NCBI GenBank assembly: GCA_000724175.1
Contig: JPGV01000029.1
Location: 11,379 to 75,378, forward strand
DNA: 64,000 nucleotides
Reading direction: 5' to 3'
Source of the DNA: [Candidatus Thermochlorobacteriaceae] bacterium GBChlB
GTDB lineage: Bacteria; Bacteroidota; Chlorobiia; Chlorobiales; Thermochlorobacteraceae
Part shown: piece after piece, positions 1 through 64,000 of the stretch
Numbering within the stretch: the first letter of the stretch is position 1
How the letters are laid out: each line of letters opens with the position of its first letter
Notes under the pieces: model-generated
What the model saw: only the letters and a program-made list of their open reading frames with translations
Told to the model about the DNA's origin: nothing
Database searches by the model: none
Program-made: the position numbers and the translations under genes

Positions 1-415
1 TGGTCTCGCCTGCGCGCACAAGCGAATCGGGAATCGCATAAAGACGAAGGTCGCCGTTTTCGGGCTGCGCCACCGTTCCTGTTTTTCCGATAAGCACGCC
101 GTTCAAATATGCTTCATCTGCGCCATTGAGTTTGCCGAGCAGAAGGTAGAGCGGCTTGCTGGCGGCGGATGTCGGCACGAAAAATCTTTTTCGATACAGC
201 ACCAGTCCCGTGAATCCACGCAGCATTTCCGACTCGTCCCAATACGACGGAACAGAGATGCTTGACCATGCTGAATCGTTGAACATCGGCAACAGCGCGT
301 CGTTGCTTGCGCCCGCGCTGCCTGCAATGACTTTCCACGCGCCGTCGAGCCGAATGGACGTTTCTTGCGCCTCTGTTTGAACCGTTAGGAAACTCAACCC
401 CAGCAACAAGAGCAT
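1..415 (-). CDS. partial CDS (C-terminus lies outside window): secreted protein with galactose-binding-like (GH2 N-terminal type) sugar-binding domain
   Basis: Absent from the ORF track because it runs off the window edge. I translated the reverse strand from ATG at 415-413 and it stays open to position 1: MLLLLGLSFLTVQTEAQETSIRLDGAWKVIAGS...WSSISVPSYWDESEMLRGFTGLVLYRKRFFVPTSAASKPLYLLLGKLNGADEAYLNGVLIGKTG... It has a Sec-type signal and the W..I.VP..W / G..(L/W)YR..F.VP / A.(V/A)YLNG pattern of jelly-roll sugar-binding domains. Confidence 0.5.
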   Translation of the reverse strand, partial: MLLLLGLSFLTVQTEAQETSIRLDGAWKVIAGSAGASNDALLPMFNDSAWSSISVPSYWDESEMLRGFTGLVLYRKRFFVPTSAASKPLYLLLGKLNGADEAYLNGVLIGKTGTVAQPENGDLRLYAIPDSLVRAGET

Positions 416-428
416 CACTGTTGCGCGC

Positions 429-1340
429 TTACGCGGTTGAACCGGATTGCGCTTTTTGAATGGGTTTCGGCGAGGGCAGTTCCGATTTTTTTTGAGCATT
501 TTTTTTCTTCGGTTTCATCTCGATGGACAAGAAGCCCATGTGAAAGAGCGAATTGATTTCCGCGCCGAGCAGAAAAATCAGCGAGTTAAAATACATCCAG
601 ACCAAAATGGCAATTACCTTTGCAAGAATGGTGTAAGTTTGTCCGTAATTTTGATACTTGACATAATCGCCGAACCATGCGCAGAGCAACATCCACGCAA
701 TCGCCATGAACACTGCGCCGGGCAAAATGTGTTGCAGTTTTTGACCAATACGCAGCGAAAATTTGTAAATCAGAATCATTGAAAGCGTCATTACAACGAA
801 GGCAATGGGGAAGCGCGTGTAGGCGACGACATTTTTCAGCCACCGCATTTGAAGTTTGTATTCCAGCGTTCGCTCCAATTCGTAACCGAAGACGAGCAAG
901 TTAAACACCACGCCGAGCGCGACGCTCACAATGAGCACCAGTTCCAACGCAATCAGTTGCCGGCGCAGAAATCCATATCCGACCTCCGCTTTGTAGATGC
1001 GTTCCATGGCTTTCATAATCGTGGTAAAGACCGCTGCGGACGAGAAGAGCGCGAAGATGAGGCTGACGGTAAAAATACCGCCGCGTTTTTCAGCAAGCAG
1101 TTTTTCAATCGCTGTGTCAATCGGCGAATAGACTTCCTCTGGCACAACTTGCCCAATGAGGTTAGAGATAAGCAAAATCGTTTTCGGCGATTGCACGATG
1201 CTAAAAAAACTTACAAACACTAATATCGCGGGAACGAGCGACAGCACAAGGTTATACGACATCTCCGCCGCCAGCCCGAAGCAATCGTCATCATTGATTT
1301 TCGTCACCAACAATTTCAGTGTGCGAACTGTCTTCTTCAT
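429..1340 (-). CDS. YihY/BrkB (ribonuclease BN-like) family inner-membrane protein
   Basis: 303 aa. The N-terminal motif DDCFGLAAEMSYNLVLSLVPAIL is typical of the YihY family. Multiple hydrophobic helices and a Lys-rich C-terminal tail. Confidence 0.8.
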   Translation of the reverse strand: MKKTVRTLKLLVTKINDDDCFGLAAEMSYNLVLSLVPAILVFVSFFSIVQSPKTILLISNLIGQVVPEEVYSPIDTAIEKLLAEKRGGIFTVSLIFALFSSAAVFTTIMKAMERIYKAEVGYGFLRRQLIALELVLIVSVALGVVFNLLVFGYELERTLEYKLQMRWLKNVVAYTRFPIAFVVMTLSMILIYKFSLRIGQKLQHILPGAVFMAIAWMLLCAWFGDYVKYQNYGQTYTILAKVIAILVWMYFNSLIFLLGAEINSLFHMGFLSIEMKPKKKNAQKKSELPSPKPIQKAQSGSTA

Positions 1341-1356
1341 TCGCCCTCGACTGTAT

Positions 1357-2292
1357 TTAATCCAATTTCCAGAGCTTTACTGTTTTATCGTCGCTGCCTG
1401 TTACAAAGTACGATTCATCGGGAGAAACCGAAATGCTGTTAATTGTAAATGTGTGTCCGCCAAGGTTGCGGTCGATGGTCTCGATGGCTTGCACTTTGTC
1501 TAAGTCCCAAATTTTAATCGTCTTGTCTTGACTAACCGTCATGATTTCCCTGCCACCTCGAATGAAGGCAATGCCCTTGATGGCAAACGTGTGTGCTAAA
1601 ATTTTCACGCGCGGTTTCAGCGTTTTTCCATCGACGTCCCAAACGCGCAATCGAGCGTCTTTGCCGCCAGTAGCGAAGCGTTTGCCGTCGGCGGAAAATT
1701 GCACCGAAAAGACCGAGTCGCCGTGTCCTTCAATGGTTTGCAGCACATTCAACGTCTTTGCGTCAATGATTTTTACGAAGCGGTCGCTGCTGCCAGTGGC
1801 AATCAACTCGCCAGTGGGCGAGAACGCCATCGTGCGAATGTTGCCTTGATGCAGCGGAAGCACTTTTTTCAATGCGCCGCTCACGGCATCGTAGAGCCGC
1901 AAGACACCGCCGCTTGCCGCTACATAGAGTTCCGACTCATCGGGCGAGAGCATCAGGGCGTAGTTCGGCAAAAGTTGCGGGTTGACCGACGCAAGGTCAA
2001 ACTCTGGTAGCAGCGTTGCCTGCTTGTCAAACTTTTCGTCATAGACCATCACCGTGCCATCGCGTCCAGTCGTGAAAAACCGCTTGCCGCTTTTTGAAAA
2101 GAGCAGCGCGTAAATCGATTGCTTGTGGTCGGCAAGTCCGCCAATGGCTTTTTGCGCAGCGACATCGTAAATGAACACAGAGCGTAATCCTCCACCGGCG
2201 GCAAAGGAACTGCCATCGTGCGAGAACGCCGTCGCGTAGGCATTTTCGCGGTTCTCCAAAAAAGTTTGAAGCAATGTAACCCGAGTCGACAT
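1357..2292 (-). CDS. WD40-repeat beta-propeller protein
   Basis: 311 aa with repeated ..H...(V/I).S(V/I).FS.DG....(T/G)G..D..(V/I/L)(K/R)(L/I/V)WD units (TVKLWKLD, TIKIWDL, ARLRVWDV, FVKIIDA, VLRLYDA, TVMVYD, VFIYDV). Confidence 0.8.
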   Translation of the reverse strand: MSTRVTLLQTFLENRENAYATAFSHDGSSFAAGGGLRSVFIYDVAAQKAIGGLADHKQSIYALLFSKSGKRFFTTGRDGTVMVYDEKFDKQATLLPEFDLASVNPQLLPNYALMLSPDESELYVAASGGVLRLYDAVSGALKKVLPLHQGNIRTMAFSPTGELIATGSSDRFVKIIDAKTLNVLQTIEGHGDSVFSVQFSADGKRFATGGKDARLRVWDVDGKTLKPRVKILAHTFAIKGIAFIRGGREIMTVSQDKTIKIWDLDKVQAIETIDRNLGGHTFTINSISVSPDESYFVTGSDDKTVKLWKLD

Positions 2293-2316
2293 AACTGGAG
2301 CGAATGTTGAATAGCG

Positions 2317-2739
2317 TTATGAATGGTTATTTGAACTGCGCGTCGGCGCGCTTAAACGGCTCAAATACTCTTGCAATTTTTGCGCCGCCACGCTTGTCAC
2401 ATAACCGACGAGCGCGTCTTTTCCCACTTCAAAAAGATTTCCCAACACCTTTCTCGACAGAGACGCTTTCGGAGACGACGCCATCGGTTTGGCAGCGACC
2501 GCTTGTCGAGAAGCGTTTCCTTTAGCGCGACCGAGCCATGCGCCAGCGACTATCCCGATAACCGCTGCGGCACTGACCACAGCGACAGAGTTTTGTTTGA
2601 TAAACTGGCTGACCGATGTGCGACGTTCAACTTCCAACTTTAAACTGCGCCAGCGTCCGCGCATTTTTTTTTCACGCAAGCGAATGTCTTTTTGCAACAG
2701 CGCGCGGCGGCGGTCTATGTCTTTTTCATCGATGCTCAC
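2317..2739 (-). CDS. YqjK-like small membrane protein
   Basis: 140 aa. N-terminal Arg-rich helix (IDRRRALLQKDIRLREKKMRGRW) followed by one TM segment (VAVVSAAAVIGIVAGAWLG). Overlaps the upstream gene by 4 nt. Position and architecture mirror E. coli yqjK downstream of yqjD/yqjE (recalled from memory). Confidence 0.45.
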   Translation of the reverse strand: MSIDEKDIDRRRALLQKDIRLREKKMRGRWRSLKLEVERRTSVSQFIKQNSVAVVSAAAVIGIVAGAWLGRAKGNASRQAVAAKPMASSPKASLSRKVLGNLFEVGKDALVGYVTSVAAQKLQEYLSRLSAPTRSSNNHS

Positions 2740-3188
2740 GGCGCTGCTGTTTGCTTCGTGTCGGCGTTATCGTCATCATCATCGTCGTCGATAACGGGCG
2801 GCAGCTTATCCAGTTGCCGCTGAATGAGCTTCCACAACACATTTCGGAGCAAGGTCGGCGCCAGTTTTGTCAGCGCAAATACGGCAACAAACATTGTTAG
2901 ACTTATCGTCAGATAACCCAGCGAGGCTTTGCCGAAGAGCTCGCCCAAGAAAATTGCGACGGCGGTCATCAGATACACCACGCCGGCAAACGCGGCAGCA
3001 AACACAATGAGCGCCGCAGCAAGGCTCGCTAACGCTTCTGCCATATCGAGTTTCAGCAGTTCAATCTTCGCGGAGAAAATCGCTAATAGGTCGTCGTAAG
3101 TGTCTGCAAAAGCGCCCTCTATTAAGTCGATGGTGCGTTTATCTGCGGCGTCGCTTGGAGAAAATTGAGAAGATTTTTTGCCGCTCAT
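2736..3188 (-). CDS. YqjE-like / DUF1469 'phage holin family' membrane protein
   Basis: 150 aa. Two long hydrophobic helices (LAAALIVFAAAFAGVVYLMTAVAIFL; LTISLTMFVAVFALTKLAP) and an acidic D-run near the C-terminus. Sits between the YqjD-like and YqjK-like genes. Confidence 0.55.
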   Translation of the reverse strand: MSGKKSSQFSPSDAADKRTIDLIEGAFADTYDDLLAIFSAKIELLKLDMAEALASLAAALIVFAAAFAGVVYLMTAVAIFLGELFGKASLGYLTISLTMFVAVFALTKLAPTLLRNVLWKLIQRQLDKLPPVIDDDDDDDNADTKQTAAP

Positions 3189-3248
3189 AGTGTTCGCCAG
3201 TCGTTGCTTGCGCGGTTCAAAGTTTAGCTTCGTCAGGTTGAGTCTTTG

Positions 3249-3506
3249 TCAATCGTTGCGCCTGTTGAGCAACAGTCCAATCAAGACGCCTGCGCCGAGC
3301 GCAATCAGCGCCGATTGAATTGGGTTTTTCTCGATGTAGGTCGCTACATTGTCGGCAGCACGCTTGACCGTTTGATACTGCGGCGTCTCTTGCAGTTGTT
3401 CATAATACGCGCGCAAGCGCTCGTCCAACACCGTATCCTGATCGTCAAGATCAGCAGTTGTTTGACTTTTTTTCTCGCTCATGTCTCTACGATTTGGTTG
3501 AAACAT
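3249..3506 (-). CDS. DUF883 (YqjD/ElaB/YgaM-type) tail-anchored membrane protein
   Basis: 85 aa. Soluble helical N-terminal part, then the C-terminal anchor IEKNPIQSALIALGAGVLIGLLLNRR, which is the family-typical ending. Confidence 0.65.
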   Translation of the reverse strand: MFQPNRRDMSEKKSQTTADLDDQDTVLDERLRAYYEQLQETPQYQTVKRAADNVATYIEKNPIQSALIALGAGVLIGLLLNRRND

Positions 3507-3599
3507 CTTCTCCTTGAGAAACCAAACGAATTTACAAAAACTTTTCTATATTTGGTTTTCACTTCGAACATTAAGCATTTTTGAGAACGCAGTCGTCAG

Positions 3600-3968
3600 A
3601 TGCAACAACCCAATTCATCAGTGGCAAAAGAGTCTCAACTCTTGGCAGTAATGCCTCAGCTCGACCTGCATGAAGGCACGTCGGTCATGTTTAGATTTGA
3701 AAAGCACGGCGAGGCGTTGGAAGGGTTTGTCATTCGCCATCATGGGAACATTTACGCGTATCTCAACCTTTGTCCGCACGCCTCCGAGCCTATTATCGAC
3801 GGCACACAATCTGCCTTCAACAGCGACAAACGCTATATCGTCTGCCGCGAACACTTTGCGATGTTTAATCCCGAAACGGGCGTCTGCGTCAGCGGTCCGT
3901 GTCCGATTGCCGACCTGTATCGTCTGCCCGTCATTGTGCAAGGCGATATGATTTTTATCTCGACCTAA
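3600..3968 (+). CDS. Rieske [2Fe-2S] domain protein
   Basis: 122 aa. Ligand boxes C-P-H (LNLCPHAS) and C-x-x-H (IVCREHFAMF), followed by GPCP. Confidence 0.75.
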   Translation: MQQPNSSVAKESQLLAVMPQLDLHEGTSVMFRFEKHGEALEGFVIRHHGNIYAYLNLCPHASEPIIDGTQSAFNSDKRYIVCREHFAMFNPETGVCVSGPCPIADLYRLPVIVQGDMIFIST

Positions 3969-4113
3969 ATTTATTCCCCGCCTGTGCGTCGCAACGCCTA
4001 TTGAACAACGCGGAGACGGCGCTTTCGGCAACGCGCAACATAGGACACCGCTTGTGATGTCCCACTTCAAATCTGTGAGACGTTTTGTAACTTCGTGCTT
4101 CAAAAATTGAACT

Positions 4114-4482
4114 ATGCACTCAGAAAGCATTGTCGGAAAATTCATCATTGTCGGCGACCGTGTGTTGGTCAAACCGCGCACGTCCGAACAAACCAAATCA
4201 GGTTTGTTTTTGCCGCCGGGCGTTCAGGAAAAAGAGAAAATTCAAAGCGGGTATGTCTTAAAAACAGGGCCGGGCTACGCGGTCGCGCCGCCCCAAGACG
4301 CTGATGAAATCTGGAAACAATCGGCGAAATCACCGCAATACATTCCGCTTCAAGCGACCGAAGGCGACCTTGCCATTTACCTGCACAACTACGCCTACGA
4401 AATTGAATACGAACAGGAGAAGTATATGATTGTTCCGCATTCGGCGATTCTGCTGCTCATTCGAGAAGACGATTTAACTTAA
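4114..4482 (+). CDS. GroES/Cpn10-like co-chaperonin family protein (divergent, with insertion, no adjacent groEL)
   Basis: 122 aa. The N-terminus (I.VGDRVLVKPRTSEQTKSGLFLP...EK.QSG.VLKTGPG) matches the GroES mobile-loop and beta-core pattern. About 25 extra residues compared with canonical ~95-aa GroES. Confidence 0.55.
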   Translation: MHSESIVGKFIIVGDRVLVKPRTSEQTKSGLFLPPGVQEKEKIQSGYVLKTGPGYAVAPPQDADEIWKQSAKSPQYIPLQATEGDLAIYLHNYAYEIEYEQEKYMIVPHSAILLLIREDDLT

Positions 4483-4493
4483 ACCATCAAGTC

Positions 4494-5189
4494 ATGAAAA
4501 ACATCACGATTGCTCTGTTGCTTCTGCTTGCGGCAGTGGGCTGCCAGAATAAAACTGAAATCTCCTATGAAGATTTTGTGCGCTCCGTCAATAAAATCAA
4601 CGAAGGGCAAAAGGAAGTCTATGAAAAATCGCAGGAGATGACGAAGTTGATTCGAGAAGTGCAGCGCAAATATCCCAATGAGAAAATCACATTCGACACA
4701 TCGCTCGGACTTTCGCCCGACCAAGAGAAGAAACTCTTAGAGCTTGTTCAAAAAGAGCAAGATGTAAGCTCGAGAGGCTTGCTACAAAAAATTCTCGATA
4801 GCGAAAAAGAAATCGACGGCTTAAAAAAACAGGTGCAGGAAATTCAGGACAAACTGCCGACACCGCACGTCGTCAAGAAAGGCGAGACACACCGCGACAT
4901 CGCGCTTTCCTACTTAGAGACCGTTCATAAAATTGATAAGGAAAAAGCAAAAGAGTTGGTCGATAGAGTCGCGCTGGTCGATGAAATGGAAGTCGGTTAT
5001 TACACATGGCTGTACTACAACGACGGCGTTTTCGGCACATTCGTTACGCAGGGCGAATCAAAGGTCAATCCGAACAAACTTCGCTACTCGATGCGCAAGC
5101 GTCAACTTGAAAAAGCCCGCGAAGAAGGTCGTCAAGAAGGTATGCAGCAAGCCGCGCCCGCACCGACTGCAACCGACTCGATAAAATAA
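4494..5189 (+). CDS. lipoprotein with coiled-coil region and LysM-like segment
   Basis: 231 aa. Signal plus lipobox MKNITIALLLLLAAVGC. Central heptad-rich region. HVVKKGETHRDIALSYL resembles the start of a LysM domain. Confidence 0.45.
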   Translation: MKNITIALLLLLAAVGCQNKTEISYEDFVRSVNKINEGQKEVYEKSQEMTKLIREVQRKYPNEKITFDTSLGLSPDQEKKLLELVQKEQDVSSRGLLQKILDSEKEIDGLKKQVQEIQDKLPTPHVVKKGETHRDIALSYLETVHKIDKEKAKELVDRVALVDEMEVGYYTWLYYNDGVFGTFVTQGESKVNPNKLRYSMRKRQLEKAREEGRQEGMQQAAPAPTATDSIK

Positions 5190-5248
5190 TCGTAGACACA
5201 AAACACTGAATCGTGTAAAAAATACACTAACTTAATCAAGGGGACTAT

Positions 5249-6214
5249 ATGATGGAGACGGCAACGGAGACACATGTGTCGGCGAAGCAGGATTTGTTCG
5301 AGCAGATTGAGCAGCTAAAGAAAGCCATGAACGCCGTCATCCTCGCGCATTATTATCAGGAGCCAGATATTCAAGACGTCGCGGACTTTTTGGGCGACAG
5401 TCTTCAACTCGCGCAAGCCGCGCAGAAAACCGACGCCGACGTTATTGTCTTTGCAGGCGTTCACTTTATGGCGGAAACGGCAAAGATATTGAACCCGACC
5501 AAGCAAGTGCTTCTGCCCGACCTTGCCGCCGGATGCTCACTTGCCGACAGCGCGCCCGCGCCGCTCTTCGCCGCCTTCAAAGCGCAACACCCCGACGCTG
5601 TTGTGATTAGCTACATCAATTGCACCGCCGAAATCAAAGCACTCTCGGATATTATTTGCACGTCGTCCAACGCCGAAAAAATCGTGCGGTCTGTTCCCGC
5701 CGATAAAAAAATCATCTTTGCGCCTGATAAAAATCTCGGCGCGTATCTCATAAAAAAGACGGGACGCGAGATGATTCTCTGGCAAGGCTCTTGCATCGTC
5801 CATGAAACATTTTCAGAGCGAAAGCTCATCTGGCTGAAAACGCGCCACCCGCACGCCAAAGTCATTGCGCACCCAGAATGCAAATCGCCCGTCTTAGCAC
5901 ATGCGGACTTCATCGGCTCGACGCGCGCGCTCTTGGAATACACCATGAAAAACGACGCGACGGAGTTCATTGTCGTTACCGAAGCGGGCATCTTGCACGA
6001 GATGGAAAAAAAATCGCCTCACAAAAAATTCATCGCTGCGCCGCCGAACAGCGAATCCAGTTGCAACTGCAACGAGTGTCCGTATATGAAACTCAACACG
6101 CTGGAAAAACTCTATCTGTGTATGACACATCGGGCGCCAGAACTGACGATGCCCGAAGCACTGCGCGCTCAAGCCGAAAAATCGCTCCTCAGAATGTTGG
6201 AACTGTCCGCTTAA
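5249..6214 (+). CDS. nadA: quinolinate synthase
   Basis: 321 aa. [41 protein letters not shown] and a C-terminal C.C.ECPYM Fe-S cysteine pattern typical of NadA. Confidence 0.95.
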
Positions 6215-6218
6215 CTGA

Positions 6219-6839
6219 ATGGAGAACGCATTGAACATTGGCTCGCTCGATGACCTCATTCGTTGGGGCGGCTACCTTGTTCTCTTTGCGATTATCTTTT
6301 CTGAAACGGGACTGTTCTTTGGATTTCTCTTGCCCGGCGACTCATTGCTCATCACTGCTGGGCTTGCCTGCGCCAACGGCACCCTGGATTTTGCCACAAC
6401 TCTTTTTGTTATGACCACCGCGGCAATTCTGGGAGACTCGACAGGCTACTTCATCGGCAAGTCGCTCGGCATAACGCTTTTTCAAAAAGAAGACTCTGCA
6501 TTTTTCAAACGAGAATACTTGCGCCGCACCGACGAGTTCTACAAAAAACACGGTGGAAAGACCATCTTCTTTGCGCGTTTCGCGCCCATTGTGCGCAGTT
6601 TTGCAACCACCGTTGCGGGCGTGGCGCAGATGCCGTATCCGACGTTTGTTCTCTTCAGCGTCTCTGGCGCGACCACGTGGATTTTGTCGCTCACCGGACT
6701 TGGCTATTTTCTCGGCTCTCAATTTCCCGAAATGGAAAAATATATCAATCTTGTCATTGCTGTCTCTGTTGCGCTAATTGTGCTTAGCACGCTTTTTCGT
6801 CTAGCGAAAGCAAGGTTTTTCGAACACAAGTCGCCCTGA
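6219..6839 (+). CDS. DedA family membrane protein
   Basis: 206 aa. FSETGLFFGFLLPGDSLL, KHGGKTIFFARFAPIVRSFATTVAG. Confidence 0.85.
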   Translation: MENALNIGSLDDLIRWGGYLVLFAIIFSETGLFFGFLLPGDSLLITAGLACANGTLDFATTLFVMTTAAILGDSTGYFIGKSLGITLFQKEDSAFFKREYLRRTDEFYKKHGGKTIFFARFAPIVRSFATTVAGVAQMPYPTFVLFSVSGATTWILSLTGLGYFLGSQFPEMEKYINLVIAVSVALIVLSTLFRLAKARFFEHKSP

Positions 6840-6884
6840 ACATCGCGCATAAAATTTCCTATAACTGCTTCTGAACACTTCACT

Positions 6885-7538
6885 ATGGATTGGATTAAAA
6901 ATTTCATCGATGTTATTCTGCACCTCGATAAATCTCTTGCTGATTTGGGACAAGAATATGGTGTTTGGATCTACGCCATTTTATTCTTTATCATTTTTTG
7001 CGAGACAGGATTGGTGCTTACGCCATTCTTGCCCGGCGATTCGCTGCTCTTTGCCGTCGGCGCGCTTGCCGCAACAGGCGGGCTTGACATTCTAACGATA
7101 CTTGTCTTGCTTTCTATCGCTGCCGTGTTAGGCGATACAGTCAATTATTGGATTGGCGCGAAGTTCGGCGACTATTTCATTCACCACCCGTCGAAGCTGA
7201 TAAAAAAAGAGTATCTCGATAGAACTCATGCGTTTTATGAGAAACACGGCGGCAAGACCATTATTATTGCACGCTTTGCGCCAATTGTGCGCACCTTTGC
7301 GCCGTTTGTCGCAGGCGTCGGCGATATGACTTATCGCACATTTCTGATGTTCAACATCGTGGGTGGGTTGCTCTGGATTTTCTCGCTGACGCTCGCGGGA
7401 TTTTTCTTCGGAAACATTCCCTTTGTCAAGAAAAATTTTTCGCTCGTCATCTTCGGAATTATTTTGGTCTCGCTCCTGCCGATGATTTGGGAATTTGTCA
7501 AAGAGCGGTTCATCAATCCGAAAACAGAAACGAAGTAG
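6885..7538 (+). CDS. DedA family membrane protein (tandem paralog)
   Basis: 217 aa. FCETGLVLTPFLPGDSLL, KHGGKTIIIARFAPIVRTFAPFVAG. Clearly paralogous to the preceding gene. Confidence 0.85.
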   Translation: MDWIKNFIDVILHLDKSLADLGQEYGVWIYAILFFIIFCETGLVLTPFLPGDSLLFAVGALAATGGLDILTILVLLSIAAVLGDTVNYWIGAKFGDYFIHHPSKLIKKEYLDRTHAFYEKHGGKTIIIARFAPIVRTFAPFVAGVGDMTYRTFLMFNIVGGLLWIFSLTLAGFFFGNIPFVKKNFSLVIFGIILVSLLPMIWEFVKERFINPKTETK

Positions 7539-7565
7539 ATTTAATACAATTCGTGTTGAGGCGAT

Positions 7566-7998
7566 ATGACGGATAAACAGATTCAAGCCTTAGAGCTCGA
7601 ACTCAAACTGCTGAAAGAGCAAAATCGCGCCGCCGAAGCAAAGCTCGATAGACGGCTTGAAGAACTCGACAAGCGCTTGGTTGAGCTTAAAGCGCAGGGC
7701 GACCAAACACTGCGGGCTTAAAGCACAGGGCGACCAATCGTTCCGCGAGCTTAAAGAACGCGGAGAGCAGGCGCAAGCAGAGACAACTCGAAAATTAGAT
7801 GGGATTCTCGAGGTTGCTTCAATACTGGCGCGGGCAATGGCTTTATCTAACGACCGCTTCGAGAAAGAACAAATCGAGCGACAAAAAGTGTTGGATACAT
7901 TAACTGCAAATACAAACATACTTATCGCCTTGACGGAAGAGTTGAAATCGCGGAGAAAAAACGGAAAAGGCGACGACGGGACAAACGGTCAAAAATAG
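7566..7998 (+). CDS. coiled-coil protein, apparently frame-shifted inside a 33-nt tandem repeat (7566-7721 and 7716-7998 are in different frames)
   Basis: ATG at 7566 gives [51 protein letters not shown], with the stop at 7719-7721. The other frame continues [29 protein letters not shown]... to 7998. The N-terminal 20 aa of track ORF 7657-7998 are an out-of-frame reading of the same helix. Confidence 0.4.
7685..7756 (+). repeat. imperfect tandem repeat, nominal 33-nt unit (GCTTAAAGCRCAGGGCGACCAA...); first copy is only 31 nt
   Basis: Copy 1 is 7685-7715 (31 nt). Copy 2 is 7716-7748 (33 nt). A partial third copy starts at 7749 (GCTTAAAG). Each unit encodes [11 protein letters not shown]. Confidence 0.7.
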
Positions 7999-8001
7999 GT
8001 T

Positions 8002-8226
8002 ATGTATAAACTCACGAAGCGCAAGCGGGAAGAAATTCTCACATCAAAACAAGAGTTGGAACAAAAAATTAAACGCGGCAAACGAACGGCAGCAAGACTT
8101 CGAAAAGACAAGGACGACCGGCTCTCGCAGACGATTGCCGATACGTTGGAAGTCGTCATTCAATACGCACAAAGTCAAGTGCGACAAACCAACGAGTGGC
8201 TGCTGCCGCCAAAGAAAAAAAAGTAA
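8002..8226 (+). CDS. small basic coiled-coil protein, unknown function
   Basis: 74 aa, Lys/Arg/Glu-rich helix. Starts 3 nt after the previous ORF and ends 4 nt before the nadB ATG. No family recognised. Confidence 0.3.
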
Positions 8227-8230
8227 CCGC

Positions 8231-9823
8231 ATGACTGAAACGCTCAAAACCGACACGCTGGTCATCGGAAGCGGCATCGCGGGACTTTTCTTCGCGCTCA
8301 AAGCGGCAACGATTGGCAATGTCATCATTATCACAAAAAAGGAACGGTCTGATTCAAACACCAATTGGGCGCAAGGCGGCATTGCAGCTGTCTTGACCAA
8401 AGATGACAGCTATGACTTGCACATCGCCGATACGCTGGCGTGCGGTGCAGGGCTGTGCAAGCGAGACGCCGTCGAGGCGCTCGTTAAAGAAGGACCTGAA
8501 CATGTCAAGGAACTGATGCGACTCGGCGCTGATTTCACTATGCGCGACGGCGAATTGGATTTAGGGCGCGAAGGCGGACACTCCAAACATCGCATCGTTC
8601 ATGCAGCAGACTTAACAGGACGCGAGGTAGAACGCGCACTGCTTGCCAACGTTGCCAAAAATCCCAACATTCAAATTTTGGAACACCACGCGGCGATTGA
8701 ACTCATCACCGAGCATCACCTTCGAAAAAAAACAAACGATATTACTTGCTACGGCGTCTATGCCCTTGATGCGCACACTGGACGCTTTAAAAAAATTCTT
8801 GCAAAGTCAACTCTGCTGGCGTCGGGCGGCGCGGGACATGTGTATCTGCACACTACCAATCCGCCCATTGCCACCGGCGATGGTATTGCTATGGCATATC
8901 GCGCTGGCGCGGAAATTCACAACATGGAATTTGTGCAGTTTCACCCGACGTCGCTCTATCACCCAAACGCAAAATCGTTTTTAATTACGGAAGCTGTGCG
9001 CGGGTTCGGCGGCATTTTGAAAACCAAACGCGGCGATGCGTTTATGCAAAAATACGACGAGCGCAAAGATCTTGCGCCGCGCGACATCGTCGCCCGTGCG
9101 ATTGACAGCGAAATGAAAAAATCGGGCGATGAATTCGTCTATCTCGACATCTCGCATAAGCCTGCCGACGCCGTGCGCGAACATTTCCCAAACATCTATG
9201 AACGGTGTTTGCACTTCGGCATTGACATTACAAAAGACTTGATTCCTGTTGTTCCCGCCATGCACTACCTCTGCGGCGGCGTGGCAACCGACCTTTACGG
9301 CAGAACAACAATTAACCGACTTTACGCCTGCGGCGAAGTTTCTTCAACGGGTGTTCACGGCGCGAACCGTTTGGCAAGCAACTCGCTGCTCGAGGCGTTG
9401 GTCTTTTCGCACCGCGCGTTCTTGGATATGAAGAACGCGCACTCGAACATTGAAAATCGCGTAGAGTTTCCCGATTGGGACGAGAGCGGCACGGAATCGC
9501 CCGAAGAGTGGATTTTAGTGTCGCACAACCGCCGAGAAGTCCAGCAAGTGATGAGCGATTATGTCGGCATCGTGCGCAGCGATTTGCGCTTGCAGCGCGC
9601 CATGCGACGCATTGAGTTTCTAAAAGAGGAGACGGAAGCCTACTACAAGCGCACGAAAATTTCGGCGGAACTTTTGGAACTGCGCAACATCATTAAAGTG
9701 GCAAAACTCATCATCGAAGGCGCAATGAAGCGGCGCGAGTCGCGCGGGCTGCATTACACCACCGATTACCCAAACACTGACGATAAGCATTTTCTCAAAG
9801 ATACTGTTCTTCGCTCGTTTTAA
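8231..9823 (+). CDS. nadB: L-aspartate oxidase
   Basis: Start moved to the internal ATG at 8231 ([26 protein letters not shown], an FAD GxGxxG fold). [52 protein letters not shown]. The upstream 32 codons of the track ORF overlap the preceding small gene. Confidence 0.95.
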
Positions 9824-9864
9824 TTTTTTTCTGAACGACTGCACATCCCTGATTTCACGCTCGT

Positions 9865-10194
9865 CTATGGGCGATAGCTATCGACGATGTGCATCACCTT
9901 ATCGAGCGCCATAAAATCGAACGTCTTTTTCAAATTGTCGTTGGCGCAGGCAATCGTGAGTTTGACTTGCTTTTGCTCTGCTTTGACATGCAGCCTGACG
10001 AGCATCGCTACACCTGAACTGTTGATAAAGACGACGTCTTTCAGGTCAATGACAATTTCCTTGAAGTTTTCATCTAAGAGCCGTGAGGTTTCTTCGTATA
10101 GATGATGCGATTGGTCGCCGCCCCAGATTTCTCCGGAAAGCGTGATGATGCAGCGAATTGTAGAACTGGTTGTCTTTAAAGAGAGATTTGCCAT
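9865..10194 (-). CDS. STAS-domain anti-sigma-factor antagonist (SpoIIAA-like)
   Basis: 109 aa. LSGEIWGGDQSHHLYEE...IVIDLKDVVFINSSGVAMLVRL..., with the conserved phosphorylatable Ser in the INSSG context. Confidence 0.75.
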   Translation of the reverse strand: MANLSLKTTSSTIRCIITLSGEIWGGDQSHHLYEETSRLLDENFKEIVIDLKDVVFINSSGVAMLVRLHVKAEQKQVKLTIACANDNLKKTFDFMALDKVMHIVDSYRP

Positions 10195-10217
10195 TATTTT
10201 TTTAGTTTATTCGCAAT

Positions 10218-11042
10218 TTACGCGATTGCTTGCCAATCTCGCGCATATCGAAAATCGATTCCCAATGTGCGCGGCGAAAGTTTCGCAATCACGGGCGGCA
10301 TACGCTTAAATTGATTGCGCACAATCAGCGTTTTTACTTTGTGCAAAAATTCGGGCGACACGTCGCCGTTTGATAGCACTTCCTCGTCGGACAGCCGCAT
10401 ATCGACCAATTTGTAGAGCAACGCATCGACGGCGGCGTAGGTAAATCCCAGTTCCGCTTCATCACTTTGACCTTCCCATAAATCTGCGCTTGGCTTCTTT
10501 TTGACGATGGACTCTGGAATGTTCAAATACTCGGCGAGTTCCCACACTTGCGTTTTATACAAATCGCCAATAGGATTGACGGCAGACGCCATATCGCCGA
10601 AGAGCGTGCCGTAGCCAAGCAGCAGTTCGGTTTTATTGCTCGTGCCAATGACGAGCCTGCGGTCACGGGCGGAAATATCATACAGTGTTATCATGCGGGA
10701 GCGCGACATGACATTGCCTCGGCGAAGTTGTCCCGCGTCGGGCCTCGAGTCAAAATACGCATCGACCATCGGCGTAATCTCAACGAGTTCTGAGGAGATG
10801 CCGAGTTGCTCGATGAGCAGTTGAGCGTCGCTTAAACTATCCGCGCTGCTGGTTTTGTAGGGCATCATCACGGCAAGCACCTTGTCTTTGCCGAGCGCGC
10901 GCACTGCCAGCGCGCAGGAGACTGCCGAATCCACGCCGCCCGATAGCCCCAAGACGACTTTCTCGAACCCGACTTTGCGAACCTCTGTGCGCAGAAAGTT
11001 CAGGAGGATTTGCTCGACAATAGCGTAACCCGCCTTTTGCAT
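10218..11042 (-). CDS. nadE: NH3-dependent NAD+ synthetase
   Basis: 274 aa. PP-loop [43 protein letters not shown]. Confidence 0.9.
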
Positions 11043-11078
11043 AATGAGAATAGATGAATGAAACGGTGCGCAAGATAC

Positions 11079-11780
11079 TCACGCCGCTACTGTTTTTTTC
11101 GATTCTTTTGATTCTGCTTCAACGACTTTGCCGTCGCGCATGACCACAACGCGGTCGGCAATTGCAGCAACGTCGCTTGCGTGGGTGGCAATGATGAATG
11201 TTTTTTTCTCTTCCCGCGCCAACGTTTGGATGAGGTCGAGAATCTGCGCGGCGTTTTTGGAATCCAAGTTGCCCGTCGGTTCGTCGCCAATGATAATGTC
11301 AGGGTTGTTCATCAATGCGCGTGCAATGGCAGTGCGTTGCATTTCGCCGCCAGAGAGTTCAAACGGTTTGTGCTTTAATCGATGCGACAACCCCACGCGC
11401 TCAATGAGTGAAAGCGCGCGTTCACGCGAGGCGCTGGCGCTTAATTTTGCAAGGTCGCTCGGCAGAAGCACATTTTCCAAGACGGTGAGCGTTGGCATTA
11501 AATTAAAAAATTGAAACACAATGCCGATTTTTTTTCGGCGAAATGCTGTTAAGTCGCGCTCGCTCATCGACATTATATCAACGCCGTCTATGACCACCGT
11601 GCCGCGCGTCGGCTTGTCAATTGCGGAGAGGATGTTGAGCAATGTGGTTTTGCCGCTTCCCGAACTGCCCATCAGCGCGATGAGTTCGGCTTTTTCTATT
11701 GTGAGATTGACACCAGAGAGCGCATAGACAGGCGAGGTTTTTTCATTGTAAATTTTTTCGACGCCGACAAGTTGTATCAT
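11079..11780 (-). CDS. ABC transporter ATP-binding protein (LolD/MacB/FtsE-like), no permease adjacent
   Basis: Start moved to MIQLVGVEKIYNE (ATG at 11780). Walker A GSSGSGKTT, Q-loop, signature LSGGEMQR, Walker B IIIGDEPTGNLD. Confidence 0.9.
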   Translation of the reverse strand: MIQLVGVEKIYNEKTSPVYALSGVNLTIEKAELIALMGSSGSGKTTLLNILSAIDKPTRGTVVIDGVDIMSMSERDLTAFRRKKIGIVFQFFNLMPTLTVLENVLLPSDLAKLSASASRERALSLIERVGLSHRLKHKPFELSGGEMQRTAIARALMNNPDIIIGDEPTGNLDSKNAAQILDLIQTLAREEKKTFIIATHASDVAAIADRVVVMRDGKVVEAESKESKKTVAA

Positions 11781-11999
11781 TCTAAACGAATTTGGATTTC
11801 TTTTTGATAACAGCGCGGCTAGGATAGACGTTTTCGAATTGTTAATTTTTTTGGTGCAGAATCTTGAAAATCCCTGTAAAATCAAGGCGTTTGGGGCGAA
11901 AGTCGTCCTCTAAGTTAGAAAAACGTAGGTCGACGCTTATCTCTTCAGCGTTACTTTGTTATGTGTTTTCAGTTTCATTAACCTAAAACAATTACCACC

Positions 12000-12736
12000 A
12001 TGAACACGCAAATCGCAAATCGCTTATAGTTTACACACTGCTCTTTGTTACCCTTGCGGCAATGACGGGTTGTAAAGACAACTCGCCGGTTACGCCTGAA
12101 GCACTTCCAACAAATAAAATGTCGGCGGATAATTTGAAACAAAATCCGATAATGACAAGCCTTACGGAATTTGTTCGTGGGCGTTCGGAAACACTTGCAA
12201 AAAGAGGCAGGTTTTCCCGCGCCTTGAAGATTCTCTCTCACAAGTCTTCTGAAAAAGGGTGGACTGTTGAGCAGTATCGGGATTACATTAACGCAAATCC
12301 AATGTTAAATCTAACAACCAAAACGATTGCTTTGGATATAAGCAGAGACACTCAGCCTAGCATTTTATCTATTCCCACTGTTACCGCATTATTATTTATC
12401 AATACATCTATCAGAAGAGTGGAAGAAAACGGGCAATTCTATCTCGTTGAGGATGTGAGTTGGGGTGCTTCTACCATCTCGAGTATCCGTACTGCATATC
12501 TGGATGTATATGGAGAATTAGAATGGGACTATTTTGGTCCGATTACCGTTACTGAAAGCGATTATGCTCAAACATACAACGGTACTTTCGCTGGGTTTAG
12601 TTATGTGAGCGTCTATCAACCTGCTAATTTCAAAGCGGAAAGCAATCATTATTGGACATACTTTGATGGCATCAGATTTTATGATGGACAGACCGATTTG
12701 TTCGGTTTTCCTCCCGGACAATCAAAAAGATGGTAA
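12000..12736 (+). CDS. putative lipoprotein of unknown function; the signal peptide is out of frame with the body (track ORF 12062-12736)
   Basis: ATG at 12000 gives MNTQIANRL*. In the frame of the body, the codons just upstream of 12062 read ..SLIVYTLLFVTLAAMTGCKDN, an h-region plus lipobox Cys with no in-frame start codon. See the finding on the GCAAATC repeat. Confidence 0.45.
12008..12023 (+). repeat. heptanucleotide tandem repeat GCAAATC x2 (+GC)
   Basis: gcaaatc (12008-12014), gcaaatc (12015-12021), gc (12022-12023). Lies between the orphan ATG at 12000 and the lipobox-encoding frame. Confidence 0.8.
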
Positions 12737-12862
12737 TAGCAGAGACAGGTGAAGCATTCTAATGATGTCATCAAATGTTTTTGCTTGCTTATCGGATTTT
12801 CAAAAGAGCAAAATTGACCTATCTTTTCTATATCCATTTGTGTATAAATCATCAAGATATGT

Positions 12863-14446
12863 ATGAAAAAATTCTGGCTTAGCTTAATACTGCTTTTAGT
12901 TATCGTTGCCGGATGCGAACGACGTGTCTCCGCGCAGTGGTCTCGCTCAGAATTGGTTTATCGGTTTCCGGTGATGCAACTGCCTCCTGATACGCTCTAT
13001 GGACAGCCGAGCGTGCTGGATGCCGATACCTCCGCGCTCATTATGTTTGAGATGATAAAAAACGACGCTAATCTGAGTCGTTTGGGAACTTTTTTTATGA
13101 CGAAACAATCCAACGGTTGGTCTTCGCCTGCCTTGTTGCCGAATATGACCCCGCCTGCGGGAAATATTCAAGTCGTGCAAGATAAGCGCGGCGACCTTCA
13201 TTTTTTTTGGCGAGAATATGTGGCGGGCTTTACTCGTCCATGGGCAAAACGCCTTCTTCATTCCACATTAAGCTCCGGGCGGTGGAGCGAACCACGCATA
13301 GTATTCTCTTACAATTTGGATCCTACTCATCCAGATTTTCCGAGAGATTCGCGGATTGATGCTATAAATTCGGGTAGCGTAGCAGTCGGAAATGACAATA
13401 CACTGTATATCGTTTTTGGAACAAGCGATAGGCAGCTCGCCAGTCGCGCACGATTTGCATTTTTTCGCAATGGACAGTGGTCAACACCCGACACAATCGG
13501 AAACTCATTTCGGGGTGTTGGAAATAATCCTGCTATCGCATTCGATAGTCAAAGAAGATTGTTTTGCTCCTCTATTATTCTGAGCGAAAACGATGGTGAT
13601 TTTCAACGAGTGTACATCGCTACGTCAGATGACTTTGGAAAAACATGGACAACGCCTGTTCCTGTCAGCCCGCTCACAAACACGGCAGCATTTAACCCGC
13701 AGATTTTGACTGATAGTCGAGGGCGCATTCATCTTATTTGGCAGAGAGGATCAATGATGGTTTTGCAAGATTCGGCTGAAACGGTTTGGCATTCTTTTTC
13801 AGATAACCGCGGAAGAACATGGTCTCAACCTGCTCAGATCACATTTGCTTCCCAACCAAGCCTAAGCACATTTAGAGCAATTGCCGATAAAGAAGGCGAT
13901 ATTCACCTGATGATAAGTTCTAATATACAAGCTGGGGCGCAAGGACAGTCTAAAATTCACTATACCACTTGGCGCAGCAATCGTTGGCTTCCCGCCATAG
14001 AATTACGTGCGGGTTCTATGGCTGCAAACAACATTTCAATTTCGCCGCAAGGGAATATTGTTATTGCTTATACCGACGGCAATCCGGCATCTGCGGGTAT
14101 CTACCTGACTCGTAGCACAATCGCCACCAGTTCAGCGCCTGAATCATCAGTGGCGAAACCAAACACATTTGAGTTATTTCAAAACTATCCCAACCCGTTC
14201 AATCCAACGACGGTCATTAGCTATCAGTTACCGGTTGCTGGTCAAGTCAGTTTGAAAATCTACGATGTGCTGGGTCGGGAAGTGGCGACGCTCGTCAATC
14301 AGCGCCAAGAGCCGGGGCGATATGATGCCACCTTCAACGCGACGGGCTTATCGAGCGGTGCGTATTTTTATCGGCTCTCGGTTCGCCCATCAAGCGCGTC
14401 GGGGGGCAGTTTCGTCTCGACGAAAAAAATGATGCTTGTCAGGTGA
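12863..14446 (+). CDS. BNR/Asp-box (sialidase-like) repeat protein with T9SS C-terminal sorting domain
   Basis: 527 aa with a signal peptide. Asp-boxes SDDFGKTW and SDNRGRTW. C-terminus [44 protein letters not shown]...YFYRL...KKMMLVR is a Por_Secre_tail type. Confidence 0.8.
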   Translation: MKKFWLSLILLLVIVAGCERRVSAQWSRSELVYRFPVMQLPPDTLYGQPSVLDADTSALIMFEMIKNDANLSRLGTFFMTKQSNGWSSPALLPNMTPPAGNIQVVQDKRGDLHFFWREYVAGFTRPWAKRLLHSTLSSGRWSEPRIVFSYNLDPTHPDFPRDSRIDAINSGSVAVGNDNTLYIVFGTSDRQLASRARFAFFRNGQWSTPDTIGNSFRGVGNNPAIAFDSQRRLFCSSIILSENDGDFQRVYIATSDDFGKTWTTPVPVSPLTNTAAFNPQILTDSRGRIHLIWQRGSMMVLQDSAETVWHSFSDNRGRTWSQPAQITFASQPSLSTFRAIADKEGDIHLMISSNIQAGAQGQSKIHYTTWRSNRWLPAIELRAGSMAANNISISPQGNIVIAYTDGNPASAGIYLTRSTIATSSAPESSVAKPNTFELFQNYPNPFNPTTVISYQLPVAGQVSLKIYDVLGREVATLVNQRQEPGRYDATFNATGLSSGAYFYRLSVRPSSASGGSFVSTKKMMLVR

Positions 14447-14510
14447 TACTGTCAAGGACAGGTTAATTGCCAAAAACCTAACGAACAGGCGGAAATCTTT
14501 TATTAGCTCG

Positions 14511-14550
14511 AAAAAATAGAGGCAGTCGTTTTTACGGCTGCCCCTCCTCA
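14511..14550 (-). terminator. candidate intrinsic terminator (minus-strand sense)
   Basis: The reverse strand reads GGCAGCCG-taaaaa-CGACTGCC (7 of 8 bp stem) followed by tctaTTTTTT. It lies about 210 nt downstream of the FAH-family gene end, in a 314-nt AT-rich spacer. Confidence 0.35.
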
Positions 14551-14761
14551 TCACCCAAAACAAAACACAAAGAACAGTAGATGACTATGTAGAATGCGAA
14601 TACTGTGCCAAACTTTTTCAAAGCAATTCAGCCTATTTTTTTCGCTTTTTTTCATCAAATTTCAAGTTAAATACTTTTCGTAATTAAAATTCCGAACTTT
14701 TTTACCGATTTTTTATCTTCTTTTCTCGAGTGAGTATGTAAAATCGTAATAAAAAGATTGG

Positions 14762-15475
14762 TTATGCCACCGTAACGGACAGCGTGGCGACGGCGCGGCG
14801 GTCGTTGGGCAATGATAGGTCGTAAAGCGCAGCATCAAGCGTGTCGCCGACATTGACCGCGCCGACGCCTTCGGGCGTTCCAGTGAAAATCACATCGCCT
14901 GCGTGCAGCCCAAAGACGTGCGAGAGATACGAGACGATTTCATTTAAACTAAACAGCATTTCTTTTGTAAAGCCATGCTGAACCATTGCGCCGTTTTTTT
15001 GCAACACGAGTTCAAAGGTCGCTGCGCTCTTGCCGCTTGCTGGAATAAATTTTGATACTACCGCGCCCGTGCGAAAGCCTTTGGAGACCAGCCATGGCGC
15101 GCCGTTTTTTTTCGCCTCCTGCTGTTTGTCGCGCAGCGTCATGTCCAGCCCAACGCCGAATCCTGCAACGTATTTTTCCGCGTCGTTACTCGACACGTCG
15201 ATTGCATCTTTGCCAATGAGTGCAACCAGCTCGACTTCGTGGTGCATTTCCGTGGAAAGCGATTTGCCATAGAGTTTCGGGAACTCAATTGCTTCGCCCG
15301 ATTGAATCAGCGAACTGGCGGGCTTCGAAAAGACCATCGGCTCGGCAGGTTTTTCCGACGGCGATTTATCGCCCAACTTCTCCCGCATTTCTTTGGCGTG
15401 CGCATCGTAATTTTTTCCGATGCCGTAAATTGTGCTGACTTGCACTTCCGAGTTGTCGAGATAAACGATAGACAT
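14762..15475 (-). CDS. fumarylacetoacetate hydrolase (FAH) family protein
   Basis: 237 aa. IYGIGKNYDAHAKEM, HEVELVALIGKD, PWLVSKGF, GDVIFTGTPEGVG. Confidence 0.85.
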   Translation of the reverse strand: MSIVYLDNSEVQVSTIYGIGKNYDAHAKEMREKLGDKSPSEKPAEPMVFSKPASSLIQSGEAIEFPKLYGKSLSTEMHHEVELVALIGKDAIDVSSNDAEKYVAGFGVGLDMTLRDKQQEAKKNGAPWLVSKGFRTGAVVSKFIPASGKSAATFELVLQKNGAMVQHGFTKEMLFSLNEIVSYLSHVFGLHAGDVIFTGTPEGVGAVNVGDTLDAALYDLSLPNDRRAVATLSVTVA

Positions 15476-15543
15476 ATTTTTGAAAAACTGTCTCGAAATT
15501 TTTCGAGTTTGTATTTGAATTGAAAATATAACGCGAAGTTTTC

Positions 15544-16176
15544 ATGAACAACGATATTTTTGAAGCGCGCCACGGCCTTCGCCGCCAGATGTTGGAGCGC
15601 CGCAAGTCGCTTTCAGAAACAGAGTGGCAAGCACGCAGCGCACAAATTTTCCAAAGTCTCGAGACTTACTCAGCCATTCAGCATGCCCGTGTCGTGCATT
15701 GCTACATTTCGTCGAGCGCTCGCCGCGAAGTCGATACCGAACCTCTCTTGACATGGCTTTTGAGCGCGGGCAAAACCATCTTTGTGCCAGCTGTGCGCGG
15801 ACGCTCGCTCCATCTCGCCCGCTTTCAACATTTGGATGCCCTTCAAGCCGCACCGTTTGGCTTGCGCGAACCCCAGCACGCCGACATTATCGACATTGCC
15901 GCTGATGACTTTCCGACTATCGATATTGTGCTGACGCCGCTGCTTGCCTGCGACCGCTACGGCAACCGCTTAGGCTACGGCAAGGGTTTCTACGACCGCT
16001 TTTTTGCGCAACTTGCTGAACGCGGACAATCCCCGTTGAAAATCGGCTTGGCGTTTTCATTTCAAGTTATTGACCACGTGCCGCAGTTTCCGCCCGACCA
16101 ACACCGCGATGTGCCGCTCGATATGGTCGTTACAGAGGACGGCATTTTCCAAACGGATATATTAAGCGCAAGCTAA
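15544..16176 (+). CDS. 5-formyltetrahydrofolate cyclo-ligase
   Basis: 210 aa. LRRQMLERRKSLS, VPAV, D.VLTPLLACDRYGNRLGYGKGFYDRFF. Confidence 0.85.
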   Translation: MNNDIFEARHGLRRQMLERRKSLSETEWQARSAQIFQSLETYSAIQHARVVHCYISSSARREVDTEPLLTWLLSAGKTIFVPAVRGRSLHLARFQHLDALQAAPFGLREPQHADIIDIAADDFPTIDIVLTPLLACDRYGNRLGYGKGFYDRFFAQLAERGQSPLKIGLAFSFQVIDHVPQFPPDQHRDVPLDMVVTEDGIFQTDILSAS

Positions 16177-16296
16177 GTTTTTATTTTTTTGGAAATGCCA
16201 CTCAATCATCGCTATACTTGATGTATTCATCACATCAAAACCATTCGCTGCGCATCTTTAATCGAGTAAGCTATTTATGGCATCCATGACTTCGCT

Positions 16297-17406
16297 ATGA
16301 GCATTCCCAAATTTGACTTGGATACATTTATTCGTTTAATCGAGCAAATTGTCAGTAACACCCAAGTGGGGCTTGTCGTTGCCGACGCGCGTCTGCCCGA
16401 TTTACCGCTCACGTATGTCAGTAGGGCATTTCAAAAAATAACAGGATACACCGAAGAAGAGGCAATTGGAAAAAATGCACTTTTTCTTCACGGCTCGGAT
16501 ACTGCGCAACCAGCTCTTGCCGAACTGCGCGCCGCGCTGCGTGAGGGGCGTCCTCATCATGCCACGCTTCGCAACTATCGGAAGAATGGGGAGATGTTCT
16601 ACAACTTGCTGACCGTTTTACCTCTTTTTGATGAACAGCGCACACTGACGCATTTTATCGGCATTCAGCAGGAGGTTGCCGACCTCAAGCACGCTGAAGA
16701 AGACCTACACAATATCCATGCAGCCTACAACGCGCGCCTTCAAGTGATGTCGCATGAGCTGCGCAACCCACTCCAAGCTATCGCCATTGTTGTAGACCTT
16801 CTGGAGAAGCAGCCTCACACGCCGTCAGACGCTGTATTTCATCGCCGCATCAGTAGCCTGAGAAGAGCAGTTCAGCACATGGCTGACATTATCTCTAAGG
16901 TTCTGCATCAACAACCAGAGGAGATGTCGCTCGATTTGGAGAAAGTCAATTTTTGCTTAAAGCTCGAGGCGGTTGTAGATCAATACGCCGAAGTTGCGGC
17001 ACAAAAGCAGATTACTATTCATCTGGACATGCCTTCAGAACACTGCTTCGTCAGGGCCGACCGCATTGCCATTATAGAAGTGTTGGACAACTTGATTTCC
17101 AACGCAATAAAGTATTCGCCGCCAAATAAAACCGTGCATATACGCACGACTCCAACAGGTCAACTGGTTCGGTGCGACATTGCCAATGAAGGGCAAGGTT
17201 TTTCGGAGGAGGACAAGAAACACTTGTTTCAACCGTTTGCCACACTTTCTGCAAAGCCGACGGGCGGCGAGACTTCAACTGGCTTGGGGCTTTCCATCGT
17301 CAAACGCTTGATGGACAAAATGAACGGGTCAATTCGCTGCGAAAGCGAGTTCGGCAAAGGCGCTACGATGATTATCGAACTGCCGATTTGGCGAGAGGGT
17401 CTTTAG
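16297..17406 (+). CDS. LOV-like PAS sensor histidine kinase (photoactive Cys absent)
   Basis: 369 aa. A LOV-type PAS core (LTYVSRAFQKITGYTEEEAIGKNALFLHG...NYRKNGEMFYN...FIGIQQEV), an H-box MSHELRNPL, an N-box DNLISNAIKYSP and a G-box GLGLSIVKRLM. Confidence 0.85.
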   Translation: MSIPKFDLDTFIRLIEQIVSNTQVGLVVADARLPDLPLTYVSRAFQKITGYTEEEAIGKNALFLHGSDTAQPALAELRAALREGRPHHATLRNYRKNGEMFYNLLTVLPLFDEQRTLTHFIGIQQEVADLKHAEEDLHNIHAAYNARLQVMSHELRNPLQAIAIVVDLLEKQPHTPSDAVFHRRISSLRRAVQHMADIISKVLHQQPEEMSLDLEKVNFCLKLEAVVDQYAEVAAQKQITIHLDMPSEHCFVRADRIAIIEVLDNLISNAIKYSPPNKTVHIRTTPTGQLVRCDIANEGQGFSEEDKKHLFQPFATLSAKPTGGETSTGLGLSIVKRLMDKMNGSIRCESEFGKGATMIIELPIWREGL

Positions 17407-17488
17407 TGCTTCCGACTCATTGACATTTTACATAAGCGTAAACTTGCATCGATTTTGAAATGGATTATCTTTTAAAAAAGACACATCG

Positions 17489-19615
17489 ATGGCAAAGACG
17501 AAAAAGCTACTTCCAGCGCCGCCTATTTCTCCGATAGATTCTCAACGCGACTCGATTACGCCCGGGCTTTACATCAACCGCGAACTGAGTTGGATTGAGT
17601 TCAACAAGCGCGTTTTGAACGAGGCACGCAGCGAGCGTCATCCGCTCTTGGAGCGCGTGAAGTTCATCGCTATTTTTAGCTCGAACCTCGATGAGTTTTT
17701 TATGATTCGCGTCTCTGGCTTGGAAGAGCAATACGAGGCGGGCATCAATACACCTACCTACGACGGCATGACGCCGCTTCAACAACTGCTTGAAATTCGC
17801 GTGCGCACCGAAAAGCAACTTGCAGAGCGGTCGACGCTTTTTTACGACGACATTCTGCCGAAGCTCGAAGCCGAAGGCATTTCATTTGTGAAATACGCCG
17901 ACCTTTCAGACGCGCAGAAAGTCGTGCTTGACCGACACTTCGACGAACAAGTTTTTCCTGTGCTGACGCCACTCGCCTTCGATCCAGGGCATCCGTTTCC
18001 GTATGTCTCAAATCTCTCGCTCTCGCTTGCCGTGCAACTTCAAAGCGAGGAAGACGGCAAGCCACGCTTTGCCCGCGTCAAAGTGCCGGACGGACTCTCG
18101 CGGCTCATTCGGCTCGATAAGCTGCGCGGCATGAACATTGAGTCAGGGAAGGTGAGTCTTATTTGGATTGAGGATGTCATTGCTAACAACATTCAAAAGC
18201 TCTTTCCGAACATCGGCATTGTTTCGGCGTATCCGTTCCGCGTTACGCGCGACGCCGACATTGAAATCGAGGAAGACGAGGCGGGCGACCTTTTGGAAAC
18301 AATTGCACAAGGCATACGACAACGCCGTTACGGCAGCGTGGTTCGTATGGACGTCAATCCCGGAATGCCCGACTACATCAAAAAAGTTTTAATGGAAAAT
18401 TTGGAAGTAACCGAACGCAAAGTCTATACGCTTCCCAACACGCTTGGCTTGAGCAGTTTGATGGAACTCATGGAACTCGACCGCCCCGACCTCAAAGACA
18501 CGCCGTTTATTCCGCGCAATCCGTTTCAGCAGGAAGAGGACGACGATATGTTCTCTGTGATTCGTCGACGCGATATGCTGCTACACCACCCGTTTGATTC
18601 GTTTCAGCCCGTCGTCGATTTCATCCACACTGCCGCGCACGACCCAAATGTGTTAGCGATTAAGCAGACATTGTATCGAGCGGGCACCAAATCGCCCATT
18701 GTGCATGCGCTTATCGAGGCGGCAGAGCGCGGCAAACAAGTTGCGGTTCTCGTCGAACTCAAAGCGCGCTTCGATGAAGAAAACAACATCACTTGGGCGC
18801 GCGCGTTAGAAAAAGCGGGCGTTCATGTGGTCTATGGCTTACTTGGGCTCAAAACGCACGCCAAGATGCTGCTCGTCGTGCGCCGTGAATCGGACGGGTT
18901 ACGGCGCTATGTGCATCTTGGCACGGGCAATTACAACGCTTCGACGGCGCGGATATACACCGACTACAGTTTATTCACTGCCGACTCCGACATCGCCGCC
19001 GATGTCAGTGAACTCTTTAATTATCTAACGGGATATTCTCGTCAGACCGAATTCCGCAAGCTCATTGTCGCGCCGATGAACATTCGCTCGACGATGCTCT
19101 TGCTCATTGAGCGTGAAATCGCACATCATCAAGCCAAGGGCGAAGGGCGCATTATCATGAAACTCAACGCACTCGTCGACCCCAAAATCATCTCTGCGCT
19201 GTATCGTGCCTCGCAAGCAGGCGTTCAGATTGACTTAATCATTCGCGGTATCTGCTCACTTCGACCCCAACAAAAAGGCGTGAGCGAGAATGTGCGCGTT
19301 GTCAGCATCATCGGGAGATTTTTGGAGCATAGTCGCGCGTTTTATTTCCGCAACGGCGGCGACGAGGACGTCTATCTGGGCAGCGCCGATATGATGCAGC
19401 GCAATTTAGACCGCCGTGTCGAGGTCATCTTTCCCATCTTGAACGCAGAGTTTCGGAAGAGCATCAAGCAAGGTCTCGATGTCATGCTTCAAGACAACTG
19501 CCAATCGTGGGAACTTCGCGCCGATGGCAGCTATGTTAAAACCGAACGCGAAGGCGAGCCGATGAGCAGCCAACTCTTTTTCCTGAACAACAATCAGACT
19601 CGCTACGCCAAGTGA
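17489..19615 (+). CDS. ppk: polyphosphate kinase 1
   Basis: 708 aa. YINRELSWIEFNKRVLNEA, RVKFIAIFSSNLDEFFMIRV, autophosphorylation region LKTHAKMLLVVR and the C-terminal PLD-like GRFLEHSRAFYF. Confidence 0.95.
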   Translation: MAKTKKLLPAPPISPIDSQRDSITPGLYINRELSWIEFNKRVLNEARSERHPLLERVKFIAIFSSNLDEFFMIRVSGLEEQYEAGINTPTYDGMTPLQQLLEIRVRTEKQLAERSTLFYDDILPKLEAEGISFVKYADLSDAQKVVLDRHFDEQVFPVLTPLAFDPGHPFPYVSNLSLSLAVQLQSEEDGKPRFARVKVPDGLSRLIRLDKLRGMNIESGKVSLIWIEDVIANNIQKLFPNIGIVSAYPFRVTRDADIEIEEDEAGDLLETIAQGIRQRRYGSVVRMDVNPGMPDYIKKVLMENLEVTERKVYTLPNTLGLSSLMELMELDRPDLKDTPFIPRNPFQQEEDDDMFSVIRRRDMLLHHPFDSFQPVVDFIHTAAHDPNVLAIKQTLYRAGTKSPIVHALIEAAERGKQVAVLVELKARFDEENNITWARALEKAGVHVVYGLLGLKTHAKMLLVVRRESDGLRRYVHLGTGNYNASTARIYTDYSLFTADSDIAADVSELFNYLTGYSRQTEFRKLIVAPMNIRSTMLLLIEREIAHHQAKGEGRIIMKLNALVDPKIISALYRASQAGVQIDLIIRGICSLRPQQKGVSENVRVVSIIGRFLEHSRAFYFRNGGDEDVYLGSADMMQRNLDRRVEVIFPILNAEFRKSIKQGLDVMLQDNCQSWELRADGSYVKTEREGEPMSSQLFFLNNNQTRYAK

Positions 19616-19854
19616 GCAAAGTGTCTCAAAATTTAAGTCCGAAGCCGATGACGGGAACAACAGTCGGCAACGCGGGCCATGAATTAGCGAAAGAAATCGG
19701 GAAAGAATTGTTGTTAGCGTAGGCGTTGATGCTGTCGGAAAGCTATGAACCATCTTGAATCAGTTGAAGCGTTGGCGTTGGAGGCTCTTGCATTTGTCCA
19801 AAACGTTGCGTTTCTTATTCTCATTGATTCACAACGGCGTTTAATTTTTCTACG

Positions 19855-20310
19855 ATGAAACTTGCTTTGGGAAGCGACCACGCTGGGTTTGACAAGAAAA
19901 CGAAAGTCCTTGCATGGCTTCAAGAACACGGTCATTTCGTTACGGACTTCGGTGCGTATTCCCTCGAGTCTGTTGATTATCCCGACTACGCCAAAAAAGT
20001 CGCGCTCGATGTCGCATCGGGCAATGCCGAACAAGGTGTGTTGCTTTGCGGGAGCGGCGTAGGCGTCTCTATTGTCGCCAATAAAATCAAGGGGATTCGG
20101 GCGGCATTGGTTTTTAATGAGGATGTGGCAAGACTCGCGCGTCAGCATAACAATGCCAATGTGATTTGCCTGCCTGCGCGATTTATGACTGACGACACTG
20201 TCTTTCGCTGTTTGGAAAATTGGTTCTCGTCGTCATTCGAAGGCGGGCGGCACGAGCAGCGCGTCTTAAAAATTGAAACGCCGTTGGAAACAGAAACTGG
20301 ACTGCTTTAA
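19855..20310 (+). CDS. rpiB: ribose-5-phosphate isomerase B
   Basis: 151 aa. MKLALGSDHAGFDKK, LLCGSGVGVSIVANK, HNNANVICLPARF. Confidence 0.9.
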   Translation: MKLALGSDHAGFDKKTKVLAWLQEHGHFVTDFGAYSLESVDYPDYAKKVALDVASGNAEQGVLLCGSGVGVSIVANKIKGIRAALVFNEDVARLARQHNNANVICLPARFMTDDTVFRCLENWFSSSFEGGRHEQRVLKIETPLETETGLL

Positions 20311-20382
20311 GAGCAACGCAACTGCACCCGCAATTTTGCGTTAACTCATCAAGCGCCATTACAAGCTGTCGTTAAATAAAAA

Positions 20383-21084
20383 ATGATTGCTATGCACAAG
20401 ATTAACATTCGTCAAGACCTGCCTGTCTTAAAAACCGCCGACACGCTTTATGACGCCATCAACATCATCGAGGACGTCGAGCTTAACGCGCTGCCTGTTT
20501 TGAGCAAAGATACCCATACCCTTGTCGGTGTCGTTTCTGCCGATGACCTTCAGCGATATGCCGACACGCTCACGACGCCATCGTCTCAGACACTTGCCTC
20601 GTTGGTGTTCGCGCCGCCGCTTGCGCTTCGTGAAAACTCGCATCCGCTTGAAGCAGTTAAACTTTTTCGAGCCACGCGATTCGACCTTGTTCCCGTCGTT
20701 GGCAACAACTCCACCTATCTTGGCGCCGTTACAAGGCATGATTCTGATACATCGCTGATAGAAGTTTTTGGGCTGACCACCGATGGCATTTTGATGGAAG
20801 TGGAAGTTCAGTCAACCCAATTTCGGCTGTCTGATTTTGTACGCCTGTTAGAGCAAAATAATGCGCAACTACTGAGCATCGCGCTCAAAGCGATTCCCTC
20901 CGACGGCGAAGATGACTCATTTATACTTATTACCTTGAACTTGCACGCTCCCGATGCTTATCGCCTGCAACGCACATTAGAACGCTACGGCTATGCCGTT
21001 ACTTACAACTCTCACAACGGCGAGAGCCTCATCGACGACAGCTCAATTAAAGCGCAGGAGTTTATTCGTTACCTCGAAGTGTGA
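20383..21084 (+). CDS. CBS-domain pair protein with C-terminal ACT-like region
   Basis: 233 aa. Two CBS-like units (LPVLSKDTHTLVGVVSADDL; LVPVVGNNSTYLGAVTRHD). C-terminal function unknown. Confidence 0.55.
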   Translation: MIAMHKINIRQDLPVLKTADTLYDAINIIEDVELNALPVLSKDTHTLVGVVSADDLQRYADTLTTPSSQTLASLVFAPPLALRENSHPLEAVKLFRATRFDLVPVVGNNSTYLGAVTRHDSDTSLIEVFGLTTDGILMEVEVQSTQFRLSDFVRLLEQNNAQLLSIALKAIPSDGEDDSFILITLNLHAPDAYRLQRTLERYGYAVTYNSHNGESLIDDSSIKAQEFIRYLEV

Positions 21085-21111
21085 GCATCAGTGCAGCGCA
21101 TTTGAGATGAG

Positions 21112-21145
21112 AGAGCGAGGGCGTATATTTGCGCTCTTTGTCTTC
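21112..21145 (+). terminator. candidate terminator hairpin after the CBS gene
   Basis: AGAGCG (21112-21117) pairs with CGCTCT (21132-21137) around a 14-nt loop, followed by TTTGTCTT. The stem is short and the loop large, so this is weak. Confidence 0.3.
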
Positions 21146-21219
21146 GGTCCCTTAGCTCAGTTGGTCAGAGCAGGCGACTCATAATCGCTTGGTCGTAGGT
21201 TCAAGTCCTACAGGGACCA
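21146..21219 (+). tRNA. tRNA with CAT anticodon, probably tRNA-Ile2 (lysidine type) rather than tRNA-Met
   Basis: 74-nt cloverleaf read by hand: acceptor GGTCCCT/AGGGACC+A, D-arm GCTC-AGTTGGTCA-GAGC, anticodon arm GGCGA-CTCATAA-TCGCT, variable TGGTC, T-arm GTAGG-TTCAAGT-CCTAC. No encoded CCA. The anticodon arm and body closely resemble my recollection of E. coli ileX. Confidence 0.9.
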
Positions 21220-21251
21220 CTTGCATCACGCGCAGTTCGCCGCCATTAACG

Positions 21252-22265
21252 CTACCGTTCTACCCTGCCCTTGCTGCCCTGCTGAACTAACCGCTCTACT
21301 TCTTCTGCGGTCACTCGGTTGACATCGCCCGTTATCGATTGTTTTAATACGCTTGCCGCCACGGCAAATTCCAAAGCCTCCTTGGAGTTGGGCTTCATGA
21401 GCAAGCCATAAATCAAGCCTGCATCGAAGGCATCGCCGCCACCGATGTGTTCGGTGATGGTCATATCGTAACTGCGCGAGAGATAAGGCGTTTTGCAATC
21501 GCCGTCGTCAATGAAGACCGCGCTGCGTTTGTTGAACGAGTCGGAGAGACGGTCGCGCAAGGTGATAGAAACTGCTTTGAGATTGAAGGTTTTTTTGAGC
21601 GTTTCGGCAAGTTTAAAGTAAGCATTGTCGCCGTTGGGAGTTTTGACCCCAAGCATTTTTTCCGCATCGCTGTCGTTGGTCATACAGACGTCGACGAAGG
21701 TCATTAGCGGAATCATCTCGCGTTGCGCCTCGTCGGGCGACCAAAGTTTCGCGCGGTAGTTCAAATCGCAACTCACCGTCAAGCCCAATGTTTTCGCGGT
21801 TTTGCAGGCATCTCTCAAATTTTCCCTAACGCTGTCATTTAGCGCAGCAGAAATGCCCGTAAAATGAAACCATCTCGCGTCCTGAAAGACGGCGCTCCAA
21901 TTGATGTCGCCTTTTTGGAGTTCAGTGATTGAAGAATTTTTGCGGTCGTAAATGACGTCGGGCGGACGCTGCGAGACGCCGTGTTCATAAAACCACAGCC
22001 CAACGCGCTCGCCGCCGCGCACGATAAACGTCGTCTCGACATTAAATCCGCGTAGAAATTGAATGATGTTTTGACCGATGTGATGCGCTGGCAGTTTCGT
22101 TACAAAGACGCTCTCAATGCCGAAGTTGGCAAGCGAGACAGCGACGTTCAATTCCGCACCACCGATGAAGATGTCAAACTGTTTTGCTTGGTTCAACCGC
22201 TCATAGGCAGGCGAGGCAAGGCGCATTAACGCTTCGCCGAAGGTAACGACTTTCATTGCGGACAT
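21252..22265 (-). CDS. kdgK: 2-dehydro-3-deoxygluconokinase (PfkB family)
   Basis: 337 aa. GGAELNVAVSLANFG near the N-terminus and GGGDAFDAGLIYG near the C-terminus. Adjacent to eda. Confidence 0.85.
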   Translation of the reverse strand: MSAMKVVTFGEALMRLASPAYERLNQAKQFDIFIGGAELNVAVSLANFGIESVFVTKLPAHHIGQNIIQFLRGFNVETTFIVRGGERVGLWFYEHGVSQRPPDVIYDRKNSSITELQKGDINWSAVFQDARWFHFTGISAALNDSVRENLRDACKTAKTLGLTVSCDLNYRAKLWSPDEAQREMIPLMTFVDVCMTNDSDAEKMLGVKTPNGDNAYFKLAETLKKTFNLKAVSITLRDRLSDSFNKRSAVFIDDGDCKTPYLSRSYDMTITEHIGGGDAFDAGLIYGLLMKPNSKEALEFAVAASVLKQSITGDVNRVTAEEVERLVQQGSKGRVER

Positions 22266-22900
22266 TACTTTTTGAAGTTCTCAATGCTCTTGCGGAAAAT
22301 TCTCGCATTTTCGGTGAGTTGTTCAAAATCGTGGTCGGCGATTGCCTTCGAATCGAGCAGTGCGCCGCCAATGCCGACCGCACAAGCCCCTGCGGCGAGC
22401 CACTCGCCCGCGTTGGTCAGCGTAACCCCGCCCGTCGGCATCATGTTGATATTCGGCAAAGGCGCACGAACAGATTTAAAAAACTGTGTTCCAACCACTT
22501 CGGCAGGAAAAACTTTCACCACATCTGCGCCGTGCGTCCAAGCCGTGTAAATTTCCGTCGGTGTCATCGCGCCAATCATCACGGGAACATGGTGGCGATG
22601 TGCAAGTTCAATAAGGTCAAGTTTTAAGACGGGCGTAACAAGAAAGCGTGCGCCATTCTCAATCGCCGCAAGCGCGTCGGCTTCATTCAAGACCGTGCCT
22701 GCGCCAACAAGAATTTCCTGACGTGAAGAAAGTTGTTGGATAAGACGTATCGCGTTTGGAGTTGTAAAGGTCAGCTCAATAATACGAATGCCGCCTTCCG
22801 CAATCGCATCAACAACGGGCATTATTTTTTCCGCGTCGTTCAAACGAATAACCGCAATCGCCTTGTCAGAAAAAATTTTTTGAAGCGTCTGTTCTCTCAT
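22265..22900 (-). CDS. eda: KDPG / 4-hydroxy-2-oxoglutarate aldolase
   Basis: 211 aa. AVIRLNDAEK, GGIRIIELTF, GAGTVL, Schiff-base Lys context VKVFPAE, PTGGV. Confidence 0.9.
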   Translation of the reverse strand: MREQTLQKIFSDKAIAVIRLNDAEKIMPVVDAIAEGGIRIIELTFTTPNAIRLIQQLSSRQEILVGAGTVLNEADALAAIENGARFLVTPVLKLDLIELAHRHHVPVMIGAMTPTEIYTAWTHGADVVKVFPAEVVGTQFFKSVRAPLPNINMMPTGGVTLTNAGEWLAAGACAVGIGGALLDSKAIADHDFEQLTENARIFRKSIENFKK

Positions 22901-22906
22901 GTCGGT

Positions 22907-24313
22907 TCAATCGGTTAAAAATCCGAAGTAGCGTTCTGCATTGCGATAGCAGATGTCGCGCACCATGTCGCCGACGAGCGAAAAGTCGTTTGGCAGAAGT
23001 CCCGCCTCCATGTCTGCACCGAGCAAGTTGCACAAGGTTCGCCGGAAGTATTCATGGCGCGGATAAGAAAGAAAACTGCGCGAATCTGTAACCATGCCAA
23101 CGAAGCGCGACAGCAAGCCCATGTTAGAGAGCGCGTTCATTTGTTTTTCCATGCCGTCTTTTTGGTCTAAGAACCACCACGCGCTTCCGTATTGAAGTTT
23201 GCCTGCAATCGTGCCGTCTTGAAAATTTCCAATCATTGTTGCGAAGACTTCATTGTCGCGCGGATTGAGGTTGTAGAGAATCGTTTTAGCGAGTTTGTTT
23301 TGGTCATCGAGCGTGTTGAGATACTTGGCGAGTGAATATGCGACGGGCAAATCGCCGATGGAGTCGAAGCCTGAATCTGCACCGAGCGTGCGCATCATGC
23401 GGGAGTTATTGTTGCGCAGGGCACCGATGTGAAATTGTTGTGTCCAATTTTTTTCGTGATTCATTAAGCCAAGTTCAAGCATGACGGCGGATTTATACTT
23501 CAAGGCATCGTGCAGCGAAACGGCTTTGCCTGAACGGGCTTGCTCAAAAATCGCGCTGACTTCGCGCTCATTGAAATCTGCGGCGAACATCGTGTCGATG
23601 CCGCTATCTGAAAGGCGACAACCATGTGCGGCGAAAAAGTCGTGGCGACGGCGTAGCGCGGCAAGTGCGTCTTGAAACGAGGCAATGTGAAGGTTTGATG
23701 TGGCAGAAAGTTTGTCAAGGTATGCGTTCCAAGTCTCCGTGTTCTCAATGAAAAGAATTTTATCAGGGCGAAATGTCGGCAAGACTTTGACGGGGAACTC
23801 GGTTTGCTTAGCGAGCGCGGCGTGATGCTCGAGCGTATCGGTTGGGTCGTCGGTGGTGCAAACGACGCGCACATTCATTTTTTTCAAGATGGCTTGTGTG
23901 GTGAGCGTGGGCAGTTGTGCGTTGCAGTCGCTCCAAATTGACGCGGCAGTGTCGGCGTTGAGCAGTCGGTCGGTAATGCCGAAATAGCGCGCCAATTCAA
24001 GATGCGTCCAATGGTAGAGCGGATTGCGCAGCGTTTTCGGAACAGTCTTCGCCCATGCTTCAAATTTTTCCCAATCGCTTGCGTTGCCAGTGCAGAAGCG
24101 TTCATCGATACCGTTGGTGCGCATGGCTCGCCACTTGTAGTGATCGCCGTAGAGCCAAACTTGCGTCAGGTTGGCAAAGCATTTGTTTGTTGCGATTTCA
24201 TCAGGCGGCAAGTGGCAGTGGTAATCAATGATAGGCTCAGGTTCGGCGAAGTCGTGATAGAGCCGCTGTGCAGATTTTGTTTGGAGCAGAAAGTTATCGT
24301 GAATGAACATCAT
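22907..24313 (-). CDS. uxaC: glucuronate (uronate) isomerase
   Basis: Start moved to MMFIHDNFLLQTKSAQRLYHD (ATG at 24313), which removes the overlap with uxaA. IIDYHCHLPP, YGDHYKWRAMR, NPLYHWTHLEL, FQDG...GSAWWF. Confidence 0.95.
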   Translation of the reverse strand: MMFIHDNFLLQTKSAQRLYHDFAEPEPIIDYHCHLPPDEIATNKCFANLTQVWLYGDHYKWRAMRTNGIDERFCTGNASDWEKFEAWAKTVPKTLRNPLYHWTHLELARYFGITDRLLNADTAASIWSDCNAQLPTLTTQAILKKMNVRVVCTTDDPTDTLEHHAALAKQTEFPVKVLPTFRPDKILFIENTETWNAYLDKLSATSNLHIASFQDALAALRRRHDFFAAHGCRLSDSGIDTMFAADFNEREVSAIFEQARSGKAVSLHDALKYKSAVMLELGLMNHEKNWTQQFHIGALRNNNSRMMRTLGADSGFDSIGDLPVAYSLAKYLNTLDDQNKLAKTILYNLNPRDNEVFATMIGNFQDGTIAGKLQYGSAWWFLDQKDGMEKQMNALSNMGLLSRFVGMVTDSRSFLSYPRHEYFRRTLCNLLGADMEAGLLPNDFSLVGDMVRDICYRNAERYFGFLTD

Positions 24314-24338
24314 GGTGCTTGTAAAATTAATTGTTGGA

Positions 24339-25853
24339 TTAAAGCGTAACGCCCTCTTTCCAGATAGCGATTTCGCGGTAGCCGTTTTTTTCGTTGTTGG
24401 TGCGTGTGTTGCCTGAAGCAACGCTTAAAATGAACTCCACAAAATTTTCTGTGAGCGATTCCAATGATTCTCCTTCGAGAAGCGCGCCCGCGTTGAAATC
24501 AATCCAGTTGGGTTTCTTTTTGGCGATGTGGCTGTTGGAAGAAACTTTGATGGTTGGAACGGGGAAGCCGAGTGGCGTGCCGCGTCCTGTTGTGAAGAGA
24601 AGGAGTGTTGCGCCGCTGGCGGTTTCAGCGGTAGAAGAGACGGCATCGTTGCCCGGCGCGTTGAGCAAGGCGAGTCCGCTTTTTGTAACCAGCTCGCCGT
24701 AGTCTAAAATTTGCGTAACGGTTGCGCCGCCGCCTTTTTGAATTGCGCCAAGCGATTTCTCTTCAAGCGTTGTAATGCCGCCGCCTTTGTTGCCGGGCGA
24801 CGGATTTTCATAGACAGGTTGATGATGCGCGATGAAATATCGCTTGAAGCGGTTAATCATCTCAACCAAGCGTTGAAATGTTTCGGTTGAGTCGCAGCGA
24901 TTCATCAAGAGATGTTCCGCACCGAACATTTCAGGGACTTCGGTCAGAATTGCGGTTCCGCCTTGTGCCGCGAGAATATCGGAGATACGACCGACGAGCG
25001 GATTTGCCGTAATACCTGAAAATCCGTCCGAGCCGCCGCACTTCATGCCAATCACCAAATCGGACATTGGACAAACTTCGCGAACATCGCCTTTCATCTC
25101 ATCAACCAATTCTGCAACGAGCGCAAGCCCCGATTCAATTTCATCTTCAACCTCTTGCGAATTGAAAAAGCGAAGCCGCGATTCATCAACGCCGTGAGCA
25201 ACGTGCAAGAGTGATTTGAGTTGATTATTCTCACAGCCGAGACCGATAACAAGCACGCCGCCTGCGTTTGGATTGCGCATCAAGCCTGCAAGAACTTTTT
25301 GTGTGTTTTCTAAATCGTCGCCGAGTTGCGAACAGCCGTAAGGATGCGAGAACGAAAACACGCCATCGATAATGCCCCGATAGGTGTCGCTGGCGCGTTT
25401 GGCAATTTGCTCGGCAAGTCCGTTGACGCACCCAACGGTGTTGATAATCCACACTTCGTTGCGCGTTCCAACGCGACCGTTTTTTCTCCGATAGCCTAAA
25501 AAAGTTTTGCCAATAAACTTCTCCGCAAAAGCAGGCTTTGGTGACAGCGATTGATGAAACGAGTAAGCAAGTTCGCCGCTCAATGCGGTTTTGAGATTAT
25601 GACCATGAACCCAAGCCCCAAGCGGAATTTCAGCCGTTGCTATGCCAATTTGATGACCGTATTTCATAATTGGCTCGCCTGCTTTAATGGTGCGAAGCGC
25701 GACTTTGTGTCCCGCAAGAATTTCCTCTTGAACCAACAGTCGCCGACTTCCGACGGTGAGTTCATCGCCAAGCGCGAGCGGCACAACAGCGACGGCGACA
25801 TTATCGAGCGAATGAATTTGCACGGCTTGAATGCGCATTTTTGTTTCGGTCAT
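24339..25853 (-). CDS. uxaA: altronate dehydratase
   Basis: Start moved to MTETKMRIQAVQIHSLDNVAVAV (ATG at 25853). An N-terminal SAF domain, then GYRRKNGRVGTRNEVWII, GLGCE, MKCGGSDGFSGITANP. Confidence 0.9.
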   Translation of the reverse strand: MTETKMRIQAVQIHSLDNVAVAVVPLALGDELTVGSRRLLVQEEILAGHKVALRTIKAGEPIMKYGHQIGIATAEIPLGAWVHGHNLKTALSGELAYSFHQSLSPKPAFAEKFIGKTFLGYRRKNGRVGTRNEVWIINTVGCVNGLAEQIAKRASDTYRGIIDGVFSFSHPYGCSQLGDDLENTQKVLAGLMRNPNAGGVLVIGLGCENNQLKSLLHVAHGVDESRLRFFNSQEVEDEIESGLALVAELVDEMKGDVREVCPMSDLVIGMKCGGSDGFSGITANPLVGRISDILAAQGGTAILTEVPEMFGAEHLLMNRCDSTETFQRLVEMINRFKRYFIAHHQPVYENPSPGNKGGGITTLEEKSLGAIQKGGGATVTQILDYGELVTKSGLALLNAPGNDAVSSTAETASGATLLLFTTGRGTPLGFPVPTIKVSSNSHIAKKKPNWIDFNAGALLEGESLESLTENFVEFILSVASGNTRTNNEKNGYREIAIWKEGVTL

Positions 25854-25857
25854 TGTA

Positions 25858-26946
25858 TCACAAATCAATGGTTGATAATTTTTCCCCCAGTCGAGTTGAT
25901 GTTTGCGCTTTTGCCTGTTCAAGATTTTCAGGCACAGCCTCGAAGAGCGGTATAATTTTCTCAATACCGCTTGCGTTGTTCAAGTTTGTAACACCACAGA
26001 CGACGATACACTTCTTATGATGCTTCACACACAGCGCGGCGACATTGCCAACGACCTTTCCATTCAGCGATGTCTCATCAAGTTTTCCCTCGCCCGTAAT
26101 AACCACGTCGGCATCAATGATTTTTTCCTCGAGCCTGACAGCGTCGTTTACAAGTGATGCACCAGAGACGACTTTGCCGCCAAGTGCTGCCAACGCCATT
26201 CCCAAGCCACCCGCTGCGCCGCTTCCTGCCTTGTTCCGCAGACTTTTACCAACAGCTAACTCGAGCTTATCCGCAAAGTGGGCAAGCCGTTTTTCAAACG
26301 ACTCCATTTGGCTTGGCGCGACGCCTTTTTGTGCGCCAAACATTTTCACTGCACCGCACTCGCCTAAAAGTGGATTGGTTACGTCAGAAGCAACAATGAT
26401 TTCTGGTCTTCGTTCTTGAAACACGTTGGACAAATCCACAACAGATAGTTTCTCGAGACCAATGTTTCCGCGCGGCACGTCAGTTCCGTTTTCATCGCAG
26501 AGTTTGGCGCCTAAGGCTTGCAACAGTCCTGCTCCACCGTCGATGGTCGCGCTGCCGCCGAGTCCGATGATGATTTTTGTCGCGCCGCGTTTGAGCGCGT
26601 CTTTTATGACTTCGCCTGTTCCAAAAGTTGTTGCCACATCTGGTCGAAGCGTCAATGTAACAAGCGGCAGTCCCGATGCAGCAGCTGTTTCAATGAACGC
26701 GGTTTGCGTGGCAAGCGCATAGTCGGCGTCAATGATGTCGCCAAGTGGCGCAGTTGCTTTTGTTTTCACAATCGATGCCTGAAAGGCTTTTGCCAACACA
26801 GCGACTGTGCCTTCTCCGCCGTCGGCAAGCGGCTGAACGACCGCGCGTTGTTGCAGCGCTTGTGGCAGTGCGTCTCGAATTCGGAGCGCAATGTCGTCCG
26901 CCGAAAATGTACCTTTGAAACTGTCGGGCGCAATTAGCACTTTCAT
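25858..26946 (-). CDS. glycerate kinase
   Basis: 362 aa. MKVLIAPDSFKGT, LADGGEGT, IIGLGGSATIDGGAGLLQALG, ITGEGKLD. Confidence 0.9.
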   Translation of the reverse strand: MKVLIAPDSFKGTFSADDIALRIRDALPQALQQRAVVQPLADGGEGTVAVLAKAFQASIVKTKATAPLGDIIDADYALATQTAFIETAAASGLPLVTLTLRPDVATTFGTGEVIKDALKRGATKIIIGLGGSATIDGGAGLLQALGAKLCDENGTDVPRGNIGLEKLSVVDLSNVFQERRPEIIVASDVTNPLLGECGAVKMFGAQKGVAPSQMESFEKRLAHFADKLELAVGKSLRNKAGSGAAGGLGMALAALGGKVVSGASLVNDAVRLEEKIIDADVVITGEGKLDETSLNGKVVGNVAALCVKHHKKCIVVCGVTNLNNASGIEKIIPLFEAVPENLEQAKAQTSTRLGEKLSTIDL

Positions 26947-26948
26947 CG

Positions 26949-28157
26949 TTACCAGTTAAACATTGTGCCGTCAAGTTTGCGATTGACGGGCAAGTAAGCG
27001 CGGTCGTAAGGATATTTCTCCGCTAATTTTTCGTCGTAGTCAACGCCCAAGCCCGGCGCGTCGCCCGGATACATAAAGCCTTTTTCAAACGTGTATGCGT
27101 GCGGAAAAACCGCGTCGGTTTCAGGGGTGTGGCGCATATATTCTTGAATCCCAAAATTGTTGATTGCCAAATCGAAGTGCAACGCCGCCGCCATAGTGAT
27201 GGGCGACAAATCCGTCGCGCCGTGAAAGCCCGTGCGAATGTGATAAATGCTTGCCATTGCCGCAACTTTCAACAAGTGCGTCAGTCCGCCGCCGCGCAAA
27301 ACGCTCATTCGGATATAGTCAATCAGTTGCTCTGTAAAAAGCGTGGTCATGTCGTAAATCGTGTTGAAGACTTCGCCAACCGCGAGCGGCGTGGTGGTGT
27401 GTTGTCGAATAATTCTAAATCCTTCTTGCAACTCGGCGGGGACTGTATCTTCAAGCCAGAAGAGGTGATACGGCTCGCTTTCTTTTCCAAGCCTTGCCGC
27501 TTCAATGGGCGTAAGTCGATGATGACAATCGTGAAGCAAGTGAAAATCATCGCCGTGCGTCTCGCGAATTTTCTTGAAGAGTTTCGGCGCGAAGTTCAGA
27601 TACTTTTCTGTTGACCAAGTTTGTTCAGGCGGCAGCCCCTTTTCCGCAGGCTCGTAGAAAAGTTTTCCACGCCCGACACCGTAGACACCCTTCAAGCCGG
27701 GAATGCCCGATTGTGCGCGAACCGCAACATATCCCATATCCAAATATCTGCCGACTTCATCAACGGTTTCTTCAAGCGTCTCGCCGTTGGCGTGTCCATA
27801 GACCATCACGCCGCTTCGCGATTTGCCGCCCAGCAAGTTGTAGACGGGCGTGTTGAGGGCTTTGCCTTTAATATCCCACAATGCCATATCGACAGCGGCG
27901 ATTGCCGACATCGTTACAGGTCCGCGCCGCCAATACGCACCACGATAGAGATACTGCCAAATGTCTTCAACCTGAAACGCATCGCGCCCGATGAGGCACG
28001 GAACAACATGCTCTTGCAAATAGGAAACCACCGCAAGCTCGCGCCCGTTGAGCGTCGCATCGCCAAGTCCGTAAATGCCTTCGTCTGTATAGATTTTCAG
28101 CGTGATGAAATTTCTTCCGGGCGATGTGATGAAAACTTTTGCGTCAGTAATTTTCAT
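26949..28157 (-). CDS. manD: D-mannonate dehydratase, enolase-superfamily type (ManD/RspA-like), cytoplasmic
   Basis: 402 aa. Colinear with my recollection of Novosphingobium ManD: [51 protein letters not shown]...YWRRGPV...HLLHDCHHR...FWLED...GGLTH...[15 protein letters not shown]. No signal peptide. Confidence 0.9.
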
Positions 28158-28184
28158 AGATGAAAAAGTAATGGTTGAAGATGG

Positions 28185-29729
28185 TCAGTGTTGAAAATTA
28201 AATCGATCGACTTCTTGCAGTGCGGCGACAATGCCTTTCTGAATGATGTTATTGAGATGTCGAGCAACCAGAGGGCTGAAATCTTCAAACCCATCAAGGT
28301 TCATTCCCCAAAGGTCTTGATTGACAGCAATGCCTTTTACAAATCGTATCACGTCGCTGAGGTTGTAGGGGTCAATATATTTCCATTGATGAAAAAGAAA
28401 CGGTGCGAAATCATCGTGAATGAGATAAGAGTGAACTTTCCCTTTCGCATTGAGCTGCCCGTAGACGCTTGACCCGACACATTCTACGCCACGACTGAAC
28501 CACAAATATGCCGCAAATCCAAAAAGAATATGCGTCGGAAGATGACCATGCTTTTCGTAGTATTTGCGAATGATGGGTAGAACGCGCGTCTTGAATTTTG
28601 ACGTGTATTGAAAAGTGATGTCATGAAGTTTGTGTCGGAGAAATGGATTGCGAAAACGATTCAGAACTTCGCGGGCGAAATCTTCCTTGTGGTCAATATC
28701 CAAACTCGGTAGAATTTCTTGATAGACGACACGCTCGACAAATGTTCCTAAAAGAGCATCGTTCATCATGTCAAGAACGGTCTCCTTTTCAGCAAGGAAT
28801 GCAACGGCGACTGAAATCGTGTGCGCGCCATTCAAAATGCGCAGTTTGCGCTCGCGATACGGCGTGATGTTTTTTGTGATAATGACGCTGGGAACTGCCT
28901 CTCTAAACGAACATACTTGCTCAACCATTGCGTCGCCTTCAATCGCCCAAAGGCTGTAAAGTTCAGCGCAAATGAGCAAGTTATCGATGTACCCTAATCG
29001 CTGTTGAAGTTCAAGCAGTCGTGGCGTGTCGGGTTTTCCCGGCACAATTCTATCCACGAGCGAATTGCAAAACCGATTGTGTTTCAAAAGCCACTCCGCA
29101 AAGGCATCTCCGAAATTGGCTTTCTCGGAATGTTTCAAAACATAATCACGAAGTTTATCGCCGTTGTTCTCGACGAGTTCAGTGGGAATAATGACAAAGC
29201 CTTTTTCAGGAAATTTCTGAAATCGCTCAAACAAGAATCGAGCGAGTTTGGCAGGAAAAGAGTCGGGCGGAGTGAACCGTGCAGAATCATCGGCATCATA
29301 GACCAAGCCGACTTCGGTCGTGTTGGAGACAATGAGTTCAAGTGTTGGAATCGCGGCGCATTGAAGCACTTGTTGCCAATCATCGGTTGCGGAAATCGCG
29401 CGGCTGATGGAAGCCAGAACGCTGTAACGCTCAGCTGCTTGACCTTCTTCAAGCCCCTGCTCGCAAACGGTGTAAAGTCCCTCTTGATGATTGAGCGCGT
29501 CGCCTTTACCTTTTGCGGTTGATTGCACCACAATCACGCGCCCGTTGAAGATGCCTTGATGATTTGCTTTGTCAATGAAGAAATCCGTAAAACCGCGAAG
29601 CAATACGCCTGAACCAAATTGAATGACTTTTTCAGGCAGGTCAAAAAATTCTTTTTTCGGAACGGCGATGTCGGTTCTTGCTTGAAATGACGGGTTGAGA
29701 GCGAGATTCTTATTTAGCACAACACTCAT
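28185..29729 (-). CDS. uxaB: tagaturonate reductase (altronate oxidoreductase), mannitol dehydrogenase family
   Basis: Start moved to MSVVLNKN (ATG at 29729). Colinear with E. coli UxaB as I recall it: LPEKVIQFGSGVLLRGF, SNTTEVG, FPAKLARFLFERF, IIPTELVENNGDKLR, FCNSLVDRIVPG, ILNGAHT, RFRNPFLRHKL. The track ORF's extra N-terminal MLRRYAPRND.. is translation of a repeat element. Confidence 0.85.
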   Translation of the reverse strand: MSVVLNKNLALNPSFQARTDIAVPKKEFFDLPEKVIQFGSGVLLRGFTDFFIDKANHQGIFNGRVIVVQSTAKGKGDALNHQEGLYTVCEQGLEEGQAAERYSVLASISRAISATDDWQQVLQCAAIPTLELIVSNTTEVGLVYDADDSARFTPPDSFPAKLARFLFERFQKFPEKGFVIIPTELVENNGDKLRDYVLKHSEKANFGDAFAEWLLKHNRFCNSLVDRIVPGKPDTPRLLELQQRLGYIDNLLICAELYSLWAIEGDAMVEQVCSFREAVPSVIITKNITPYRERKLRILNGAHTISVAVAFLAEKETVLDMMNDALLGTFVERVVYQEILPSLDIDHKEDFAREVLNRFRNPFLRHKLHDITFQYTSKFKTRVLPIIRKYYEKHGHLPTHILFGFAAYLWFSRGVECVGSSVYGQLNAKGKVHSYLIHDDFAPFLFHQWKYIDPYNLSDVIRFVKGIAVNQDLWGMNLDGFEDFSPLVARHLNNIIQKGIVAALQEVDRFNFQH

Positions 29730-29759
29730 ACGGAAATAGTTTAAGAGTGAGTAAAAACA

Positions 29760-29835
29760 GTCATTGCGAGGAGCGTAGCGACGAAGCAATCTCCAACGCT
29801 TCTTTTGGGGATTGCTTCGCTACGCTCGCAATGAC
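29760..29835. repeat. palindromic intergenic repeat element ('..RYAPRND../..EATKQS..' type)
   Basis: Left arm GTCATTGCGAGGAGCGTAGCGACGAAGCAATC (29760-29791). Right arm GATTGCTTCGCTACGCTCGCAATGAC (29810-29835). The arms are reverse complements apart from two 3-nt bulges in the left arm, with an 18-nt loop. Lies between the GH28 stop and the uxaB start. Confidence 0.8.
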
Positions 29836-29866
29836 AATACATTATCATTCTCACTCGATTTTGGTA

Positions 29867-31453
29867 TCACTTGTTTATCAAATTTGCTTGTTGCAAAAAT
29901 TGGTTTTTCAGAAAGTTTTTAGGCAAGAGCCACGCATTTTTTGCATCTAAAAAATTATTCATCAAGAGCGACAGCCTGCCGCTAAACGCGCCGTCGGCTT
30001 TTAGAAACGTCGCCGTATTCGGGAGCGCGGTTGAGTTTCTGATGAGGCAATCGCCCGAATCTATCAGTAAAATCACGGGGAGCGAGCCATCATCTTTTGC
30101 CTGTCGACCGGTGAAATGCTCGATTTGAATATCTCTGACTTTATTCAAGCAAAGCCCGTGTCGGTCGACGACCGTATTTTCGGCAAAGATGCTGACGCCC
30201 TGAACAGCAACCTTCTGAGCGCAGCCAATCGTGATGTGCGCTGGTATAGACGCGAAATCGACGCTGCCTTTGATGTCGCCAAGTTTGCGGTTGCCGCGCG
30301 GCTTTTTGAATGTCGAGACATCAACGCCTTGCGCAACGTGCATTGAGATGCCTTCAAGCGTGAGATGTTCAAGCGGCGCGTCGGGCTGTCCAGCGATGAG
30401 ACAGTTGCCGCGCGTCGTGATGTTGAGATTAGAAAATTTGATGTGGCGAATCTTGCCATACCTGCCGCTCTCTTCTCGCTTCTCGACATCGATGTAAATC
30501 GGGTATTCGGTGGCGTAACGCGAGCGCGTCTCTATCGTGAGATTGCTGAAATCGATATGTTCAAAAACGCCGCCATCTTTCATAAAGAGCGCGACGGCAA
30601 ATCGCGTGTTACGAATAATGCAATTTGAGAAACGACAGTGCGAGATGCGCGTGCCCGACCCAGTGCCGAGTTTGAGCGCGGCATCGTCGGATTCAATGAT
30701 GCAATTTGTAACGACGACATTCTCCGTCGGCTTGTCCTTGCCTTTGTCTCCGCCTACATCGTCGGAGAGGGCGGCATTTCTCGTGCCGTCCGAGACTTTC
30801 AAGCAAATCGCATCGTCGCCTGTCGAGATAAAGCAGTTTGAAATCATCACGTTTGAAGTGGAGGTGATGTCAATGCCGTCGGTGTTAGGCGAGCGCATAT
30901 CGTTGAGAATCGTGATGCCGTCGACAACCACGCGATTGCAACCAATGAGCGCAACGACATGCGCGGGAGAGTTTTGCAATTTCACATCGCGTATTGAGAT
31001 GTCGGTTGCATCTTCCAATAAAATCCACGGTGCCGGTCGGTCGAGCGGATTATACTTTTCGTCCCAAAACGCTTTGCCGTTGCCTTCAATGACGCCTTGT
31101 CCTGTGAGCGAAAAATTTGCAATTCCTGCGCCGTAGAGCAAGTGTTTATGCGCGCTGTCGTAGTCGGCAAGGTTTGCACTGCCCACGAGTTCGCAGCCGG
31201 CTTCGAGATGCACTCTCAAATTGCTTTTAAGAAAGAGTGTGCCTGTAAGAAACTTGCCTGCGGGAATGACAATCGCGCCGCCACCGCGCTTATCGCAAGA
31301 GTCAATCGCCGCTTGAAGAAAGCGTGTGTTGAGCGTTTTGCCGTCGCCTTTTGCGCCGAAGTCGAGCACATTCAGCGAGGGTTTCTGCGCCGAAAGGGTT
31401 GGCGCGAAGAAGCAACAGATGAAAACGCAGAAAGCCGTTTGACGTAAGTTCAT
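29867..31453 (-). CDS. glycoside hydrolase family 28 (polygalacturonase / exo-poly-alpha-galacturonosidase), Sec signal
   Basis: 528 aa. Signal MNLRQTAFCVFICCFFAPTLSAQ. GH28 motifs SPNTDGIDI and TGDDAICLK, with parallel beta-helix repeat character. Confidence 0.85.
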   Translation of the reverse strand: MNLRQTAFCVFICCFFAPTLSAQKPSLNVLDFGAKGDGKTLNTRFLQAAIDSCDKRGGGAIVIPAGKFLTGTLFLKSNLRVHLEAGCELVGSANLADYDSAHKHLLYGAGIANFSLTGQGVIEGNGKAFWDEKYNPLDRPAPWILLEDATDISIRDVKLQNSPAHVVALIGCNRVVVDGITILNDMRSPNTDGIDITSTSNVMISNCFISTGDDAICLKVSDGTRNAALSDDVGGDKGKDKPTENVVVTNCIIESDDAALKLGTGSGTRISHCRFSNCIIRNTRFAVALFMKDGGVFEHIDFSNLTIETRSRYATEYPIYIDVEKREESGRYGKIRHIKFSNLNITTRGNCLIAGQPDAPLEHLTLEGISMHVAQGVDVSTFKKPRGNRKLGDIKGSVDFASIPAHITIGCAQKVAVQGVSIFAENTVVDRHGLCLNKVRDIQIEHFTGRQAKDDGSLPVILLIDSGDCLIRNSTALPNTATFLKADGAFSGRLSLLMNNFLDAKNAWLLPKNFLKNQFLQQANLINK

Positions 31454-32676
31454 TTGTTTAGTTTTAGTTTTTCCATTTCTTTTTCATCGACCTCTAATCC
31501 GAGTCCTTCGCTCTGAGGCACGAACAAAAATCCGTCTTCGAATTTGAGCGCGCTTTTGAAGAGACCGCCGAGTTTCATCTCTGGTCTCATTCCCGAAAAC
31601 TCTTGCACCTTTGCGGCATTGGTTATCGAGGCGACCAAATTGAGCGTTGCCGCCGTTGCCAGCGTCGGGCGCGTGTTGTGCGTCATTACTTCTTTCTCGA
31701 ATGCTTCACCCATTGAAGCGATTTTTTTGCACTCCGAAATGCCGCCGCACTTTATCACATCAAGATTTAAGCAGTCAGGATTGCCGATGGTGATGAGGTC
31801 GCGGAATTGCCACTTGTTGTATTCATGTTCGCCCGCATTCACCTCGCACGGCAACGCCTCGACGACTTGCCGCAAGCCGCGATAATCCATACTTGATACA
31901 GGTTCTTCAACCACTTTGATATTGAAATGCTCATAGAGTTTGAGCCCAAGTTCTATGGCTTTGCCGGCGGTGTAGCCGTTGTTAAAATCCACGAAGAGTT
32001 CAATCTCATCGCCGACGGCTTTGCGAATGGCTTTGATGCAGTCGTAGGTGAAGTTGAACGGCGGATTGCGGTCACGGTCGTAGAGTTGCATTCGCGCTTT
32101 GATGGTTTTGTAGCCTTGCTCGACGAACTTCATTCCTTCCGCCGCCATTTCGTCAGGCGTTTTGAACCCGCCTTTTTTGCGTCGACCGTAGCTGCCATAC
32201 ACCGCGACTTTCTCGACTTTACTGCCGCCCAAGAGTTGATGCACGGGCATTTTGAGCAAGCGACCTTTCAAATCCCAGAGCGCGTTATCGATGCCTGCCA
32301 GCGCGCCCGGCACAAAGCCTGTGTTGCCGCCCTCAAATCCTTCAAAGAAGCAATCCTTCCAGAGATGTTCAGAGTTGAACGGATTTTCGCCGATAAGACG
32401 CGGCTTGAAAATTTGCTCTACGATGGTTGCATTGATTGCCGTGAATTCGTGGTCGCCTTCGCCCCAGCCTGAAATGCCCGCGTCCGTTTCAATTTTGACG
32501 AAGGTGGCTTTTTGAAGCGCATATACTTTGACGTTGGTAATTTTCGCGCCTGATTTCACATCGCCCGCCTCTGCTTGATTTTCCTTGCGTTCACGGGCGA
32601 CTGTCGTTTCAGAGAACGTTGTGCCGAGCGCGCCGAGCGCGGCGGTTTTGATAAACTGTCGTCGATTGAAAGTCAT
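31450..32676 (-). CDS. enolase-superfamily (mandelate racemase/muconate lactonizing) enzyme with twin-arginine signal peptide
   Basis: 408 aa. Tat motif MTFNRRQFIKTAALGALG. Barrel motifs ALWDLKG, LLGG, candidate metal ligands in LFVDFNNGY / VVEEPV / NAGEHEY, then LDVIKCGGISE. Confidence 0.8.
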   Translation of the reverse strand: MTFNRRQFIKTAALGALGTTFSETTVARERKENQAEAGDVKSGAKITNVKVYALQKATFVKIETDAGISGWGEGDHEFTAINATIVEQIFKPRLIGENPFNSEHLWKDCFFEGFEGGNTGFVPGALAGIDNALWDLKGRLLKMPVHQLLGGSKVEKVAVYGSYGRRKKGGFKTPDEMAAEGMKFVEQGYKTIKARMQLYDRDRNPPFNFTYDCIKAIRKAVGDEIELFVDFNNGYTAGKAIELGLKLYEHFNIKVVEEPVSSMDYRGLRQVVEALPCEVNAGEHEYNKWQFRDLITIGNPDCLNLDVIKCGGISECKKIASMGEAFEKEVMTHNTRPTLATAATLNLVASITNAAKVQEFSGMRPEMKLGGLFKSALKFEDGFLFVPQSEGLGLEVDEKEMEKLKLNK

Positions 32677-33968
32677 TGCTCAATGATGAGTTTGCGTTCT
32701 TCAAGCCGCTTGATGTCTTTTTGATAAATCGCCCTCACGGTTTCAAAAAACTCTTTTGCAAGCGCAGCATAGTTACGTCGATTAACGGCATCGACTTCCG
32801 ATTTTAATTTTTTCGGTATGACATCTTTGCCCTTCATTGCGCAGAGCAAACTTGTGGCGACGGCGGCAATGGTTTCTGCATCGCGCCCGTAGAAAATTCC
32901 CGCTTTGAGCGTTTTGAAATAATCGCCGTTTCCATATTTGAGCGCGGCGAGCGCAATCGGCACGTTTTCAATCGTGGCAATGCGAGACGGGCGACCGATG
33001 TTTGTGCCTTCGCGCAACATTTTTGGAGTCTCGATATTCTTTTGCTTCAAGAGAGCAGGAGAAAGTTGGAGATAAGGAAGAACTGCCTCACGCGTTTTAG
33101 CGGAAAACTGCTCAAAGGAATCATTCGTATCGATGGCGGCAATGACATCTTGCAGAGAAAGTCGAACGCCATCTTTGGCGACGCGAAGTGCGGTTTCAAG
33201 AATAGAGTTAATCGTACTGTTTTTGCGGAAGGCTTCGGCGAAAGCGGCGGCGTTCATTCCGGCGCACTCTACGCCGTAAGATTCGGTGTGCGCCATCGCA
33301 ATCGAGGTCGCTTCATCGTAAGCCCCAAACGCATCGCCCGCATTGACCGCGCCGACAGGCATCATAATGCCTTGAAAGCCCTCGTTAATCCAGTTGCCCA
33401 TTCCCGCATAGCGCGGCTCAATGTTATTGATGACCAATCGCTGATACACATATCGTTCAGGTTGCCACAGCGGACGCTCAAACGGCGTCATCATTTCGCC
33501 TTTCTCGGCAATCCAAACTTTTTTCCCGGTGATTTCTTTGATGTAAAACTCGGCGTAATCGTTGGCATCGAGATGGTCTTGGTGGCGCAAGTAACAGCCG
33601 ATTAAGGCTTCAAGGTTGAGCGTGTCGTCAGTGGTTCTGCCGTCGCCTTTGCCTTGTTTTTTTTCGATGTCCGATTTTTTCGTCGTCGGCAAAAAATTGT
33701 TGAAGTCCCAATTTCCGAACTGCGCGAGCGTTTGTTCAGGCAGGTTGTTTTCGACCGAGCCGCCCATTGCATCGGCAATGACGAAAGCGTAAAGTGCTTC
33801 TTCGATTTTTTCTTGAAGCAACGGCGATTGCGCAACGGCGTGCGCGCGAGTTGATGGTGTTGAAACGAAGAGACCCGCTGTGCCGAGCGAAAGCGTCTTC
33901 AAAAAATGTCGGCGCGAGTTGTTTTGAGTGTTGTTCATCATCGTGAGCGAGTTTGAGTTATTCCACAT
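32673..33968 (-). CDS. ADP-ribosylglycohydrolase (ARH/DraG) fold protein with twin-arginine signal peptide
   Basis: 431 aa. Tat motif NSRRHFLKTLSLGTAGLFV...AHA. ARH-family boxes FVIADAMGGSVEN, GRTTDDT and a C-terminal YGRDAETIAAVATSLLCAMKG. Family assigned by motif pattern only. Confidence 0.65.
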   Translation of the reverse strand: MWNNSNSLTMMNNTQNNSRRHFLKTLSLGTAGLFVSTPSTRAHAVAQSPLLQEKIEEALYAFVIADAMGGSVENNLPEQTLAQFGNWDFNNFLPTTKKSDIEKKQGKGDGRTTDDTLNLEALIGCYLRHQDHLDANDYAEFYIKEITGKKVWIAEKGEMMTPFERPLWQPERYVYQRLVINNIEPRYAGMGNWINEGFQGIMMPVGAVNAGDAFGAYDEATSIAMAHTESYGVECAGMNAAAFAEAFRKNSTINSILETALRVAKDGVRLSLQDVIAAIDTNDSFEQFSAKTREAVLPYLQLSPALLKQKNIETPKMLREGTNIGRPSRIATIENVPIALAALKYGNGDYFKTLKAGIFYGRDAETIAAVATSLLCAMKGKDVIPKKLKSEVDAVNRRNYAALAKEFFETVRAIYQKDIKRLEERKLIIEQ

Positions 33969-35277
33969 CTACAAGTTGCATTTTGGGAATGATGAGATGA
34001 AAGAGCAAGAGCGCGACGAGATACGCCGAGCCGGCAATGATGAAAATCGGCACATAACTGCCTGTCGCATCGAGAATGTACCCGACCAATTTTGCAATGA
34101 ACATTCCGCCGACCGCGCCCGCCATTCCGCCAATGCCGACGACCGAGCCGACCGCTTGTTTCGGAAACATATCCGAGACGGTCGTAAATAAATTCGCTGA
34201 CCAGCCTTGATGCGCCGCCGCCGCAAGCGAAATCAATCCGACCGCGACCCACAAGCTCGATGCTTGCGCCGCGAAGAACATCGGCACAACGCACAGCGCG
34301 CAAACCAGCATCGCAGTTTTGCGACTAAAATTGACCGTTTGTCCATTTGCCATTAACATCGATGAAATCCAGCCGCCGCCGATGCTGCCGATGCTTGCGG
34401 CGAGATAAACGGCAACGAGCGGTAATCCCATCGCCTTCAAATCCAAGCCATGTTGTTTGCTTAAAAAATCGGGAAGCCAAAAGAGATACACCCACCAAAT
34501 TGGGTCGGTGAGAAACTTTGCGAGAGAAAACGCCCAAGTCTCTTTGTGTGGAAAAAGCAACGCCCATTTGACGCTTTGAGAAGCACCATCGGCATCGCTT
34601 TGAATGTAAGCAAGTTCCGAAGGCGAACAGCGTGCGTGCGCTTCGGGCTTTTGATACATCAGCCACCACGCCACCAGCCAAACAAACCCCAACGCGCCTG
34701 TGATGATAAACGCCCACTCCCAGCCCATTGAGGAGACAATTAGCGGAACGAGAATCGGTGTGGAAAGAGCGGCGATATTCGTGCCTGAATTGAAAATCCC
34801 GGTTGCCAGCGCACGCTCTTTTTTTGGAAACCACTCCGCAACAGTTTTTATTGAAGCCGGAAAATTTGCCGCCTCGCCAAAGCCTAAGACGAATCGCGCG
34901 ATGCTGAATCCCACAACGCTACGCGCAAATGCGTGACCAATCGCAGCAACGCTCCAAACCACCACCGCAAGCGCGAAAGCAAGCCGAGTTCCAAGTTTAT
35001 CAATAACCGCGCCGACGCTGACCAGACCAAGCGCGTAAGCGACTTGAAACGCAAAGACAATGTTGCTGTAATCAATTTCGCTCCACCCCAATTCGGTTTG
35101 AAGCAAGGGTTTGAGAATGCCGATAATTTGTCGGTCGACATAGTTGATGGTGGTTGCGAAAAAGAGCAAGCCGCAAATTGTCCATCGATAGTTGCTGCGC
35201 AAGTTGTCTTGTCGGTCTATGAGCGGCTCTTGCGCTGCCGCGTCGTCTCTGAATTTTGTCTCTGTCATTGCCGCCAT
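33958..35277 (-). CDS. exuT: MFS hexuronate transporter (ACS family, ExuT-like)
   Basis: 439 aa. INYVDRQIIGILKP, AEWFPKKERALATGIFNSGTNI, WEWAFIITGALGFVW..WW.MYQKP. Colinear with the E. coli ExuT pattern as recalled. Confidence 0.8.
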   Translation of the reverse strand: MAAMTETKFRDDAAAQEPLIDRQDNLRSNYRWTICGLLFFATTINYVDRQIIGILKPLLQTELGWSEIDYSNIVFAFQVAYALGLVSVGAVIDKLGTRLAFALAVVVWSVAAIGHAFARSVVGFSIARFVLGFGEAANFPASIKTVAEWFPKKERALATGIFNSGTNIAALSTPILVPLIVSSMGWEWAFIITGALGFVWLVAWWLMYQKPEAHARCSPSELAYIQSDADGASQSVKWALLFPHKETWAFSLAKFLTDPIWWVYLFWLPDFLSKQHGLDLKAMGLPLVAVYLAASIGSIGGGWISSMLMANGQTVNFSRKTAMLVCALCVVPMFFAAQASSLWVAVGLISLAAAAHQGWSANLFTTVSDMFPKQAVGSVVGIGGMAGAVGGMFIAKLVGYILDATGSYVPIFIIAGSAYLVALLLFHLIIPKMQLVDVE

Positions 35278-35321
35278 ACGTCGAGTGTAGTTTAGTATTG
35301 TGAAATCAGTGTTATAGAATT

Positions 35322-37010
35322 TTATGCTCTGCCGAGTTGCGCCGTCAAGAGCGCCAGCCCGATAATCCCAATCACGGCAAGCGTTCCCAAAGCGAACCCC
35401 TGCACATCGACGCGATAACGTTTCAGACTGAAGGTTTTGCTTAGCGACAACAAATCGACCAAGAGCAATCCGTGACCGTTGTCTTCGAGCGATTCTGTTT
35501 TGACCGCATTCGTCGCCGCAACCGAATCGCCCGCCAGCATCACTGCAATGCCTGCTTCTTTGAGTTTGTATTCTTCGCCGACGGGCGTGTGCAAGAGCGT
35601 GTAAAAATCGTTGAGTTTTTTTTCGGATTCAGGTTTTGTCAAGAGACTTGCCGCAATGAGCGAGAGAAACCCAAGCGGCAGGTAAAGCGCAGCTTGATAC
35701 TCTAACGACCACTCCATCGCGCCGGTGATGAACGATGCGCTCGCGGTTACAATCACCGACACCCACGCGCCGACCGCGTTGGCGCGTCGCCAAATCACGC
35801 CCATCCAAAATGCAATGCCCAAGAATGCCATAATTTTCCAAACGAGTTTCAAGCCCTCGACCACCGACGGAATGAGCAAGGCGACCGTTACGCCGAGCGC
35901 GACAATGCCGACCGAACTCAGGCGCGCCACACGGAGCGACTCCGATTCGGATAACTCTTGGTTGAAAAATTTTTGATAGAAATTTCGCGTGAAGAGCGCG
36001 GAGCCGGCAATCATATACGCATCGCACGCTGAGACGACCGCCGCGACCATTGCGGCAATCATTAGCCCGGTAAAACCAACGGGCAAGAGCCGTTGCACCG
36101 CCGCGCCGAAGGCTTGTTCTCGATTCGGAAGCTCCGAAAAAATCGCCGCAAGCAAGACGCCCGTGAACGCCCAACCCAGCGTTGCAAAGCGTTTGATGAA
36201 CGTGCCGAACGTCCAGCCGCTTCGACAACTTTCTTCGGTTTTGCCCGCGCCGTTGATTGCCATGTGGTGCGGATAGACGACAATTCCAACCAGCCCGTTG
36301 ATGACGGACATCACGATAAAGAACAGCGTTACTTCGTTTGGCGCAACGAGGCTGAACATTTCGTCAGGCAATTTTTCGCGCACTGCCGCCAAGCCGCCCG
36401 CCGCCGACAGCGCAAAGGGAATGAGCAAAAATGACAACACGAGAATCAATAGCCCTTGAACAAGTTTTGTGCCTGCCGACGCCGCCAAGCCGCCGACCAA
36501 ACTATACGATAAAAAAAATGCCACCATCAGCGCGACCGTTGCTTCTGTCGTGATTGCGCCGTTGGTGATTGCCGAAATCGTAACGCCCGTGCCTTTGAGG
36601 ATAATCCCGATTTCAACCGCGAAGTAACACAGTCCCGCAACCGCGTATGCCGCCGACATTGAGACGCTGTAACGCTGCTCGAAAAAATCGCCGATGGTGA
36701 TGTATCGAAGGCGTCGATAAATCGGCGCGATAATCCAAAAAAACGGCGTGGCGAAAATGTAGAGCCATTGATACCAAATGCCCGCAAGCCCGACTTGATA
36801 CGACGCGCCGACGACCGCCACCACTTGGTCGGTTCGCGTTCCCGCGCCGAAGGCTTGCGCAACCATCATTATTTTTCCAAAACTGCGTCCGCCCATAAAG
36901 TAATCGCCGCTCGATTTCACCGCGCTCTTCGCTCTTAGCCCGACATAAATCGTGATGCCGAAATACGCCGCAATGATGACAACATCGATTGGATTCAATC
37001 CGAACATCAT
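35322..37010 (-). CDS. sodium:solute symporter family (SSF) transporter
   Basis: 562 aa with about 13-14 hydrophobic helices. DYFMGGRSFG near the N-terminus is typical of SSF. Substrate unknown. Confidence 0.8.
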   Translation of the reverse strand: MMFGLNPIDVVIIAAYFGITIYVGLRAKSAVKSSGDYFMGGRSFGKIMMVAQAFGAGTRTDQVVAVVGASYQVGLAGIWYQWLYIFATPFFWIIAPIYRRLRYITIGDFFEQRYSVSMSAAYAVAGLCYFAVEIGIILKGTGVTISAITNGAITTEATVALMVAFFLSYSLVGGLAASAGTKLVQGLLILVLSFLLIPFALSAAGGLAAVREKLPDEMFSLVAPNEVTLFFIVMSVINGLVGIVVYPHHMAINGAGKTEESCRSGWTFGTFIKRFATLGWAFTGVLLAAIFSELPNREQAFGAAVQRLLPVGFTGLMIAAMVAAVVSACDAYMIAGSALFTRNFYQKFFNQELSESESLRVARLSSVGIVALGVTVALLIPSVVEGLKLVWKIMAFLGIAFWMGVIWRRANAVGAWVSVIVTASASFITGAMEWSLEYQAALYLPLGFLSLIAASLLTKPESEKKLNDFYTLLHTPVGEEYKLKEAGIAVMLAGDSVAATNAVKTESLEDNGHGLLLVDLLSLSKTFSLKRYRVDVQGFALGTLAVIGIIGLALLTAQLGRA

Positions 37011-39727
37011 TCAATGCCGCCTTTCTCATCTGACTTTTTCAGTTTCATTGCTCGATGCGGCGGCTCGCCGATGATGTAGTCGATTTTTAATTGGTCGGTT
37101 GCTGAATCGCCGCGCTTCGTTCCCTTTGCCGTAAAGACGTGTTCGCCTTCGCTCCACTGCACATTCCAAACAAACGTCGCTTTTTGCACGCCGAGCGATT
37201 TGCCGTTGTGAAAGAGTTCAAGGCTGTCGCAATTTGTAAATACCCGTAGAGGCTTGATTTCATTGGGCTTTCCAAAGAGTCGCGTTCTCGTGTGCGAGAC
37301 GATATACGCCATCGGCTTTTGCGACCACTTGCTCTGGTATAAATAGTAAGCATCTTTTGGAACGCGCTTGTAATCGACCAGCCCTTTTTCGTTGATGCGC
37401 GGAATGTTGCCTTGCTTGGCGTGCGAGGCAAAGTCTGCGCCGTTCCAGACCGCGCCGCCCGCAATCCACTCGCGCTCGCCAAGTTGTTTCAAATATCCTT
37501 CGTGAAATTTCACTTGATAGGTTTCGCTGAAATCCATTCGCTGCGGGTCATCGACGTGAAAGCCGCGTTTGCCGTCCGCGCCGTATTCGCTGATAAGAAT
37601 TTTCCAATGCGGGTGCAAACGATGTTCTTCGTCCATAATTTTTCCGAAGTCTTCAATCATGCGTTGATACCAGCCGGAATATCGATTACGCCCAACCACG
37701 TCGGTCAGGTTCATCACCGATGTATCAGCGAGCGTATTTTGTGCTTGAATCGTGAGCCGCGTCGGGTCTTCCGATTTAGCGAGCGCGTGCAATTCGCCGA
37801 TGAGTTTCAGACAGAGCTTCAAATCCTCGTCGGTCAGCCAAGGCTCAATGGTTTCATTGGCGACGCCCCAGAAAACAATCGACGGATGGTTTCGGTCTCG
37901 CCGAATCAACTCGCGGAGCATTGTTTTCGTGTTTTCAAAAAACTGTTCGCGCCCAACGGAATTGACATAAGGGATTTCGGTATAAACGATAATGCCGAGC
38001 CTGTCGCATTCGTCGAGCATTGATTCATCGTGCGGATAATGCGCAAGCCGAACAAAGTTTATTCCCATTGCTTTGAAGAGCCGCAGGTCTTGAACGCGCA
38101 CGGAGTCAGGGACAGCATTGCCGTAGCCGAATCGGTCTTGATGCAAATTCACGCCGCAGAGTTGCAGTCGCTTGCCGTTGAGAAAAAATCCTTTATCGGC
38201 GGTAAACTCGAACCAGCGAAATCCGATGTTTGTCGTTATCTCGTCAAGCGCGGGCGCGCGGTTGCCCGATTCCATCTCGGCTGTGTCATAAATGCGCGAC
38301 ACAACTTGATACAGCGCGGGCGATTCGGGCGACCAGAGCGCGGGATATGCTATCTCGGCAACACTCTGCGTAAATAAATGCGTTTGGAATTTCTCGACGG
38401 TCGCCGTTGTCGTCATTGTCGCAACGATGTATCCCTCGGGCGAAATAAGGTTTGTTGCGAGCGTGAGCGTTTTCGTTTCGCCGTCGTTTCGAACTTGCGT
38501 AACGGCGTTGAGCGAGGCGGCGGATTTCGAGACGGCGGGCGTGGTTATCGTAACGGACTCGATGTGCGTGTTGTTAGTGATGTGCAATGAGGCTTCGCGG
38601 GTCAAGCCGCCGGGCATATTGAAGTCGCCGACGTGCGGCGGAATATCGGGCGAATAGGCGTTGTTTACTTTTACGGCAATCACATTGGGTTTGCCGAACA
38701 TAAGTTTATCTGTTAGGTTAAATTTAAAATTCAGAAATCCGCCAATGTGCTTTCCAAGCGGTTTTCCGTTGAGCCAAACTTCCGCCGTTTGGTTTGCGGC
38801 TTCAAATTCAATCCAAAGTTTTTTTCCATTGGCGTCGTCGGGCGGCGTGAAAGTTTTTCTATACCAAGCGTCGCCGCGATAGTAATTGGCGTAGATGTCG
38901 AGTCCGTCGTTGAGATTGCGGTCGTCGTATTGGTCGGTTGCGTTCCACGTGTGCGGCAGGGCAACGCGCTCCCATTTTGAATCGTTGAACCCGACGCTTT
39001 CGGCGTTCTTCGGATTGCCCGTTGTGAATTTCCACTCTTGCGTAAAGTCGATTCGTCGTCGGGCGGGTTTGGTTGGAAAAGCGAGCGGTTGCCACTCGTT
39101 CATTTTTTCGCCGTGCGAAATTTTGAGCAGTCGCGCGTCGCCTGCGCCAAGCGAATAGACGAGCCGCCGCGCCGCGCCGAAAACAGATTTATCGATGAGA
39201 ATCTCGACGCGCTTTTTTTCGGTCGTTGCAATGAACAAAATGACTTCCTCGTCTTTGCCTTCGCCGTTTTCAAATGCGATGTGAAAAGCATTCGATTGCA
39301 CAAGGGCGGTGATGTCTTTTCGTGCTTTCACGCGCCGAAGGCTGCTGCGGATGTCGCCTTTGAAGTTGGCATAGACATAGCCGTCCATCACAAACGCGCT
39401 GAATGCGCCTTTTGGGTGCGGAATATTTTTCGCGGCAATCCATCGCCAGTCGGATTTCAGCGCAGGCTTCAAAATGAATTTTTCGCCCAAGTCTTCGATG
39501 CCGAAGTAGGGAATCGTTTTGATGTCTTTGCCCAGCAGCACTTGGTTTTCTTTGGCATCAGGCGTAAAAAATTGCGTTTGGGGAAATCCAACAACGGGCA
39601 AAAACAGAAACACTGATGCCGCCCACAGAACGGCAAGGCAGTCCAAAACAGCCTGTAAAATCAATGGTTTTCGGCTGACCGTCTTTTCTGTGGTTGATGC
39701 GCGGCTCATATTTTTTTTCTTGCTCAT
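37007..39727 (-). CDS. glycoside hydrolase family 2 enzyme with N-terminal membrane anchor and ~230-aa extra N-terminal domain
   Basis: 906 aa. The GH2 sugar-binding region (WERVALPHTWNA...YYRGDAWYRKTF...LWIEFEAANQTAEVWLNG), the TIM barrel NFVRLAHYPH, acid/base VFWGVANE and nucleophile region LISEYGADG. Confidence 0.85.
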   Translation of the reverse strand: MSKKKNMSRASTTEKTVSRKPLILQAVLDCLAVLWAASVFLFLPVVGFPQTQFFTPDAKENQVLLGKDIKTIPYFGIEDLGEKFILKPALKSDWRWIAAKNIPHPKGAFSAFVMDGYVYANFKGDIRSSLRRVKARKDITALVQSNAFHIAFENGEGKDEEVILFIATTEKKRVEILIDKSVFGAARRLVYSLGAGDARLLKISHGEKMNEWQPLAFPTKPARRRIDFTQEWKFTTGNPKNAESVGFNDSKWERVALPHTWNATDQYDDRNLNDGLDIYANYYRGDAWYRKTFTPPDDANGKKLWIEFEAANQTAEVWLNGKPLGKHIGGFLNFKFNLTDKLMFGKPNVIAVKVNNAYSPDIPPHVGDFNMPGGLTREASLHITNNTHIESVTITTPAVSKSAASLNAVTQVRNDGETKTLTLATNLISPEGYIVATMTTTATVEKFQTHLFTQSVAEIAYPALWSPESPALYQVVSRIYDTAEMESGNRAPALDEITTNIGFRWFEFTADKGFFLNGKRLQLCGVNLHQDRFGYGNAVPDSVRVQDLRLFKAMGINFVRLAHYPHDESMLDECDRLGIIVYTEIPYVNSVGREQFFENTKTMLRELIRRDRNHPSIVFWGVANETIEPWLTDEDLKLCLKLIGELHALAKSEDPTRLTIQAQNTLADTSVMNLTDVVGRNRYSGWYQRMIEDFGKIMDEEHRLHPHWKILISEYGADGKRGFHVDDPQRMDFSETYQVKFHEGYLKQLGEREWIAGGAVWNGADFASHAKQGNIPRINEKGLVDYKRVPKDAYYLYQSKWSQKPMAYIVSHTRTRLFGKPNEIKPLRVFTNCDSLELFHNGKSLGVQKATFVWNVQWSEGEHVFTAKGTKRGDSATDQLKIDYIIGEPPHRAMKLKKSDEKGGIE

Positions 39728-40941
39728 AAAATTTCAACTTTTTCAAAATCCGATGGGCGATACTCGATTCCTAAGCCGACGCCTGTTGGCAGTTCCACCT
39801 TCCCATTTTTGATTTCGCCGAGCGGCTTAGACGAGCTGTTCAAATTGTATTCTTGAAACGCGCCGATGTTCGGAACAACAGAGATAAAATGTCTGAATGG
39901 ATATGCGCCGACGCCGAACTTTGGGGAGTGGCAGTCAATCGTCATGCCCGCTTCCGCCGCCATTTTTGCCACGCGCAATGTTCTGACAAACCCACCATTG
40001 TAGAACAAATCGGGCTGCACTACATCGACGATTTTATGTTTTATCATCGCCTTGAACTGCCATAAACTTGTGTCCTGCTCGCCGCCTGCAATCGGCATAT
40101 CCAGCGCGTCGGCGACGGCTTTCGTGCTGTCGTAATCCTGCCACGGACACGGCTCTTCCCAAATTTTCACGCCGTTGTCTTGCAACAGTTTTCCCATCTC
40201 AATCGCCGTTGGCACATCGTAAGAGCTGTTCGCATCGGCGTAAATTGTAACACTGTCGCCGAGTTTTTTGCGGGCAAGTTTTATCAGCGCCTCGCTTCGA
40301 TTTTCGATTTTCGCTGATTCCGCTTTCATTCGTCCGCCCACTTTAATTTTCACAGCGCGGCAACCGGTTTCCGCAAAATCTCGCTCGATAATTTCCAATT
40401 CTTTTTCGGGCGTTGTGTCGCGCGTCAGCCGCGTCAAATAAACTGAGACATCGTTCCGAATTCTCTTTCCCAACAACTCATACACCGGCTTGTTCGCCGC
40501 CCTCGACATCATATCGAACAGCGCGATTTCAAGATTGCCCACAGAGTTCCAAAACGGCATTCCTGCAAATTTGTAATTCGAGCCTTCGGTATAGACGCCA
40601 TCAACAAGCGTTTCAACATCTCGCGCATCTTTGCCGATGAAAAACGGCACGACGAGTTCTTTGAACAGCGAGATGACCTGCGGCACTCGATTGTTGGCTT
40701 CGATAATGCCGACTGCGCCGTTCTTTGCCGTTACGCGAATGAACAGGTCTTTTTCGCGACGCAGGATTTCGGCTTTTTGTATGATGAGCGGAACAGTAAC
40801 GGCTTTGTGCAAGTCCAGCATCGGCGCAAACGTGAGCGTCGCACTTTGCATCGCTGTTGCAAGCGTTTCGCCCGCCGAAACCAACGGCGTCGTCAATGCG
40901 CCTGCGCCAAGCAGTCGGAGAAACTCGCGTCGATTCATCAT
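39724..40941 (-). CDS. enolase-superfamily enzyme (MR-subgroup-like motif pattern) with twin-arginine signal peptide
   Basis: 405 aa. Tat motif MMNRREFLRLLGAGALTTPLVSAG. KxK in AVKIKVGG. Candidate ligands IYADANSSY / IWEEPC / IAGGEQD, then VVQPD and IDCHSP. Confidence 0.8.
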   Translation of the reverse strand: MMNRREFLRLLGAGALTTPLVSAGETLATAMQSATLTFAPMLDLHKAVTVPLIIQKAEILRREKDLFIRVTAKNGAVGIIEANNRVPQVISLFKELVVPFFIGKDARDVETLVDGVYTEGSNYKFAGMPFWNSVGNLEIALFDMMSRAANKPVYELLGKRIRNDVSVYLTRLTRDTTPEKELEIIERDFAETGCRAVKIKVGGRMKAESAKIENRSEALIKLARKKLGDSVTIYADANSSYDVPTAIEMGKLLQDNGVKIWEEPCPWQDYDSTKAVADALDMPIAGGEQDTSLWQFKAMIKHKIVDVVQPDLFYNGGFVRTLRVAKMAAEAGMTIDCHSPKFGVGAYPFRHFISVVPNIGAFQEYNLNSSSKPLGEIKNGKVELPTGVGLGIEYRPSDFEKVEIL

Positions 40942-41985
40942 CTAACTTTTAGAAAATGTCTTTAAGTGCCGCTGGTAAATTTCCATGAGCTTATCAGGGC
41001 TTTGCGTATTTCGCGGATAAAAGTAATACGCCAAGTGGTCGGGCTGCTTGGCAATGACTTTCGGCAAGCCTCTGTCAATCGCGGCAAGGTCGGCGTCGGC
41101 GACAGAATGATTTTGCGTCGAGAACATCAACTTCGCGTTTGCTTTTCGCGCGTAGCCGCTGATTTTTTCCGCCACGTCCAACAGTCCGACTTCTTTTTCA
41201 TCTAATTTCAACGCCTGTATTTCTTCGTTGCCGAAGGGCTTGCCGTCGCAGCCAAAATAATCCAGTCCTTCAATCGCGCTTGCCGCTTGCCACTCGTCGT
41301 CTGTTGAAGCTGCGTCAGTTGTGAGCGTAATGACCGCGTCTTTTTTCTGCTGTTTGATAAACTCATTGAGCGACGAGACGAACGCTGCAAACGCCTTGAC
41401 GTGGGCTTCTTTCGGGGCGCTTTTGCCTAATTTTTCAACTGCTGTCGGCGAGAAGTCTTGACGAAATCCCTTGGGTTCGTGCCAAATGATTCCATCGATT
41501 CCAATGTCAAGTATCTTTTTTAAACTGCTTTTGAAAAACTCTGTCGTTTCAGGATGATGAATGCTGCTCATCATCATTCCCGATTGCAGGAGCGGCGACC
41601 CATCTTGTTTTAAAATCCATGTGTGCGGGCGTTGTGCCGTAAATGAACTCGGCACGCGCATTGAGCCTGAAAACAGCCCTGCCCACCGTGAGGGCATTGC
41701 AAACACGTGCAACCCCAGCGTCTGCGCTTCTCTGATGATGAAGGCAAGATTTTTTTCTTCATGTGTAAAATCCTGTTCGAGAATCGAGAGCGTGATAGCC
41801 ATCGTGCCGCACGCTTTCATTACAGCGACGTCGTCGCGGATGTGTTTCGGCACAAACGTTCCCATTCCGGCGCGGAAGTAGTAGGCGTTGAGCAATCGCG
41901 CCGATGTGGCGCGCGCGCGGCTTGTCCGTGCGACAGATAGACCCAGCGCAGCCAGAGAGGTTACGATAAAGTCTCTTCGATTCAT
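40942..41985 (-). CDS. twin-arginine-signal protein of unknown function (possibly TIM-barrel glycoside-hydrolase-like)
   Basis: Start moved to MNRRDFIVTSLAALGLSVARTSRARA (ATG at 41985). 347 aa. An alternating beta/alpha-looking pattern with GIIWHEPKG. Its stop abuts the next gene's ATG. No family recognised. Confidence 0.5.
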   Translation of the reverse strand: MNRRDFIVTSLAALGLSVARTSRARATSARLLNAYYFRAGMGTFVPKHIRDDVAVMKACGTMAITLSILEQDFTHEEKNLAFIIREAQTLGLHVFAMPSRWAGLFSGSMRVPSSFTAQRPHTWILKQDGSPLLQSGMMMSSIHHPETTEFFKSSLKKILDIGIDGIIWHEPKGFRQDFSPTAVEKLGKSAPKEAHVKAFAAFVSSLNEFIKQQKKDAVITLTTDAASTDDEWQAASAIEGLDYFGCDGKPFGNEEIQALKLDEKEVGLLDVAEKISGYARKANAKLMFSTQNHSVADADLAAIDRGLPKVIAKQPDHLAYYFYPRNTQSPDKLMEIYQRHLKTFSKS

Positions 41986-42216
41986 TGAAGCCGACGCTGC
42001 TAAGATTGATGAAATTGATTTATTGACGCGCGCCTTGTTGTAAATAAGGGGTTCGCCCGCCCGCATTCCTTGACGGACGAGCGAACTCCAAACAACTATG
42101 ACAACGAGAACCAAAGAACAGCTCGCCGACGCCGACTCTAATGGAGCAAACCAGTCAGTCGCTCGGCAAGAAATGGGCTTAGAACGTTTTCTCGACTCTT
42201 CGCCACAAGGCTCGCC

Positions 42217-43530
42217 TTACTTGACAAGCATCATTTTTCTTGTCTCTGTGAATGTTCCGGCTTGCAATCGATAGAAATATATTCCGCTCGATAGGCCTGC
42301 TGCATTGAACGTGGCTTGATAACGCCCGGCGGCTTGCCTTGTATTTACAAGCGTCGACAGCTCCCGTCCCAGCATATCATACACGACCAACTTGACATCG
42401 ACAGACGTTGGCAATTGATAACTGATGACCGTCGAAGGGTTGAACGGGTTTGGATAGTTTTGGTCGAGCGCAAATTCGGTTGGCCTTGCAGCTGTTTCGA
42501 TGCGCGTGCTGAGTGGCGCAGCCGGCGTCAGGACGATGCCTGAATCGCAGGCAATCACGCCGTTGGTTCCGGCAATCGAGACCGCGCTGAATTCCGCAAT
42601 TGTGGGCAATCCCGTAACGCGCGTCCAAGTCGTGCCGCCGTTGGTGGTCGTCCATAATGCGCCGGGCAAGGAGCCGAGACCGCCGCCCGTCATGTAGCCC
42701 GTGTTGCGCGAAACAAATTGCATATCGGTCATTCGCGTCGTGTCGCCCGCGCCGATGCTTTGTTTCACCCAATTTGCGCCAGCGTTAGTCGAGAAGAATA
42801 CATTGCCCGAATCGCCCGCTACCCAAATGGTGTTTGCATCTGCCATCCACACGGCGCGGAAAGCGCGCGACGGGCTTGGCGTGCGAATGCGCGTCCAAGT
42901 CAAGCCTGCATCATCAGAACGCATCACCACACCGGAGTCGCCGACAACCATCGCCGTCGTTGCATTGAGCGCGAATACTTTACGCATATCGCTGCGCGTG
43001 ATGCCTTGCCGAATGGGCGTCCATGTTCTGCCTGTATCCGTTGTGCGAATAATTTGCCCGCCTCTGCCTGCTGCAATTGCAATTGCAGGCGTTAAGAAGC
43101 GCACCGAGTTGACTGCCGGATTGCCCGCAAATGTTTGCGTCCATGTCCGTCCGCCGTTGAGTGTAAAGAGCAGGTAATTGTTTGCCGCCGTGCCGCCGCC
43201 GCCAACGACAATCCCTCGATTGGTATCCGTCGGGCAGAAGCGAATGTCGCGCAGGGTAATCGGCGAGGAGCGATCTTTATCGAAGCGTTCCCCTGTCCAA
43301 TTCAGTCCGCCGTTGAAACTGCGGTAGATGAGCGTGCGCACACCGACGACCCACATATTATTTGCATCGCGCGCAAATGCGCCTTCCATTTCAACAGACG
43401 CTGTAGGGTCTCGAACAATCGAGACGCCGCCATCGACGAGTCCGTTGGTTCGCAACACCCAAGACTGTTGAGCATATACGGTTCCGCAAATGAGCAGCAG
43501 TGCCATTGCGAGTGATAATCTTCTTGTCAT
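42217..43530 (-). CDS. BNR-like/Ycf48-like beta-propeller repeat protein with T9SS C-terminal sorting domain
   Basis: 437 aa with a signal peptide. Repeated G(G/R/L).(T/N)W(T/V) units (GGLNWT, GGRTWT, TGRTWT, AGLTWT, AGANWV, GGTTWT). C-terminus [22 protein letters not shown]...VYDMLGRE...IYFYRL...RKMMLVK. Confidence 0.75.
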
Positions 43531-43584
43531 AGAAAGACATTGTTTTGATGTTGAAAAAAGTAACGTGTTAAAAAATGTGCTGGA

Positions 43585-46560
43585 TTAAAACGAAATGCCG
43601 ACGCCGACATTGCCCCACACGCCATAGAAGCGTTCATAGAGAATGCGGCTTGGATCGCCTAAGTAGCTTGTCTCCGGCTGGTTCGTGAGGTTTGTAACCT
43701 CCAAGAAAAATTTGTAGTTGAGTGCAAACGGCGGTCGGTAGCTTGCCGTGAAATCCATTCGTCCAAACGGCGCAAACCATGTGTCCCGATTGAAAATGCT
43801 GGGATTAAACGGCACGCGAGGATTACCACGCTCTGAATTGATGTTGACCGATAAAATGTTGCGGTCCTGAAAATTGTAAGAGAGCCGTCCCGAAAAGCCG
43901 CCGCCTTCGTAGCCCAACGCCACGTTCAGGACATTGTTGGTCTGCCCCGGCAATTGAATCCGTCGCTCCGATTGCTGCACTTCGCGCACGCGGTCGGTTA
44001 CTCTGCCGTCCAATTCACGGATGATGAGAAACTGCGGCACAACGGTCTCGGTATTGAGAAACGAGTAGTTCGCATAGAGTCGCAGGTTTTTGAGGAAGCC
44101 CGGCAGAAAATCGAGCGGCAGTTGAATGTCGACTTCTACTCCCCAAATGCGGGAGAACGACGCATTCGTAGGGGTGCGAATAATGAACGGCACTTCGTCG
44201 CCGTCTTCATTGAAGCGCAGTTCAATGGTGCTGACCTGATAGATGTAATTGTCTATGCGTTTATGAAAGGCGCCGAAGGATAAGATGCCAATGTTGCCTA
44301 AGTATTGCGAGAACATTGCATCGAAGTTCCACGAGAGCGTCGGTTGAAGGTTCGGGTTGCCGCGTCGAATCGTCGATTCACCGAACAGCACTTCTTCGTA
44401 AGGCACGACATCGTAGTAGTTCGGTCGTGAAAGCGTGCGTGTGACGGCAAGCCGCAACTCGGTTTGCGGTTGAAATCGGTAGCGCAGATGGAACATCGGA
44501 AACAGTGCGCCGTAGTTGGTTTGCACCGTTGAATCAACCCGTGAGCCAAAGCGTTGCGAATTGACCTGCGAGATAATGCCATACACGCCCTGTGCGTCGA
44601 CCGCCGTAAATTCGTAGCGCAACCCGCCCAATACCATCAGGTTGTCGCCGATGTTAAATTCGCCCATCATGTAGCCGCCGCCGACGTTTTCGCGGGCGAC
44701 ATAGTTCAGCACATCACGAACCTCAATCGTATTGTAGAGCGAGCGCGGCACTTGGTTCAAAAAGAAATCGTTTACCCGCGATAAGTTGAAACTGCGGTCT
44801 AAAAAGAATCGCCCATTGAGAAAATCGCTGTCAGCAAATGAGCTGTCAATGAATGTTGAAAAGCGCACGTTCTCCGTCGGACCGACCAAACCAAACGCCC
44901 TTGCGAGGCTGTCGGTGCGAGGCGCACTTAGGCTAATTTCATTGACGAAACTATCGCGCACTTTGGTGCGGAACATACCGCCGAACTTGATGTAGCCAGT
45001 TGCGTTGTTTGAGAGCGTGAGTGGCAGTTTGAAATTAGCGCGTCCTGCAAAATCGCGGTCGGCTGAATTGAATGTTTGAAACACATTACCCGATAGCACG
45101 GGAAACGTGTAAAGAAATCCGTTTGCGCCGCTGCCTCTGGCTGAGCCGAAGCGCGTGGTGTCGTAGGCGAATTGTTGCACATCAGCGATGCCGATATTGC
45201 CTGCCGTTCTGATTTGCGGTGCAAGCGCGTTGCTGAGTTGAAACGCCACCGACGTGCTGGTCGGCTGGTCGGACCCGCTTCGTGAAAATGAGAACTGATA
45301 GTCAAGTTCAGGCGCGCCAAAGATGTGCTTTCCGCTCACCGATAAATTGATGAGGTCGGTTGTGATGCGCCGGTCTCTGATGTCGCGGTTCAGGGCGCGT
45401 GATGAATTGCCAGCAACGGCTGTAAAATATCGCGTCCGTCGTTCAATCGCGTCGCGGTTAGTGCTACCATAGTTGCCGCGAAACACGAGTTCGGAGCCGC
45501 CGCCCAAATCAACATCAATCGCGCCTGAGAGGCCTAAGCGACTGCGATACTCAACGCGATCGGCGATGCGCAGGTCGTTGAGCGGCAGCGAATCGACGGT
45601 TTGAATATACCCTGCGTCGTAAGATTCCGCGCTGCGGTTCGCCCGTTGATAGCTTGCCGTAAAAACTGCACCCAATTTGCCGTCCAAAAACCGATTACTG
45701 CCAAACGCATTGAACTGATACATCGTCGGGTCTCTGTCCAAAAAGTGGTAGCCCCAGCGACCGTTGGCGTTGAACTGCAAACCCTCTTTGGCATTGCGTG
45801 TAATAAAATTTACAGTGCCGCCAATGGCGTCTGCGTCTTGGTCGGGCGTGAGCGCCTTGAAGACCTCAATCGTCTTAATCATATCGGGCGGAATGAAACT
45901 CAGCGACGCCGAACGTCCGACATCTTGCAGTCGATTACCGTCAACGCCGCCTGCTGTTCCCGGAATGCGCTCGCCGTTGATGGTTGCCGAACTTAGGTTC
46001 GGGTCTAAGCCTCGAATGATGAGTTTTTGCCCTTCGCCGCCGTCGCGCCGCAGTGCCACGCCCGGAATACGCGCCACGGCTTCCGCCGCATTTTGGTCGG
46101 GAAATTCACCGATGCGCTCCGCATCAACGATGTTGACAATTTTGTTCGAAGCTGCTTGATTGTTCAACGCTCTTGACTGCCCTTGCAGTTGTCCCATCAC
46201 AACGATTTCCTCCGTCGTTACGGCTACCACGTCGAGTGCCACATTCAGCTCCACCGTTTGTCCGTCGACAATTGTAACGGTTCGCGTTTCGCTTTTGTAG
46301 CCGATGTAAGCAAAGGTCGCTGTGTAAGTTCCTGCTGGCACGCCTGCCAGTCGATAGCGTCCGCGCAGGTCTGTTACTGCACCATATGACGTGTTTTGGA
46401 GTCGAACTGTTGCACCAATGAGTGGGTCTTTTGTTAACCCTTCGCTGACGACGCCGCTAAGGACACCGGCTTGCTGCGCGAGCGCAACTTTGGGCAACAC
46501 CGTCACCAACATCAGTCCGAGGATGCAAACCCAAGAGCTCGATTGAAATACAGAACGCAT
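43585..46560 (-). CDS. TonB-dependent receptor with N-terminal carboxypeptidase-regulatory-like domain
   Basis: Start moved to MRSVFQSSSWVCILGLMLVTVLPKVALAQQ (ATG at 46560). A CarboxypepD_reg-like region (GATVRLQNTSYGAVTDLRGRYRLAGVPAGTY), a plug (DAERIGEFPDQNAAEAVARIPGV, LIIRGL) and a long barrel ending ..VGVGISF. Confidence 0.9.
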   Translation of the reverse strand: MRSVFQSSSWVCILGLMLVTVLPKVALAQQAGVLSGVVSEGLTKDPLIGATVRLQNTSYGAVTDLRGRYRLAGVPAGTYTATFAYIGYKSETRTVTIVDGQTVELNVALDVVAVTTEEIVVMGQLQGQSRALNNQAASNKIVNIVDAERIGEFPDQNAAEAVARIPGVALRRDGGEGQKLIIRGLDPNLSSATINGERIPGTAGGVDGNRLQDVGRSASLSFIPPDMIKTIEVFKALTPDQDADAIGGTVNFITRNAKEGLQFNANGRWGYHFLDRDPTMYQFNAFGSNRFLDGKLGAVFTASYQRANRSAESYDAGYIQTVDSLPLNDLRIADRVEYRSRLGLSGAIDVDLGGGSELVFRGNYGSTNRDAIERRTRYFTAVAGNSSRALNRDIRDRRITTDLINLSVSGKHIFGAPELDYQFSFSRSGSDQPTSTSVAFQLSNALAPQIRTAGNIGIADVQQFAYDTTRFGSARGSGANGFLYTFPVLSGNVFQTFNSADRDFAGRANFKLPLTLSNNATGYIKFGGMFRTKVRDSFVNEISLSAPRTDSLARAFGLVGPTENVRFSTFIDSSFADSDFLNGRFFLDRSFNLSRVNDFFLNQVPRSLYNTIEVRDVLNYVARENVGGGYMMGEFNIGDNLMVLGGLRYEFTAVDAQGVYGIISQVNSQRFGSRVDSTVQTNYGALFPMFHLRYRFQPQTELRLAVTRTLSRPNYYDVVPYEEVLFGESTIRRGNPNLQPTLSWNFDAMFSQYLGNIGILSFGAFHKRIDNYIYQVSTIELRFNEDGDEVPFIIRTPTNASFSRIWGVEVDIQLPLDFLPGFLKNLRLYANYSFLNTETVVPQFLIIRELDGRVTDRVREVQQSERRIQLPGQTNNVLNVALGYEGGGFSGRLSYNFQDRNILSVNINSERGNPRVPFNPSIFNRDTWFAPFGRMDFTASYRPPFALNYKFFLEVTNLTNQPETSYLGDPSRILYERFYGVWGNVGVGISF

Positions 46561-46682
46561 AGTTTTCTTGGAAAAAGTTGAACAAGTTTTGTTGATACGT
46601 CTTTGTTGCCTTGTCTTCTCCGCGCTGCTTCCCATGCCAACGCGGTAACGTTGTTTTTACTTACGAGACGATTTGGACGACG

Positions 46683-48515
46683 TCATTTTTCAAATGCGCC
46701 CGCTAACACTGCTGCTTCGCCGTTGACGCTTGATTTTACAGGCGATTTTGCCCAATGTTCTTTTAGGAAAAACGCCGCGCGCTTTGGTTCTCGCGTTCTT
46801 GTAAAAACGCCTTTCAGGTTCATCACCACACGCCGATGATGCTGCGGCGTTCTAAAATCGGCGAAGTTCCACACATGCTCGCCAATCGTGTAAGGCTTTG
46901 AGGCAATTACCGCGCAATACGTCTCCAAAAATTTTACCTGATATTCTTCTGTGAAAAGTTGGTCGGTGGTCGAGTGCAATCCCGCCACGGTGTCTGCGCC
47001 GAACTCGGAGACGAGAATCGGCTTTTGATATTTTTCGTAAATCGCATCAAGCTCTTCGGAGAGTCGCTTGCCCGCCACGTCCATTTGTCCGGGATTTTCA
47101 TACCAGCCGTAATAGCGATTGATAGAAATAAAGTCGCAGTAGTTGAACGCTGGGTCATTGATGGTAGCGCGCTGCAAATTTGGAATTGTGATGGGTCTTG
47201 TCTCATCGAGCGCGCGGGCGTGTTGCGCAAGCTCTTTCCAATAGGCGTCACCTCTGCCGTCGTGGTATTCCAGCTCGGCTAAGTAGTTTGGTTCGTTGCT
47301 CAGCGACCACGCAATCACACAGGGGTGGTTTTTGTCGCGAGCAATCAGTTCGCGCAAATATGCTTTGTGATTTTCCAGCGACTTCGGCGAAGTGTATCTG
47401 AAATCGCGGCTGATGTCGGCAACTTCATCAATAATTAAAATTCCCTTGCGGTCGGCATAGTCCAAGACTTCTTCGGCATACGGATAGTGCGACGTGCGAA
47501 ATGAATTGGCGTTTATCCACCTAAGCAATCCAAAATCTTTCACGAGCAGCGGAAGCGATAAGGCTTTACCCAACACGGGAAAATCTTCGTGCTTGCCGAA
47601 GCCTTTCAGAAACACGGGCTTGCCATTGAGCAACAGTTTTGCGCCCTCGACTTTTACTTCACGAATACCGACGTTCAGTTGGTACTCGTCGATGAGTTCG
47701 CCGTCGCGTCGGAGCTGAATCGTCAGCAGGTATAACTGCGGATGCTCGCATGACCAGAACTGACAAGGGTTTACGGCGATTGACGCCTCCGCGACACCGT
47801 TTTCTACATTTGCCTCCTGCGTCCAGTTCTGTGCGTCGCTTTCCAACCTGAACCCGACGGTTGCGCCGTCCAAACAGGTCAACTGAATTTTCGCGCGGAC
47901 AAGTCCGTCGCTTGCACTTACTATGTTCGTTTGGACGTCAATATCGTCAATGTACTCTTTTGGTGTCGCGTAAAGCTCGACCGAGCGGTGAATGCCGCCG
48001 TAAGGGAAAAAATCGAATCGAGCAGGTGGAAATGTTTCATCGCGTACCCGATTCTCAGCAATGTAGTTTTCTGCCGTTACGCCTTGCGGCACTGTGTCAT
48101 CCGTCAGTTCATTTGATACGCGCACGACGACCAGCGCTGATTTCCCCACAGCGACGTGGTCTGTAACCTCAAATTCAAACGGAAGAAATCCGAACTCGTG
48201 CGAGCCGAGAAATTTGCCGTTTATCCAAACGCGCGCGGAGAAATCCGCCGAGCCAATTCGCAACACGATGCGCTTTCCCTCAAACGCCGTTGGCACGAAT
48301 ACGCGCGTTTGATACCATGCGACGCCGATGTAGTTCATCACGCCAATTTCCGCAAGTTGTTCATTCCAACTGCCCGGCACAGCCACGTCGGCGTCGGGCG
48401 CAAATCCTGCTGACCAGCCGTTTACATCTCCGACGTTCTCTCGGTCAATTTTGATATTCCACAGCCCGTCGCAACTCAGCCTTAGGCGCGATATGGTTTG
48501 TTGTGGCTTTAGCAT
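46683..48515 (-). CDS. uidA: beta-glucuronidase (GH2)
   Basis: Start moved to MLKPQQTISRLRLSCDGLWNIKIDREN (ATG at 48515), which parallels the E. coli UidA N-terminus MLRPVETPTREIKKLDGLWAFSLDREN. NSFRTSHYPYAEE, acid/base IAWSLSNEP, nucleophile LVSEFGADT. Confidence 0.9.
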   Translation of the reverse strand: MLKPQQTISRLRLSCDGLWNIKIDRENVGDVNGWSAGFAPDADVAVPGSWNEQLAEIGVMNYIGVAWYQTRVFVPTAFEGKRIVLRIGSADFSARVWINGKFLGSHEFGFLPFEFEVTDHVAVGKSALVVVRVSNELTDDTVPQGVTAENYIAENRVRDETFPPARFDFFPYGGIHRSVELYATPKEYIDDIDVQTNIVSASDGLVRAKIQLTCLDGATVGFRLESDAQNWTQEANVENGVAEASIAVNPCQFWSCEHPQLYLLTIQLRRDGELIDEYQLNVGIREVKVEGAKLLLNGKPVFLKGFGKHEDFPVLGKALSLPLLVKDFGLLRWINANSFRTSHYPYAEEVLDYADRKGILIIDEVADISRDFRYTSPKSLENHKAYLRELIARDKNHPCVIAWSLSNEPNYLAELEYHDGRGDAYWKELAQHARALDETRPITIPNLQRATINDPAFNYCDFISINRYYGWYENPGQMDVAGKRLSEELDAIYEKYQKPILVSEFGADTVAGLHSTTDQLFTEEYQVKFLETYCAVIASKPYTIGEHVWNFADFRTPQHHRRVVMNLKGVFTRTREPKRAAFFLKEHWAKSPVKSSVNGEAAVLAGAFEK

Positions 48516-48701
48516 GTTAAAATTGTATATTAGGTATACTAAGTTTTTTACAACTTCTTTGGCGGCATTTCTGCCTAAGAGCAATTTCTTTTAGGTCAAA
48601 CGAAGTCAAACTAACAGTTACGCCAAGTCAGGCTTCCTTCCTGTTGTCAAGGCTTTGCGGCATTGCCGTCGTTGGAACTTCAACGAGCAGCAGTTTTCCT
48701 G

Positions 48702-49868
48702 TTAGGTAGCTGCACGCTCAGCCGCTTTTTTTGTGCTCGCTTTCAGCCCCTTGATTTCTGAGGCGGCCTTTTTTACACGTCTTGCTTTTGCGCCGCACGA
48801 GTCGCGCACAACGAGCATTGAGTTCAAAATAGTTCGCGCAGCAGCAGGTTTGTTTTCGATACGCTTGATGATAGTTTGAAGCGCAATCCTCCCGATTTCC
48901 TCCGTCGGCTGATGCACGGTGGTCAGTGGTGATGTTGCATACTGTGCCTGCTCAATGTCGTCGTAACCGACGACCGCCACATCGTTTGGAACAGACAAAT
49001 TTGCGTCGTTCAGCGCGCGAATGAATCCGAGTGCCACAATGTCGCTATACACAAACACCGCATCAGGTCGTTTAGCGAGCTTTGCGAATTTTCGCCCAGC
49101 GTCGTATCCCGCCTCGTAGCGGTCTTTATCGCCGTCGATTTGCATCACGAATCGGTTAGATTGTTCAAAGTCGTCCATTGCTTGCTCATAGCCCGATTTC
49201 CGAACATCTGAGAGCAGGTTAGATACGCCGCCACCGATGTAGCCGATGTAGCTGTAGCCTAAGTCAATCAAATGTTTTGTCGCCATGTATGCGCCACGTT
49301 TGTGGTCGACGCCGACATACCAGATATCCTCATCATGGACATAAGAAACCATGATGTATGGAAAGCCCAAGTCATGGAGTTTGCGAATTTCTTTGGAGGC
49401 ACGATAGGTTCGGCTCATGGATGCAATAATGAGCGCATCAGCACCAATTTTTTGAAAGTGCGCGATTTGATTTTCCTCTTTATCCATTCTGCCAACAGAG
49501 CTGGCGAGCAGGAGGTTATAGCCTTTTTCATCGGCCGCTTTCGCTGCGCCGTGCGCAATGAGCGAGAAGAACGGGTTTTTCAAGTCGCGCAACACCAGCC
49601 CGACGGTTTTATGCTTACTTAGATCGACAACGGCGGATTTTCGGGCAACAAACGTGCCTTTGCCGACACGCCCGTAGAGATAGCCTTCGGCGATTAAATC
49701 CGATAATGCTTTTTTAACGGTGATGACGCTGACATTGTAACTTTTGGAGAGTTCGCTGTGAGAACCAACTTGGTCGCCGACGTTCAATTCCCCCCGCGCA
49801 ATTTTCGCTTTGAGGTCATCTGCAATCTGCTTGTAGAGCGGCGTCGGCTCTTGCATGTTGATTCCCAT
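48702..49868 (-). CDS. chimeric transcriptional regulator: GntR-type wHTH N-terminus plus LacI/GalR-type sugar-binding C-terminus (AraR-like)
   Basis: 388 aa. PLYKQIADDLKAKIARGELNVGDQVGSHSELSKSYNVSVITVKKALSDLIAEGYLYGRVGKGTFV is a GntR HTH. It is followed by a periplasmic-binding-protein fold (VGLVLRDLKNPFF...VGYDDIEQA). The real start may be MQEPTPLYK at 49856. Confidence 0.85.
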   Translation of the reverse strand: MGINMQEPTPLYKQIADDLKAKIARGELNVGDQVGSHSELSKSYNVSVITVKKALSDLIAEGYLYGRVGKGTFVARKSAVVDLSKHKTVGLVLRDLKNPFFSLIAHGAAKAADEKGYNLLLASSVGRMDKEENQIAHFQKIGADALIIASMSRTYRASKEIRKLHDLGFPYIMVSYVHDEDIWYVGVDHKRGAYMATKHLIDLGYSYIGYIGGGVSNLLSDVRKSGYEQAMDDFEQSNRFVMQIDGDKDRYEAGYDAGRKFAKLAKRPDAVFVYSDIVALGFIRALNDANLSVPNDVAVVGYDDIEQAQYATSPLTTVHQPTEEIGRIALQTIIKRIENKPAAARTILNSMLVVRDSCGAKARRVKKAASEIKGLKASTKKAAERAAT

Positions 49869-50066
49869 TTGTTGATAGAATTGGAAATGTTTTTGTTTTT
49901 TACATACTTGGTATATGAGGTTGATATTACATTTTTATTTTCAAATTGTCAACGTTTTTTTACGAGCCGCAGTTGTTGTATTGGCTTGAACTTTACGGCG
50001 TTATATTTACGACATACTTGGTATTGCGTTGTTATCGCTCATTTTCATTACTCTTTGACCGCGCGC

Positions 50067-51239
50067 ATGCCCGCAGAACTCTGTCCGATTCACCGATGTC
50101 CCTTGGAACTGTCCTATCGTGGCACGAAGCGCATTTCTGATTTGCCGACCGTCTCGCTCGAGGGGTTGCCGATGCTCTACTGCCCACAGTGTCTTGCCGA
50201 AGGCAAAGATTCTGCCCGCGAACTCGACGCGACAACGCTCAACACCTTCATCGCCGCGCTTCGAAAACTGCTCGATAAATCGACCTTTACAGAACACCTG
50301 CATAAGCCGACCATTGCGCTGAATTTCAATCCACATAAATCGCTGCTCGAAAAAGACGGTCTTGCTCAACGCCACGCCAGCGCGGCGCATTCAAGTGGTG
50401 CGCACGACGACATAAAAACCCGTTTGGAAAATTTCACTCCGCAACGACCACTTTACTCGCTCGACCGGCTCATCCTTGACGAGGCGACCCATACTGCTAT
50501 CCGAGAAGCCTTAAACCTCGTCGAGCAACAGCAGCTTATCTACGACACATGGAATTTGAAATCGATTGACCGCACTGGACGCAAAGTGGCGTTGAATTTT
50601 TATGGACTTCCGGGCACTGGGAAAACGCTTGCTGCCGATGCCGTTGCAAATTTTTTAGGGCGCGAGATTTTACTCGTCAGCTACGCGGAACTCGAGTCAA
50701 AATACGTGGGAGAGACGCCAAAGAACATCAGAGCTGCATTTGCCAAAGCCCGAGAGGCGAATGCAGTGCTGTTTTTTGACGAAGCCGACTCAATCCTTGG
50801 CAAGCGCCTGACCAGCGTAACGCAGTCCGCCGACCATAGCGTAAACTTGACACGAAGCACGACGCTCATCGAGCTGGATAAATTCACCGGGCTGGTGATT
50901 TTCGCATCGAATCTCGTTGGAAATTACGACGCGGCGTTTTTGCGGCGCATGATTGCGCACATTGAGTTTCACTTGCCGAAAGCTGCCGAGCGCGCAAAAA
51001 TTTGGAAGGCACATTTGCCGCCGCAACTTCCCGTTGAAGCACATTTGAATATCGACCAACTCGCGGAGCTTTCAGAGGGGGCGTCAGGCGGCGACATCAA
51101 GAATGCCGTGCTGCTGGCAGCGTCCTACGCCTCAATGCGCCAGAAGGCGGAGCAGGTCGTTCGATTTGATGATTTCAGCAAAGCCATTGAGTTTGTTCTG
51201 CGCGGCAAGTCCAAAGTTGCAGCGATGACAAAAACGTAG
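50067..51239 (+). CDS. AAA+ ATPase (classic AAA clade) with N-terminal 4-Cys zinc ribbon
   Basis: Start moved to MPAELCPIHRCPL (ATG at 50067). The track ORF's upstream 103 codons are antisense to the regulator and promoter region. C6/C11/C39/C42 ribbon, Walker A GLPGTGKT, Walker B LFFDEAD, sensor-1 region FASN, SGGDIKN. Confidence 0.85.
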   Translation: MPAELCPIHRCPLELSYRGTKRISDLPTVSLEGLPMLYCPQCLAEGKDSARELDATTLNTFIAALRKLLDKSTFTEHLHKPTIALNFNPHKSLLEKDGLAQRHASAAHSSGAHDDIKTRLENFTPQRPLYSLDRLILDEATHTAIREALNLVEQQQLIYDTWNLKSIDRTGRKVALNFYGLPGTGKTLAADAVANFLGREILLVSYAELESKYVGETPKNIRAAFAKAREANAVLFFDEADSILGKRLTSVTQSADHSVNLTRSTTLIELDKFTGLVIFASNLVGNYDAAFLRRMIAHIEFHLPKAAERAKIWKAHLPPQLPVEAHLNIDQLAELSEGASGGDIKNAVLLAASYASMRQKAEQVVRFDDFSKAIEFVLRGKSKVAAMTKT

Positions 51240-51244
51240 CGGAT

Positions 51245-52222
51245 TTATTTTTCCGTTGACATAGCTTTGGCAAATAAAGTGATTGCCTGATTAACGTCCT
51301 CGCTTTTTTCCATTTGAATCATATGCCCGCAGTCGGGGAGCATGATGAGCTTGGCATTTTTCAAAGCAGCTTGTCCTTGCTGCATCACGTCGCGTGTGCG
51401 TCCGCCGTGCAAAAACGGATTTGGAATCAAGTTATCGTTTTCTCCTGCGATGATGAGCGCGGGCGTTGCAATCATGCTGAGCTTATCCCACACGTAGCCG
51501 TCGAGCATTGCGCCGACGGACTTCCAGACGGCGTAAGCGAATCGGTCGAATTCTTCCGACGGCACCAGCCGCGTGCGCTCTTCAATCATCCATTCCCACT
51601 TGTCGCTCCAATTGTAAAAATTGGCGGCAATGTTGGCGCGAATGCGGTCTTGCGGCGTTTTCTTGATGAAGTCAGGCGTAACCGCGTTGCGCAGCCAATT
51701 GCCTTCACCTTCTTTGAAGGCTTCAAAACCCGCTGGCGCAAGCAAGACCATTTTCTCGACCGCGTCAGGAAAGAGCAATGCGGCCATCAAGGTAATCTGT
51801 CCGCCCATGGAGTGTCCAACCCAAACGGCTTTTGTTATGCCAAGATGGTTCAACAGCGCACGCACCGTTTCAGCGTAGAACGACATTGAATACGGTGTCG
51901 AAAAGGCTTTGCCGGATTTGCCGTAGCCGGGCAAGTCGATGGCGATAACGCGAAAACCTTGGTGCTGCAGGTCGTTGATGTTGTATCGCCAAAATCCTGC
52001 GTTGCTGGCAAGCCCGTGAATAAGCACAAGCGGTTTTCCGTCCCCTTTGGAATCGTAGTAGCTCACTTGCGCGCCGTTCACCGTAGCGCTGTCGGTTGAG
52101 AACGGATACGGAATATCTTTGAATTGCATCGTCGGTTCGCTGTGATAGAGCTTTGCGCTGCCGCAACCGAGAAGCATTGTCAGAAGAAACGCGCAGACGC
52201 TGATTGAAAAAATTGATTTCAT
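51245..52222 (-). CDS. alpha/beta-hydrolase lipoprotein
   Basis: 325 aa. Lipobox LLTMLLGCGS. HG oxyanion LIHGLASN, nucleophile elbow GHSMGG and catalytic His context DCGHMIQME. Confidence 0.85.
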   Translation of the reverse strand: MKSIFSISVCAFLLTMLLGCGSAKLYHSEPTMQFKDIPYPFSTDSATVNGAQVSYYDSKGDGKPLVLIHGLASNAGFWRYNINDLQHQGFRVIAIDLPGYGKSGKAFSTPYSMSFYAETVRALLNHLGITKAVWVGHSMGGQITLMAALLFPDAVEKMVLLAPAGFEAFKEGEGNWLRNAVTPDFIKKTPQDRIRANIAANFYNWSDKWEWMIEERTRLVPSEEFDRFAYAVWKSVGAMLDGYVWDKLSMIATPALIIAGENDNLIPNPFLHGGRTRDVMQQGQAALKNAKLIMLPDCGHMIQMEKSEDVNQAITLFAKAMSTEK

Positions 52223-52238
52223 TGTTCATCTCCTTTGC

Positions 52239-53813
52239 TTAAAACATGAGCCAGCTTATTGTGCTGAATACCGCCCAAGGATTTTTCGGGCGCGTGCCTA
52301 AATCGGTGGGACGAGTAAGCGGGCTGTCGTAAAAATCACCATTTATCATATACGCTGCGCTGACGCCCAGATCGAGAAAGAGCGCAAGCGAGTATTTGAG
52401 TTCGGCGTTGAGTTCGGCGCCGATAAATTGTCCAGCCCCGCTCGGCGGTTGATTCGCTAAAGCCGCCGCCGCACCAAGTTTTATCAAGACTTTGTTCGGC
52501 ACGATGTTGTTGAAGTAATTAAAGAATACGGCCGTCGTGCCGAATCCCATGTTGGAAATATCATGCACGGCGGAGTAGTAGCGGTTGACCACTTGCACGT
52601 CGGGAAACAGCAAAAAGGCACGATGCGAACTAAAAATACCCACCGGCGACCCCCAAGTGTTCCCAGTAACGACACCCGTGTATTGACCATCGCTGACATT
52701 ATTTGCATCGCCCGATGTATAGAGCGCCTCGATGCTGACGCGGTCGTTATTGGTCTGTCCATATTTGTAGTTGAAAGACGCATGCGCTGTTACACCGAAA
52801 ATGCCCACGTTGCCTGCGTCTGCGCCCTGCGGCGTAAAGACATTCAGGTTTCCGACATTGAACATCGTCATGGCACTCGCCCAAACCCTTCCGCCGATGA
52901 ACTCGCGGTTGTATGACACATTCGCACCTGCCCAGATGACATCACCTTTGTATCGATTTTGTCCCAATTGAAATCGCGCGCCGCCGTTGTAGTCGACAAG
53001 GAGCGAGTTAAATCCTTGACCAAGAATTGAGACGCCGCCTTCGCCCTGTCCTCTGTCGTAAAGATACCATGCGCTTCCGCCCAACTCCCACAGCCCGCCG
53101 ATGCGCGTTTCTGCATCTGCCATTAGCAGCACGACATCGTCATCGATTTGAATAAAATTTTCGTAGAGTTGATAGTAGCCCAGCCGTCCGGTGGTTACGG
53201 GCGAGAGATTAAAATAACTGCTGATGCCAACGCCCTGCGTTCCCCAAAACATCAAGCGGTTCGCGCTTGTCTGGTTGGTTTGCAGCGTATTGACATTTGG
53301 GTCTCGTGGATTATCGAAAATGCGCTGCACGCCAATTACCACGTTCCAACTTTGATTGAATCTTAGTTCGAGATTTGCCATGAGGGTTTGAATGTTGACC
53401 GTGCCTGCGTTGATGGCGCCGCCCACGTTGTTACCGACGCCGTAGTTCACATCGCCCCATGTTACATCAACTTTGAACAGCCCCCGGAAAATGGCGATGC
53501 CGTCCAAGAGAGATGGACGGTAGACAAAGAGCGGTACGAAACGCCCTTCGCCGTAGAAGGCGGTTTGTGGCACGGTTGTGGTGCTGTTTGGTCCGAAGAG
53601 CCTTCCGATAATTTGCCCACGCAGAAATTCATTTTCGGGTGCGATGTTACTTGCCGTCAAGCGCGTGAAGAAAAATCCAATGAACTGTAATTCCTGCGGC
53701 GGCTTTTCAGGTGTGCCGAGTCGACGGTCATCATCGACAGGATAGTTCGGCAATTGCGCCCATATAGGCGACGCCGCAGAGAGAAGAATCGTGAAGAGTA
53801 AAATTTGTTTCAT
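52239..53813 (-). CDS. outer-membrane beta-barrel protein (porin/export-channel-like), family not identified
   Basis: Start moved to MKQILLFTILLSAASPIWAQ. Rich in alternating aromatic/Gly/Asn beta-strand patterns and ends ..ISWLMF (C-terminal Phe). It may belong to the alginate-export-like family, but I cannot verify that. Confidence 0.6.
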   Translation of the reverse strand: MKQILLFTILLSAASPIWAQLPNYPVDDDRRLGTPEKPPQELQFIGFFFTRLTASNIAPENEFLRGQIIGRLFGPNSTTTVPQTAFYGEGRFVPLFVYRPSLLDGIAIFRGLFKVDVTWGDVNYGVGNNVGGAINAGTVNIQTLMANLELRFNQSWNVVIGVQRIFDNPRDPNVNTLQTNQTSANRLMFWGTQGVGISSYFNLSPVTTGRLGYYQLYENFIQIDDDVVLLMADAETRIGGLWELGGSAWYLYDRGQGEGGVSILGQGFNSLLVDYNGGARFQLGQNRYKGDVIWAGANVSYNREFIGGRVWASAMTMFNVGNLNVFTPQGADAGNVGIFGVTAHASFNYKYGQTNNDRVSIEALYTSGDANNVSDGQYTGVVTGNTWGSPVGIFSSHRAFLLFPDVQVVNRYYSAVHDISNMGFGTTAVFFNYFNNIVPNKVLIKLGAAAALANQPPSGAGQFIGAELNAELKYSLALFLDLGVSAAYMINGDFYDSPLTRPTDLGTRPKNPWAVFSTISWLMF

Positions 53814-53922
53814 AGTTGCCCCCAAGTTTCGCATCTAATGCAGAGAGAAGCTCAGGCACAGCGAAGCGCCGCATCTACTTGGCGCTCCGCCGCTTTCGCC
53901 TAAGCCGGAACTGATAGCGAGA

Positions 53923-54435
53923 TTATTGCTTCACATAGCGCTGCACGTTGGTTTGACCTAAGAGTCCGCCTGCTGAACTGCCGAACCCTGCGGTTGCGGT
54001 CGGCGGCGTTACGCCAGCGATTGGCGGCTGCGTTTGAACGACTTCATAACGCAGTTGCGTTCCGCTTACTTCGTAGATGCCTGTTGCGGTCAGTGCGGTG
54101 GGCGTGCTTTGATTGGCAATGATGTTGCGAATGTTCGCGTTTGCGCCAGTTCCAGTGCCTGCCGAGGTTGTGTAGGTACCACGTAGCGTCGTCTCTACGC
54201 CCGCCAAGTCGCGTTGCACAACGGTATAAGAGCCGTCGCGGTTGAATGTGGCTTGAATACGACGCACTCTAAATGGCGGGTCGAAGAGAAGCGGCGCCAC
54301 GTTCGCGCCTTCCGACAGCCATGACCCGACGATTGAGTCTTGATTGCTGGTGTCGTCGCTCGATGTTGATGTGCCGCGACAGGCGGAGAGCGTCGCTGTG
54401 GCAACCAGCACCAAAAGAATCACATTGCGTTTCAT
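53923..54435 (-). CDS. small lipoprotein, lipocalin-like
   Basis: 170 aa. Lipobox LVATATLSACRG. The IVGSWLSEG start and Thr/Gly-rich beta pattern are typical of lipocalin-like lipoprotein domains. Confidence 0.45.
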   Translation of the reverse strand: MKRNVILLVLVATATLSACRGTSTSSDDTSNQDSIVGSWLSEGANVAPLLFDPPFRVRRIQATFNRDGSYTVVQRDLAGVETTLRGTYTTSAGTGTGANANIRNIIANQSTPTALTATGIYEVSGTQLRYEVVQTQPPIAGVTPPTATAGFGSSAGGLLGQTNVQRYVKQ

Positions 54436-54497
54436 AATTCACCTCTGTGGTTTAATTGTTTGTTGGAAATACAGCATCATGCTGCGCTAAAAAATCG

Positions 54498-55997
54498 TCA
54501 GGTGTTCAGCAAAGATTTTCGGTCAATTTTTCCGGCGTCGTTTTTCGGCAGTTCGTTCAAAAAGACAAGCGACTTCGGCACTTTATATTTCGCCAAATTC
54601 GTTTTGCAAAACTCTATCAGTTCCGTTTCATTAACGACTGCATTTGGTTTCAAGACGATAAATGCTTTGCCTGCTTCGCCCCATTTTTCATCAGGCACGC
54701 CCAAGACCGCGACTTCCGAAACGCACGGATGCGATTGCAACAGCCGCTCGACTTCGGCGGGATAGACATTTTCACCGCCAGAGATATACATGTTCTTTTT
54801 GCGGTCGACGATATAGAAGTATCCGTCCTCATCTTCCCGCGCTAAGTCGCCTGAATACAGCCAGCCATCTTTAATTGCTTTTGCAGTTTCAGTCGGATTG
54901 TTCCAATAGCCGGGGGTTACCACATCGCCGCCGAAGATGAGTTCTCCCACATTGCCGCTTGGCACATCGTTACCGCTCTCATCGACTAGACGCACATTGA
55001 CGTAAAAATTCGGAACACCGATGGAGCCAATTTTCCGCACTGCGTCGTCTTGATGGAGCGAAAAGAGATTTGGTCCGGCTTCCGTCATTCCAAAGCCTTG
55101 CCGAATCGGAATGCCGCGTTTTTGCCACGCGTCAATGACGGACAATGGAAGCGCCTCGCCGCCGACAATGAAAAAGCGCATCGCGCTTAAATTGACCGTT
55201 TGGAATAGCGGTGAGGCGAACAGCAGTTTGAGAATCGTCGGCACAGCCATAAACATCGTGGCTTTTTCATCGGCAAGCGCGTTTAAAGCCGAATTGGCGT
55301 CAAATTTTTTCATCAAACACGTGTAGGCGCCTCGATGCAGAAACGGTGTGGATAGGACATTCAACCCGCCCGTATGGAAAAGCGGCATACAGCATACGGT
55401 TTTGTCGTCGGATGTCAGGTCGAGCCGTATGGTAGTATTGATGCTGTTCCAGAAGAGCATTTTGTGGGTGTAAAGCACGCCCTTGGGCAGACCTGTTGTG
55501 CCGCTCGTGTAGAGAATCAAGACCGGGTCGTTTTCCTTCGGTGATTCTTTCGCGGTAAAACTCTCCGTCGCATCTCGATGCGGATAACAAAACGACTCAA
55601 GCGCGTTGAGCGTCCATTGATGCGAAATCGTTTTTACTGCGTCGCATTGCTCAATGACGGCTTGATATTTTTCCTCCGTGATTAACAGTTTCGGCGAGCA
55701 ATCGTTTAAGACCCCATTGACTTCGCGAGCCGCCAGACGAAAATTGAGCGGGACAAACATCAATCCAGTTTTTTGAGCCGCGAAGAAAAGCAAAAAATGC
55801 TCAAGCGCATTTTCGGCAAAGAGCGCCAATCGCTCGCCACGCTTTAATCCATAGTCATTGATGAAGAGCCGTGCCAATCGGTTTGATATAGAATCGAGCT
55901 GTCGATACGTCAGCGTGCGTCCTGTTTCATATTCCTTCAGCGCGATTTTGTCGGGCGAATACACGCAGAGTTTTTCAAGCCAATTCAGTTGTATCAT
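54498..55997 (-). CDS. AMP-dependent acyl-CoA (fatty-acid) ligase
   Basis: 499 aa. LILYTSGTTGLPKGVLYTH (A3 motif), GFGMTE, SGDLAREDEDGYFYIVDRKK, GENVYPAEVE, KNDAGKIDR. Confidence 0.9.
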   Translation of the reverse strand: MIQLNWLEKLCVYSPDKIALKEYETGRTLTYRQLDSISNRLARLFINDYGLKRGERLALFAENALEHFLLFFAAQKTGLMFVPLNFRLAAREVNGVLNDCSPKLLITEEKYQAVIEQCDAVKTISHQWTLNALESFCYPHRDATESFTAKESPKENDPVLILYTSGTTGLPKGVLYTHKMLFWNSINTTIRLDLTSDDKTVCCMPLFHTGGLNVLSTPFLHRGAYTCLMKKFDANSALNALADEKATMFMAVPTILKLLFASPLFQTVNLSAMRFFIVGGEALPLSVIDAWQKRGIPIRQGFGMTEAGPNLFSLHQDDAVRKIGSIGVPNFYVNVRLVDESGNDVPSGNVGELIFGGDVVTPGYWNNPTETAKAIKDGWLYSGDLAREDEDGYFYIVDRKKNMYISGGENVYPAEVERLLQSHPCVSEVAVLGVPDEKWGEAGKAFIVLKPNAVVNETELIEFCKTNLAKYKVPKSLVFLNELPKNDAGKIDRKSLLNT

Positions 55998-56002
55998 CGT
56001 CG

Positions 56003-57268
56003 TCAGGGTTTTTGTTCATCAAGTCGTTTTGACGCAAGCCAAAGCGTTAGGGCGGAAATGCACAACACAATCGGGCAAACGAACAAGGCAGTTCTTAGCG
56101 CGGCGACTGCGCCCTGCGGCAGGAGTGCATCGCTCAGCGCGCCGACGATTGGTGGCGCAACGCCATAGCCGATGATGTTCACCACAAAAAAATACAGGGC
56201 AATTCCGATGCCGCGCAGCGACGTGCCAACAATGTCATGCACATCTGCTGCTGCCGGTCCCAGCCATGCCAGCGAGGCGCTCATCAACGCAAAATACAGC
56301 AGTTGAGCCGCAAGCAGATTTTCCGTCAAGAGAAACAGCGCCCACAATGCCGCCGACGCCAACGCGATGACGGACATCAGCAGCAAGCGACCGCCATTTT
56401 GCCGTTTTCGAAGTTCATCTGCACCGGCGCCGCCGAGAATTGTTCCGCCAAGTCCGCCGAGAATCACATACAAGGCAACCATAAATCCCACATCAGTTTT
56501 TGCCATGCCGAAGGCAGTGACGAAATACATCGGTAGCCAAATCGTCAGACTGTTTGCGGCAACGGCTAACCCAGCGTAGCCCATGTGGTGCAGCCAGAGC
56601 GTCGGCAACTTGAAGAGTGCCGTCCATTGCGCTGCGCTCATCGGGTTATGCTGTTCCAGAACGCCGCGCGTTGGTTCTCGCAGCAGCAGAACTAATACGG
56701 CAACTGGAATGCCTGAAAATCCGATGAGATAGAACGCCCATCGCCAACCGAGCGTGGCGTCAATTGCTGTTCCTGCAAAGAACGATAACGCCGTGCCACC
56801 TGCAATCGCCGAAGAATAAATCGCTTGAACGGTTGCTCGCATTTTCGGCGGAAAGTAATCGCTCAGTAAAGACAGCGCGGCTGGTCCTAATGTTGCTTCG
56901 CCCACACCCACCATCACGCGGCATAAAAAAAGTTGCCAGAAGTTTTCCGTCATACCCGAGACGCCGGAAAAAAAACTCCATACCGTTAGCCCTGCTGCAA
57001 TTAGTTTGGTGCGAGAGACGCTGTCGGCGAGTTTTCCAAACGGCAAGCCTAAGACGGTATAGAACAGCACAAACGCAGTTGTTCCAAGCAGCGCTGTTTC
57101 AAAGTTCGAGAGCGCAAATTCTTTTTTGACCGAAGTAAAAAGACTGACAAGCAAAATGCGGTCGGCGAAGTTCAACACATACACCGTGAAGAGCAACAGA
57201 AGCACATACCACGCATAGAGCGTCGTCTTTTGCTCTGGTGCTTCTGCTATGTTCGCTTGAGCCGTCAT
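56003..57268 (-). CDS. MFS transporter, Spinster-like (lipid-transporter-type) subfamily
   Basis: Start moved to MTAQANIAEAP (ATG at 57268) to remove the 26-nt overlap with the upstream gene. VLNFADRILLVSLFTSVKKEF.LS, GKLADSVSR, RVMVGVGEATLGPAALSLLSDYFPPKMR. Confidence 0.75.
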   Translation of the reverse strand: MTAQANIAEAPEQKTTLYAWYVLLLLFTVYVLNFADRILLVSLFTSVKKEFALSNFETALLGTTAFVLFYTVLGLPFGKLADSVSRTKLIAAGLTVWSFFSGVSGMTENFWQLFLCRVMVGVGEATLGPAALSLLSDYFPPKMRATVQAIYSSAIAGGTALSFFAGTAIDATLGWRWAFYLIGFSGIPVAVLVLLLREPTRGVLEQHNPMSAAQWTALFKLPTLWLHHMGYAGLAVAANSLTIWLPMYFVTAFGMAKTDVGFMVALYVILGGLGGTILGGAGADELRKRQNGGRLLLMSVIALASAALWALFLLTENLLAAQLLYFALMSASLAWLGPAAADVHDIVGTSLRGIGIALYFFVVNIIGYGVAPPIVGALSDALLPQGAVAALRTALFVCPIVLCISALTLWLASKRLDEQKP

Positions 57269-57281
57269 CGTTATTGTTGTT

Positions 57282-58271
57282 TTAGTATCGAAATGCTGCG
57301 CTTGCAAACGCCAAGCCGCCGCCTGAACCGATGAACACGATTAAGTCGCCGCGCTTAATTTTTCCCTGTTCAAGCGCATCGTGAAATGCCATTGGAATAC
57401 ACGCTGACCCTGTGTAGCCGAATCTGTCCATAACCGTATGCGCGCGCGCTCTGGCTACGCCCAGATTATCGAGGGTTTGCCAAATGCTGTTGATGTTGAT
57501 TTGTGTGAAAAAGTATTGCGCGACATCGTTGGGGTTGGCGTTCACTCGCGCGCATAGCGAGCGAATCATTTTGGTCCACATTTCCGCATTAAGTTCTTTT
57601 GGAAATTTTCGGACGAACTTCAAGAGATGGTCTTTCTGCAAGATGACTTTTTCCGTAATCGGCTCACGTGTTCCGCCCGCGTAAATCCCCATCCAATCGT
57701 GATACTGACCTTCGGTTAGAAGTTCGCTGGCGAGAAATCCGCGCTCTGTCGTTTTTCCCGCTTGAAGCAGCGCGGCGCCAGCGCCATCAGCAAAAAGTGT
57801 AACTGTTTTTTTATCGTGCAGGTCGAGGTATTTACTCATCGCATATGCGCCGACGACAAGCACGTTTTCGTATTGTTCATCGGAACGAATGTATTTGGCG
57901 GCGATGTCGAGCGCAGTTACAAATCCAGCGCACGCTGTATTGATGTCAAATGTTCCGGCGTGTTTTGCGCCAAGCCGATGTTGCACAACGGACGCCGTTG
58001 ATGGCGAGATATATTCGGGTGTGTCGGTAGCAATTATCAGCAAATCAATCTCTTCGGGAGAAATGGCTGCATTGGTCAAGGTAAGTCGTGCAGCTTTTTC
58101 GCAGAGATCAGCGGTCGATTCAGTTTCGCTGCACCAGCGCCGTTCGCGAATGGTAAGGTTTTGCACCAACCATGTGTCGACATCTTCGCCGAGCAGGTCG
58201 TTAAAATATGAGTTTGGCACGACGCGCTCCGGCACATAAACGCCGGACGCGGCAATCACTGCATTTGGCAT
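57282..58271 (-). CDS. KAS III (FabH)-like thiolase-fold enzyme with non-canonical active site (Cys retained; His->Thr, Asn->Tyr)
   Basis: 329 aa. Gap-free C-terminal alignment to E. coli FabH as recalled. NTAC114AGF aligns with AAAC112AGF. FFT256QIN aligns with VPH244QAN. GY286TGSA aligns with GN274TSAA. Ends GSGGGLAFASAAFRY. Confidence 0.85.
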   Translation of the reverse strand: MPNAVIAASGVYVPERVVPNSYFNDLLGEDVDTWLVQNLTIRERRWCSETESTADLCEKAARLTLTNAAISPEEIDLLIIATDTPEYISPSTASVVQHRLGAKHAGTFDINTACAGFVTALDIAAKYIRSDEQYENVLVVGAYAMSKYLDLHDKKTVTLFADGAGAALLQAGKTTERGFLASELLTEGQYHDWMGIYAGGTREPITEKVILQKDHLLKFVRKFPKELNAEMWTKMIRSLCARVNANPNDVAQYFFTQININSIWQTLDNLGVARARAHTVMDRFGYTGSACIPMAFHDALEQGKIKRGDLIVFIGSGGGLAFASAAFRY

Positions 58272-58317
58272 TGGTTCTCATTGTCTTAGACGTCGCACTT
58301 GGAACAGCGACGCTGCG

Positions 58318-59061
58318 TTATGAAATGTATCCGCCGTCAACGCTCAACACGGCACCAGTGATGAACGATGCATCGTCGGACGCCAGAAAACAATATGCGT
58401 TGGCAATGTCTTCCGTTTTACCTAATCGACCGAGCGGCGTGCGTTCTGTAACGCTGTTTAGCACTTTTTCAGGCACGCTTTGAATCATCTCTGTCTCGAT
58501 AAAACCGGGCGCAACGACATTAACCGTAATCCCTTTTTTGCCCAACTCTCGCGCCCAGACCCTTGTCATGCCAATCACGCCTGCCTTTGTTGCGACATAA
58601 TTTGTTTGACCGAAATTTCCGTAAATCCCTACAACCGACGCCGCATTGATGATTCGCCCGTATCCCTTTTCTGCCATGAACGCCGCAACGATTTTCGTGC
58701 AGTTAAATACGCCCGTTAGGTTTACATCAATAACTTGTTTCCACTGTTCTGGCGACATTTTCATCAGCGTCGCATCGCGCGTGATGCCCGCATTGTTGAT
58801 GAGAATATCAATGCGCCCGAAGCGTTCAATCGTCTTTTTAGCAGCAGTCTCGACGGAAGCGTAGTCGGCGACATTTGTGTCGAAAAATGCAGCAGTGACG
58901 TTTTTTGCGATAAGGTCTTTGACCACAACTTCTGCTTTTTCACGGCTGAGATCCCACAACGCCACGCTTGCGCCTTCATCAGCAAATTTCTCTGCCGTTG
59001 CTTTTCCAATGCCTTGTGCTCCGCCTGTTATGACGGCGACTTTATTTTTCAACCGGCTCAT
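58318..59061 (-). CDS. fabG: 3-oxoacyl-ACP reductase-type short-chain dehydrogenase (FabG-like)
   Basis: 247 aa. VAVITGGAQGIGKA, NNAGI, catalytic S...YVATKAG, PGFIETEM. Confidence 0.85.
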   Translation of the reverse strand: MSRLKNKVAVITGGAQGIGKATAEKFADEGASVALWDLSREKAEVVVKDLIAKNVTAAFFDTNVADYASVETAAKKTIERFGRIDILINNAGITRDATLMKMSPEQWKQVIDVNLTGVFNCTKIVAAFMAEKGYGRIINAASVVGIYGNFGQTNYVATKAGVIGMTRVWARELGKKGITVNVVAPGFIETEMIQSVPEKVLNSVTERTPLGRLGKTEDIANAYCFLASDDASFITGAVLSVDGGYIS

Positions 59062-59144
59062 CCTTAATTGGTTAAGGTTCTTTGGTCAGACTTTTTGATG
59101 TTTTGCGCGTTTGAAAAATATCAAACGATAATGATAAAAAAAAT

Positions 59145-59681
59145 TTATCGGGGAAATTTTTTTCTTTGCGCTGTTTGAGCTACCCCGTTTTCAAGCACAT
59201 GCTTTGCCTGCACTTTCGCCCATTCGGATAAAAACGCTTGATGATGCTTTTCCATCAACGAAAAAAATTCTTCCATCTCAGCAAGCCGACGACGGAGCAT
59301 ATCCAAGTCTCGGTCTTTGACCAGCGCTGCTTCTGCTCTCAATTGCTGCGCAATGCGAATGTTATTTTGAATCATCTCGTAGTGATTGCGAAAGGCGTTT
59401 TCAAACACGCTTGGTTGAAGTTCGTAATAATCTTGCCGCGAACTCGGCGTCCAGACTTTGCGCACCAAATTACGCTCGACGAGACGGCGCATGATTTGAC
59501 TGACTGGTCCTTTGCTGCGTCCCAACTGTTTGCAAATATCGGCGAGCGATATGGGTTCATCTGCAGAGAGCAATAATCCGATGATACGCCCCATCACTTT
59601 GTTCAGCCCAAATGCGTAGTATGCATCGCCGTATTCACGCACGACATCGCGCCGCACTTTCTCTTTTTCAGTTTTCATCAC
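59145..59681 (-). CDS. GbsR/MarR-family winged-helix transcriptional regulator
   Basis: 178 aa. FGLNKVMGRIIGLLLSADEPISLADICKQLGRSKGPVSQIMRRLVERNLVRKV is a wHTH, followed by a long C-terminal helical region. Confidence 0.7.
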   Translation of the reverse strand: MMKTEKEKVRRDVVREYGDAYYAFGLNKVMGRIIGLLLSADEPISLADICKQLGRSKGPVSQIMRRLVERNLVRKVWTPSSRQDYYELQPSVFENAFRNHYEMIQNNIRIAQQLRAEAALVKDRDLDMLRRRLAEMEEFFSLMEKHHQAFLSEWAKVQAKHVLENGVAQTAQRKKFPR

Positions 59682-59690
59682 CGTTCTTGA

Positions 59691-60491
59691 TTAAATCACC
59701 CGTGTGTCTTTGTCACTGACTGTTTTCAAGTCGCTCAGATAGTTTCGATACCAATTTACCCCCGCATACTTTTGGTTGAGTGCGAAAATCTCTGGCTTTG
59801 CTTCCAGCAACTTTAAAATGTCGTTCAAGGTAAATAACGGCTTGGCTGGCGTCCAAAGTTCGTCGTAGACCTTTTTGACAAATTCGTAATCCTCTTGGTA
59901 GTCAATCGTGAAGCGGTGCGACATTGAGTAGTTCAACCCTGTCTCCCATGCAACATTCATCAATCGAAACCGCTCTGGCTGTTCCCAAATAAACGGCGTC
60001 GTATGCTCGCGCTCGAAATCTTTTTTCGCCTCGCGCCATGCGGTTTCCAAGATGTTCATTGGCATTACTTCCACATCGTTGCCGTCGGGATATGTCGGCG
60101 GGTGAAGATTGCTCACGAAATCGATATGCTGATGCACAAGCAAAAACATATTCAGCACGCGGTCGATGACGTCGGGGTCGATGAGCGGACAATCGGACGG
60201 GATTTTCACAACCGCGTCGGCTTTTTCCTGCACTGCGGCTTGGTAGTGTCGGTCGAGCAAATCGGTCGGGTGTCCCGAAAAGCACTTGACGCCGATGGTT
60301 TTGCAGAGGTCGCGCACAGGGTCATCGCTCTGGTCAGTGGTTGTAGCGACAATGAGTTCAAACGGCGCGGTTGCGGCTTGAATACGCTCCACTTGCCGTT
60401 GCAACAGAGGTTTTCCGGCGAGCGGCACCAAAATCTTGTTCGGCAATCTTGACGAACCCGTGCGGGCTTGAACCACGACGAGAAGTTTCAT
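59691..60491 (-). CDS. cytidylyltransferase-fold protein (SpsF / acylneuraminate cytidylyltransferase-like)
   Basis: 266 aa. MKLLVVVQARTGSSRLPNKILVPLAGKPLL is the family-typical N-terminus. Its stop lies 9 nt from the regulator ATG. Confidence 0.7.
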   Translation of the reverse strand: MKLLVVVQARTGSSRLPNKILVPLAGKPLLQRQVERIQAATAPFELIVATTTDQSDDPVRDLCKTIGVKCFSGHPTDLLDRHYQAAVQEKADAVVKIPSDCPLIDPDVIDRVLNMFLLVHQHIDFVSNLHPPTYPDGNDVEVMPMNILETAWREAKKDFEREHTTPFIWEQPERFRLMNVAWETGLNYSMSHRFTIDYQEDYEFVKKVYDELWTPAKPLFTLNDILKLLEAKPEIFALNQKYAGVNWYRNYLSDLKTVSDKDTRVI

Positions 60492-60585
60492 GGCTAATGT
60501 TTTTTGGAAACAGCGTTTTTTATTTGTTTGTCTGCCGAAAATCGGGCACTTTTTGACTTAAAAGATAATTTAATTTTGTCCCTCG

Positions 60586-61288
60586 ATGAATATAAACAAC
60601 ATCGTTCATGGCGACTGCATCGAGACGCTTGAACAATTTGACGCAAACACATTCCAACTTATTATTGCAGACCCGCCGTATTTTCAGGTGCTGTTGGAAG
60701 AAGGCTGGGACAATCAGTGGAGGAACGACGCGGATTATTTCGCTCGCCTCAAAAGAATTGCCATTTCACGATATGATTATTTGGGACAGAGCGGTCGGTT
60801 ACAACGAGCGTTACGACAGTTTTACGCCATGCTACGAAATGATTTTAGCGTTGCGGAAATCCGACGATGCCAAACCGTATTTCAACAAAGATGCGGTTCG
60901 CCTGCCCTACAACGACGATAAAATTCAGACCTACTTGCGCGACAAACGCTACAAAGACAAAGCGGCGCGGCTCGCGCACTTGGAAAAAGGAAAATATGCG
61001 ACGAACATTTTGCGCGTCCCAAGTCTGAAAGGTTCATCGAAAGAAAAAGCCGGACATCCGTCGCAAAAGCCGATTAAACTCATTGAGCAGTTGATTCTTT
61101 CATCAAGCCGCCCTAACGACATCGTGTTGGATTTATTTTCAGGGTCGGGAACGACGGCACTTCTCGCCGAACAGTTCGGTCGGAAATGGATTGGCATCGA
61201 AACAGATAAAGAGTACATCGATATTGCCAACGCGCGCTTGGAGGCGTTGAGACAACGACAAGATTCGCCGCTTTTTAAAGACGCTTAA
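60586..61288 (+). pseudogene. N4/N6 DNA methyltransferase (beta-class, DPPY...FxGxG order) disrupted by internal deletion plus frameshift
   Basis: One frame (60586-60921) carries IVHGDCIETLEQF...LIIADPPYF (DPPY at 60670-60681) and GWDNQWRNDADYF. A second frame (60608-61288) carries LPFHDMIIWDR...HPSQKPIKLIEQLI...VLDLFSGSGTTALLAEQFGRKWIGIE (FSGSGTT at 61136-61156). The frames switch near 60740-60770, and the segment that normally holds the RVLKPxGS region is missing. Confidence 0.8.
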
Positions 61289-61516
61289 ATGTTCGCGGCG
61301 GCGCGAAAAACGGATTCGGCACAGATTTTCCAAAGTTTTGACGGACACGGGCAACGCACGCAACTCTTTTGGCACAATGCTCCTTGTGTTGAACTTTGCG
61401 GGAACATCCCATTTTTCCGTGTAGGAATCTTCAAATTCCTTGAAGAACATTTTTCTCACCCAATTCTGGAACTGAAACCCATGCGTTTGTACTTGCGTCA
61501 TCTGGCACTGGGTCAC
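61289..61516 (-). other. short ORF fragment, possibly the 5' remnant of the cognate restriction endonuclease gene
   Basis: Track ORF 61139-61516. Only the first ~75 codons (MTQVQTHGFQFQNWVRKMFFKEFEDSYTEKWDVPAKFN...) lie outside the methyltransferase. The remainder is antisense read-through of the MTase 3' end. No family recognised. Confidence 0.2.
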
Positions 61517-62562
61517 AGCGATTTGGTGAACAGATTATTGACCAGTTGAGGCGCATAGTCGGCGTTAATCCATTGCAGTGGCGCCTTTTGTTTCGAGTAG
61601 GTGGGCGCCTCCAAAAGTTCGCGGCAAACGTTCGCAATGTTCTTGGCTGATGTACCGTTGTTCTGAATTGGCGTCAGCCGCCGCAATTCCTCCAATGGAA
61701 ATTCCGAATAAACTTCTTTGCCGAGTGCCAAGCCGACATACACTGTTGAGGAGAAGCGTGTCATCAAGACGTCGCAATTGGCAATCATTTCCTCTGCGCT
61801 GCCCGATGTATAGACAAGCGCGTTTGGCGCGTATTTATTGATTTCCCGCGTTGCGCGCTCAAAGTTTTCGTTAGGGTGCAATTTAAAGATGAGCAGCCTG
61901 CCATCGGCGACCTTCAGCGCGTTTTCGATAATTTTTCGTCGATTTTCATACTTGTAGGTCTCGCGAGAATCGCTGGTGCAAACCAAGACAAAATGTTTGT
62001 GCGGGAATTGATTGTCGTAAAATTTCTTGCAGTTGTCGAAATTCGGGATTCCCGTTACGCGGATTTTTTCAGGCTTGACGCCCTTGCGAATAAAGAGGTC
62101 GCGGTAGCCTTCGGAGGCGACGCAGAAGTAATCGTAGCCGTCGCTCAGGCCCGTCGTCGATGTGCTGGCAAGGTATCGCGGCAAGAACGGAAAGAGCTTG
62201 ACGATGTGATACGCCAAGTGTTCGGGGTCGGTCATTCCTTCTTGAACCAGCACGACTTTTTTGTCGCGAATGTTTTTTTGAATAATTAAATCGGACGAGG
62301 TAACCACAAGGTCGTAATCGTTTTTCTTGCCCTGATAATCGACCTGTAAGTCGTGCACGTTAAGGTAGTTCATGCAACGAGCTACGTGTCTAAATCCTGC
62401 TGGCGTTACCTCGGCGAGTTTCATCTGACGGAGTTTTTCTTGAATGCCATCGCAGTAGTAGGGCGTAAACCAACAATCATGTTCCGAGAGCTCTTTGGCG
62501 ACTTGGTGCATTTGCGTGGTTTGATTCATTGAGCCGCCGATAAACAGAATTTTTTTTCTCAT
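61513..62562 (-). CDS. GT-B-like glycosyl-/glycerophospho-transferase (TagF/CDP-glycerol glycerophosphotransferase-like)
   Basis: 349 aa. KILFIGGSMNQTTQMHQV start, KPEKIRVTGIPNFDN (similar to the TagF-type V.TGYPR.D motif), LIFKLHPNE. Assignment is tentative. Confidence 0.4.
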   Translation of the reverse strand: MRKKILFIGGSMNQTTQMHQVAKELSEHDCWFTPYYCDGIQEKLRQMKLAEVTPAGFRHVARCMNYLNVHDLQVDYQGKKNDYDLVVTSSDLIIQKNIRDKKVVLVQEGMTDPEHLAYHIVKLFPFLPRYLASTSTTGLSDGYDYFCVASEGYRDLFIRKGVKPEKIRVTGIPNFDNCKKFYDNQFPHKHFVLVCTSDSRETYKYENRRKIIENALKVADGRLLIFKLHPNENFERATREINKYAPNALVYTSGSAEEMIANCDVLMTRFSSTVYVGLALGKEVYSEFPLEELRRLTPIQNNGTSAKNIANVCRELLEAPTYSKQKAPLQWINADYAPQLVNNLFTKSL

Positions 62563-62589
62563 TTCATCACAAATCGATTTGAACGTTTA

Positions 62590-63645
62590 TTAAGATGGCT
62601 GTATAAATGCTTCTTTCGGCTTGACGCCAGAGAAGAGCAACAGCGCGTATCCTATAAGTATCCAAAATACTTCTTTTGCGCGTTTCATCAATACAAACGC
62701 TGCGCCGACCGTCGGCGCGTCGGGCACGCCGAATGCGCCCAAGAACAACACATACCCCATGTCTTGAATTCCAATGCCCGCAGGCAGAAAGACAAACATT
62801 GAGCGCACGAACGACAACGCGGATTCCAACGTCAGAATCTCTATAAACCCCAATTCAATGCCGAGCAGTTTCATAATGAGAAATGTTTCTACCGACTCGA
62901 AAAACCACGCGCTGATGTAGAACAGCGCCGAAGTTACCACGTGCCGACGCTCGATATTTTGAAATCTTGAAAATTGTTTATCGATATCGAGAATGCGTTG
63001 TTCTTCCTTGATGAGCCACTCGCGCAGCCGTGTAATTGGCACGCGCAAGAACACTCGATGCAGCCGTTCTGCAATCGAGCCGTAGAGAAATGCCGCGCCA
63101 ACGCCGCCAAATCCCATCATCACCACAAGCGACGCCAAGAGCATCAGCCAAGGCAAGCCGCCAATGCCAATAATTTTGCTCGATATTGATGACAATGCTG
63201 CGTAGCCAACAATGACGCTCAAGACGATATAGACCGAATGCCCGATGCTCAGCAAACAGTTTCGCGCTACGCCCAGCGGAATGCTTTCAGAGACGGGAAC
63301 GCCGCAGCGTTTTTTCATCAAATACGGCTTAATTGATTCGGCGAGCGCAGTGCCGCCCGGCAAGCTCATCAGCATGGCTTCGGAAATGAGCTTAATGCCG
63401 AAGAGTTGCAGAAACGGCACGTCGCGCTCTAAGGTCGGGAACACGGCTTTCCAGCCAAGCGTGTCAAAAATGCTGGTAACGACATACGGAAGCGGAATAA
63501 GGAGCATCGCAATCCCAATATGCGAGATGAGCGTGCGGATTCTGTCCAAGTCTACGCCGCGAAAAAGATTGATGAACAGAAAAATTCCAAGCGAGAACGC
63601 CAGAAGTTTTAAGAATCCAAGTCCAAATTTTTGAGCGTGTTGCAT
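62590..63645 (-). CDS. flippase-like / lysyl-phosphatidylglycerol-synthase TM-domain (UPF0104) family membrane protein
   Basis: Start probably MQHAQKFGLGFLKLLAF (ATG at 63645). About 8 TM helices. An LKLLAFSLGIFLFINLFRGVDLDRI start and internal R..L..E repeat structure are typical of this family. Confidence 0.55.
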   Translation of the reverse strand: MQHAQKFGLGFLKLLAFSLGIFLFINLFRGVDLDRIRTLISHIGIAMLLIPLPYVVTSIFDTLGWKAVFPTLERDVPFLQLFGIKLISEAMLMSLPGGTALAESIKPYLMKKRCGVPVSESIPLGVARNCLLSIGHSVYIVLSVIVGYAALSSISSKIIGIGGLPWLMLLASLVVMMGFGGVGAAFLYGSIAERLHRVFLRVPITRLREWLIKEEQRILDIDKQFSRFQNIERRHVVTSALFYISAWFFESVETFLIMKLLGIELGFIEILTLESALSFVRSMFVFLPAGIGIQDMGYVLFLGAFGVPDAPTVGAAFVLMKRAKEVFWILIGYALLLFSGVKPKEAFIQPS

Positions 63646-63780
63646 GAGTTCGGCGACTCGTTCTTGACGGTGTTGTTTCCGGTAAGGCTGCAAGTTACTT
63701 CGAAATACACAATCGACCATCTGAAATTAAAAAGGCGTCCCAACTTGGAACGCCTTTTTCGCGTTATCTTTTCTTTTTTG

Positions 63781-64000
63781 TTATTTCACCAAGAGCATTT
63801 TCATCGTGCGCGTAAAGTTACCGGATTGTAGGCGGTAAATATACATTCCGCTTGCCGCTAAGTTGTTCGCGTCGAACGTAACTTGATACTCGCCCGGCGC
63901 TTGAACTTGGTTGACGAGCGTTAAGACTTCCCGTCCAAGCAAGTCATATACTTTTAGATTCACATTGCCCGCCTCTCGAATGCTGTATTTGATGCTCGTC
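63781..64000 (-). CDS. partial CDS (N-terminus outside window): protein ending in a T9SS C-terminal sorting domain
   Basis: The reading frame stays open to the window edge. The C-terminus ..IKYSIREAGNVNLKVYDLLGREVLTLVNQVQAPGEYQVTFDANNLAASGMYIYRLQSGNFTRTMKMLLVK matches the other two T9SS tails in the window. Confidence 0.8.
   Translation of the reverse strand, partial: TSIKYSIREAGNVNLKVYDLLGREVLTLVNQVQAPGEYQVTFDANNLAASGMYIYRLQSGNFTRTMKMLLVK

Follow-up and report, generated by a model that had tools for sequence, protein, structure and literature searches.

A candidate periplasmic module with twin-arginine signals and enolase-superfamily enzymes in a receptor-linked glycan utilisation locus of a Bacteroidota bacterium

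In the reading that we hold to be somewhat better than an even bet, a minus-strand gene string (29867-41985) in the analysed window, a 64-kb stretch of DNA, serves periplasmic processing and transport within a TonB-dependent, T9SS-assisted locus for the use of an acidic, uronate-containing glycan, and four of its enzymes are exported in the folded state. The string runs in the order GH28, a first enolase-superfamily protein (ENS1), an ADP-ribosylglycohydrolase-fold protein (ARH), an MFS transporter, an SSF transporter, GH2, a second enolase-superfamily protein (ENS2) and an "unknown" (UNK); its junctions are mostly 4-nt overlaps or abutting, and its widest gap is 44 nt. Gene order and families had been given in an earlier note on this DNA and are borne out by the open reading frames and the Pfam/NCBIfam assignments. 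The description of the string as a hexuronate operon with four inserts had to be given up: it is the periplasmic/transport half of a larger locus (21252-48584), a receptor-linked glycan utilisation locus with a TonB-dependent receptor and a T9SS protein.

The first gene of this locus, GH2b (46683..48515, minus strand, as are all features below), encodes a UidA-like beta-glucuronidase with Pfam GH2 domains, which scores 595.9 bits against the beta-glucuronidase equivalog NF007538 (cutoff 544) and is presumably cytoplasmic, because it lacks a hydrophobic N-terminal signal. Next come the TonB-dependent outer-membrane receptor (TBDT, 43585..46635; CarboxypepD_reg domain, Plug and barrel by Pfam), after which no SusD gene is found at the locus, and a BNR/Ycf48-like beta-propeller protein (42217..43530) with a T9SS C-terminal sorting domain (Por_Secre_tail; TIGR04183, 49 bits), which probably functions in surface glycan binding or glycan processing. 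A stem-loop of 14 base pairs, 9 of them G-C (42051..42086), lies in the 231-nt gap upstream of UNK and may be a terminator or attenuator parting the receptor genes from the string; it was the top hairpin of a scan in which terminator-like sites overall did not exceed the shuffled-sequence count. Within the string, GH2a (37007..39727; 906 residues, GH2 and DUF4982) has an N-terminal extension of ~220 residues that begins with a hydrophobic anchor; it is presumably periplasmic or membrane-anchored, and its best NCBIfam match is beta-glucuronidase LacZ4 (462 bits, below the cutoff of 950). The polygalacturonase/rhamnogalacturonase-like GH28 protein (29867..31453) carries a Sec-type signal. Both transporters had been taken to be of uronate type; the MFS protein (33958..35277) does fall in the D-galactonate/ExuT/GarP anionic-sugar subfamily (TIGR00893, 260.6 bits, below the cutoff of 395), whereas the SSF protein (35322..37010), assigned to the sodium:solute symporter family by Pfam/NCBIfam, is not demonstrably a uronate carrier. 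The cytoplasmic catabolic block (21252..29789) comprises tagaturonate reductase (UxaB, 28185-29789), ManD (26949-28157), a glycerate kinase (25858-26946), a UxaA/GarD-type dehydratase (24339-25964), UxaC (22907-24421), Eda aldolase (22265-22900) and KDG kinase (KdgK, 21252-22265). Curated cutoffs are passed by the beta-glucuronidase, by UxaB and by ManD (equivalog 717 bits versus a cutoff of 550), which is signal-less as claimed earlier; the identifications of UxaC, UxaA, Eda and KdgK rest on Pfam.

Among the string proteins, exactly ENS1, ARH, ENS2 and UNK start with N/S-R-R-x-F-[LI], and the sequence of these four N-termini reads just as the earlier note had quoted it. The predicted Tat-type signal peptides are MTFNRRQFIKTAALGALGTTFSETTVA in ENS1 (32596..32676), MNNTQNNSRRHFLKTLSLGTAGLFVSTPSTRAHA in ARH (33837..33938), MMNRREFLRLLGAGALTTPLVSA in ENS2 (40873..40941) and MNRRDFIVTSLAALGLSVARTSRARA in UNK (41908..41985; cleavage placed by eye at A-R-A). 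When the whole window was scanned for [polar]-R-R-x-[FLIVM]-[LIVMF] with an open frame of 200 codons or more behind it, five occurrences were obtained, namely these four N-termini and one internal to UxaA. The TAT-signal HMM TIGR01409 (cutoff 16.7 bits), run on the N-termini, scores ARH (21.2 bits) and ENS1 (17.1 bits) above its cutoff and UNK (13.4 bits) and ENS2 (12.8 bits) below it, and gives no match to GH28 or the BNR protein, whose N-termini are of Sec type. It is the top-scoring family for ARH; with ENS1 and ENS2 it is narrowly outscored by another model of Tat targets, and PF10518 gives 22.2 bits for ENS1 (cutoff 22.7) and a sub-cutoff 16.3 bits for ENS2. The hydrophobic cores of the four are weak, as in Tat signals, with best 12-residue Kyte-Doolittle means of 1.2-2.1 versus 2.5-3.0 for GH28, BNR and TBDT, which have Sec signals. 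Tat machinery genes are absent from the 64-kb window. Judged from close homologues, the start codon previously given for UNK (ATG at 41985) stands, and an upstream TTG at 42114 was dropped; the start given for ARH (33968) probably does not, the ATG at 33938 (MNNTQNNSRR...) being the likelier one.

ENS1 (31450..32676; MR_MLE_N and MR_MLE_C) is galactonate-dehydratase-like, its best NCBIfam match being galactonate dehydratase (211 bits, below the cutoff of 311) and its best solved-structure match 5olc (E = 1.9e-45). ENS2 (39724..40941; MR_MLE_C and MR_MLE_N by Pfam) belongs to the mandelate racemase subgroup, and its closest solved structures (3u4f, 3t8q, 3tcs and 3t9p; E about 1e-55) were deposited under names that denote mere family proteins or a "putative racemase". 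Both stay below every NCBIfam equivalog cutoff. Exported enzymes of these families had been presumed to be metal-loaded, and in alignments the catalytic and metal residues are kept in ENS1, ENS2 and ARH: K193, R195, D230, E257/E258, E283, H284, D306, K309 and H333 are invariant in ENS1; DAN, EEP, GGEQD, QPD and the barrel His are conserved between ENS2 and 3u4f; and the invariant D56, E63, D104, D105, D353 and E355 of ARH fall, in family alignments, on the motifs for metal binding and catalysis of ARH enzymes. The predicted ARH fold with two metal sites (32673..33968; PF03747, E = 1.6e-29) is echoed by the AlphaFold2 model (mean pLDDT 90), for which the structure check proposed earlier returned MJ1187, ARH3 and DraG as matches at 13-19% identity. 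The same check on UNK (40942..41985; MNRRDFIV...), which has no sequence match in Pfam, NCBIfam or the PDB, identifies the "unknown" as a glycoside-hydrolase-like (beta/alpha)8 TIM barrel: the AlphaFold2 model (mean pLDDT 89) finds Cwp19, GH42, GH14, GH36, GH5, GH53, GH164 and GH191 as best Foldseek matches in the PDB (E down to 1.6e-12, TM-score 0.65). The family is rare, with 29 homologues among 5.8 billion proteins, most of them starting with MNRRxF. Glu170, the predicted acid/base, is present; position 291, the predicted nucleophile, is Glu in the family and Gln here, and since the predicted nucleophile is thus missing in the present copy, UNK may bind instead of cut.

The source organism is a hot-spring bacterium of the Bacteroidota/Chlorobi type that resembles Kapaibacteria/Thermochlorobacteriaceae. 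The co-occurrence postulated earlier extends beyond its genome: exported ENS1, RR-bearing ENS2-like proteins and exported ARH recur in many Bacteroidota, in sets that adjoin GH28, GH2 and TonB-dependent receptor genes. Among 41 ENS1-orthologue loci, where neighbour counts are lower bounds because many contigs are short, GH28 is present in at least 19 (adjacent in at least 12), a TonB-dependent receptor in at least 19, GH2 in at least 13, and hexuronate catabolic genes and an RR-bearing ENS2-like partner in at least 10 each. No other member of the module is conserved as widely as ENS1, which has orthologues in about 40 species. ARH was seen in just 4 of the 41 loci; the exported ARH subfamily stands nearly always beside ENS1/ENS2-type genes, and an ENS gene, usually together with GH28, adjoins it in L088, L091, L092, L095, L096, L097, L099 and L100. 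In L004 the entire layout is present in duplicate. A single module of four exported genes, as assumed before, is not fixed: ENS2 and UNK are missing in L001, a relative with 97% identical ENS1, and the UNK family is otherwise found in Acidobacteriota, where its neighbours are sulfatase and GFO genes and an ENS gene is lacking. The core across genomes is ENS1 plus an ENS2-like protein (plus ARH) beside GH28.

The gene content could support glycan breakdown in the following manner: (i) the receptor, aided by the T9SS surface protein, would take fragments into the periplasm, (ii) where GH28 and the long GH2 would trim them; (iii) ENS1, ENS2, ARH and UNK would be exported folded, in the present lineage with Tat-type signals, so that folding, oligomerisation and metal loading of the Mg/Mn enzymes could precede their exit from the cytoplasm; (iv) the MFS and SSF carriers would move the products over the inner membrane; and (v) the signal-less beta-glucuronidase and UxaC/UxaB/UxaA/ManD/KdgK/Eda would complete the breakdown in the cytoplasm. 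The ENS pair may perform Mg2+-aided abstraction of the carboxylate-adjacent proton (H5 in uronate units or monomers), leading to C5 epimerisation or to beta-elimination at C4; either outcome would turn units unusable by GH28/GH2 and UxaC into usable ones. Epimerisation is slightly favoured, because KduI/KduD genes for an elimination product are absent from the window and none were identified in related loci. We know of no glycan that requires an ENS step.

A distinctly less probable reading, to which we still give some weight, is that the ENS enzymes are ordinary dehydratases of free aldonates or aldarates (e.g. galactarate, glucarate) in the periplasm, whose keto-deoxy products or downstream glycerate are then imported, the link to glycan hydrolases being shared regulation only. 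The top family scores of the ENS proteins are indeed to galactonate, arabinonate and talarate/galactarate dehydratases, although every equivalog score is far under its cutoff, and 5olc is of cycloisomerase/dehydratase type; the sole NCBIfam match of the UxaA-like protein is galactarate dehydratase, below cutoff, and the MFS subfamily includes galactonate, glucarate and hexuronate carriers. Glycerate kinases, which the window shares with L012, L014 and L042 (in L014 and L042 they adjoin a GntP permease) and which occur in a non-homologous MOFRL-type form beside an SDF symporter in L100, hint at other chemistry, aldarate-type or glycerate-releasing. However, neither the window nor related loci yielded a uronate dehydrogenase, a GarL-type aldolase or a tartronate-semialdehyde reductase, dehydration of monomers before uptake has no obvious benefit, and the tight adjacency of ENS1 and GH28 in 12 of the 41 loci suggests that ENS1 acts on what GH28 makes or needs.

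The proposal of folded, metal-loaded export would fall if export proceeded by Sec, the RR pairs of the present lineage being a relic or coincidence, which we rate as still less probable. The motifs, described earlier as textbook, are so in this lineage, whereas most ENS1 orthologues have R-K, R-N, R-Q or similar pairs (R-K in 70 and R-x in 25 of 110 full-length relatives), so that much of the family may rely on Sec or on a relaxed form of the Tat motif; plain Sec signals are seen in more distant ARH relatives (43-50% identity), and ENS2 and UNK miss the TIGR01409 cutoff. On the other hand, the remainder of the motif is conserved (R5 invariant and F8 nearly so in the ENS1 family; F-L-K), RR is kept by 10/10 ENS2-like partners in ENS1 loci and by most UNK homologues, Acidobacteriota included, and the weak cores and the ARH and ENS1 scores argue for Tat. 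Among the 76 top-ranking ENS2 representatives at 50% clustering, 36 have RR signals, and every ARH relative with 55% identity or more and an intact N-terminus has an RR or RK signal. The homologues show no starts at Met codons further downstream; N-terminal signals are kept for all four proteins. In the relative L004, ARH has a copy of the neighbouring ENS1 signal in place of its own, while its mature part begins at an unchanged residue, so that the signal behaves as a separable targeting module. That the extensions are mis-called starts or structural and the four enzymes cytoplasmic members of the hexuronate pathway is very improbable, even though characterised ENS acid-sugar and ARH enzymes are cytoplasmic and the four solved ENS2 relatives, which align from about query residue 57-62, lack the extension: its position and motif are conserved while its hydrophobic and cleavage-region sequence is not, as in signal peptides, A-x-A-like sites close it, AlphaFold2 places it outside the fold at low confidence, the signal swap in L004 speaks against such a reading, and signal-less paralogues exist alongside (ManD in the locus; for ARH, relatives about 40% identical that are cytoplasmic).

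No characterised close homologue of the four proteins and no paper describing such an arrangement were found, in keeping with the earlier note, which knew of no described pathway laid out in this way. For Tat-exported non-hydrolytic sugar enzymes in the Bacteroidota periplasm as such there is a precedent: in gut Bacteroidetes, a Tat-signal Gfo/Idh/MocA enzyme acts in a periplasmic, elimination-type route of glycoside cleavage via 3-keto-glycosides (10.1101/2024.03.25.586180). The recurrence of the ENS1, ENS2-like and ARH families together suggests that the breakdown of acidic polysaccharides includes a periplasmic step not described before.

Eight genes follow one another without interruption on the minus strand. 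The string that the earlier note had read there was returned unchanged by the ORF list together with Pfam and NCBIfam scans: a GH28 protein (29867-31453), the enolase-superfamily enzyme ENS1 (31450-32676), the ADP-ribosylglycohydrolase-fold protein ARH (32673-33968), an MFS carrier of the anionic-sugar type (33958-35277), an SSF carrier (35322-37010), the 906-residue GH2 protein GH2a (37007-39727), a second enolase-superfamily enzyme, ENS2 (39724-40941), and UNK (40942-41985), an ORF without a family match. The junctions are mostly 4-nt overlaps or abutting ends, and the largest gap measures 44 nt. The string belongs to a locus that extends over 21252-48584 on the same strand. Upstream of it lie genes for a beta-glucuronidase, a TonB-dependent receptor and a Ycf48-like BNR propeller with a T9SS sorting domain; downstream follow tagaturonate reductase, ManD, glycerate kinase, a UxaA/GarD-type dehydratase, UxaC, Eda and KDG kinase. 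The hexuronate isomerase pathway is thus represented in the window by UxaC, tagaturonate reductase, altronate dehydratase, KDG kinase and KDPG aldolase.

The beta-glucuronidase (46683-48515), the first gene of the locus, scores 596 against the UidA-type equivalog cutoff of 544. Since it is signal-less, some glucuronides are probably imported intact. The mechanical ORF call for this gene begins 23 codons too early, at a TTG. The tagaturonate reductase (28185-29789) has a subfamily score of 535 versus 359, and the window yielded no fructuronate reductase; as ManD (mannonate dehydratase) is nevertheless present, the glucuronate branch looks incomplete unless the reductase is bifunctional. No gene of the locus matches the SusD/RagB family, the gene after the receptor being that of the BNR/T9SS protein; with a receptor but no adjoining SusD, the locus is PUL-like rather than a canonical PUL. 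The first ~220 residues of GH2a (39070-39727) form an N-terminal extension with a hydrophobic anchor and no family match, and the counterpart of GH2a in L001, a related locus of another genome, is with 867 residues the shorter protein and shares only 61% identity with it. Within the 231-nt gap between the BNR/T9SS gene and UNK, the minus strand can form a hairpin (42051-42086) of 14 base pairs (9 G-C) that matches no Rfam family. With the exception of this one strong hairpin, promoter and terminator scans gave counts not above those of shuffled sequence, and a search of 21000-49500 for riboswitches and other known RNAs returned only a tRNA (21146-21219). A separate minus-strand cluster (52239-59061) encodes two proteins without Pfam match (531 and 170 residues), an AMP-binding enzyme, an MFS carrier, a KAS III-like enzyme and an SDR, and may be a lipid or secondary-metabolite cluster.

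ENS1, ARH, ENS2 and UNK share an export-type N-terminus. The four N-termini quoted in the earlier note are present as written, and all fit a Tat-like motif (S/T-R-R-x-F-L-K-like, with a positively charged signal start, within ~35 residues of the start codon): NRRQFIK in ENS1, SRRHFLK in ARH, NRREFLR in ENS2 and NRRDFIV in UNK. A six-frame scan of the 64-kb window for [polar]-R-R-x-[FLIVM]-[LIVMF] followed by at least 200 codons yielded five sites, namely these four N-termini and one site inside UxaA. The TAT-signal model TIGR01409 (cutoff 16.7 bits) recognizes ARH (21.2 bits) and ENS1 (17.1 bits), while UNK (13.4 bits) and ENS2 (12.8 bits) stay below the cutoff; the Sec-type N-termini of the GH28 and BNR proteins gave no match to it. 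With PF10518, ENS1 (22.2 bits), ARH (17.9 bits) and ENS2 (16.3 bits) were scored, and none of the four reaches the cutoff of 22.7 bits. The hydrophobic cores are weak, with best 12-residue Kyte-Doolittle means of 1.2-2.1 versus 2.5-3.0 for the Sec signals of the locus, and cleavage sites of the A-x-A type could be read by eye in all four proteins (TVA, AHA, VSA and ARA). Neither tatA nor tatC lies within the 64-kb window. We infer that in this lineage the four enzymes are exported via Tat and reside in the periplasm.

That the signals might be mis-called starts can be rejected, because the homologue sets of all four proteins, in which signal-less members would have spoken against the earlier proposal, show conserved N-terminal extensions. 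The 120 best relatives of ENS1 span the full query. In the 110 whose N-terminus is intact, the first Arg never varies and the subsequent F-L hardly does; the pair is R-R in 13, R-K in 70, K-R in 2 and R-x or other in 25. The ENS1 family thus clearly keeps an export signal, as far as its sequences tell; the twin arginine, present in the window copy as had been noted, is typical only of the closest relatives. For ARH, only 174 relatives were found at E <= 1e-10. At 55% identity or more, every relative whose N-terminus is intact has an RR or RK signal, whereas relatives at 43-50% identity mostly have plain Sec signals and most of those near 40% have none; in total, 34 RR and 17 RK signals were counted. 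ENS2-type proteins comprise 178 cluster representatives at E <= 1e-30. RR signals occur in 36 of the 76 best 50%-cluster representatives, many of the others being fragments or signal-less forms, and the motif is kept in all 10 ENS2-like partners of ENS1 loci. Most of the 29 UNK homologues begin with MxRRxF.

The closely related locus L004 lends the signals independent support. Its ARH signal is replaced by a near-copy of the adjoining ENS1 signal (FIKIAALGALGSTFLETATARERKENQ vs FIKTATLGALGSTFLETAIARERKKNQ) and thus differs from the ARH signal shared by the window and L001, yet the mature protein starts at an unchanged PLLQEKIEE. Over 88 nt, the copy carried by the L004 ARH gene shares 86% nucleotide identity with the ENS1 signal of the window (segments concerned: L004:16492-16680 and L004:17760-17930; window 32573-32660). 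Neighbouring genes of L004 thus seem to have swapped their signal-coding segment and, as the start of the mature ARH is unaffected, it argues that the N-terminal extension is an exchangeable targeting module. The homologous protein P0122 has a signal pattern like that of the L004 ARH.

The mature parts of ENS1 and ENS2 have the two-domain architecture of the enolase superfamily: PF02746 and PF13378, the capping domain and the modified TIM barrel, match both. By sequence, ENS1 is a member of the mandelate-racemase subgroup, closest to galactonate-dehydratase-like enzymes. Its best NCBIfam match is GalD (211 bits vs a cutoff of 311), and its best PDB match is 5olc (E = 1.9e-45), which we take to be a galactonate-dehydratase-like enzyme of Zobellia from the carrageenan pathway; a look-up of the exact ENS1 sequence returned no record. 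Its metal ligands and acid/base residues (D230, E257/E258, E283, K193, D306 and H333) are the same in all 34 family members compared, the ENS residues having been placed on strands by motif rather than from a structure. ENS2 scores best with AraD (126 vs a cutoff of 650). Its nearest structures are the structural-genomics entries 3u4f, 3t8q, 3tcs and 3t9p (E ~1e-55), deposited only as family proteins or "putative racemase"; they lack the signal, as the alignment begins only at about ENS2 residue 57-62. The DAN, EEP, GGEQD, QPD and barrel-His motifs of ENS2 align to 3u4f. Neither enzyme reaches any of the equivalog cutoffs of GalD, ManD, AraD, TalrD/GalrD, RhamD and GlucD. The ManD of the same locus, correctly described before as signal-less, served as a positive control and scores 717 against its equivalog cutoff of 550. 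With GalD, ManD, TalrD/GalrD and 5olc, ENS1 and ENS2 have in common a fold of two domains, Asp/Glu/Glu as metal ligands, and Lys and His-Asp as bases. Unlike these cytoplasmic acid-sugar dehydratases and cycloisomerases, however, both are predicted to be exported, and the identity of ENS2 to characterised members is only moderate.

Structure prediction and Foldseek searches, proposed earlier for all four proteins, were run for ARH and UNK, and placed the former in the ARH fold and the latter among GH-type barrels. ARH scores 103.9 bits with PF03747 (gathering score 26.2). Single-sequence searches of the PDB gave nothing useful, and a profile search gave only a distant placement with MJ1187, ARH3 and DraG; Foldseek matched the AlphaFold2 model (mean pLDDT 90) to these same proteins at 13-19% identity. 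In common with them, ARH has an all-helical fold with the motifs GDAMG...E, TDD and G-x-D-x-E/D-S/T, and the signatures of the two-metal site as well as of the catalytic Glu are retained. D56, E63, D104, D105 and D353 do not vary in either alignment, nor does E355 in that of the close homologues (A4). Two features set it apart: (i) the last, second C-terminal ligand is a Glu where ARH3 and the ARH family have Asp, and (ii) the protein carries an export signal and is encoded in a glycan locus, a setting in which one would not expect ADP-ribosylated targets. From this periplasmic glycan context, a glycosyl substrate other than ADP-ribosyl is plausible.

For UNK, single-sequence searches of the PDB gave nothing useful either, and the protein belongs to no Pfam or NCBIfam family. 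Its AlphaFold2 model (mean pLDDT 89) is a (beta/alpha)8 barrel with eight strand/helix repeats, onto which residues were mapped from the DSSP output. The best Foldseek neighbours are GH barrels (Cwp19, GH42, GH14, GH36, GH5, GH53, GH164 and GH191). UNK resembles clan GH-A-type GH42, GH5, GH53 and GH164 as well as the GHL10 domain of Cwp19 in its TIM barrel, its strand-4 Glu and, at the level of the family, its strand-7 Glu; the TM-scores are only ~0.6-0.65. The Glu after strand 4 is invariant in the family (W-D/H-E-P-K; E170 in W-H-E-P-K in the window). Position 291, after strand 7, is Glu in at least 90% of members (E-N-H-N) and the predicted nucleophile, but Gln in the window copy (codon in the 41115 region) and in its 97% identical twin, P0241. 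The window protein thus has the barrel of a retaining glycoside hydrolase without the pair of strand-4 and strand-7 Glu residues and, owing to the Gln, may not be a conventional retaining hydrolase. The UNK cluster includes a member annotated as [Candidatus Thermochlorobacteriaceae] bacterium; the other relatives (<=44% identity) are from Acidobacteriota, where they adjoin receptor, sulfatase and Gfo/Idh/MocA genes without any ENS.

In a scan of one genome per species, ENS1 orthologues were found in ~40 species at 45-77% identity, N-terminus included. The carriers include Cytophagales, Saprospiraceae, Flavobacteriaceae, Ignavibacteriota/Melioribacter, KSB1 and Solibacter, cultivable relatives being represented by Cyclobacterium, Fulvivirga and Thermoflexibacter, and the best species-level match (76%) is from a Candidatus Kapaibacterium MAG; the host of the window presumably lives in hot springs, judging by its taxon (Chlorobi/Kapaibacteria-type Bacteroidota). 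Neighbours were counted by ORF clustering and tblastn with the window proteins in 41 ENS1 loci, many of them on short contigs. GH28 is present in 19 of the 41, directly adjacent to ENS1 in 12, and a TonB-dependent receptor likewise in 19; GH2 was found in 13, hexuronate catabolic genes in 10 and ARH in 4. A second, RR-bearing ENS of the ENS2 type occurs in 10 loci (9 at 37-45% identity and L004 at 98%), and T9SS-tailed beta-helix proteins recur, with two clusters represented in 9 and 8 ENS1 loci. A metagenome scan for ARH yielded only 11 loci, mostly short. The exported ARH subfamily nearly always adjoins an ENS of this kind, usually with GH28 too (L088, L091, L092, L095, L096, L097, L099 and L100), the exceptions being L090, L094 and L101. 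In L099 (106-11281), a Microscillaceae-type locus, a sulfatase, an ENS, an ulvan-lyase-like protein (PF25840/PF25841), GH28 and the exported ARH are encoded together, which suggests that loci related to it target sulfated glycans rich in glucuronate or iduronate. The survey indicates that the conserved module is ENS1 plus an ENS2-like enzyme (plus ARH) with GH28/GH2. The co-occurrence that the earlier note proposed to look for therefore holds for these genes, but the four RR-bearing genes are no fixed set, as L001 and the distribution of UNK demonstrate.

The two closest loci also bear on the history of the module. The full layout recurs in L004 at 96% nucleotide identity; L004 matches window 31452-50446 at 96.3%, dropping to 74% in GH28. 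L001 is without ENS2 and UNK, while its ENS1 and ARH are 97% identical to those of the window; it matches 26943-35194 at 91.5%, with 66-75% further left. By these patterns of identity, the locus (window 26943-50446) is a mosaic, which suggests that related populations have recombined and that the breakpoint lies near the ARH/MFS genes. A foreign base composition of ENS2 and UNK was considered and dropped, as their GC (0.505-0.507) is like that of neighbouring genes.

A glycan utilisation locus with a receptor, joined to a hexuronate pathway, is known already; the pectin PULs of Bacteroides thetaiotaomicron are an example of uronate-glycan loci coupled to the UxaC/UxaB/UxaA/KdgK/Eda pathway. 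The locus resembles pectic/uronate PULs of Bacteroidota in its outer-membrane TonB-dependent receptor, presumably periplasmic GH28 and GH2, anionic-sugar carriers and cytoplasmic hexuronate pathway. It differs from them in that SusD is missing, that a T9SS-tailed BNR propeller follows the receptor and that exported enolase-superfamily and ARH-fold enzymes are added. For loci of this type, no description was found in which an enolase-superfamily pair and an ARH-fold enzyme, all of them exported, belong to the conserved inventory: the literature on Tat-dependent or periplasmic ENS enzymes (mandelate racemases with a Tat signal included), on the enolase superfamily and ARH in PULs and on the PDB entries related to ENS2 yielded no such role, in line with the earlier statement that no described pathway with this layout was known. 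Tat-targeted, non-hydrolytic sugar enzymes in the periplasm of Bacteroidetes have a precedent in the 3-keto-glycoside route of gut Bacteroidetes, which employs a Tat-signal Gfo/Idh/MocA oxidoreductase and sugar-phosphate-isomerase-like enzymes (10.1101/2024.03.25.586180; PMC8121099). There, too, non-Koshland cofactor or metal enzymes with twin-arginine signals act on glycans before uptake; however, that route proceeds by NAD-dependent oxidation at C3, its folds and chemistry are unrelated, and the string contains no Gfo/Idh/MocA gene.

The module could contribute to glycan degradation in the following manner: The receptor would take the glycan into the periplasm, where trimming and modification would occur. 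The MFS/SSF carriers would then import the products, and the cytoplasmic beta-glucuronidase and the isomerase pathway would act last. Enolase-superfamily enzymes abstract a proton next to a carboxylate. In a uronate-glycan locus, the obvious proton for a periplasmic ENS might be H5 of a uronate unit, and its abstraction would speculatively yield C5 epimerisation or C4 elimination. KduI and KduD, sought in the window as support for a lyase product, were not found, which slightly favours epimerisation over elimination. Polysaccharide lyases and uronate C5-epimerases likewise carry out metal-assisted abstraction of the proton next to the uronate carboxylate; their resemblance to ENS1 and ENS2 would lie in the proposed reaction type and chemistry only, and we know of no lyase or epimerase family with the enolase-superfamily fold.

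A rival explanation is aldarate-type or glycerate-releasing chemistry. In its favour, glycerate kinases of two unrelated families recur in these loci: the GlxK type in the window (25858-26946), L012, L014 and L042 (adjoining a GntP permease in L014 and L042), and the MOFRL type, beside an SDF symporter, in L100. Their recurrence has no explanation in the canonical hexuronate route and may be a clue to the periplasmic chemistry. We put forward the elimination or C5 epimerisation reading as a tentative proposal, on balance more doubtful than probable: the conserved exported ENS pair, often with an exported ARH-fold hydrolase, may constitute a new metal-dependent, non-hydrolytic periplasmic uronate step in many Bacteroidota. 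What the earlier note observed in the window is confirmed, and its interpretation as processing before import is partly supported.

Pectins, glucuronans, ulvan-like glycans and the exopolymers of cyanobacteria and microbial mats are examples of acidic polysaccharides, which constitute major carbon pools; current accounts of how these are degraded name glycoside hydrolases, lyases, esterases and sulfatases. A widely conserved periplasmic ENS pair beside GH28/GH2 would add an enzyme class to this repertoire. If true, the proposal would imply the first polysaccharide-processing role for the enolase superfamily as well as a new glycan-active role for the ARH fold, and it would assign a function to two sizeable families without one, the ENS1 and ENS2 types. 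The four proteins are a concrete, experimentally tractable set for expression and screening, and the module lends itself to asking why Mg/Mn enzymes take the Tat route.

Follow-up and report, generated by a model that had tools for sequence, protein, structure and literature searches.

The window analysed here, a stretch of 64,000 nucleotides from Candidatus Thermochlorobacteriaceae bacterium GBChlB (GCA_000724175.1, JPGV01000029.1:11379-75378), carries a gene of the ADP-ribosylglycohydrolase (ARH) family between a gene for a Tat-leader enzyme of the enolase superfamily (ENS) and a gene for an anion transporter, as had been proposed in an earlier reading made from the DNA alone (hereafter the sequence-only reading). 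The features of this locus are collected in Table 1. The cytoplasmic hexuronate block encodes tagaturonate reductase, ManD, glycerate kinase, a UxaA-like protein, UxaC, KDPG aldolase and KDG kinase, and the canonical catabolism of GlcA and GalA is complete in the window without the ARH or exported ENS genes. The gene content of the locus bears out the uronate and polysaccharide setting that had been claimed for the ARH gene. ENS enzyme 1 gave a weak match to the Pfam TAT_signal model and a best NCBIfam match below cutoff; its nearest structure was 5OLC, and the motifs for D/E/E metal ligands and a D-H dyad were present. No SusD-like partner of the TonB-dependent receptor was detected among the annotated genes by SusD-family matching, and the locus in this respect does not match a PUL of the SusC/SusD type; the next genes to the receptor are those for the BNR/T9SS propeller and the uncharacterised Tat-type protein. 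This last protein had no match in Pfam, NCBIfam, PDB or PADLOC and no homolog in related loci, and propellers homologous to that of the window adjoin ARH genes elsewhere.

Table 1. Features of the ARH locus (positions counted from the first letter of the window).
Feature	Position	Strand	Basis or remark
Cytoplasmic hexuronate catabolism genes	21252..29789	(-)	
GH28 (polygalacturonase or rhamnogalacturonidase-like), Sec signal	29867..31453	(-)	
Tat-leader ENS enzyme 1, MR/MLE, galactonate-dehydratase-like, unassigned	31450..32676	(-)	Pfam MR_MLE_N/C; leader NRRQFIK
ARH-family gene	32673..33968	(-)	431-aa precursor, ATG start; GenBank KER09560.1
Metal box III, GRDAET	32871..32888	(-)	Profile alignments, column composition
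Metal box II, TTDDT	33621..33635	(-)	Profile alignments, column composition
Metal/catalytic box I, FVIADAMGGSVEN	33747..33785	(-)	Profile alignments to MJ1187, ARH3 and DraG; column composition
Tat leader peptide, residues 1-44	33837..33968	(-)	Predicted cleavage after A-H-A; TIGR01409; low pLDDT at 1-40
Twin-arginine motif S-R-R-H-F-L-K, residues 18-24	33897..33917	(-)	Exact SRRxFLK
ACS-family MFS anion transporter (ExuT/DgoT/GudP-like)	33958..35277	(-)	Pfam, NCBIfam
Sodium:solute symporter	35322..37010	(-)	Pfam, NCBIfam
GH2, exported or anchored (LacZ4-type beta-glucuronidase-like, below cutoff)	37007..39727	(-)	
Tat-leader ENS enzyme 2	39724..40941	(-)	Leader MMNRREFLR
Uncharacterised protein, Tat-type leader (MNRRDFIV...)	40942..41985	(-)	Listed ORF extends to 42114
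BNR/sortilin-type beta-propeller, T9SS sorting tail	42217..43530	(-)	
TonB-dependent receptor	43585..46635	(-)	
Beta-glucuronidase, equivalog level, no signal peptide	46683..48584	(-)	NF007538, 595.7 bits vs cutoff 544
GntR-HTH / LacI-type sugar-binding regulator, head of cluster	48702..49868	(-)	

The ARH ORF was identified by exact-sequence identity look-up as KER09560.1, deposited under the name 'hypothetical protein', and all motifs quoted for it were found in the translation (SRRHFLK at residues 18-24, AHA at 42-44, FVIADAMGGSVEN at 62-74, TTDDT at 112-116 and GRDAET at 361-366). The gene had been described as overlapping both neighbours. On the ENS side this is correct: the ARH stop and the downstream ENS start share 4 nt (ATGA), and the ENS gene is translationally coupled to the ARH gene. 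On the MFS side the 11-nt overlap holds only with the first ATG. An ortholog with 90% identity starts at the equivalent of M11, and the true start of the ARH gene may be M10 or M11 (33941 or 33938), which would leave a gap of 16-19 nt to the MFS gene instead of an overlap. The Tat motif lies downstream of either candidate start. A wrong start and a cytoplasmic protein were ruled out, since the leader is conserved and the sole internal Met usable as a later start, past the leader, falls within box I. The name ExuT given to the transporter is approximate, the best model being TIGR00893 (D-galactonate-transporter subfamily; 260.6 bits; cutoff, 395).

The leader of the ARH protein combines the twin-arginine motif with the h-region LSLGTAGLFV and the A-H-A cleavage site at 42-44, and it scored 18.1 bits with the Tat-signal model TIGR01409 (cutoff, 16.7); with its conservation in orthologs, these features agree with the Tat leader ending in AHA of the sequence-only reading. 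As a control for chance occurrence, the strict Tat motif was found in 3 of the 53 long ORFs of the window, all 3 in the ARH locus. Leaders of the R-[RK]-x-F-[LI] type (Tat-like) were present in 34 of the 40 closest ARH homologs, and this retention in orthologs means that the leader is translated. In one homolog that seemed leaderless (P0097), the gene had been called too short, and a Tat leader lies upstream of the called start. In one related locus (L001), the ARH leader is about 85% identical at the DNA level to the leader of the adjacent Tat-ENS gene, an identity by which the ARH gene there is judged to have taken over the leader of its ENS neighbour. Sec leaders were found in sister lineages of the exported ARH clade; together with the takeover in L001 they indicate that the compartment is conserved and the export route is not, and the Tat route is therefore not obligatory for the ARH fold. 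On the evidence of its leader, the ARH protein is exported to the periplasm, and its dependence on Tat in vivo is a prediction from the same feature.

Family membership was examined with profiles and with a structure model. The HMM search proposed earlier as a check on the family assignment gave a PF03747 match of 103.9 bits (cutoff, 26.2) over residues 58-386, covering profile positions 2-286 of 287, and all listed homologs match the same model. The AF2 model (pLDDT 90.6, pTM 0.87) was almost wholly helical, with low pLDDT at residues 1-40 and a long helix at the C-terminus. With this model, Foldseek returned 58 matches in the PDB at E<=1e-3 with a probability of 1.0, and 48 of the best 50 were ARH3, MJ1187, DraG, Tri1 or a Thermus ARH-related protein. 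By profile match and predicted fold, the product is a genuine ADP-ribosylglycohydrolase family member with the ARH fold. No PDB match was obtained by phmmer with the single ARH sequence; a profile of 44 ARH sequences was needed, which matched MJ1187, ARH3, DraG and Tri1 with the three boxes aligned.

In box I, which aligns to GDALG..E of MJ1187, DraG and ARH3, D66 and E73 were invariant in the 44 sequences, and E73 aligns to Glu41 of ARH3. In box II, T113, D114 and D115 align to T76, D77 and D78 of ARH3; T113 was T in 41 sequences and S in 3, and both Asp residues were invariant. The D-containing N-terminal box and the TTDDT box named in the sequence-only reading are thus present and conserved. 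In box III, D363, E365 and T366 align to D314, D316 and T317 of ARH3, and GRDAET as a whole aligns to GGDTDS (MJ1187), GGDTDT (ARH3) and GGDADT (DraG). D363 was invariant, position 365 was E in 31 sequences and D in 13, and position 366 was S in 31 and T in 13. Judging from these columns, the D-to-E change is conservative and a G-to-R change at 362 is specific to the clade, so that GRDAET, which does differ from the GGDxDT form as had been pointed out, is no degenerate box and represents a conservative variant of the clade. The metal-ligand alignment showed every canonical ARH metal-site position to be kept in the window protein, and the dimetal (Mg/Mn-type) site is, by this comparison, intact.

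Even in clade members with identities as low as 33%, the metal ligands and the catalytic Glu are all conserved, which would be unexpected for a pseudoenzyme and bears on the possibility that the ARH fold here only binds sugars in the periplasm or acts as a scaffold for the ENS enzymes. Non-catalytic members of the fold are known, namely the inactive ARH2 and an ARH-fold subunit of a chloroplast motor complex, and the two remaining rows of the best 50 Foldseek matches, at ranks 1 and 4 (8xks_Q and 8xqw_G), were the non-enzymatic ARH-fold subunit of the chloroplast Ycf2-FtsHi motor; the accessory position of ARH relative to the ENS core, described below, would also suit such a role. Since the Tat route in addition fits the export of a folded, metal-loaded protein, we consider a non-catalytic function very improbable. 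The presence of Tri1 among the structural and profile matches, and of an IetA-like AAA ATPase about 16 kb from the ARH gene, might point to an enzyme that reverses ADP-ribosylation by a toxin in the periplasm in the manner of Tri1, or to a component of a defence system. The ARH protein, however, had no PADLOC match at E<=0.01, for which reason a defence or immunity role was rejected; no ADP-ribosyltransferase or toxin gene is adjacent, and the gene is translationally coupled in a catabolic operon whose setting is conserved across phyla. Such a role is extremely improbable.

Nearly all that is known of ARH-fold enzymes concerns the removal of ADP-ribosylation inside the cell. ARH3 (ADPRHL2), a hydrolase of Ser-ADP-ribose, poly-ADP-ribose and O-acetyl-ADP-ribose, has the same all-alpha fold (Foldseek probability 1.0), and its metal and catalytic positions all align to the window protein; the identity is nevertheless 13-17%, and the central substrate-binding region is unalignable by sequence. 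The window protein further differs from ARH3 in the second acidic ligand, which is Glu in most of the clade, in the Arg that replaces the Gly before the first Asp, and in its Tat leader, predicted periplasmic location and sugar-acid operon, whereas ARH3 is intracellular and acts in signalling. Compared with solved ARH chains, the window protein has about 45-60 extra residues in its mature domain. The closest solved relative by profile (E 2.8e-14), and the one with the highest target-normalised TM-score to the model (0.78), was the archaeal ARH-family protein MJ1187 (PDB 1T5J), which shares the GDAxG..E, K-G..TDDT and G-x-D-x-[DE]-S boxes but lacks a leader and, at 313 aa, is the shorter protein. 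Because MJ1187 is itself uncharacterised, no function can be transferred from it. DraG, the dinitrogenase-reductase-activating glycohydrolase, has the fold and a dimetal (Mn) site in common with the window protein, and boxes I and III align; it is, in contrast, a cytoplasmic, PII-regulated enzyme acting on Arg-ADP-ribosylated NifH, and the window locus has no nitrogen-fixation context.

In a neighbour-joining tree the exported ARH members formed one clade separate from leaderless relatives, with the exception of two sequences whose leader calls are doubtful (P0050, leaderless inside the exported clade, and P0113, Sec-like outside it). In reference genomes, ENS genes were found within 8 kb of the ARH gene in roughly 10 of about 17 exported-ARH loci and in 0 of 62 leaderless ones; leader class in GTDB loci was assigned heuristically, and a few of the 'exported' calls there are probably spurious. 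The ENS partners nearly always carry Tat leaders (Bacteroidota, Verrucomicrobiota, Woeseiaceae and other Pseudomonadota), and they are often immediately adjacent to ARH or translationally coupled. GH28, GH2 and TonB receptor genes also recur around exported ARH genes. The sequence-only reading had placed the gene in a polysaccharide locus and proposed a survey for signal-bearing ARH homologs in CAZyme loci; the recurrence of GH28 and GH2 agrees with this, whereas the tightest partner was the exported ENS enzyme, and in three loci (L006, L008 and L029) the ARH and ENS module occurs without any GH. The leaderless relatives lie in LacI and CUT1 sugar-ABC operons that also encode a second ARH and BNR propellers annotated as GH-like. 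Judged by gene neighbourhood, the exported ARH clade is small and is tied to exported ENS enzymes in acid-sugar utilisation loci.

The dependence is not mutual. By reciprocal search, ENS orthologs with 70-72% identity were found in the same architecture without ARH, and an obligate ARH-ENS pair was accordingly rejected; a further locus (L091) retains only an ARH remnant. ARH is for these reasons regarded as accessory. When a replacement gene was sought in the ARH-less loci, the search yielded only an unannotated lipoprotein of about 540 aa in L097, of doubtful significance.

Since the exported clade is tied to exported ENS enzymes in acid-sugar loci, a carbohydrate-type substrate is most likely, rather than ADP-ribosylated proteins. 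The suggestion of the sequence-only reading that the fold had been repurposed for a glycoside-type substrate gains from the links to Tat-ENS, GH28, GH2 and TonB genes found by comparative genomics and from the sugar-ABC operons of the leaderless relatives; genes for ribose salvage, ADP-ribosyltransferases or defence did not turn up. Activity, the type of bond cleaved and substrate are what we infer from these associations and from the metal site, and with about even confidence we read the protein as a periplasmic hydrolase with a dimetal centre, whose substrate would be an acidic glycoside or furanoside. No similarity to a CAZy GH family was found, the only Pfam match being PF03747 and the only NCBIfam match the Tat domain, and a glycosidase of this kind would therefore constitute a new family.

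According to this hydrolase reading, the precursor would be exported, probably folded, through Tat, and its leader would be removed after A-H-A. The mature enzyme would work in TonB-receptor-fed uronate loci beside one to three Tat-exported ENS enzymes, often with GH28 and GH2. Its dimetal centre would hold a sugar ring by a vicinal diol, in the way that the 2'',3''-diol of ribose is held in ARH enzymes, and hydrolysis would take place at the anomeric carbon. The sugar residue attacked would be anionic, furanoside-like or unusual in some other way, and it would form part of imported oligosaccharides or glycosides that contain uronate. ARH would then be an accessory 'debranching' step that exposes or releases material for GH28, GH2 and the periplasmic ENS enzymes, and the acid products would be taken up through the adjacent MFS and SSF transporters. 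The GH-free loci fit a small-molecule substrate, or a step directly upstream of ENS such as the opening of a lactone or ring, as well as they fit debranching. The fully canonical metal site, such as would serve ordinary ADP-ribosyl or alpha-ribofuranosyl chemistry, speaks against the carbohydrate reading, and a pocket for the ADP moiety may still be present in the central region, although this region does not align with ARH3 or DraG. The absence of ARH from several otherwise equivalent loci shows that the ENS system can do without it.

The retention of all canonical metal and catalytic positions is also what would be expected if the exported ARH freed ribose or ADP-ribose-derived units from extracellular NAD/ADP-ribose-derived or ribofuranosyl compounds. 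ARH genes occur in Bacteroidetes rus loci, where they are predicted to free ribose (preprint 10.1101/574913), and the sugar-binding domain of the window regulator had RbsR-type models as its best matches, at scores well under the cutoff. The rus ARHs likewise lie in TonB-receptor nutrient loci of Bacteroidota and are read as nutrient-releasing hydrolases rather than signalling enzymes (10.1101/574913), but their roles are predictions, and the likeness to the exported clade noted here is one of locus type. The rus loci contain ribokinases, a ribose permease and nucleoside hydrolases (10.1101/574913), none of which are in the window locus; its partners are instead Tat-exported ENS enzymes, GH28, GH2 and uronate catabolism genes. 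Neither the ARH locus nor related loci contained a gene for a ribokinase, a nucleoside hydrolase, a phosphatase or a ribose transporter, and the conserved partners there are ENS enzymes, GH28, GH2 and acid-sugar transporters. The PfkB kinase of the locus, beside the KDPG aldolase, is KDG/KDGal-kinase-like with no ribokinase match, and ribose salvage was rejected on this KDG-type assignment. With identities of 13-19% to characterised ARHs and a central region that aligns with neither ARH3 nor DraG, scavenging of ribosyl or ADP-ribosyl units is quite unlikely.

The close association with ENS enzymes, which are the tightest and most conserved ARH partners, would also be accounted for if, in the periplasm, the dimetal centre hydrolysed or isomerised the five-membered ring of a sugar-acid lactone, or a related furanoid ring, giving an open-chain or correctly configured acid sugar for conversion by the adjacent Tat-ENS dehydratase or cycloisomerase to a 2-keto-3-deoxy acid. 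A lactonase followed by a dehydratase is the classical order. The GH-free modules would fit such a step, and among the solved structures closest to the ENS partners are some that we take to be ring-opening cycloisomerases, namely 5OLC and, in addition, the galactarolactone cycloisomerase group of 1RVK/4HCD. Two unrelated types of glycerate kinase, as well as dicarboxylate, GntP and LctP transporters, are encoded repeatedly in the vicinity, as would suit an aldonate/aldarate-type pathway. However, a periplasmic oxidase that could make lactones is not conserved with the module, an FAD oxidoreductase being present only in L003 and the uncharacterised Tat-type protein at 40942..41985 having no homolog in related loci, and the route from oxidation through lactone and lactonase to dehydratase was for this reason kept as a rival only. 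Neither the dispensability of ARH in close ENS loci, unexpected for an obligatory pathway step, nor the presence of leaderless relatives in oligosaccharide-type ABC operons without ENS genes agrees with it, and we know of no ARH-fold lactonase. Ring opening by ARH is considered unlikely.

Tat-exported enzymes of non-hydrolytic glycan breakdown are found in the periplasm of Bacteroidota, the 3-keto-glycoside route being an example. What they share with the exported ARH is the concept that enzymes carrying a cofactor or metal, from families normally confined to the cytoplasm, pass through Tat to process glycans in the periplasm; the protein families and the chemistry are unrelated to ARH, and the comparison is an analogy only. 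With a conserved periplasmic ARH clade at work in sugar-acid catabolism, the range of the fold would come to include carbohydrate chemistry, and a new family of carbohydrate-active enzymes could be defined by it. Taken together, ARH and Tat-ENS point to a periplasmic step, as yet unexplored, in how pectin-like, glucuronide or microbial-mat exopolysaccharides are broken down. The wider proposal, that the exported clade founds a new metal-dependent family of glycoside-hydrolase type beyond ADP-ribose chemistry and, with the Tat-exported ENS enzymes, represents an unrecognised periplasmic route for acidic sugars or decorated uronate glycans, is put forward tentatively, as somewhat more doubtful than probable. 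Both the ARH and the ENS proteins are soluble and of small size, and recombinant enzymes would allow direct tests of the hypothesis.

In the literature on ARH or the enolase superfamily in connection with Tat, polysaccharide utilisation, TonB or CAZymes, the clade was not described, the only relevant report being the rus preprint (10.1101/574913), and no paper on the ARH locus was found. What is new here is that the exported ARH homologs, by tree and gene neighbourhood, form one clade with a Tat-ENS association. The route of the wider proposal would be spread over the Bacteroidota/Chlorobi-group, Verrucomicrobiota, Gemmatimonadota and Proteobacteria. Enolase-superfamily enzymes are classically cytoplasmic, and periplasmic members were not described in the literature searched; under the same proposal, the Tat-exported ENS enzymes would be the first periplasmic members of this superfamily.

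The gene for the PF03747 ADP-ribosylglycohydrolase-family protein (ARH) was found where the sequence-only reading had placed it, at 32673..33968 on the minus strand (431 aa), and all motifs quoted there were located in the translated protein: SRRHFLK at residues 18-24, AHA at 42-44, FVIADAMGGSVEN at 62-74, TTDDT at 112-116 and GRDAET at 361-366. The protein is identical to KER09560.1 (GenBank), deposited as a 'hypothetical protein' of a Candidatus Thermochlorobacteriaceae MAG; T9SS sorting tails encoded here are in keeping with this source. An overlap with both neighbours had been claimed. That with the downstream enolase-superfamily (ENS) gene is real (4 nt, the ARH stop in GAG CAA TGA over the ENS start in ATG ACT), but that with the upstream MFS gene (11 nt) depends on translation from the first ATG; ortholog P0001 (90% identity) starts at the equivalent of M11, leaving a short gap to the MFS gene. 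With either start codon, the Tat motif lies downstream of the start.

Family membership was confirmed with the PF03747 HMM (residues 58-386, 103.9 bits against a cutoff of 26.2), and none of the NCBIfam models applied to ARH except the Tat-signal domain. A single-sequence search of the PDB with ARH gave no match; its relation to characterised ARHs is therefore distant. The profile of an alignment of 44 homologs matched MJ1187 (E 2.8e-14), ARH3, DraG, Tri1 and a Thermus ARH-related protein. In the profile alignments, GDAMG..E of the ARH clade was paired with GDALG..E of solved ARHs (box I), G-R-x-T-D-D-T with W/Y-T-D-D-T (box II), and Y-G-R-D-x-E-S/T with G-G-D-T-D-S/T (box III); the central part showed no sequence alignment with ARH3 or DraG. 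E41, T76, D77, D78, D314, D316 and T317 of ARH3 correspond to E73, T113, D114, D115, D363, E365 and T366 of ARH. According to the column composition of the alignment, D66, E73, D114, D115 and D363 are invariant in the clade, and the variable ligand columns hold T or S (113), E (31 sequences) or D (13 sequences) (365), and S or T (366). The GRDAET box does depart from the usual form, as had been remarked, but since the ligand columns are conserved clade-wide, it is a conservative form and not a degraded site. The conserved ligands also speak against a non-catalytic ARH, which is very improbable. The AF2 model (pLDDT 90.6, pTM 0.87) consists of a nearly all-helical body preceded by about 40 disordered residues, and Foldseek retrieved ARH structures with it at probability 1.0 and identity of only 12-19%. 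These results show that ARH belongs to the ARH superfamily and that its metal site is intact; it is filed there because all testable defining features were found; ARH3, DraG and MJ1187 are the closest families by fold and metal site.

In the leader of ARH, an exact match to the Tat consensus is followed by an h-region of mild hydrophobicity and the A-H-A site, and the assignment as a Tat leader was borne out by TIGR01409, which scored above its cutoff. The strict Tat motif occurs in 3 of the window's 53 long ORFs, all in this locus (ARH and the two ENS genes), and a fourth gene of the locus has a Tat-type leader, MNRRDFIV (table). Leaders of the form R-[RK]-x-F-[LI] were found in 34 of the 40 closest homologs; many homologs at 45-50% identity have Sec-type leaders, and those below about 43% mostly have none. 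P0097 was rejected as a leaderless homolog, its gene call being truncated and its ORF reaching upstream to a Tat leader. In a neighbour-joining tree, exported ARHs form one clade nested among leaderless ones. The two exceptions have doubtful leader calls: P0050 falls inside the clade but is called leaderless, and P0113 falls outside it with a Sec-like leader. A predicted export signal on ARH is thus shown to be conserved; the predicted compartment is maintained, but the export route and leader sequence are not. In locus L001, whose ARH is 85% identical, the ARH leader matches that of the ENS gene next to it at about 85% DNA identity and does not resemble the leader of the window's ARH (L001:10001-10130 compared with window 32530-32676(-) and 33800-33968(-)). 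Leaders therefore appear to have been swapped between neighbours, in what looks like exchange or gene conversion between adjoining Tat genes.

ARH lies in a single minus-strand cluster among regulator, transporter, hydrolase, ENS and uronate catabolism genes (table), and the catabolic set present makes standard glucuronate/galacturonate catabolism complete without ARH or the exported ENS proteins. Both ENS proteins retain the D/E/E metal ligands and the Asp-His dyad motifs of acid-sugar dehydratases/cycloisomerases, and scored under the cutoffs of all NCBIfam equivalogs. The 347-aa Tat protein had no match in Pfam, NCBIfam, PDB sequences or PADLOC and no homolog in related loci. Several listed ORFs, 24339-25964(-), 46683-48584(-) and 22907-24421(-), have TTG start codons far upstream and run into neighbouring genes. 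Family models match these ORFs only from 20-50 residues in, which makes internal Met codons the probable true starts. As an example of such overlap, the UxaA-like ORF and the glycerate kinase gene share about 107 nt. Beside the sugar locus, an AAA ATPase (49758-51239(+)) matched PADLOC IetA models (E 1.2e-29) and is possibly a defence gene; its listed ORF shares about 110 nt with the 5' end of the regulator gene, and the true start therefore probably lies inside the ORF.

Genes of the minus-strand cluster containing ARH, and loci of proteins recurring near ARH or ENS genes
Feature	Position	Strand	Cluster order	Remark
GntR/LacI-type regulator		-	1	
Beta-glucuronidase, cytoplasmic		-	2	equivalog level
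TonB receptor without SusD		-	3	
BNR/sortilin propeller	42217-43530	-	4	T9SS tail
Tat protein, 347 aa	40942-41985	-	5	leader MNRRDFIV; listed ORF to 42114
Tat-ENS 2	39724-40941	-	6	
GH2, exported		-	7	
SSF transporter		-	8	
ACS-family MFS transporter		-	9	
ARH	32673-33968	-	10	
Tat-ENS 1	31450-32676	-	11	
GH28		-	12	
Tagaturonate reductase, then ManD		-	13-14	
Glycerate kinase, then UxaA-like dehydratase		-	15-16	
UxaC, KDPG aldolase, KDG-type kinase		-	17-19	
BNR propeller + ARH loci	L067:8848-9933, L061, L086, L087, L080, L078 and others			
Lipoprotein-like protein, ~540 aa	L010:6036-7640, L091:5247-6914, L097:5175-6848, L100:8327-9949, L101:2608-4269, L016:1029-2633			

ARH relatives were found in 339 stretches of GTDB species-representative genomes. 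Matches at E<=1e-30 fell into only 26 clusters of a 1.84-billion-protein representative library; the clade is small. In the loci of the closest homologs, ARH adjoins one to three ENS genes, nearly all with Tat leaders; such partners were seen in Cytophagales, Kapaibacterium, Fulvivirga, a verrucomicrobial-type contig, Woeseiaceae and other Pseudomonadota. The cultured Fulvivirga sp. M361 has ARH together with three ENS genes. Among 80 GTDB loci, with heuristic leader calls and crude gene calls in high-GC loci, an ENS gene lay within 8 kb in about 10 of about 17 exported-ARH loci (the script gave 9/17, which was corrected manually because L011 and L013 had been mis-scored and a few 'exported' calls are probably spurious) versus 0 of 62 leaderless loci. 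Association with Tat-leader ENS enzymes in acid-sugar loci is thus shown to be a conserved trait of the exported clade. GH28, GH2 and a TonB receptor recur in L001, L003, L007, L010, L011, L012 and L013, but L006, L008 and L029 lack glycoside hydrolases, and their ARH-ENS module is accompanied by a WD40-type propeller, class II aldolase, Dak1/Dak2, HAD, IclR, a GntP, DASS or LctP transporter and a MOFRL-type glycerate kinase.

A reciprocal search with ENS 1 recovered orthologs at 70-72% identity in the same architecture (regulator, UxaB-like, GntP, glycerate kinase, ENS 2, ENS 1, GH2) with no ARH nearby, by which ARH as an obligate ENS partner was ruled out. In L091, only a remnant of ARH (8302-8886; residues 19-202, 63% identity) is left, the C-terminal half including the third metal box being deleted and the flanking ENS, GH2 and GH28 genes intact. 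ARH is therefore accessory to an ENS-centred system, whose conserved core is formed by the ENS proteins with predicted Tat leaders, kept in orthologs of several phyla. This dispensability, together with the lack of a conserved oxidase, makes it unlikely that ARH is a lactonase or ring-opening step supplying the ENS enzyme, although loci without glycoside hydrolases, and the closeness of the ENS genes to ARH, favour such a role.

Clade-specific invariant residues are common to leaderless relatives from Chloroflexota, Streptomyces and Planctomycetota. These were surveyed by family counts of their neighbours, and lie in LacI + CUT1 sugar-ABC-transporter operons; a second and larger ARH paralog is usually present as well, and GH94/GH116 or PfkB genes in some cases. 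A leaderless BNR/sortilin-type propeller of about 361 aa is close upstream of ARH in 11 Chloroflexota loci, mostly directly adjacent and in several with the second paralog in between, and a BNR protein of about 1065 aa is often near the pair; in a twelfth, L081, the larger protein alone was found, farther from ARH. T9SS-tailed relatives of the smaller propeller occur in the window's cluster and in L010, and the common top NCBIfam match of these propellers is 'F510_1955 family glycosylhydrolase', below cutoff. Leaderless operons and exported loci together place the whole ARH family among carbohydrate-uptake genes.

In known ARHs (ARH3, DraG), the dimetal centre grips the ribose 2'',3''-diol. 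We infer, at roughly even odds, that ARH is an active dimetal hydrolase of the periplasm which would cleave the anomeric bond of an unusual sugar unit, probably anionic (acidic) or furanoside-like, carried on TonB-imported uronate glycans or glycosides, and that this cleavage would prepare the way for action by GH28, GH2 and the ENS enzymes of the periplasm. ARH differs from known members of its superfamily in compartment, partners and probable substrate. It belongs to no CAZy GH family and was filed neither with SusC/SusD PULs, nor with the Bacteroidetes ribose-utilisation (rus) system, nor with known defence systems. The closest concept is that of the rus loci, in which ARH genes were noted but not characterised (preprint 10.1101/574913). 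A true ribosyl or ADP-ribosyl scavenger, as proposed for those loci, is rather improbable here, since no ribose genes were found in the locus. An immunity or defence protein is scarcely credible, ARH having no PADLOC match and no toxin gene being present. In a literature search covering few subscription-journal papers, the exported ARH clade and its ENS partnership were not described; a search for the enolase superfamily with twin-arginine gave nothing relevant, and periplasmic ENS-superfamily members appear undescribed in the searchable literature.

A conserved lipoprotein-like protein of about 540 aa (table), with no Pfam match, accompanies ENS genes or the TonB receptor in related loci; it may take the place of SusD or bind glycans at the surface. 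Two unrelated types of glycerate kinase, GlxK/TIGR00045 and DUF4147+MOFRL, recur (window 25858-26946(-); L011, L095, L097-L100; L019, L029), as do GntP-, DctA-, DASS- and LctP-type acid transporters, which hints at glycerate or a small di- or monocarboxylate as the product of the pathway.

What the first reader, a model, noticed from the sequence alone, without database searches (positions are those of the whole stretch)
39724..40941. Tat-signal enolase-superfamily enzyme #2 carries an MR-subgroup-like KxK + Asp/His pattern (acid-sugar dehydratase-like)
The mature protein shows AVK198IK200VGG (KxK), IYAD236ANSSY, IWE262EPC, IAGGE288QD, VVQPD311 and IDCH338SP. That is the order expected for mandelate-racemase-subgroup members, most of which are acid-sugar dehydratases. 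It is translationally abutted to the unknown Tat protein upstream (stop at 40942, ATG at 40941) and overlaps GH2 downstream by 4 nt, which suggests co-expression. A periplasmic acid-sugar dehydratase would be unusual.
Basis: inference. Interest (0 to 1): 0.55.

Follow-up and report, generated by a model that had tools for sequence, protein, structure and literature searches.

The report
Periplasmic enolase-family enzyme linked to glucuronate
This gene encodes a complete mandelate-racemase-type enzyme that carries an export signal for the periplasm, belongs to a large family nobody has characterised, and is repeatedly found beside or fused to enzymes that process glucuronic acid in plant-type glycans, which points to an undescribed step in sugar-acid breakdown outside the cytoplasm.

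Summary
ORF 39724-40941 (-) encodes a 405-aa enolase-superfamily protein with the full mandelate-racemase (MR) subgroup set: K198-x-K200, D236, E262, E288, D311 and H338. These residues are invariant in its family. They align with the catalytic residues of E. coli DgoD, RhmD and GudD, and they sit at strand ends of a confident AlphaFold barrel. A twin-arginine N-terminus (NRREFLR) is present in 84 of 89 full-length relatives from diderm phyla and absent from the shorter Chloroflexota and Paenibacillus forms. No curated equivalog model is reached, and the nearest structures (3U4F group, 31% identity) have no assigned function. The gene abuts an unknown Tat protein with a glycosidase-like TIM-barrel fold. 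It overlaps by 4 nt an exported GH2 that has the N-x-K motif of beta-glucuronidases, inside a 28-kb hexuronate utilisation locus. The same gene triad recurs in the closest relative. Elsewhere the family is fused to, or sits next to, CE15 glucuronoyl esterases, with a GH145/PL42-like gene following the fusion. My best reading is a periplasmic Mg-dependent enzyme that deprotonates C5 of a glucuronate-type substrate and eliminates the O-4 substituent. "Acid-sugar dehydratase-like" is therefore partly supported, but the substrate and the reaction remain inferred.

The parts
39724..40941 (-). CDS of the enolase-superfamily (MR subgroup) protein, 405 aa; GenBank KER09563.1, annotated 'hypothetical protein HY22_10675', from [Ca. 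Thermochlorobacteriaceae] bacterium GBChlB
   Evidence: AlphaFold2 model pLDDT 89.4; Foldseek TM-score 0.8-0.89 to 3U4F/3TCS/3T8Q/3T9P
40873..40941 (-). Predicted twin-arginine signal peptide, residues 1-23: MMNRREFLRLLGAGALTTPLVSA|GE. The RR codons are at 40927-40932.
   Evidence: Pfam TAT_signal 17.0 bits, below cut-off. RRx[hydrophobic] occurs in 84/89 long homologues, 0/31 short ones, and 2/120 in a control window. 55/72 genomic homologues have it; the exceptions are mostly Chloroflexota, Paenibacillus or genes cut by contig ends.
40342..40350 (-). K198-I-K200 at the end of barrel strand 2. In the MR subgroup, K200 is the candidate general base or acid.
   Evidence: Invariant in A1. Strand 196-200 in the model. 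K200 is shared only with GudD (KLK) among the characterised enzymes aligned.
40078..40236 (-). Segment spanning the three predicted Mg2+ ligands: D236 (40234-40236, in a D-A-N238 motif), E262 (40156-40158) and E288 (40078-40080), at the ends of strands 3, 4 and 5
   Evidence: Invariant in the family. D236 and E262 are invariant across DgoD, RhmD, GudD and ManD; E288 is kept in all but GudD, which has Asn in the aligned column. Strands 232-236, 258-262 and 284-286.
39928..40011 (-). Segment spanning the His-Asp dyad: D311 (40009-40011) and H338 (39928-39930), the second candidate general base or acid
   Evidence: Invariant. H338 is invariant in all 14 sequences of A4, and D311 aligns with the QPD of DgoD and RhmD.
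39850..39852 (-). E364 after strand 8, invariant in the family. I infer it to be the counterpart of MR Glu317, which stabilises the enolate.
   Evidence: strand 363-366. The equivalence to MR E317 rests on my own knowledge and was not tested.
40942..41985 (-). Upstream gene, 347 aa, with an RR N-terminus (MNRRDFI). It is a member of a small family with no Pfam model and a (beta/alpha)8 glycosidase-like fold. Its stop codon abuts the start of the enolase gene.
   Evidence: The copy in this window has E291Q and D169H at positions otherwise invariant in the family.
37007..39727 (-). Downstream exported GH2, 906 aa, with an N-terminal membrane anchor or signal, a family-specific N-terminal domain of about 200 aa, and the N-x-K-G motif of beta-glucuronidases. 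It overlaps the enolase stop by 4 nt.
   Evidence: The 59%-identical orthologue overlaps the enolase orthologue in the same way on L088.
35322..37010 (-). Sodium:solute symporter gene, overlapping the GH2 stop by 4 nt. It is the last gene of the tightly coupled four-gene run.
   Evidence: Orthologues (55-57% identity) lie beside enolase homologues in L055 and L084.
42051..42086 (-). Terminator-like hairpin (14 bp stem, 9 G-C pairs) in the 231-nt gap upstream of the unknown Tat gene. It is a possible transcript boundary or attenuator ahead of the four-gene run.
   Evidence: This is a consensus scan only, and the number of sites in the region does not exceed the shuffled expectation.
31450..32676 (-). 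Second Tat-signal enolase-superfamily gene ('enzyme #1'). It is 23% identical to this one, has K-A-R instead of K-x-K, and overlaps a GH28 gene by 4 nt.
   Evidence: Its orthologues lie directly beside orthologues of this gene in L073, L077 and L070.
21252..49868 (-). The surrounding co-directional hexuronate utilisation locus. In gene order: regulator, cytoplasmic beta-glucuronidase, TonB-dependent receptor, BNR/T9SS protein, the four-gene run, MFS transporter, Tat ARH-like protein, enolase #1, GH28, UxaB, ManD, glycerate kinase, UxaA-like, UxaC, Eda, KdgK.

Best explanation
The gene encodes a catalytically complete, Mg2+-dependent MR-subgroup enolase-superfamily enzyme. It is folded in the cytoplasm and exported to the periplasm by the Tat pathway. 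There it works with an exported GUS-like GH2, with which it is translationally coupled, on a glucuronate-type uronic acid derived from imported glycan fragments. Proposed chemistry: the substrate carboxylate binds the Mg2+ held by D236, E262 and E288. K200 or the H338-D311 dyad removes the proton on the carbon next to the carboxylate (C5 of the uronate). The resulting enediolate collapses by expelling the oxygen substituent on the neighbouring carbon (O-4: hydroxyl, methoxyl or a glycosyl group). The product is a 4,5-unsaturated or 4-deoxy-5-keto uronate. This is the same carbon-for-carbon step that the locus's cytoplasmic ManD performs on mannonate. Shown: fold, catalytic residues, family-wide RR signal, gene coupling, and repeated association with glucuronate-processing enzymes. 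Inferred: actual export, the substrate, and elimination rather than epimerisation. My rough probabilities: active MR-type enzyme 0.9; periplasmic 0.8; uronate or glucuronate-related substrate 0.6; beta-elimination as the reaction 0.45.
For: Superfamily and subgroup: Pfam; invariant K198/K200/D236/N238/E262/E263/E288/D311/H338/E364; alignment with E. coli DgoD, RhmD and GudD; these residues lie at strand ends of a pLDDT-89 model; Foldseek. Export; signal-less forms occur only in Chloroflexota and Paenibacillus (apart from two Cytophagales members with a single Arg and a few genes with cut or uncertain starts), the pattern expected for an enzyme that acts where oligosaccharides are processed. 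Coupling: the gene abuts the unknown Tat gene and overlaps the GH2; the same three genes are adjacent on L088, at 50%, 65% and 59% identity, with the GH2 gene overlapping the enolase stop by 4 nt there too. Link to glucuronate: (i) the GH2 aligns its N-E-K-G with the N-L-K-G of the window's beta-glucuronidase, which passes the NCBIfam equivalog cut-off (595.7 against 544). (ii) Hexuronate catabolic genes sit in the same cluster here and near homologues in L055, L059, L065, L073 and L084. (iii) Four 90%-identity clusters (P0173, P0313, P0314 and the truncated P0170), seen on at least 15 contigs, are fusions of Tat signal + this family's domain + a CE15 glucuronoyl esterase. All catalytic residues are kept, and the esterase domain has GHSRSGK, which fits the CE15 G-C-S-R-x-G motif as I recall it. 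(iv) A CE15 gene lies two genes upstream of a homologue in L008, and a weaker CE15-like gene is nearby in L002. (v) The gene just after the P0313 and P0314 fusions is related to GH145/PL42 enzymes that cut Rha-alpha1,4-GlcA. An esterase that frees the uronate carboxylate, fused to an enzyme that needs a free carboxylate, makes mechanistic sense.
Against: There is no biochemical evidence for any member of the family. Hexuronate genes occur within 10 kb in only about 8 of about 82 related loci, and no neighbour is universal. The commonest operonic partner, a xylose-isomerase-like TIM barrel, is present in only 9 of 118 neighbouring genes. No KduI/KduD, GH88, GH105 or polysaccharide lyase was seen among the window's ORFs of 150 aa or more, so the fate of a 4,5-unsaturated or 5-keto-4-deoxy product is not accounted for locally. 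The locus already has a full cytoplasmic route for free glucuronate and galacturonate. All characterised MR-subgroup dehydratases known to me act on open-chain aldonates or aldarates, not uronates. The catalytic set equally fits an epimerase. The Tat HMM score is below threshold.
Confidence: 0.45

Rival explanations
1. It is a classical acid-sugar dehydratase, relocated to the periplasm, that acts on an open-chain aldonate or aldarate (for example galactarate, glucarate, mannonate, altronate or gluconate) and produces a 2-keto-3-deoxy acid that is then imported.
For: The best curated-model hits are all such dehydratases (AraD 126 bits, TalrD/GalrD 112, GalD 112, gluconate/galactonate dehydratase 106). 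D-x-N plus KxK plus His-Asp is the configuration of GudD and, from established knowledge, of TalrD/GalrD and FucD. The locus has an acid-sugar MFS transporter, KdgK, Eda and a glycerate kinase.
Against: All scores are 3- to 7-fold below the family cut-offs. No periplasmic oxidase or dehydrogenase that would make aldonates or aldarates is present in the locus. The cytoplasm already holds ManD and a UxaA-like dehydratase. The CE15 fusions and the GUS-like or GH145/PL42-like partners point to glucuronate carrying substituents, not to aldarates.
Confidence: 0.2
2. It is a 1,1-proton-transfer enzyme: a C5 epimerase of uronic acids or uronides (GlcA/IdoA, ManA/GulA, GalA/AltA) or a C2 epimerase of an acid sugar. 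It would convert a residue into the form that the coupled GH2 or the cytoplasmic UxaC pathway can use.
For: Both opposite-face catalysts, K200 and H338-D311, are invariant, as in mandelate racemase. The paralogue enzyme #1 has K-A-R, and the two types lie adjacent in 5 loci, with a more distant second Tat enolase adjacent in 3 more. That arrangement would fit an epimerase followed by a dehydratase. Epimerising an alpha-L-iduronide gives a beta-D-glucuronide, the type of substrate expected for the overlapping GH2 (inference).
Against: Many true dehydratases (GudD, and FucD and TalrD by established knowledge) keep both catalysts too. Nothing in the contexts specifically indicates iduronate or guluronate glycans. 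There is no direct evidence.
Confidence: 0.15
3. The substrate is not a sugar acid at all. It could be an N-acyl amino acid, a dipeptide, muconate, or another carboxylate found in the periplasm, and the glycan context is only a genomic neighbourhood effect.
For: The enolase superfamily is functionally diverse. Neighbourhoods across the family are heterogeneous. The cytoplasmic Chloroflexota forms sit beside an unknown 278-aa protein, a dual-specificity phosphatase, an O-methyltransferase and a PhyH dioxygenase.
Against: The residue set is MR-subgroup, not MLE-subgroup: scores against MLE, OSBS and dipeptide-epimerase models are lower. Translational coupling to a GH2 is conserved across 65%-identical orthologues. 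CE15 fusions are maintained in several lineages.
Confidence: 0.1
4. The protein is cytoplasmic. The RR-containing N-terminus is not a working Tat signal, or the true start codon lies further downstream.
For: The Pfam TAT_signal score is only 17.0 bits against a 22.7 cut-off. Signal-less family members of about 370 aa exist.
Against: The RR motif followed by a hydrophobic stretch is present in 84 of 89 long homologues against 2 of 120 in a control window. It tracks cell-envelope type. There is no in-frame ATG between residue 2 and residue 31, and the gene call on the sister contig uses the same start. Three other proteins of the locus carry RR signals.
Confidence: 0.05

Closest known systems
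PDB 3U4F, 3TCS, 3T8Q, 3T9P (structural-genomics 'mandelate racemase/muconate lactonizing enzyme family' proteins from Roseovarius, Roseobacter and Hoeflea)
   Same: These are the closest solved relatives: phmmer E 1e-53 to 4e-56, about 31% identity, TM-score 0.8-0.89. They share the D-A-N, EEPCP, GGEQD, VQPD and His motifs.
   Different: None has an assigned function. They have K-V-R where this family has K-x-K. The alignments start at chain residue 9-33, so the deposited chains carry no comparable N-terminal extension. They form a separate family.
E. coli D-glucarate dehydratase GudD, and L-talarate/galactarate dehydratase (MR/GlucD-type acid-sugar dehydratases with KxK plus His-Asp)
   Same: The same catalytic layout: K-x-K after strand 2, D-x-N, and the His-Asp dyad (for GudD). 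The chemistry is Mg-assisted abstraction of the alpha proton followed by beta-elimination of hydroxide, with epimerisation as a side reaction (established knowledge).
   Different: About 23% identity. NCBIfam scores are 34 bits (cut-off 829) for glucarate dehydratase and 112 bits (cut-off 500) for TalrD/GalrD. Those enzymes are cytoplasmic and act on open-chain dicarboxylates.
D-mannonate dehydratase ManD (enolase superfamily; a bona fide copy is in this window at 26949-28157)
   Same: The same superfamily and the same locus. ManD removes H-2 and OH-3 of mannonate, which correspond to C5 and C4 of the glucuronate it derives from. The proposed reaction is therefore the uronate-level counterpart of the ManD step (inference).
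   Different: 24% identity. ManD lacks KxK (it has R-A-Q) and uses D-x-H. It has no signal peptide. It passes its equivalog cut-off (717 against 550), whereas the protein studied here scores 98.
Mandelate racemase (the founding member of the subgroup)
   Same: The same residue pattern as I recall it for MR: K164-x-K166, D195-x-N197, E221-E222, E247, D270, H297, E317. PDB MR chains match at E about 1e-14.
   Different: The sequence relationship is distant. MR is a cytoplasmic racemase of an aromatic alpha-hydroxy acid. The residue-by-residue equivalence to MR was not aligned here.
3,6-anhydro-D/L-galactonate cycloisomerases (5OLC, 5XD7) and D-galactarolactone cycloisomerase (4GGB)
   Same: These are enolase-superfamily enzymes from glycan catabolism that eliminate an ether or ester oxygen rather than hydroxide from the beta carbon. 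They set a precedent for expelling an O-substituent (established knowledge). They match at E 6e-23 to 1e-17.
   Different: They are cytoplasmic, only distantly related, and act on C1-carboxylate sugars. 5OLC is the best hit of enzyme #1, not of this protein.
Polysaccharide lyases acting on glucuronate, e.g. PL42 L-Rha-alpha1,4-GlcA lyase (7ESK)
   Same: They carry out the same formal reaction proposed here: abstraction of H-5 next to the uronate carboxylate and elimination of the O-4 substituent. A GH145/PL42-like gene follows the enolase-CE15 fusions.
   Different: The fold (beta-propeller) and catalytic apparatus are unrelated. The resemblance is mechanistic only and is unproven for this protein.

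Membership tests
Enolase superfamily | Two-domain architecture: an N-terminal alpha+beta capping domain and a C-terminal modified (beta/alpha)7-beta barrel | tested here: met
   MR_MLE_N 26.3 bits (cut-off 22) and MR_MLE_C 158.4 bits (cut-off 29.4). AlphaFold2 model pLDDT 89.4, pTM 0.86. Foldseek probability 1.0 and TM-score 0.8-0.89 to enolase-superfamily structures.
Enolase superfamily | Three carboxylate ligands for the essential divalent metal at the C-terminal ends of barrel strands 3, 4 and 5 | tested here: met
   D236, E262 and E288 are invariant in the family. They align with the corresponding columns of DgoD, RhmD, ManD and GudD (GudD has Asn at the third). They lie at the ends of predicted strands 232-236, 258-262 and 284-286. 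Metal binding itself was not tested.
Mandelate racemase (MR) subgroup | K-x-K motif at the end of strand 2 | tested here: met
   K198-I-K200 ends strand 196-200. Both Lys are invariant in 33 family members.
Mandelate racemase (MR) subgroup | His at the end of strand 7, hydrogen-bonded to Asp at the end of strand 6 (His-Asp dyad) | tested here: met
   H338 is invariant across all 14 sequences, including the characterised dehydratases. D311 sits in the conserved QPD motif.
Specific characterised acid-sugar dehydratase families (AraD, TalrD/GalrD, GalD, gluconate/galactonate dehydratase, ManD, RhamD, GlucD) | A score at or above the curated NCBIfam equivalog cut-off | tested here: not met
   Scores against cut-offs: 126/650, 112/500, 112/311, 106/750, 98/550, 93/393, 34/829 bits. 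The protein is therefore not filed under any of them.
Acid-sugar dehydratase (as an activity) | Mg-dependent dehydration of an acid sugar to a 2-keto-3-deoxy, or equivalent, product | not testable with these tools
   This needs an enzyme assay. Only indirect genomic association with uronate-processing genes is available.
Tat (twin-arginine) exported proteins | An N-terminal S/T-R-R-x-F-L-K-type motif, a mildly hydrophobic h-region and an A-x-A-type cleavage site | tested here: inconclusive
   NRREFLR, then LLGAGALTTPLV (mean Kyte-Doolittle hydropathy 1.32 over residues 10-24), then VSA|GE. PF10518 scores 17.0 bits, below the 22.7 cut-off, and TIGR01409 was not reported at E <= 0.01. The motif is strongly conserved in the family: 84/89 long homologues against 2/120 in the control, and two homologues (P0106, P0378) carry a precomputed PF10518 hit. 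Export was not demonstrated, and the presence of tatA/tatC in the genome was not checked.
Polysaccharide lyase / uronate 4,5-eliminase (as an activity) | Formation of a 4,5-unsaturated uronate (A235) from a uronate or uronide | not testable with these tools
   This is a hypothesis only. It rests on the CE15 fusions, the GH145/PL42-like neighbour and coupling to the GUS-like GH2.

The most novel reading that the evidence does not exclude
This family is an enolase-superfamily class of periplasmic uronate 4,5-eliminases. They would act on glucuronate that is still capped at O-4 or still glycosidically bound, for example by expelling methanol from 4-O-methyl-glucuronate or a sugar from 4-O-substituted glucuronate. 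That would be a Mg-dependent lyase route with a non-PL fold for the capped glucuronate of xylans, arabinogalactan proteins and gums. In some lineages the enzyme is physically fused to the CE15 esterase that first frees the carboxylate.
Probability: 0.2. Interest if true: 0.85.

Novelty: new variant of a known kind. Interest (0 to 1): 0.6.

Why it matters
All enolase-superfamily sugar-acid enzymes characterised so far, to my knowledge and in the library searched here, are cytoplasmic and act on free open-chain acids. This family has hundreds of species-level occurrences across about ten phyla and is Tat-exported in diderm bacteria. It is welded to glycoside hydrolases and, in some lineages, to glucuronoyl esterases. 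That would place carbanion chemistry of this type in the periplasmic stage of glycan breakdown. If the substrate is capped or esterified glucuronate, the family would explain how bacteria deal with the 4-O-methyl and 4-O-glycosyl glucuronate decorations of xylan, arabinogalactan proteins and gums. It would add a tool for biomass deconstruction, and it would give a function to proteins now labelled 'hypothetical' or 'mandelate racemase family'. The hypothesis is cheap to test with one recombinant protein and a handful of uronates.

Tried and rejected
1. I looked for a curated functional assignment. NCBIfam gives 16 enolase-family models, all far below cut-off. The PDB sequence search and Foldseek return only unassigned structural-genomics entries as close hits.

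2. Ten full-text literature searches found nothing relevant. The terms covered the enolase superfamily or mandelate racemase combined with twin-arginine, Tat, periplasmic, PUL or signal peptide; the four PDB codes; CE15 or glucuronoyl esterase combined with enolase or mandelate racemase; and 4-O-methyl-glucuronate catabolism.

3. I looked for a universal genomic partner. All-against-all clustering of 979 ORFs from 84 loci, plus a Pfam census of 118 operonic neighbours, gave no family in more than 9 of 118. The idea of one fixed operon partner is rejected.

4. The unknown upstream Tat protein is not the general partner. Its family has only 29 clusters and sits in other glycan loci without any enolase gene. 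The pairing is confined to this lineage and L088.

5. The ARH-like Tat protein of the locus has no counterpart in any related locus.

6. I looked for a downstream route for an unsaturated or 5-keto-4-deoxy uronate in the window (KduI/KduD, GH88/GH105, PL). None was seen among ORFs of 150 aa or more.

7. I tested whether hexuronate genes accompany the whole family. They appear in only about 8 of about 82 loci, so that link is local. The CE15 fusions gave broader support.

8. The extra regions of the other long fusion-like proteins (P0188, P0195, P0199) have no Pfam match or only a weak M14 hit, and were not pursued.

9. The promoter and terminator scan is uninformative overall, because counts do not exceed the shuffled expectation. 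Only one strong hairpin is noted.

Full report
OBSERVATION. The minus-strand ORF 39724-40941 starts with ATG and encodes 405 residues. I checked the codons against the DNA. The upstream gene's stop TAG (40944-40942) is followed immediately by the ATG at 40941. ATGA at 39727-39724 gives a 4-nt overlap with the downstream GH2 gene. A 98%-identical contig carries the same gene calls. One correction is needed: the upstream gene begins at ATG 41985 (347 aa, MNRRDFI...), not at the TTG the mechanical ORF list reports. The window comes from [Candidatus Thermochlorobacteriaceae] bacterium GBChlB, where the protein is deposited as a hypothetical protein, KER09563.1.

WHAT THE PROTEIN IS. Both Pfam domains of the mandelate racemase / muconate lactonizing enzyme fold pass their cut-offs (MR_MLE_C 158 bits, MR_MLE_N 26 bits).
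- In an alignment of 33 family members at 44-65% identity, the invariant residues are K198, K200, D236, N238, E262, E263, E288, D311, H338 and E364. K124, R174, T176, R204 and R215 are invariant as well.
- I then aligned the family with three experimentally characterised E. coli enzymes taken from the annotated K-12 genome (DgoD, RhmD, GudD), the window's own bona fide ManD, and enzyme #1. D236, E262 and H338 are invariant in all 14 sequences. E288 is kept in all except GudD, which has Asn in that column; as I recall, that Asn is GudD's own third metal ligand. D311 falls in the shared QPD motif.
- The second Lys of K-x-K is shared only with GudD (K-L-K). DgoD has K-L-N, RhmD K-M-P, ManD R-A-Q and enzyme #1 K-A-R. 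After the first metal ligand this family has D-x-N, like GudD and enzyme #1, and not the D-x-H of DgoD and ManD.
- An AlphaFold2 model built on the family alignment is confident (pLDDT 89.4, pTM 0.86). It places these residues at the ends of successive barrel strands: 196-200, 232-236, 258-262, 284-286 and 363-366.
The protein is a complete MR-subgroup enzyme.

WHAT IT IS NOT. No curated equivalog is reached. The best are archaeal arabinonate dehydratase (126 bits, cut-off 650), L-talarate/galactarate dehydratase (112/500), galactonate dehydratase (112/311), gluconate/galactonate dehydratase (106/750) and ManD (98/550). The closest solved structures by sequence and by fold are 3U4F, 3TCS, 3T8Q and 3T9P. 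They share about 31% identity with TM-score 0.8-0.89. All are structural-genomics entries without an assigned function, and they have K-V-R in place of K-x-K. Ten full-text searches found no paper on an exported member of this superfamily, nor on these PDB entries.

EXPORT SIGNAL. The N-terminus MMNRREFLRLLGAGALTTPLVSA|GE has the twin-arginine consensus, a weakly hydrophobic core and a V-S-A site. The Pfam TAT_signal model gives only 17.0 bits, below its 22.7 cut-off. For comparison, enzyme #1 scores 22.8, the ARH-like protein of the locus 18.4, and the upstream protein does not match. The stronger evidence is comparative.
- Among the 120 best homologues, 84 of the 89 that are 389 aa or longer have RR-x-hydrophobic within the first 30 residues. 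None of the 31 shorter ones do, and a control window inside the proteins gives 2 of 120.
- Among 72 genes in species-representative genomes, 55 have the motif. The exceptions are nine Chloroflexota and one Paenibacillus, which simply lack the N-terminal extension; two Cytophagales members with a single Arg; and a few genes whose start is cut by a contig end or otherwise uncertain.
So diderm lineages export the protein (Bacteroidota, Planctomycetota, Acidobacteriota, Verrucomicrobiota, Ignavibacteriota, Alphaproteobacteria and Ca. Sumerlaeota), while monoderm-type lineages keep it inside (the one Gemmatimonadota gene, L034, has an uncertain start and shows no motif). This is the pattern typical of enzymes that act at the oligosaccharide-processing stage. 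Export itself is inferred, not shown.

SIZE OF THE FAMILY. Against 1.84 billion 50%-identity representatives, 178 score E <= 1e-30. A rough tree places the protein in a clade clearly separate from enzyme #1 and ManD.

LOCAL CONTEXT. The gene lies in a co-directional run of about 28 kb (21252-49868). In order, the genes are:
- a GntR/LacI-type regulator;
- a beta-glucuronidase that passes its equivalog cut-off (595.7 against 544) and has no signal peptide;
- a TonB-dependent receptor;
- a BNR protein with a T9SS tail;
- the unknown Tat protein;
- this enzyme;
- a 906-aa GH2 with an N-terminal anchor;
- a sodium:solute symporter;
- an acid-sugar-type MFS transporter;
- a Tat ADP-ribosylglycohydrolase-family protein;
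- enzyme #1 (Tat);
- a secreted GH28;
- tagaturonate reductase, ManD, glycerate kinase, a UxaA-like dehydratase, UxaC, Eda and KdgK.
The unknown gene, this gene, the GH2 and the symporter abut or overlap one another by 4 nt. A strong terminator-like hairpin (42086-42051) lies just upstream of the four. The 906-aa GH2 and its orthologues carry N-x-K-G aligned with the N-L-K-G of the bona fide glucuronidase. To my knowledge, this motif recognises the uronate carboxylate in GUS enzymes. These GH2 proteins also share an N-terminal domain of about 200 aa.

The upstream protein belongs to a family of 29 clusters with no Pfam model. Its model (pLDDT 88.9) is a (beta/alpha)8 barrel nearest to Cwp19, GH42, GH14 and GH164. 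The copy in this window has E291Q and D169H at positions that are otherwise invariant.

CONTEXT IN RELATIVES. The closest non-trivial relative (65% identity, contig L088) has the same three genes in the same order, at 50%, 65% and 59% identity. There too the GH2 gene overlaps the stop of the enolase gene by 4 nt.
- Saprospiraceae (L059, L060) and Flammeovirgaceae (L073) loci combine a homologue with the same GH2 type, the same receptor type, GH28 and hexuronate genes. In L073 the order is this family, enzyme #1 type, GH2, a GntP permease, then glycerate kinase.
- Hyphomonadaceae loci (L055, L084) have receptor, homologue, GH28 (overlapping in L055), symporter, beta-glucuronidase, KdgK, ManD and UxaC.
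- A Cyclobacteriaceae locus (L065) has GH2 followed by the homologue, next to UxuA, UxuB and UxaC.
This covers only about 8 of about 82 loci. A census of 118 operonic neighbours shows no universal partner: xylose-isomerase-like TIM barrel 9, a second enolase-superfamily gene 6, and sulfatases, FAD oxidoreductases and receptors 3 each.

FUSIONS. The representative search revealed long proteins. P0173 (769 aa) consists of a Tat signal, a domain of this family (47% identical to the query, with all catalytic residues kept) and a CE15 glucuronoyl esterase domain (PF22244, 113 bits). The esterase domain has GHSRSGK, which fits the CE15 G-C-S-R-x-G motif as I recall it. It occurs on two independent assemblies. 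A search with it found two more full-length fusions, P0313 and P0314, which are 55% identical to it and were seen on at least 15 contigs of up to 232 kb. It also found the truncated P0170. The architecture is therefore real and maintained.

Independently of the fusions, a CE15 gene (108 bits) lies two genes upstream of a homologue, on the same strand, in a Cytophagales genome (L008). A weaker CE15-like gene lies 3.3 kb away in L002. The gene that follows the P0313 and P0314 fusions, after about 35 nt, is related to GH145/PL42 enzymes that cut the Rha-alpha1,4-GlcA cap of arabinogalactan proteins (5MUK at 1e-7, 7ESK at 2e-3).

MECHANISM. Shown: the fold, the metal-ligand and acid/base residues, the conserved RR signal, the translational coupling, and the recurring association with enzymes whose substrates are glucuronate residues. 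These include the GUS-like GH2, a cytoplasmic GUS, CE15, the GH145/PL42-like protein and hexuronate catabolic genes.

Inferred: the enzyme binds the carboxylate of a glucuronate-type uronic acid on its Mg2+. K200 or H338-D311 removes H-5. The enediolate then expels the O-4 substituent. Carbon for carbon, this is the step that ManD performs on mannonate, because mannonate C2/C3 correspond to glucuronate C5/C4. It is also formally the reaction of uronate lyases. A fusion to an esterase that liberates the carboxylate fits an enzyme that cannot work without a free carboxylate. I put this reading at about 0.45.

RIVALS.
- A classical aldonate/aldarate dehydratase moved to the periplasm (0.2).
- A C5 or C2 epimerase (0.15). 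Both opposite-face catalysts are invariant, and enzyme #1, which has only one of them, is often adjacent.
- A non-sugar substrate (0.1).
- No export (0.05).
Against the main reading: the window has no KduI/KduD, GH88/GH105 or lyase to take the product onward. The locus already handles free hexuronates in the cytoplasm. No characterised MR-subgroup enzyme known to me uses a uronate.

NOVELTY AND VERDICT. The scaffold and the general chemistry are well known. The compartment, the family and the probable substrate class are not. I therefore rate it a new variant of a known kind. The interpretation 'acid-sugar dehydratase-like' is partly supported: the subgroup and the intact ligands hold up, but the reaction is not established, and the evidence points to glucuronate rather than aldonates or aldarates. 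The protein is not an oddity of one genome. It represents a widespread exported family. Interest 0.6: moderately surprising to a specialist, and directly testable with one recombinant protein.

Noticed in passing
P0173 (L092:4284-6593, L093:1980-4289), P0313 (L096:10001-12295), P0314 (L094:10001-12298), P0170: Natural fusions of a Tat signal, a domain of this enolase family, and a CE15 glucuronoyl esterase domain. There are four 90%-identity clusters, 54-55% identical to one another, on at least 15 contigs. I found no mention of them in the searched literature.
   Followed up: partly
L094:12331-13689 and L096:12332-13690: The gene immediately downstream of the enolase-CE15 fusions is a BNR_4 protein related to GH145/PL42 enzymes that act on Rha-alpha1,4-GlcA (5MUK E 1e-7; 7ESK E 2e-3).
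   Followed up: partly
window 40942-41985 (-): An unknown Tat-signal protein of 347 aa from a family of only about 29 clusters with no Pfam or NCBIfam model. It has a confident (beta/alpha)8 model nearest to Cwp19, GH42, GH14 and GH164, with WDEPK and xENHN motifs that suggest a clan GH-A-like glycosidase. The copy in this window has E291Q, D169H, W251F and N294S at positions that are otherwise (nearly) invariant, so it may be inactive or repurposed. The L088 orthologue keeps D and E.
   Followed up: partly
window 37007-39727 (-); L088:2230-4986; L073:12487-15129; L059:2004-4724; L060:1837-4626: An exported GH2 clade with the N-x-K-G motif of beta-glucuronidases plus a conserved extra N-terminal domain of about 200 aa with no Pfam match. 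It recurs with the enolase family and a particular TonB-dependent receptor type.
   Followed up: partly
window 32673-33968 (-): A Tat-signal ADP-ribosylglycohydrolase-family protein (PF03747, 104 bits) inside the hexuronate locus. It overlaps both the MFS gene and enzyme #1. It has no counterpart in any of the 84 related loci, and its role in a glycan locus is unexplained.
   Followed up: no
window 31450-32676 (-); L073:11166-12419; L077:6736-8031; L070:1143-2372: Enzyme #1 (Tat, K-A-R instead of K-x-K; best PDB hit the 3,6-anhydro-D-galactonate cycloisomerase 5OLC) has orthologues directly adjacent to orthologues of this gene in three other genomes. More distant second Tat enolases are adjacent in L064, L075 and in three Planctomycetota loci. 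This hints at a two-enzyme sequence.
   Followed up: partly
window 42051-42086 (-): A strong terminator-like hairpin (14-bp stem, 9 G-C pairs, T-rich tail) between the BNR/T9SS gene and the unknown Tat gene. It may split the locus into transcripts or act as an attenuator.
   Followed up: no
window 46683-48584 (-): The mechanical ORF for the beta-glucuronidase starts at a TTG. The sister contig aa, and the sequence from the internal Met (MLKPQQ...) has no signal peptide. This bona fide GUS is therefore probably cytoplasmic, which implies that glucuronides are imported intact.
   Followed up: partly
window 25858-26946 (-); L073:15163-17630: A glycerate kinase sits inside the hexuronate operon here. 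In L073 a GntP-family permease plus a glycerate kinase directly follow the enolase-enolase-GH2 genes. The standard hexuronate pathway gives no source of glycerate.
   Followed up: no
L006:1703-4235, L013:8802-11307, L058:1592-3649 (Anaerolineae): The signal-less cytoplasmic forms are flanked by a conserved 278-aa protein with no Pfam match. In L006, L010 and L013 a dual-specificity-phosphatase-like protein lies on the other side. In Caldilineaceae the neighbours include a GPH-type sugar transporter, an Asp/Glu-racemase-like protein, GFO/IDH/MocA, an SDR, an O-methyltransferase and a PhyH dioxygenase.
   Followed up: no
window 43585-46635 and 42217-43530 (-); L059:5397-9971: The TonB-dependent receptor has no SusD partner. 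It is followed here by a Ycf48-like BNR protein with a T9SS tail, and in Saprospiraceae and Flammeovirgaceae by a different T9SS-tailed protein of about 510 aa (weak DUF4957 match). These may be alternative surface glycan-binding partners.
   Followed up: no
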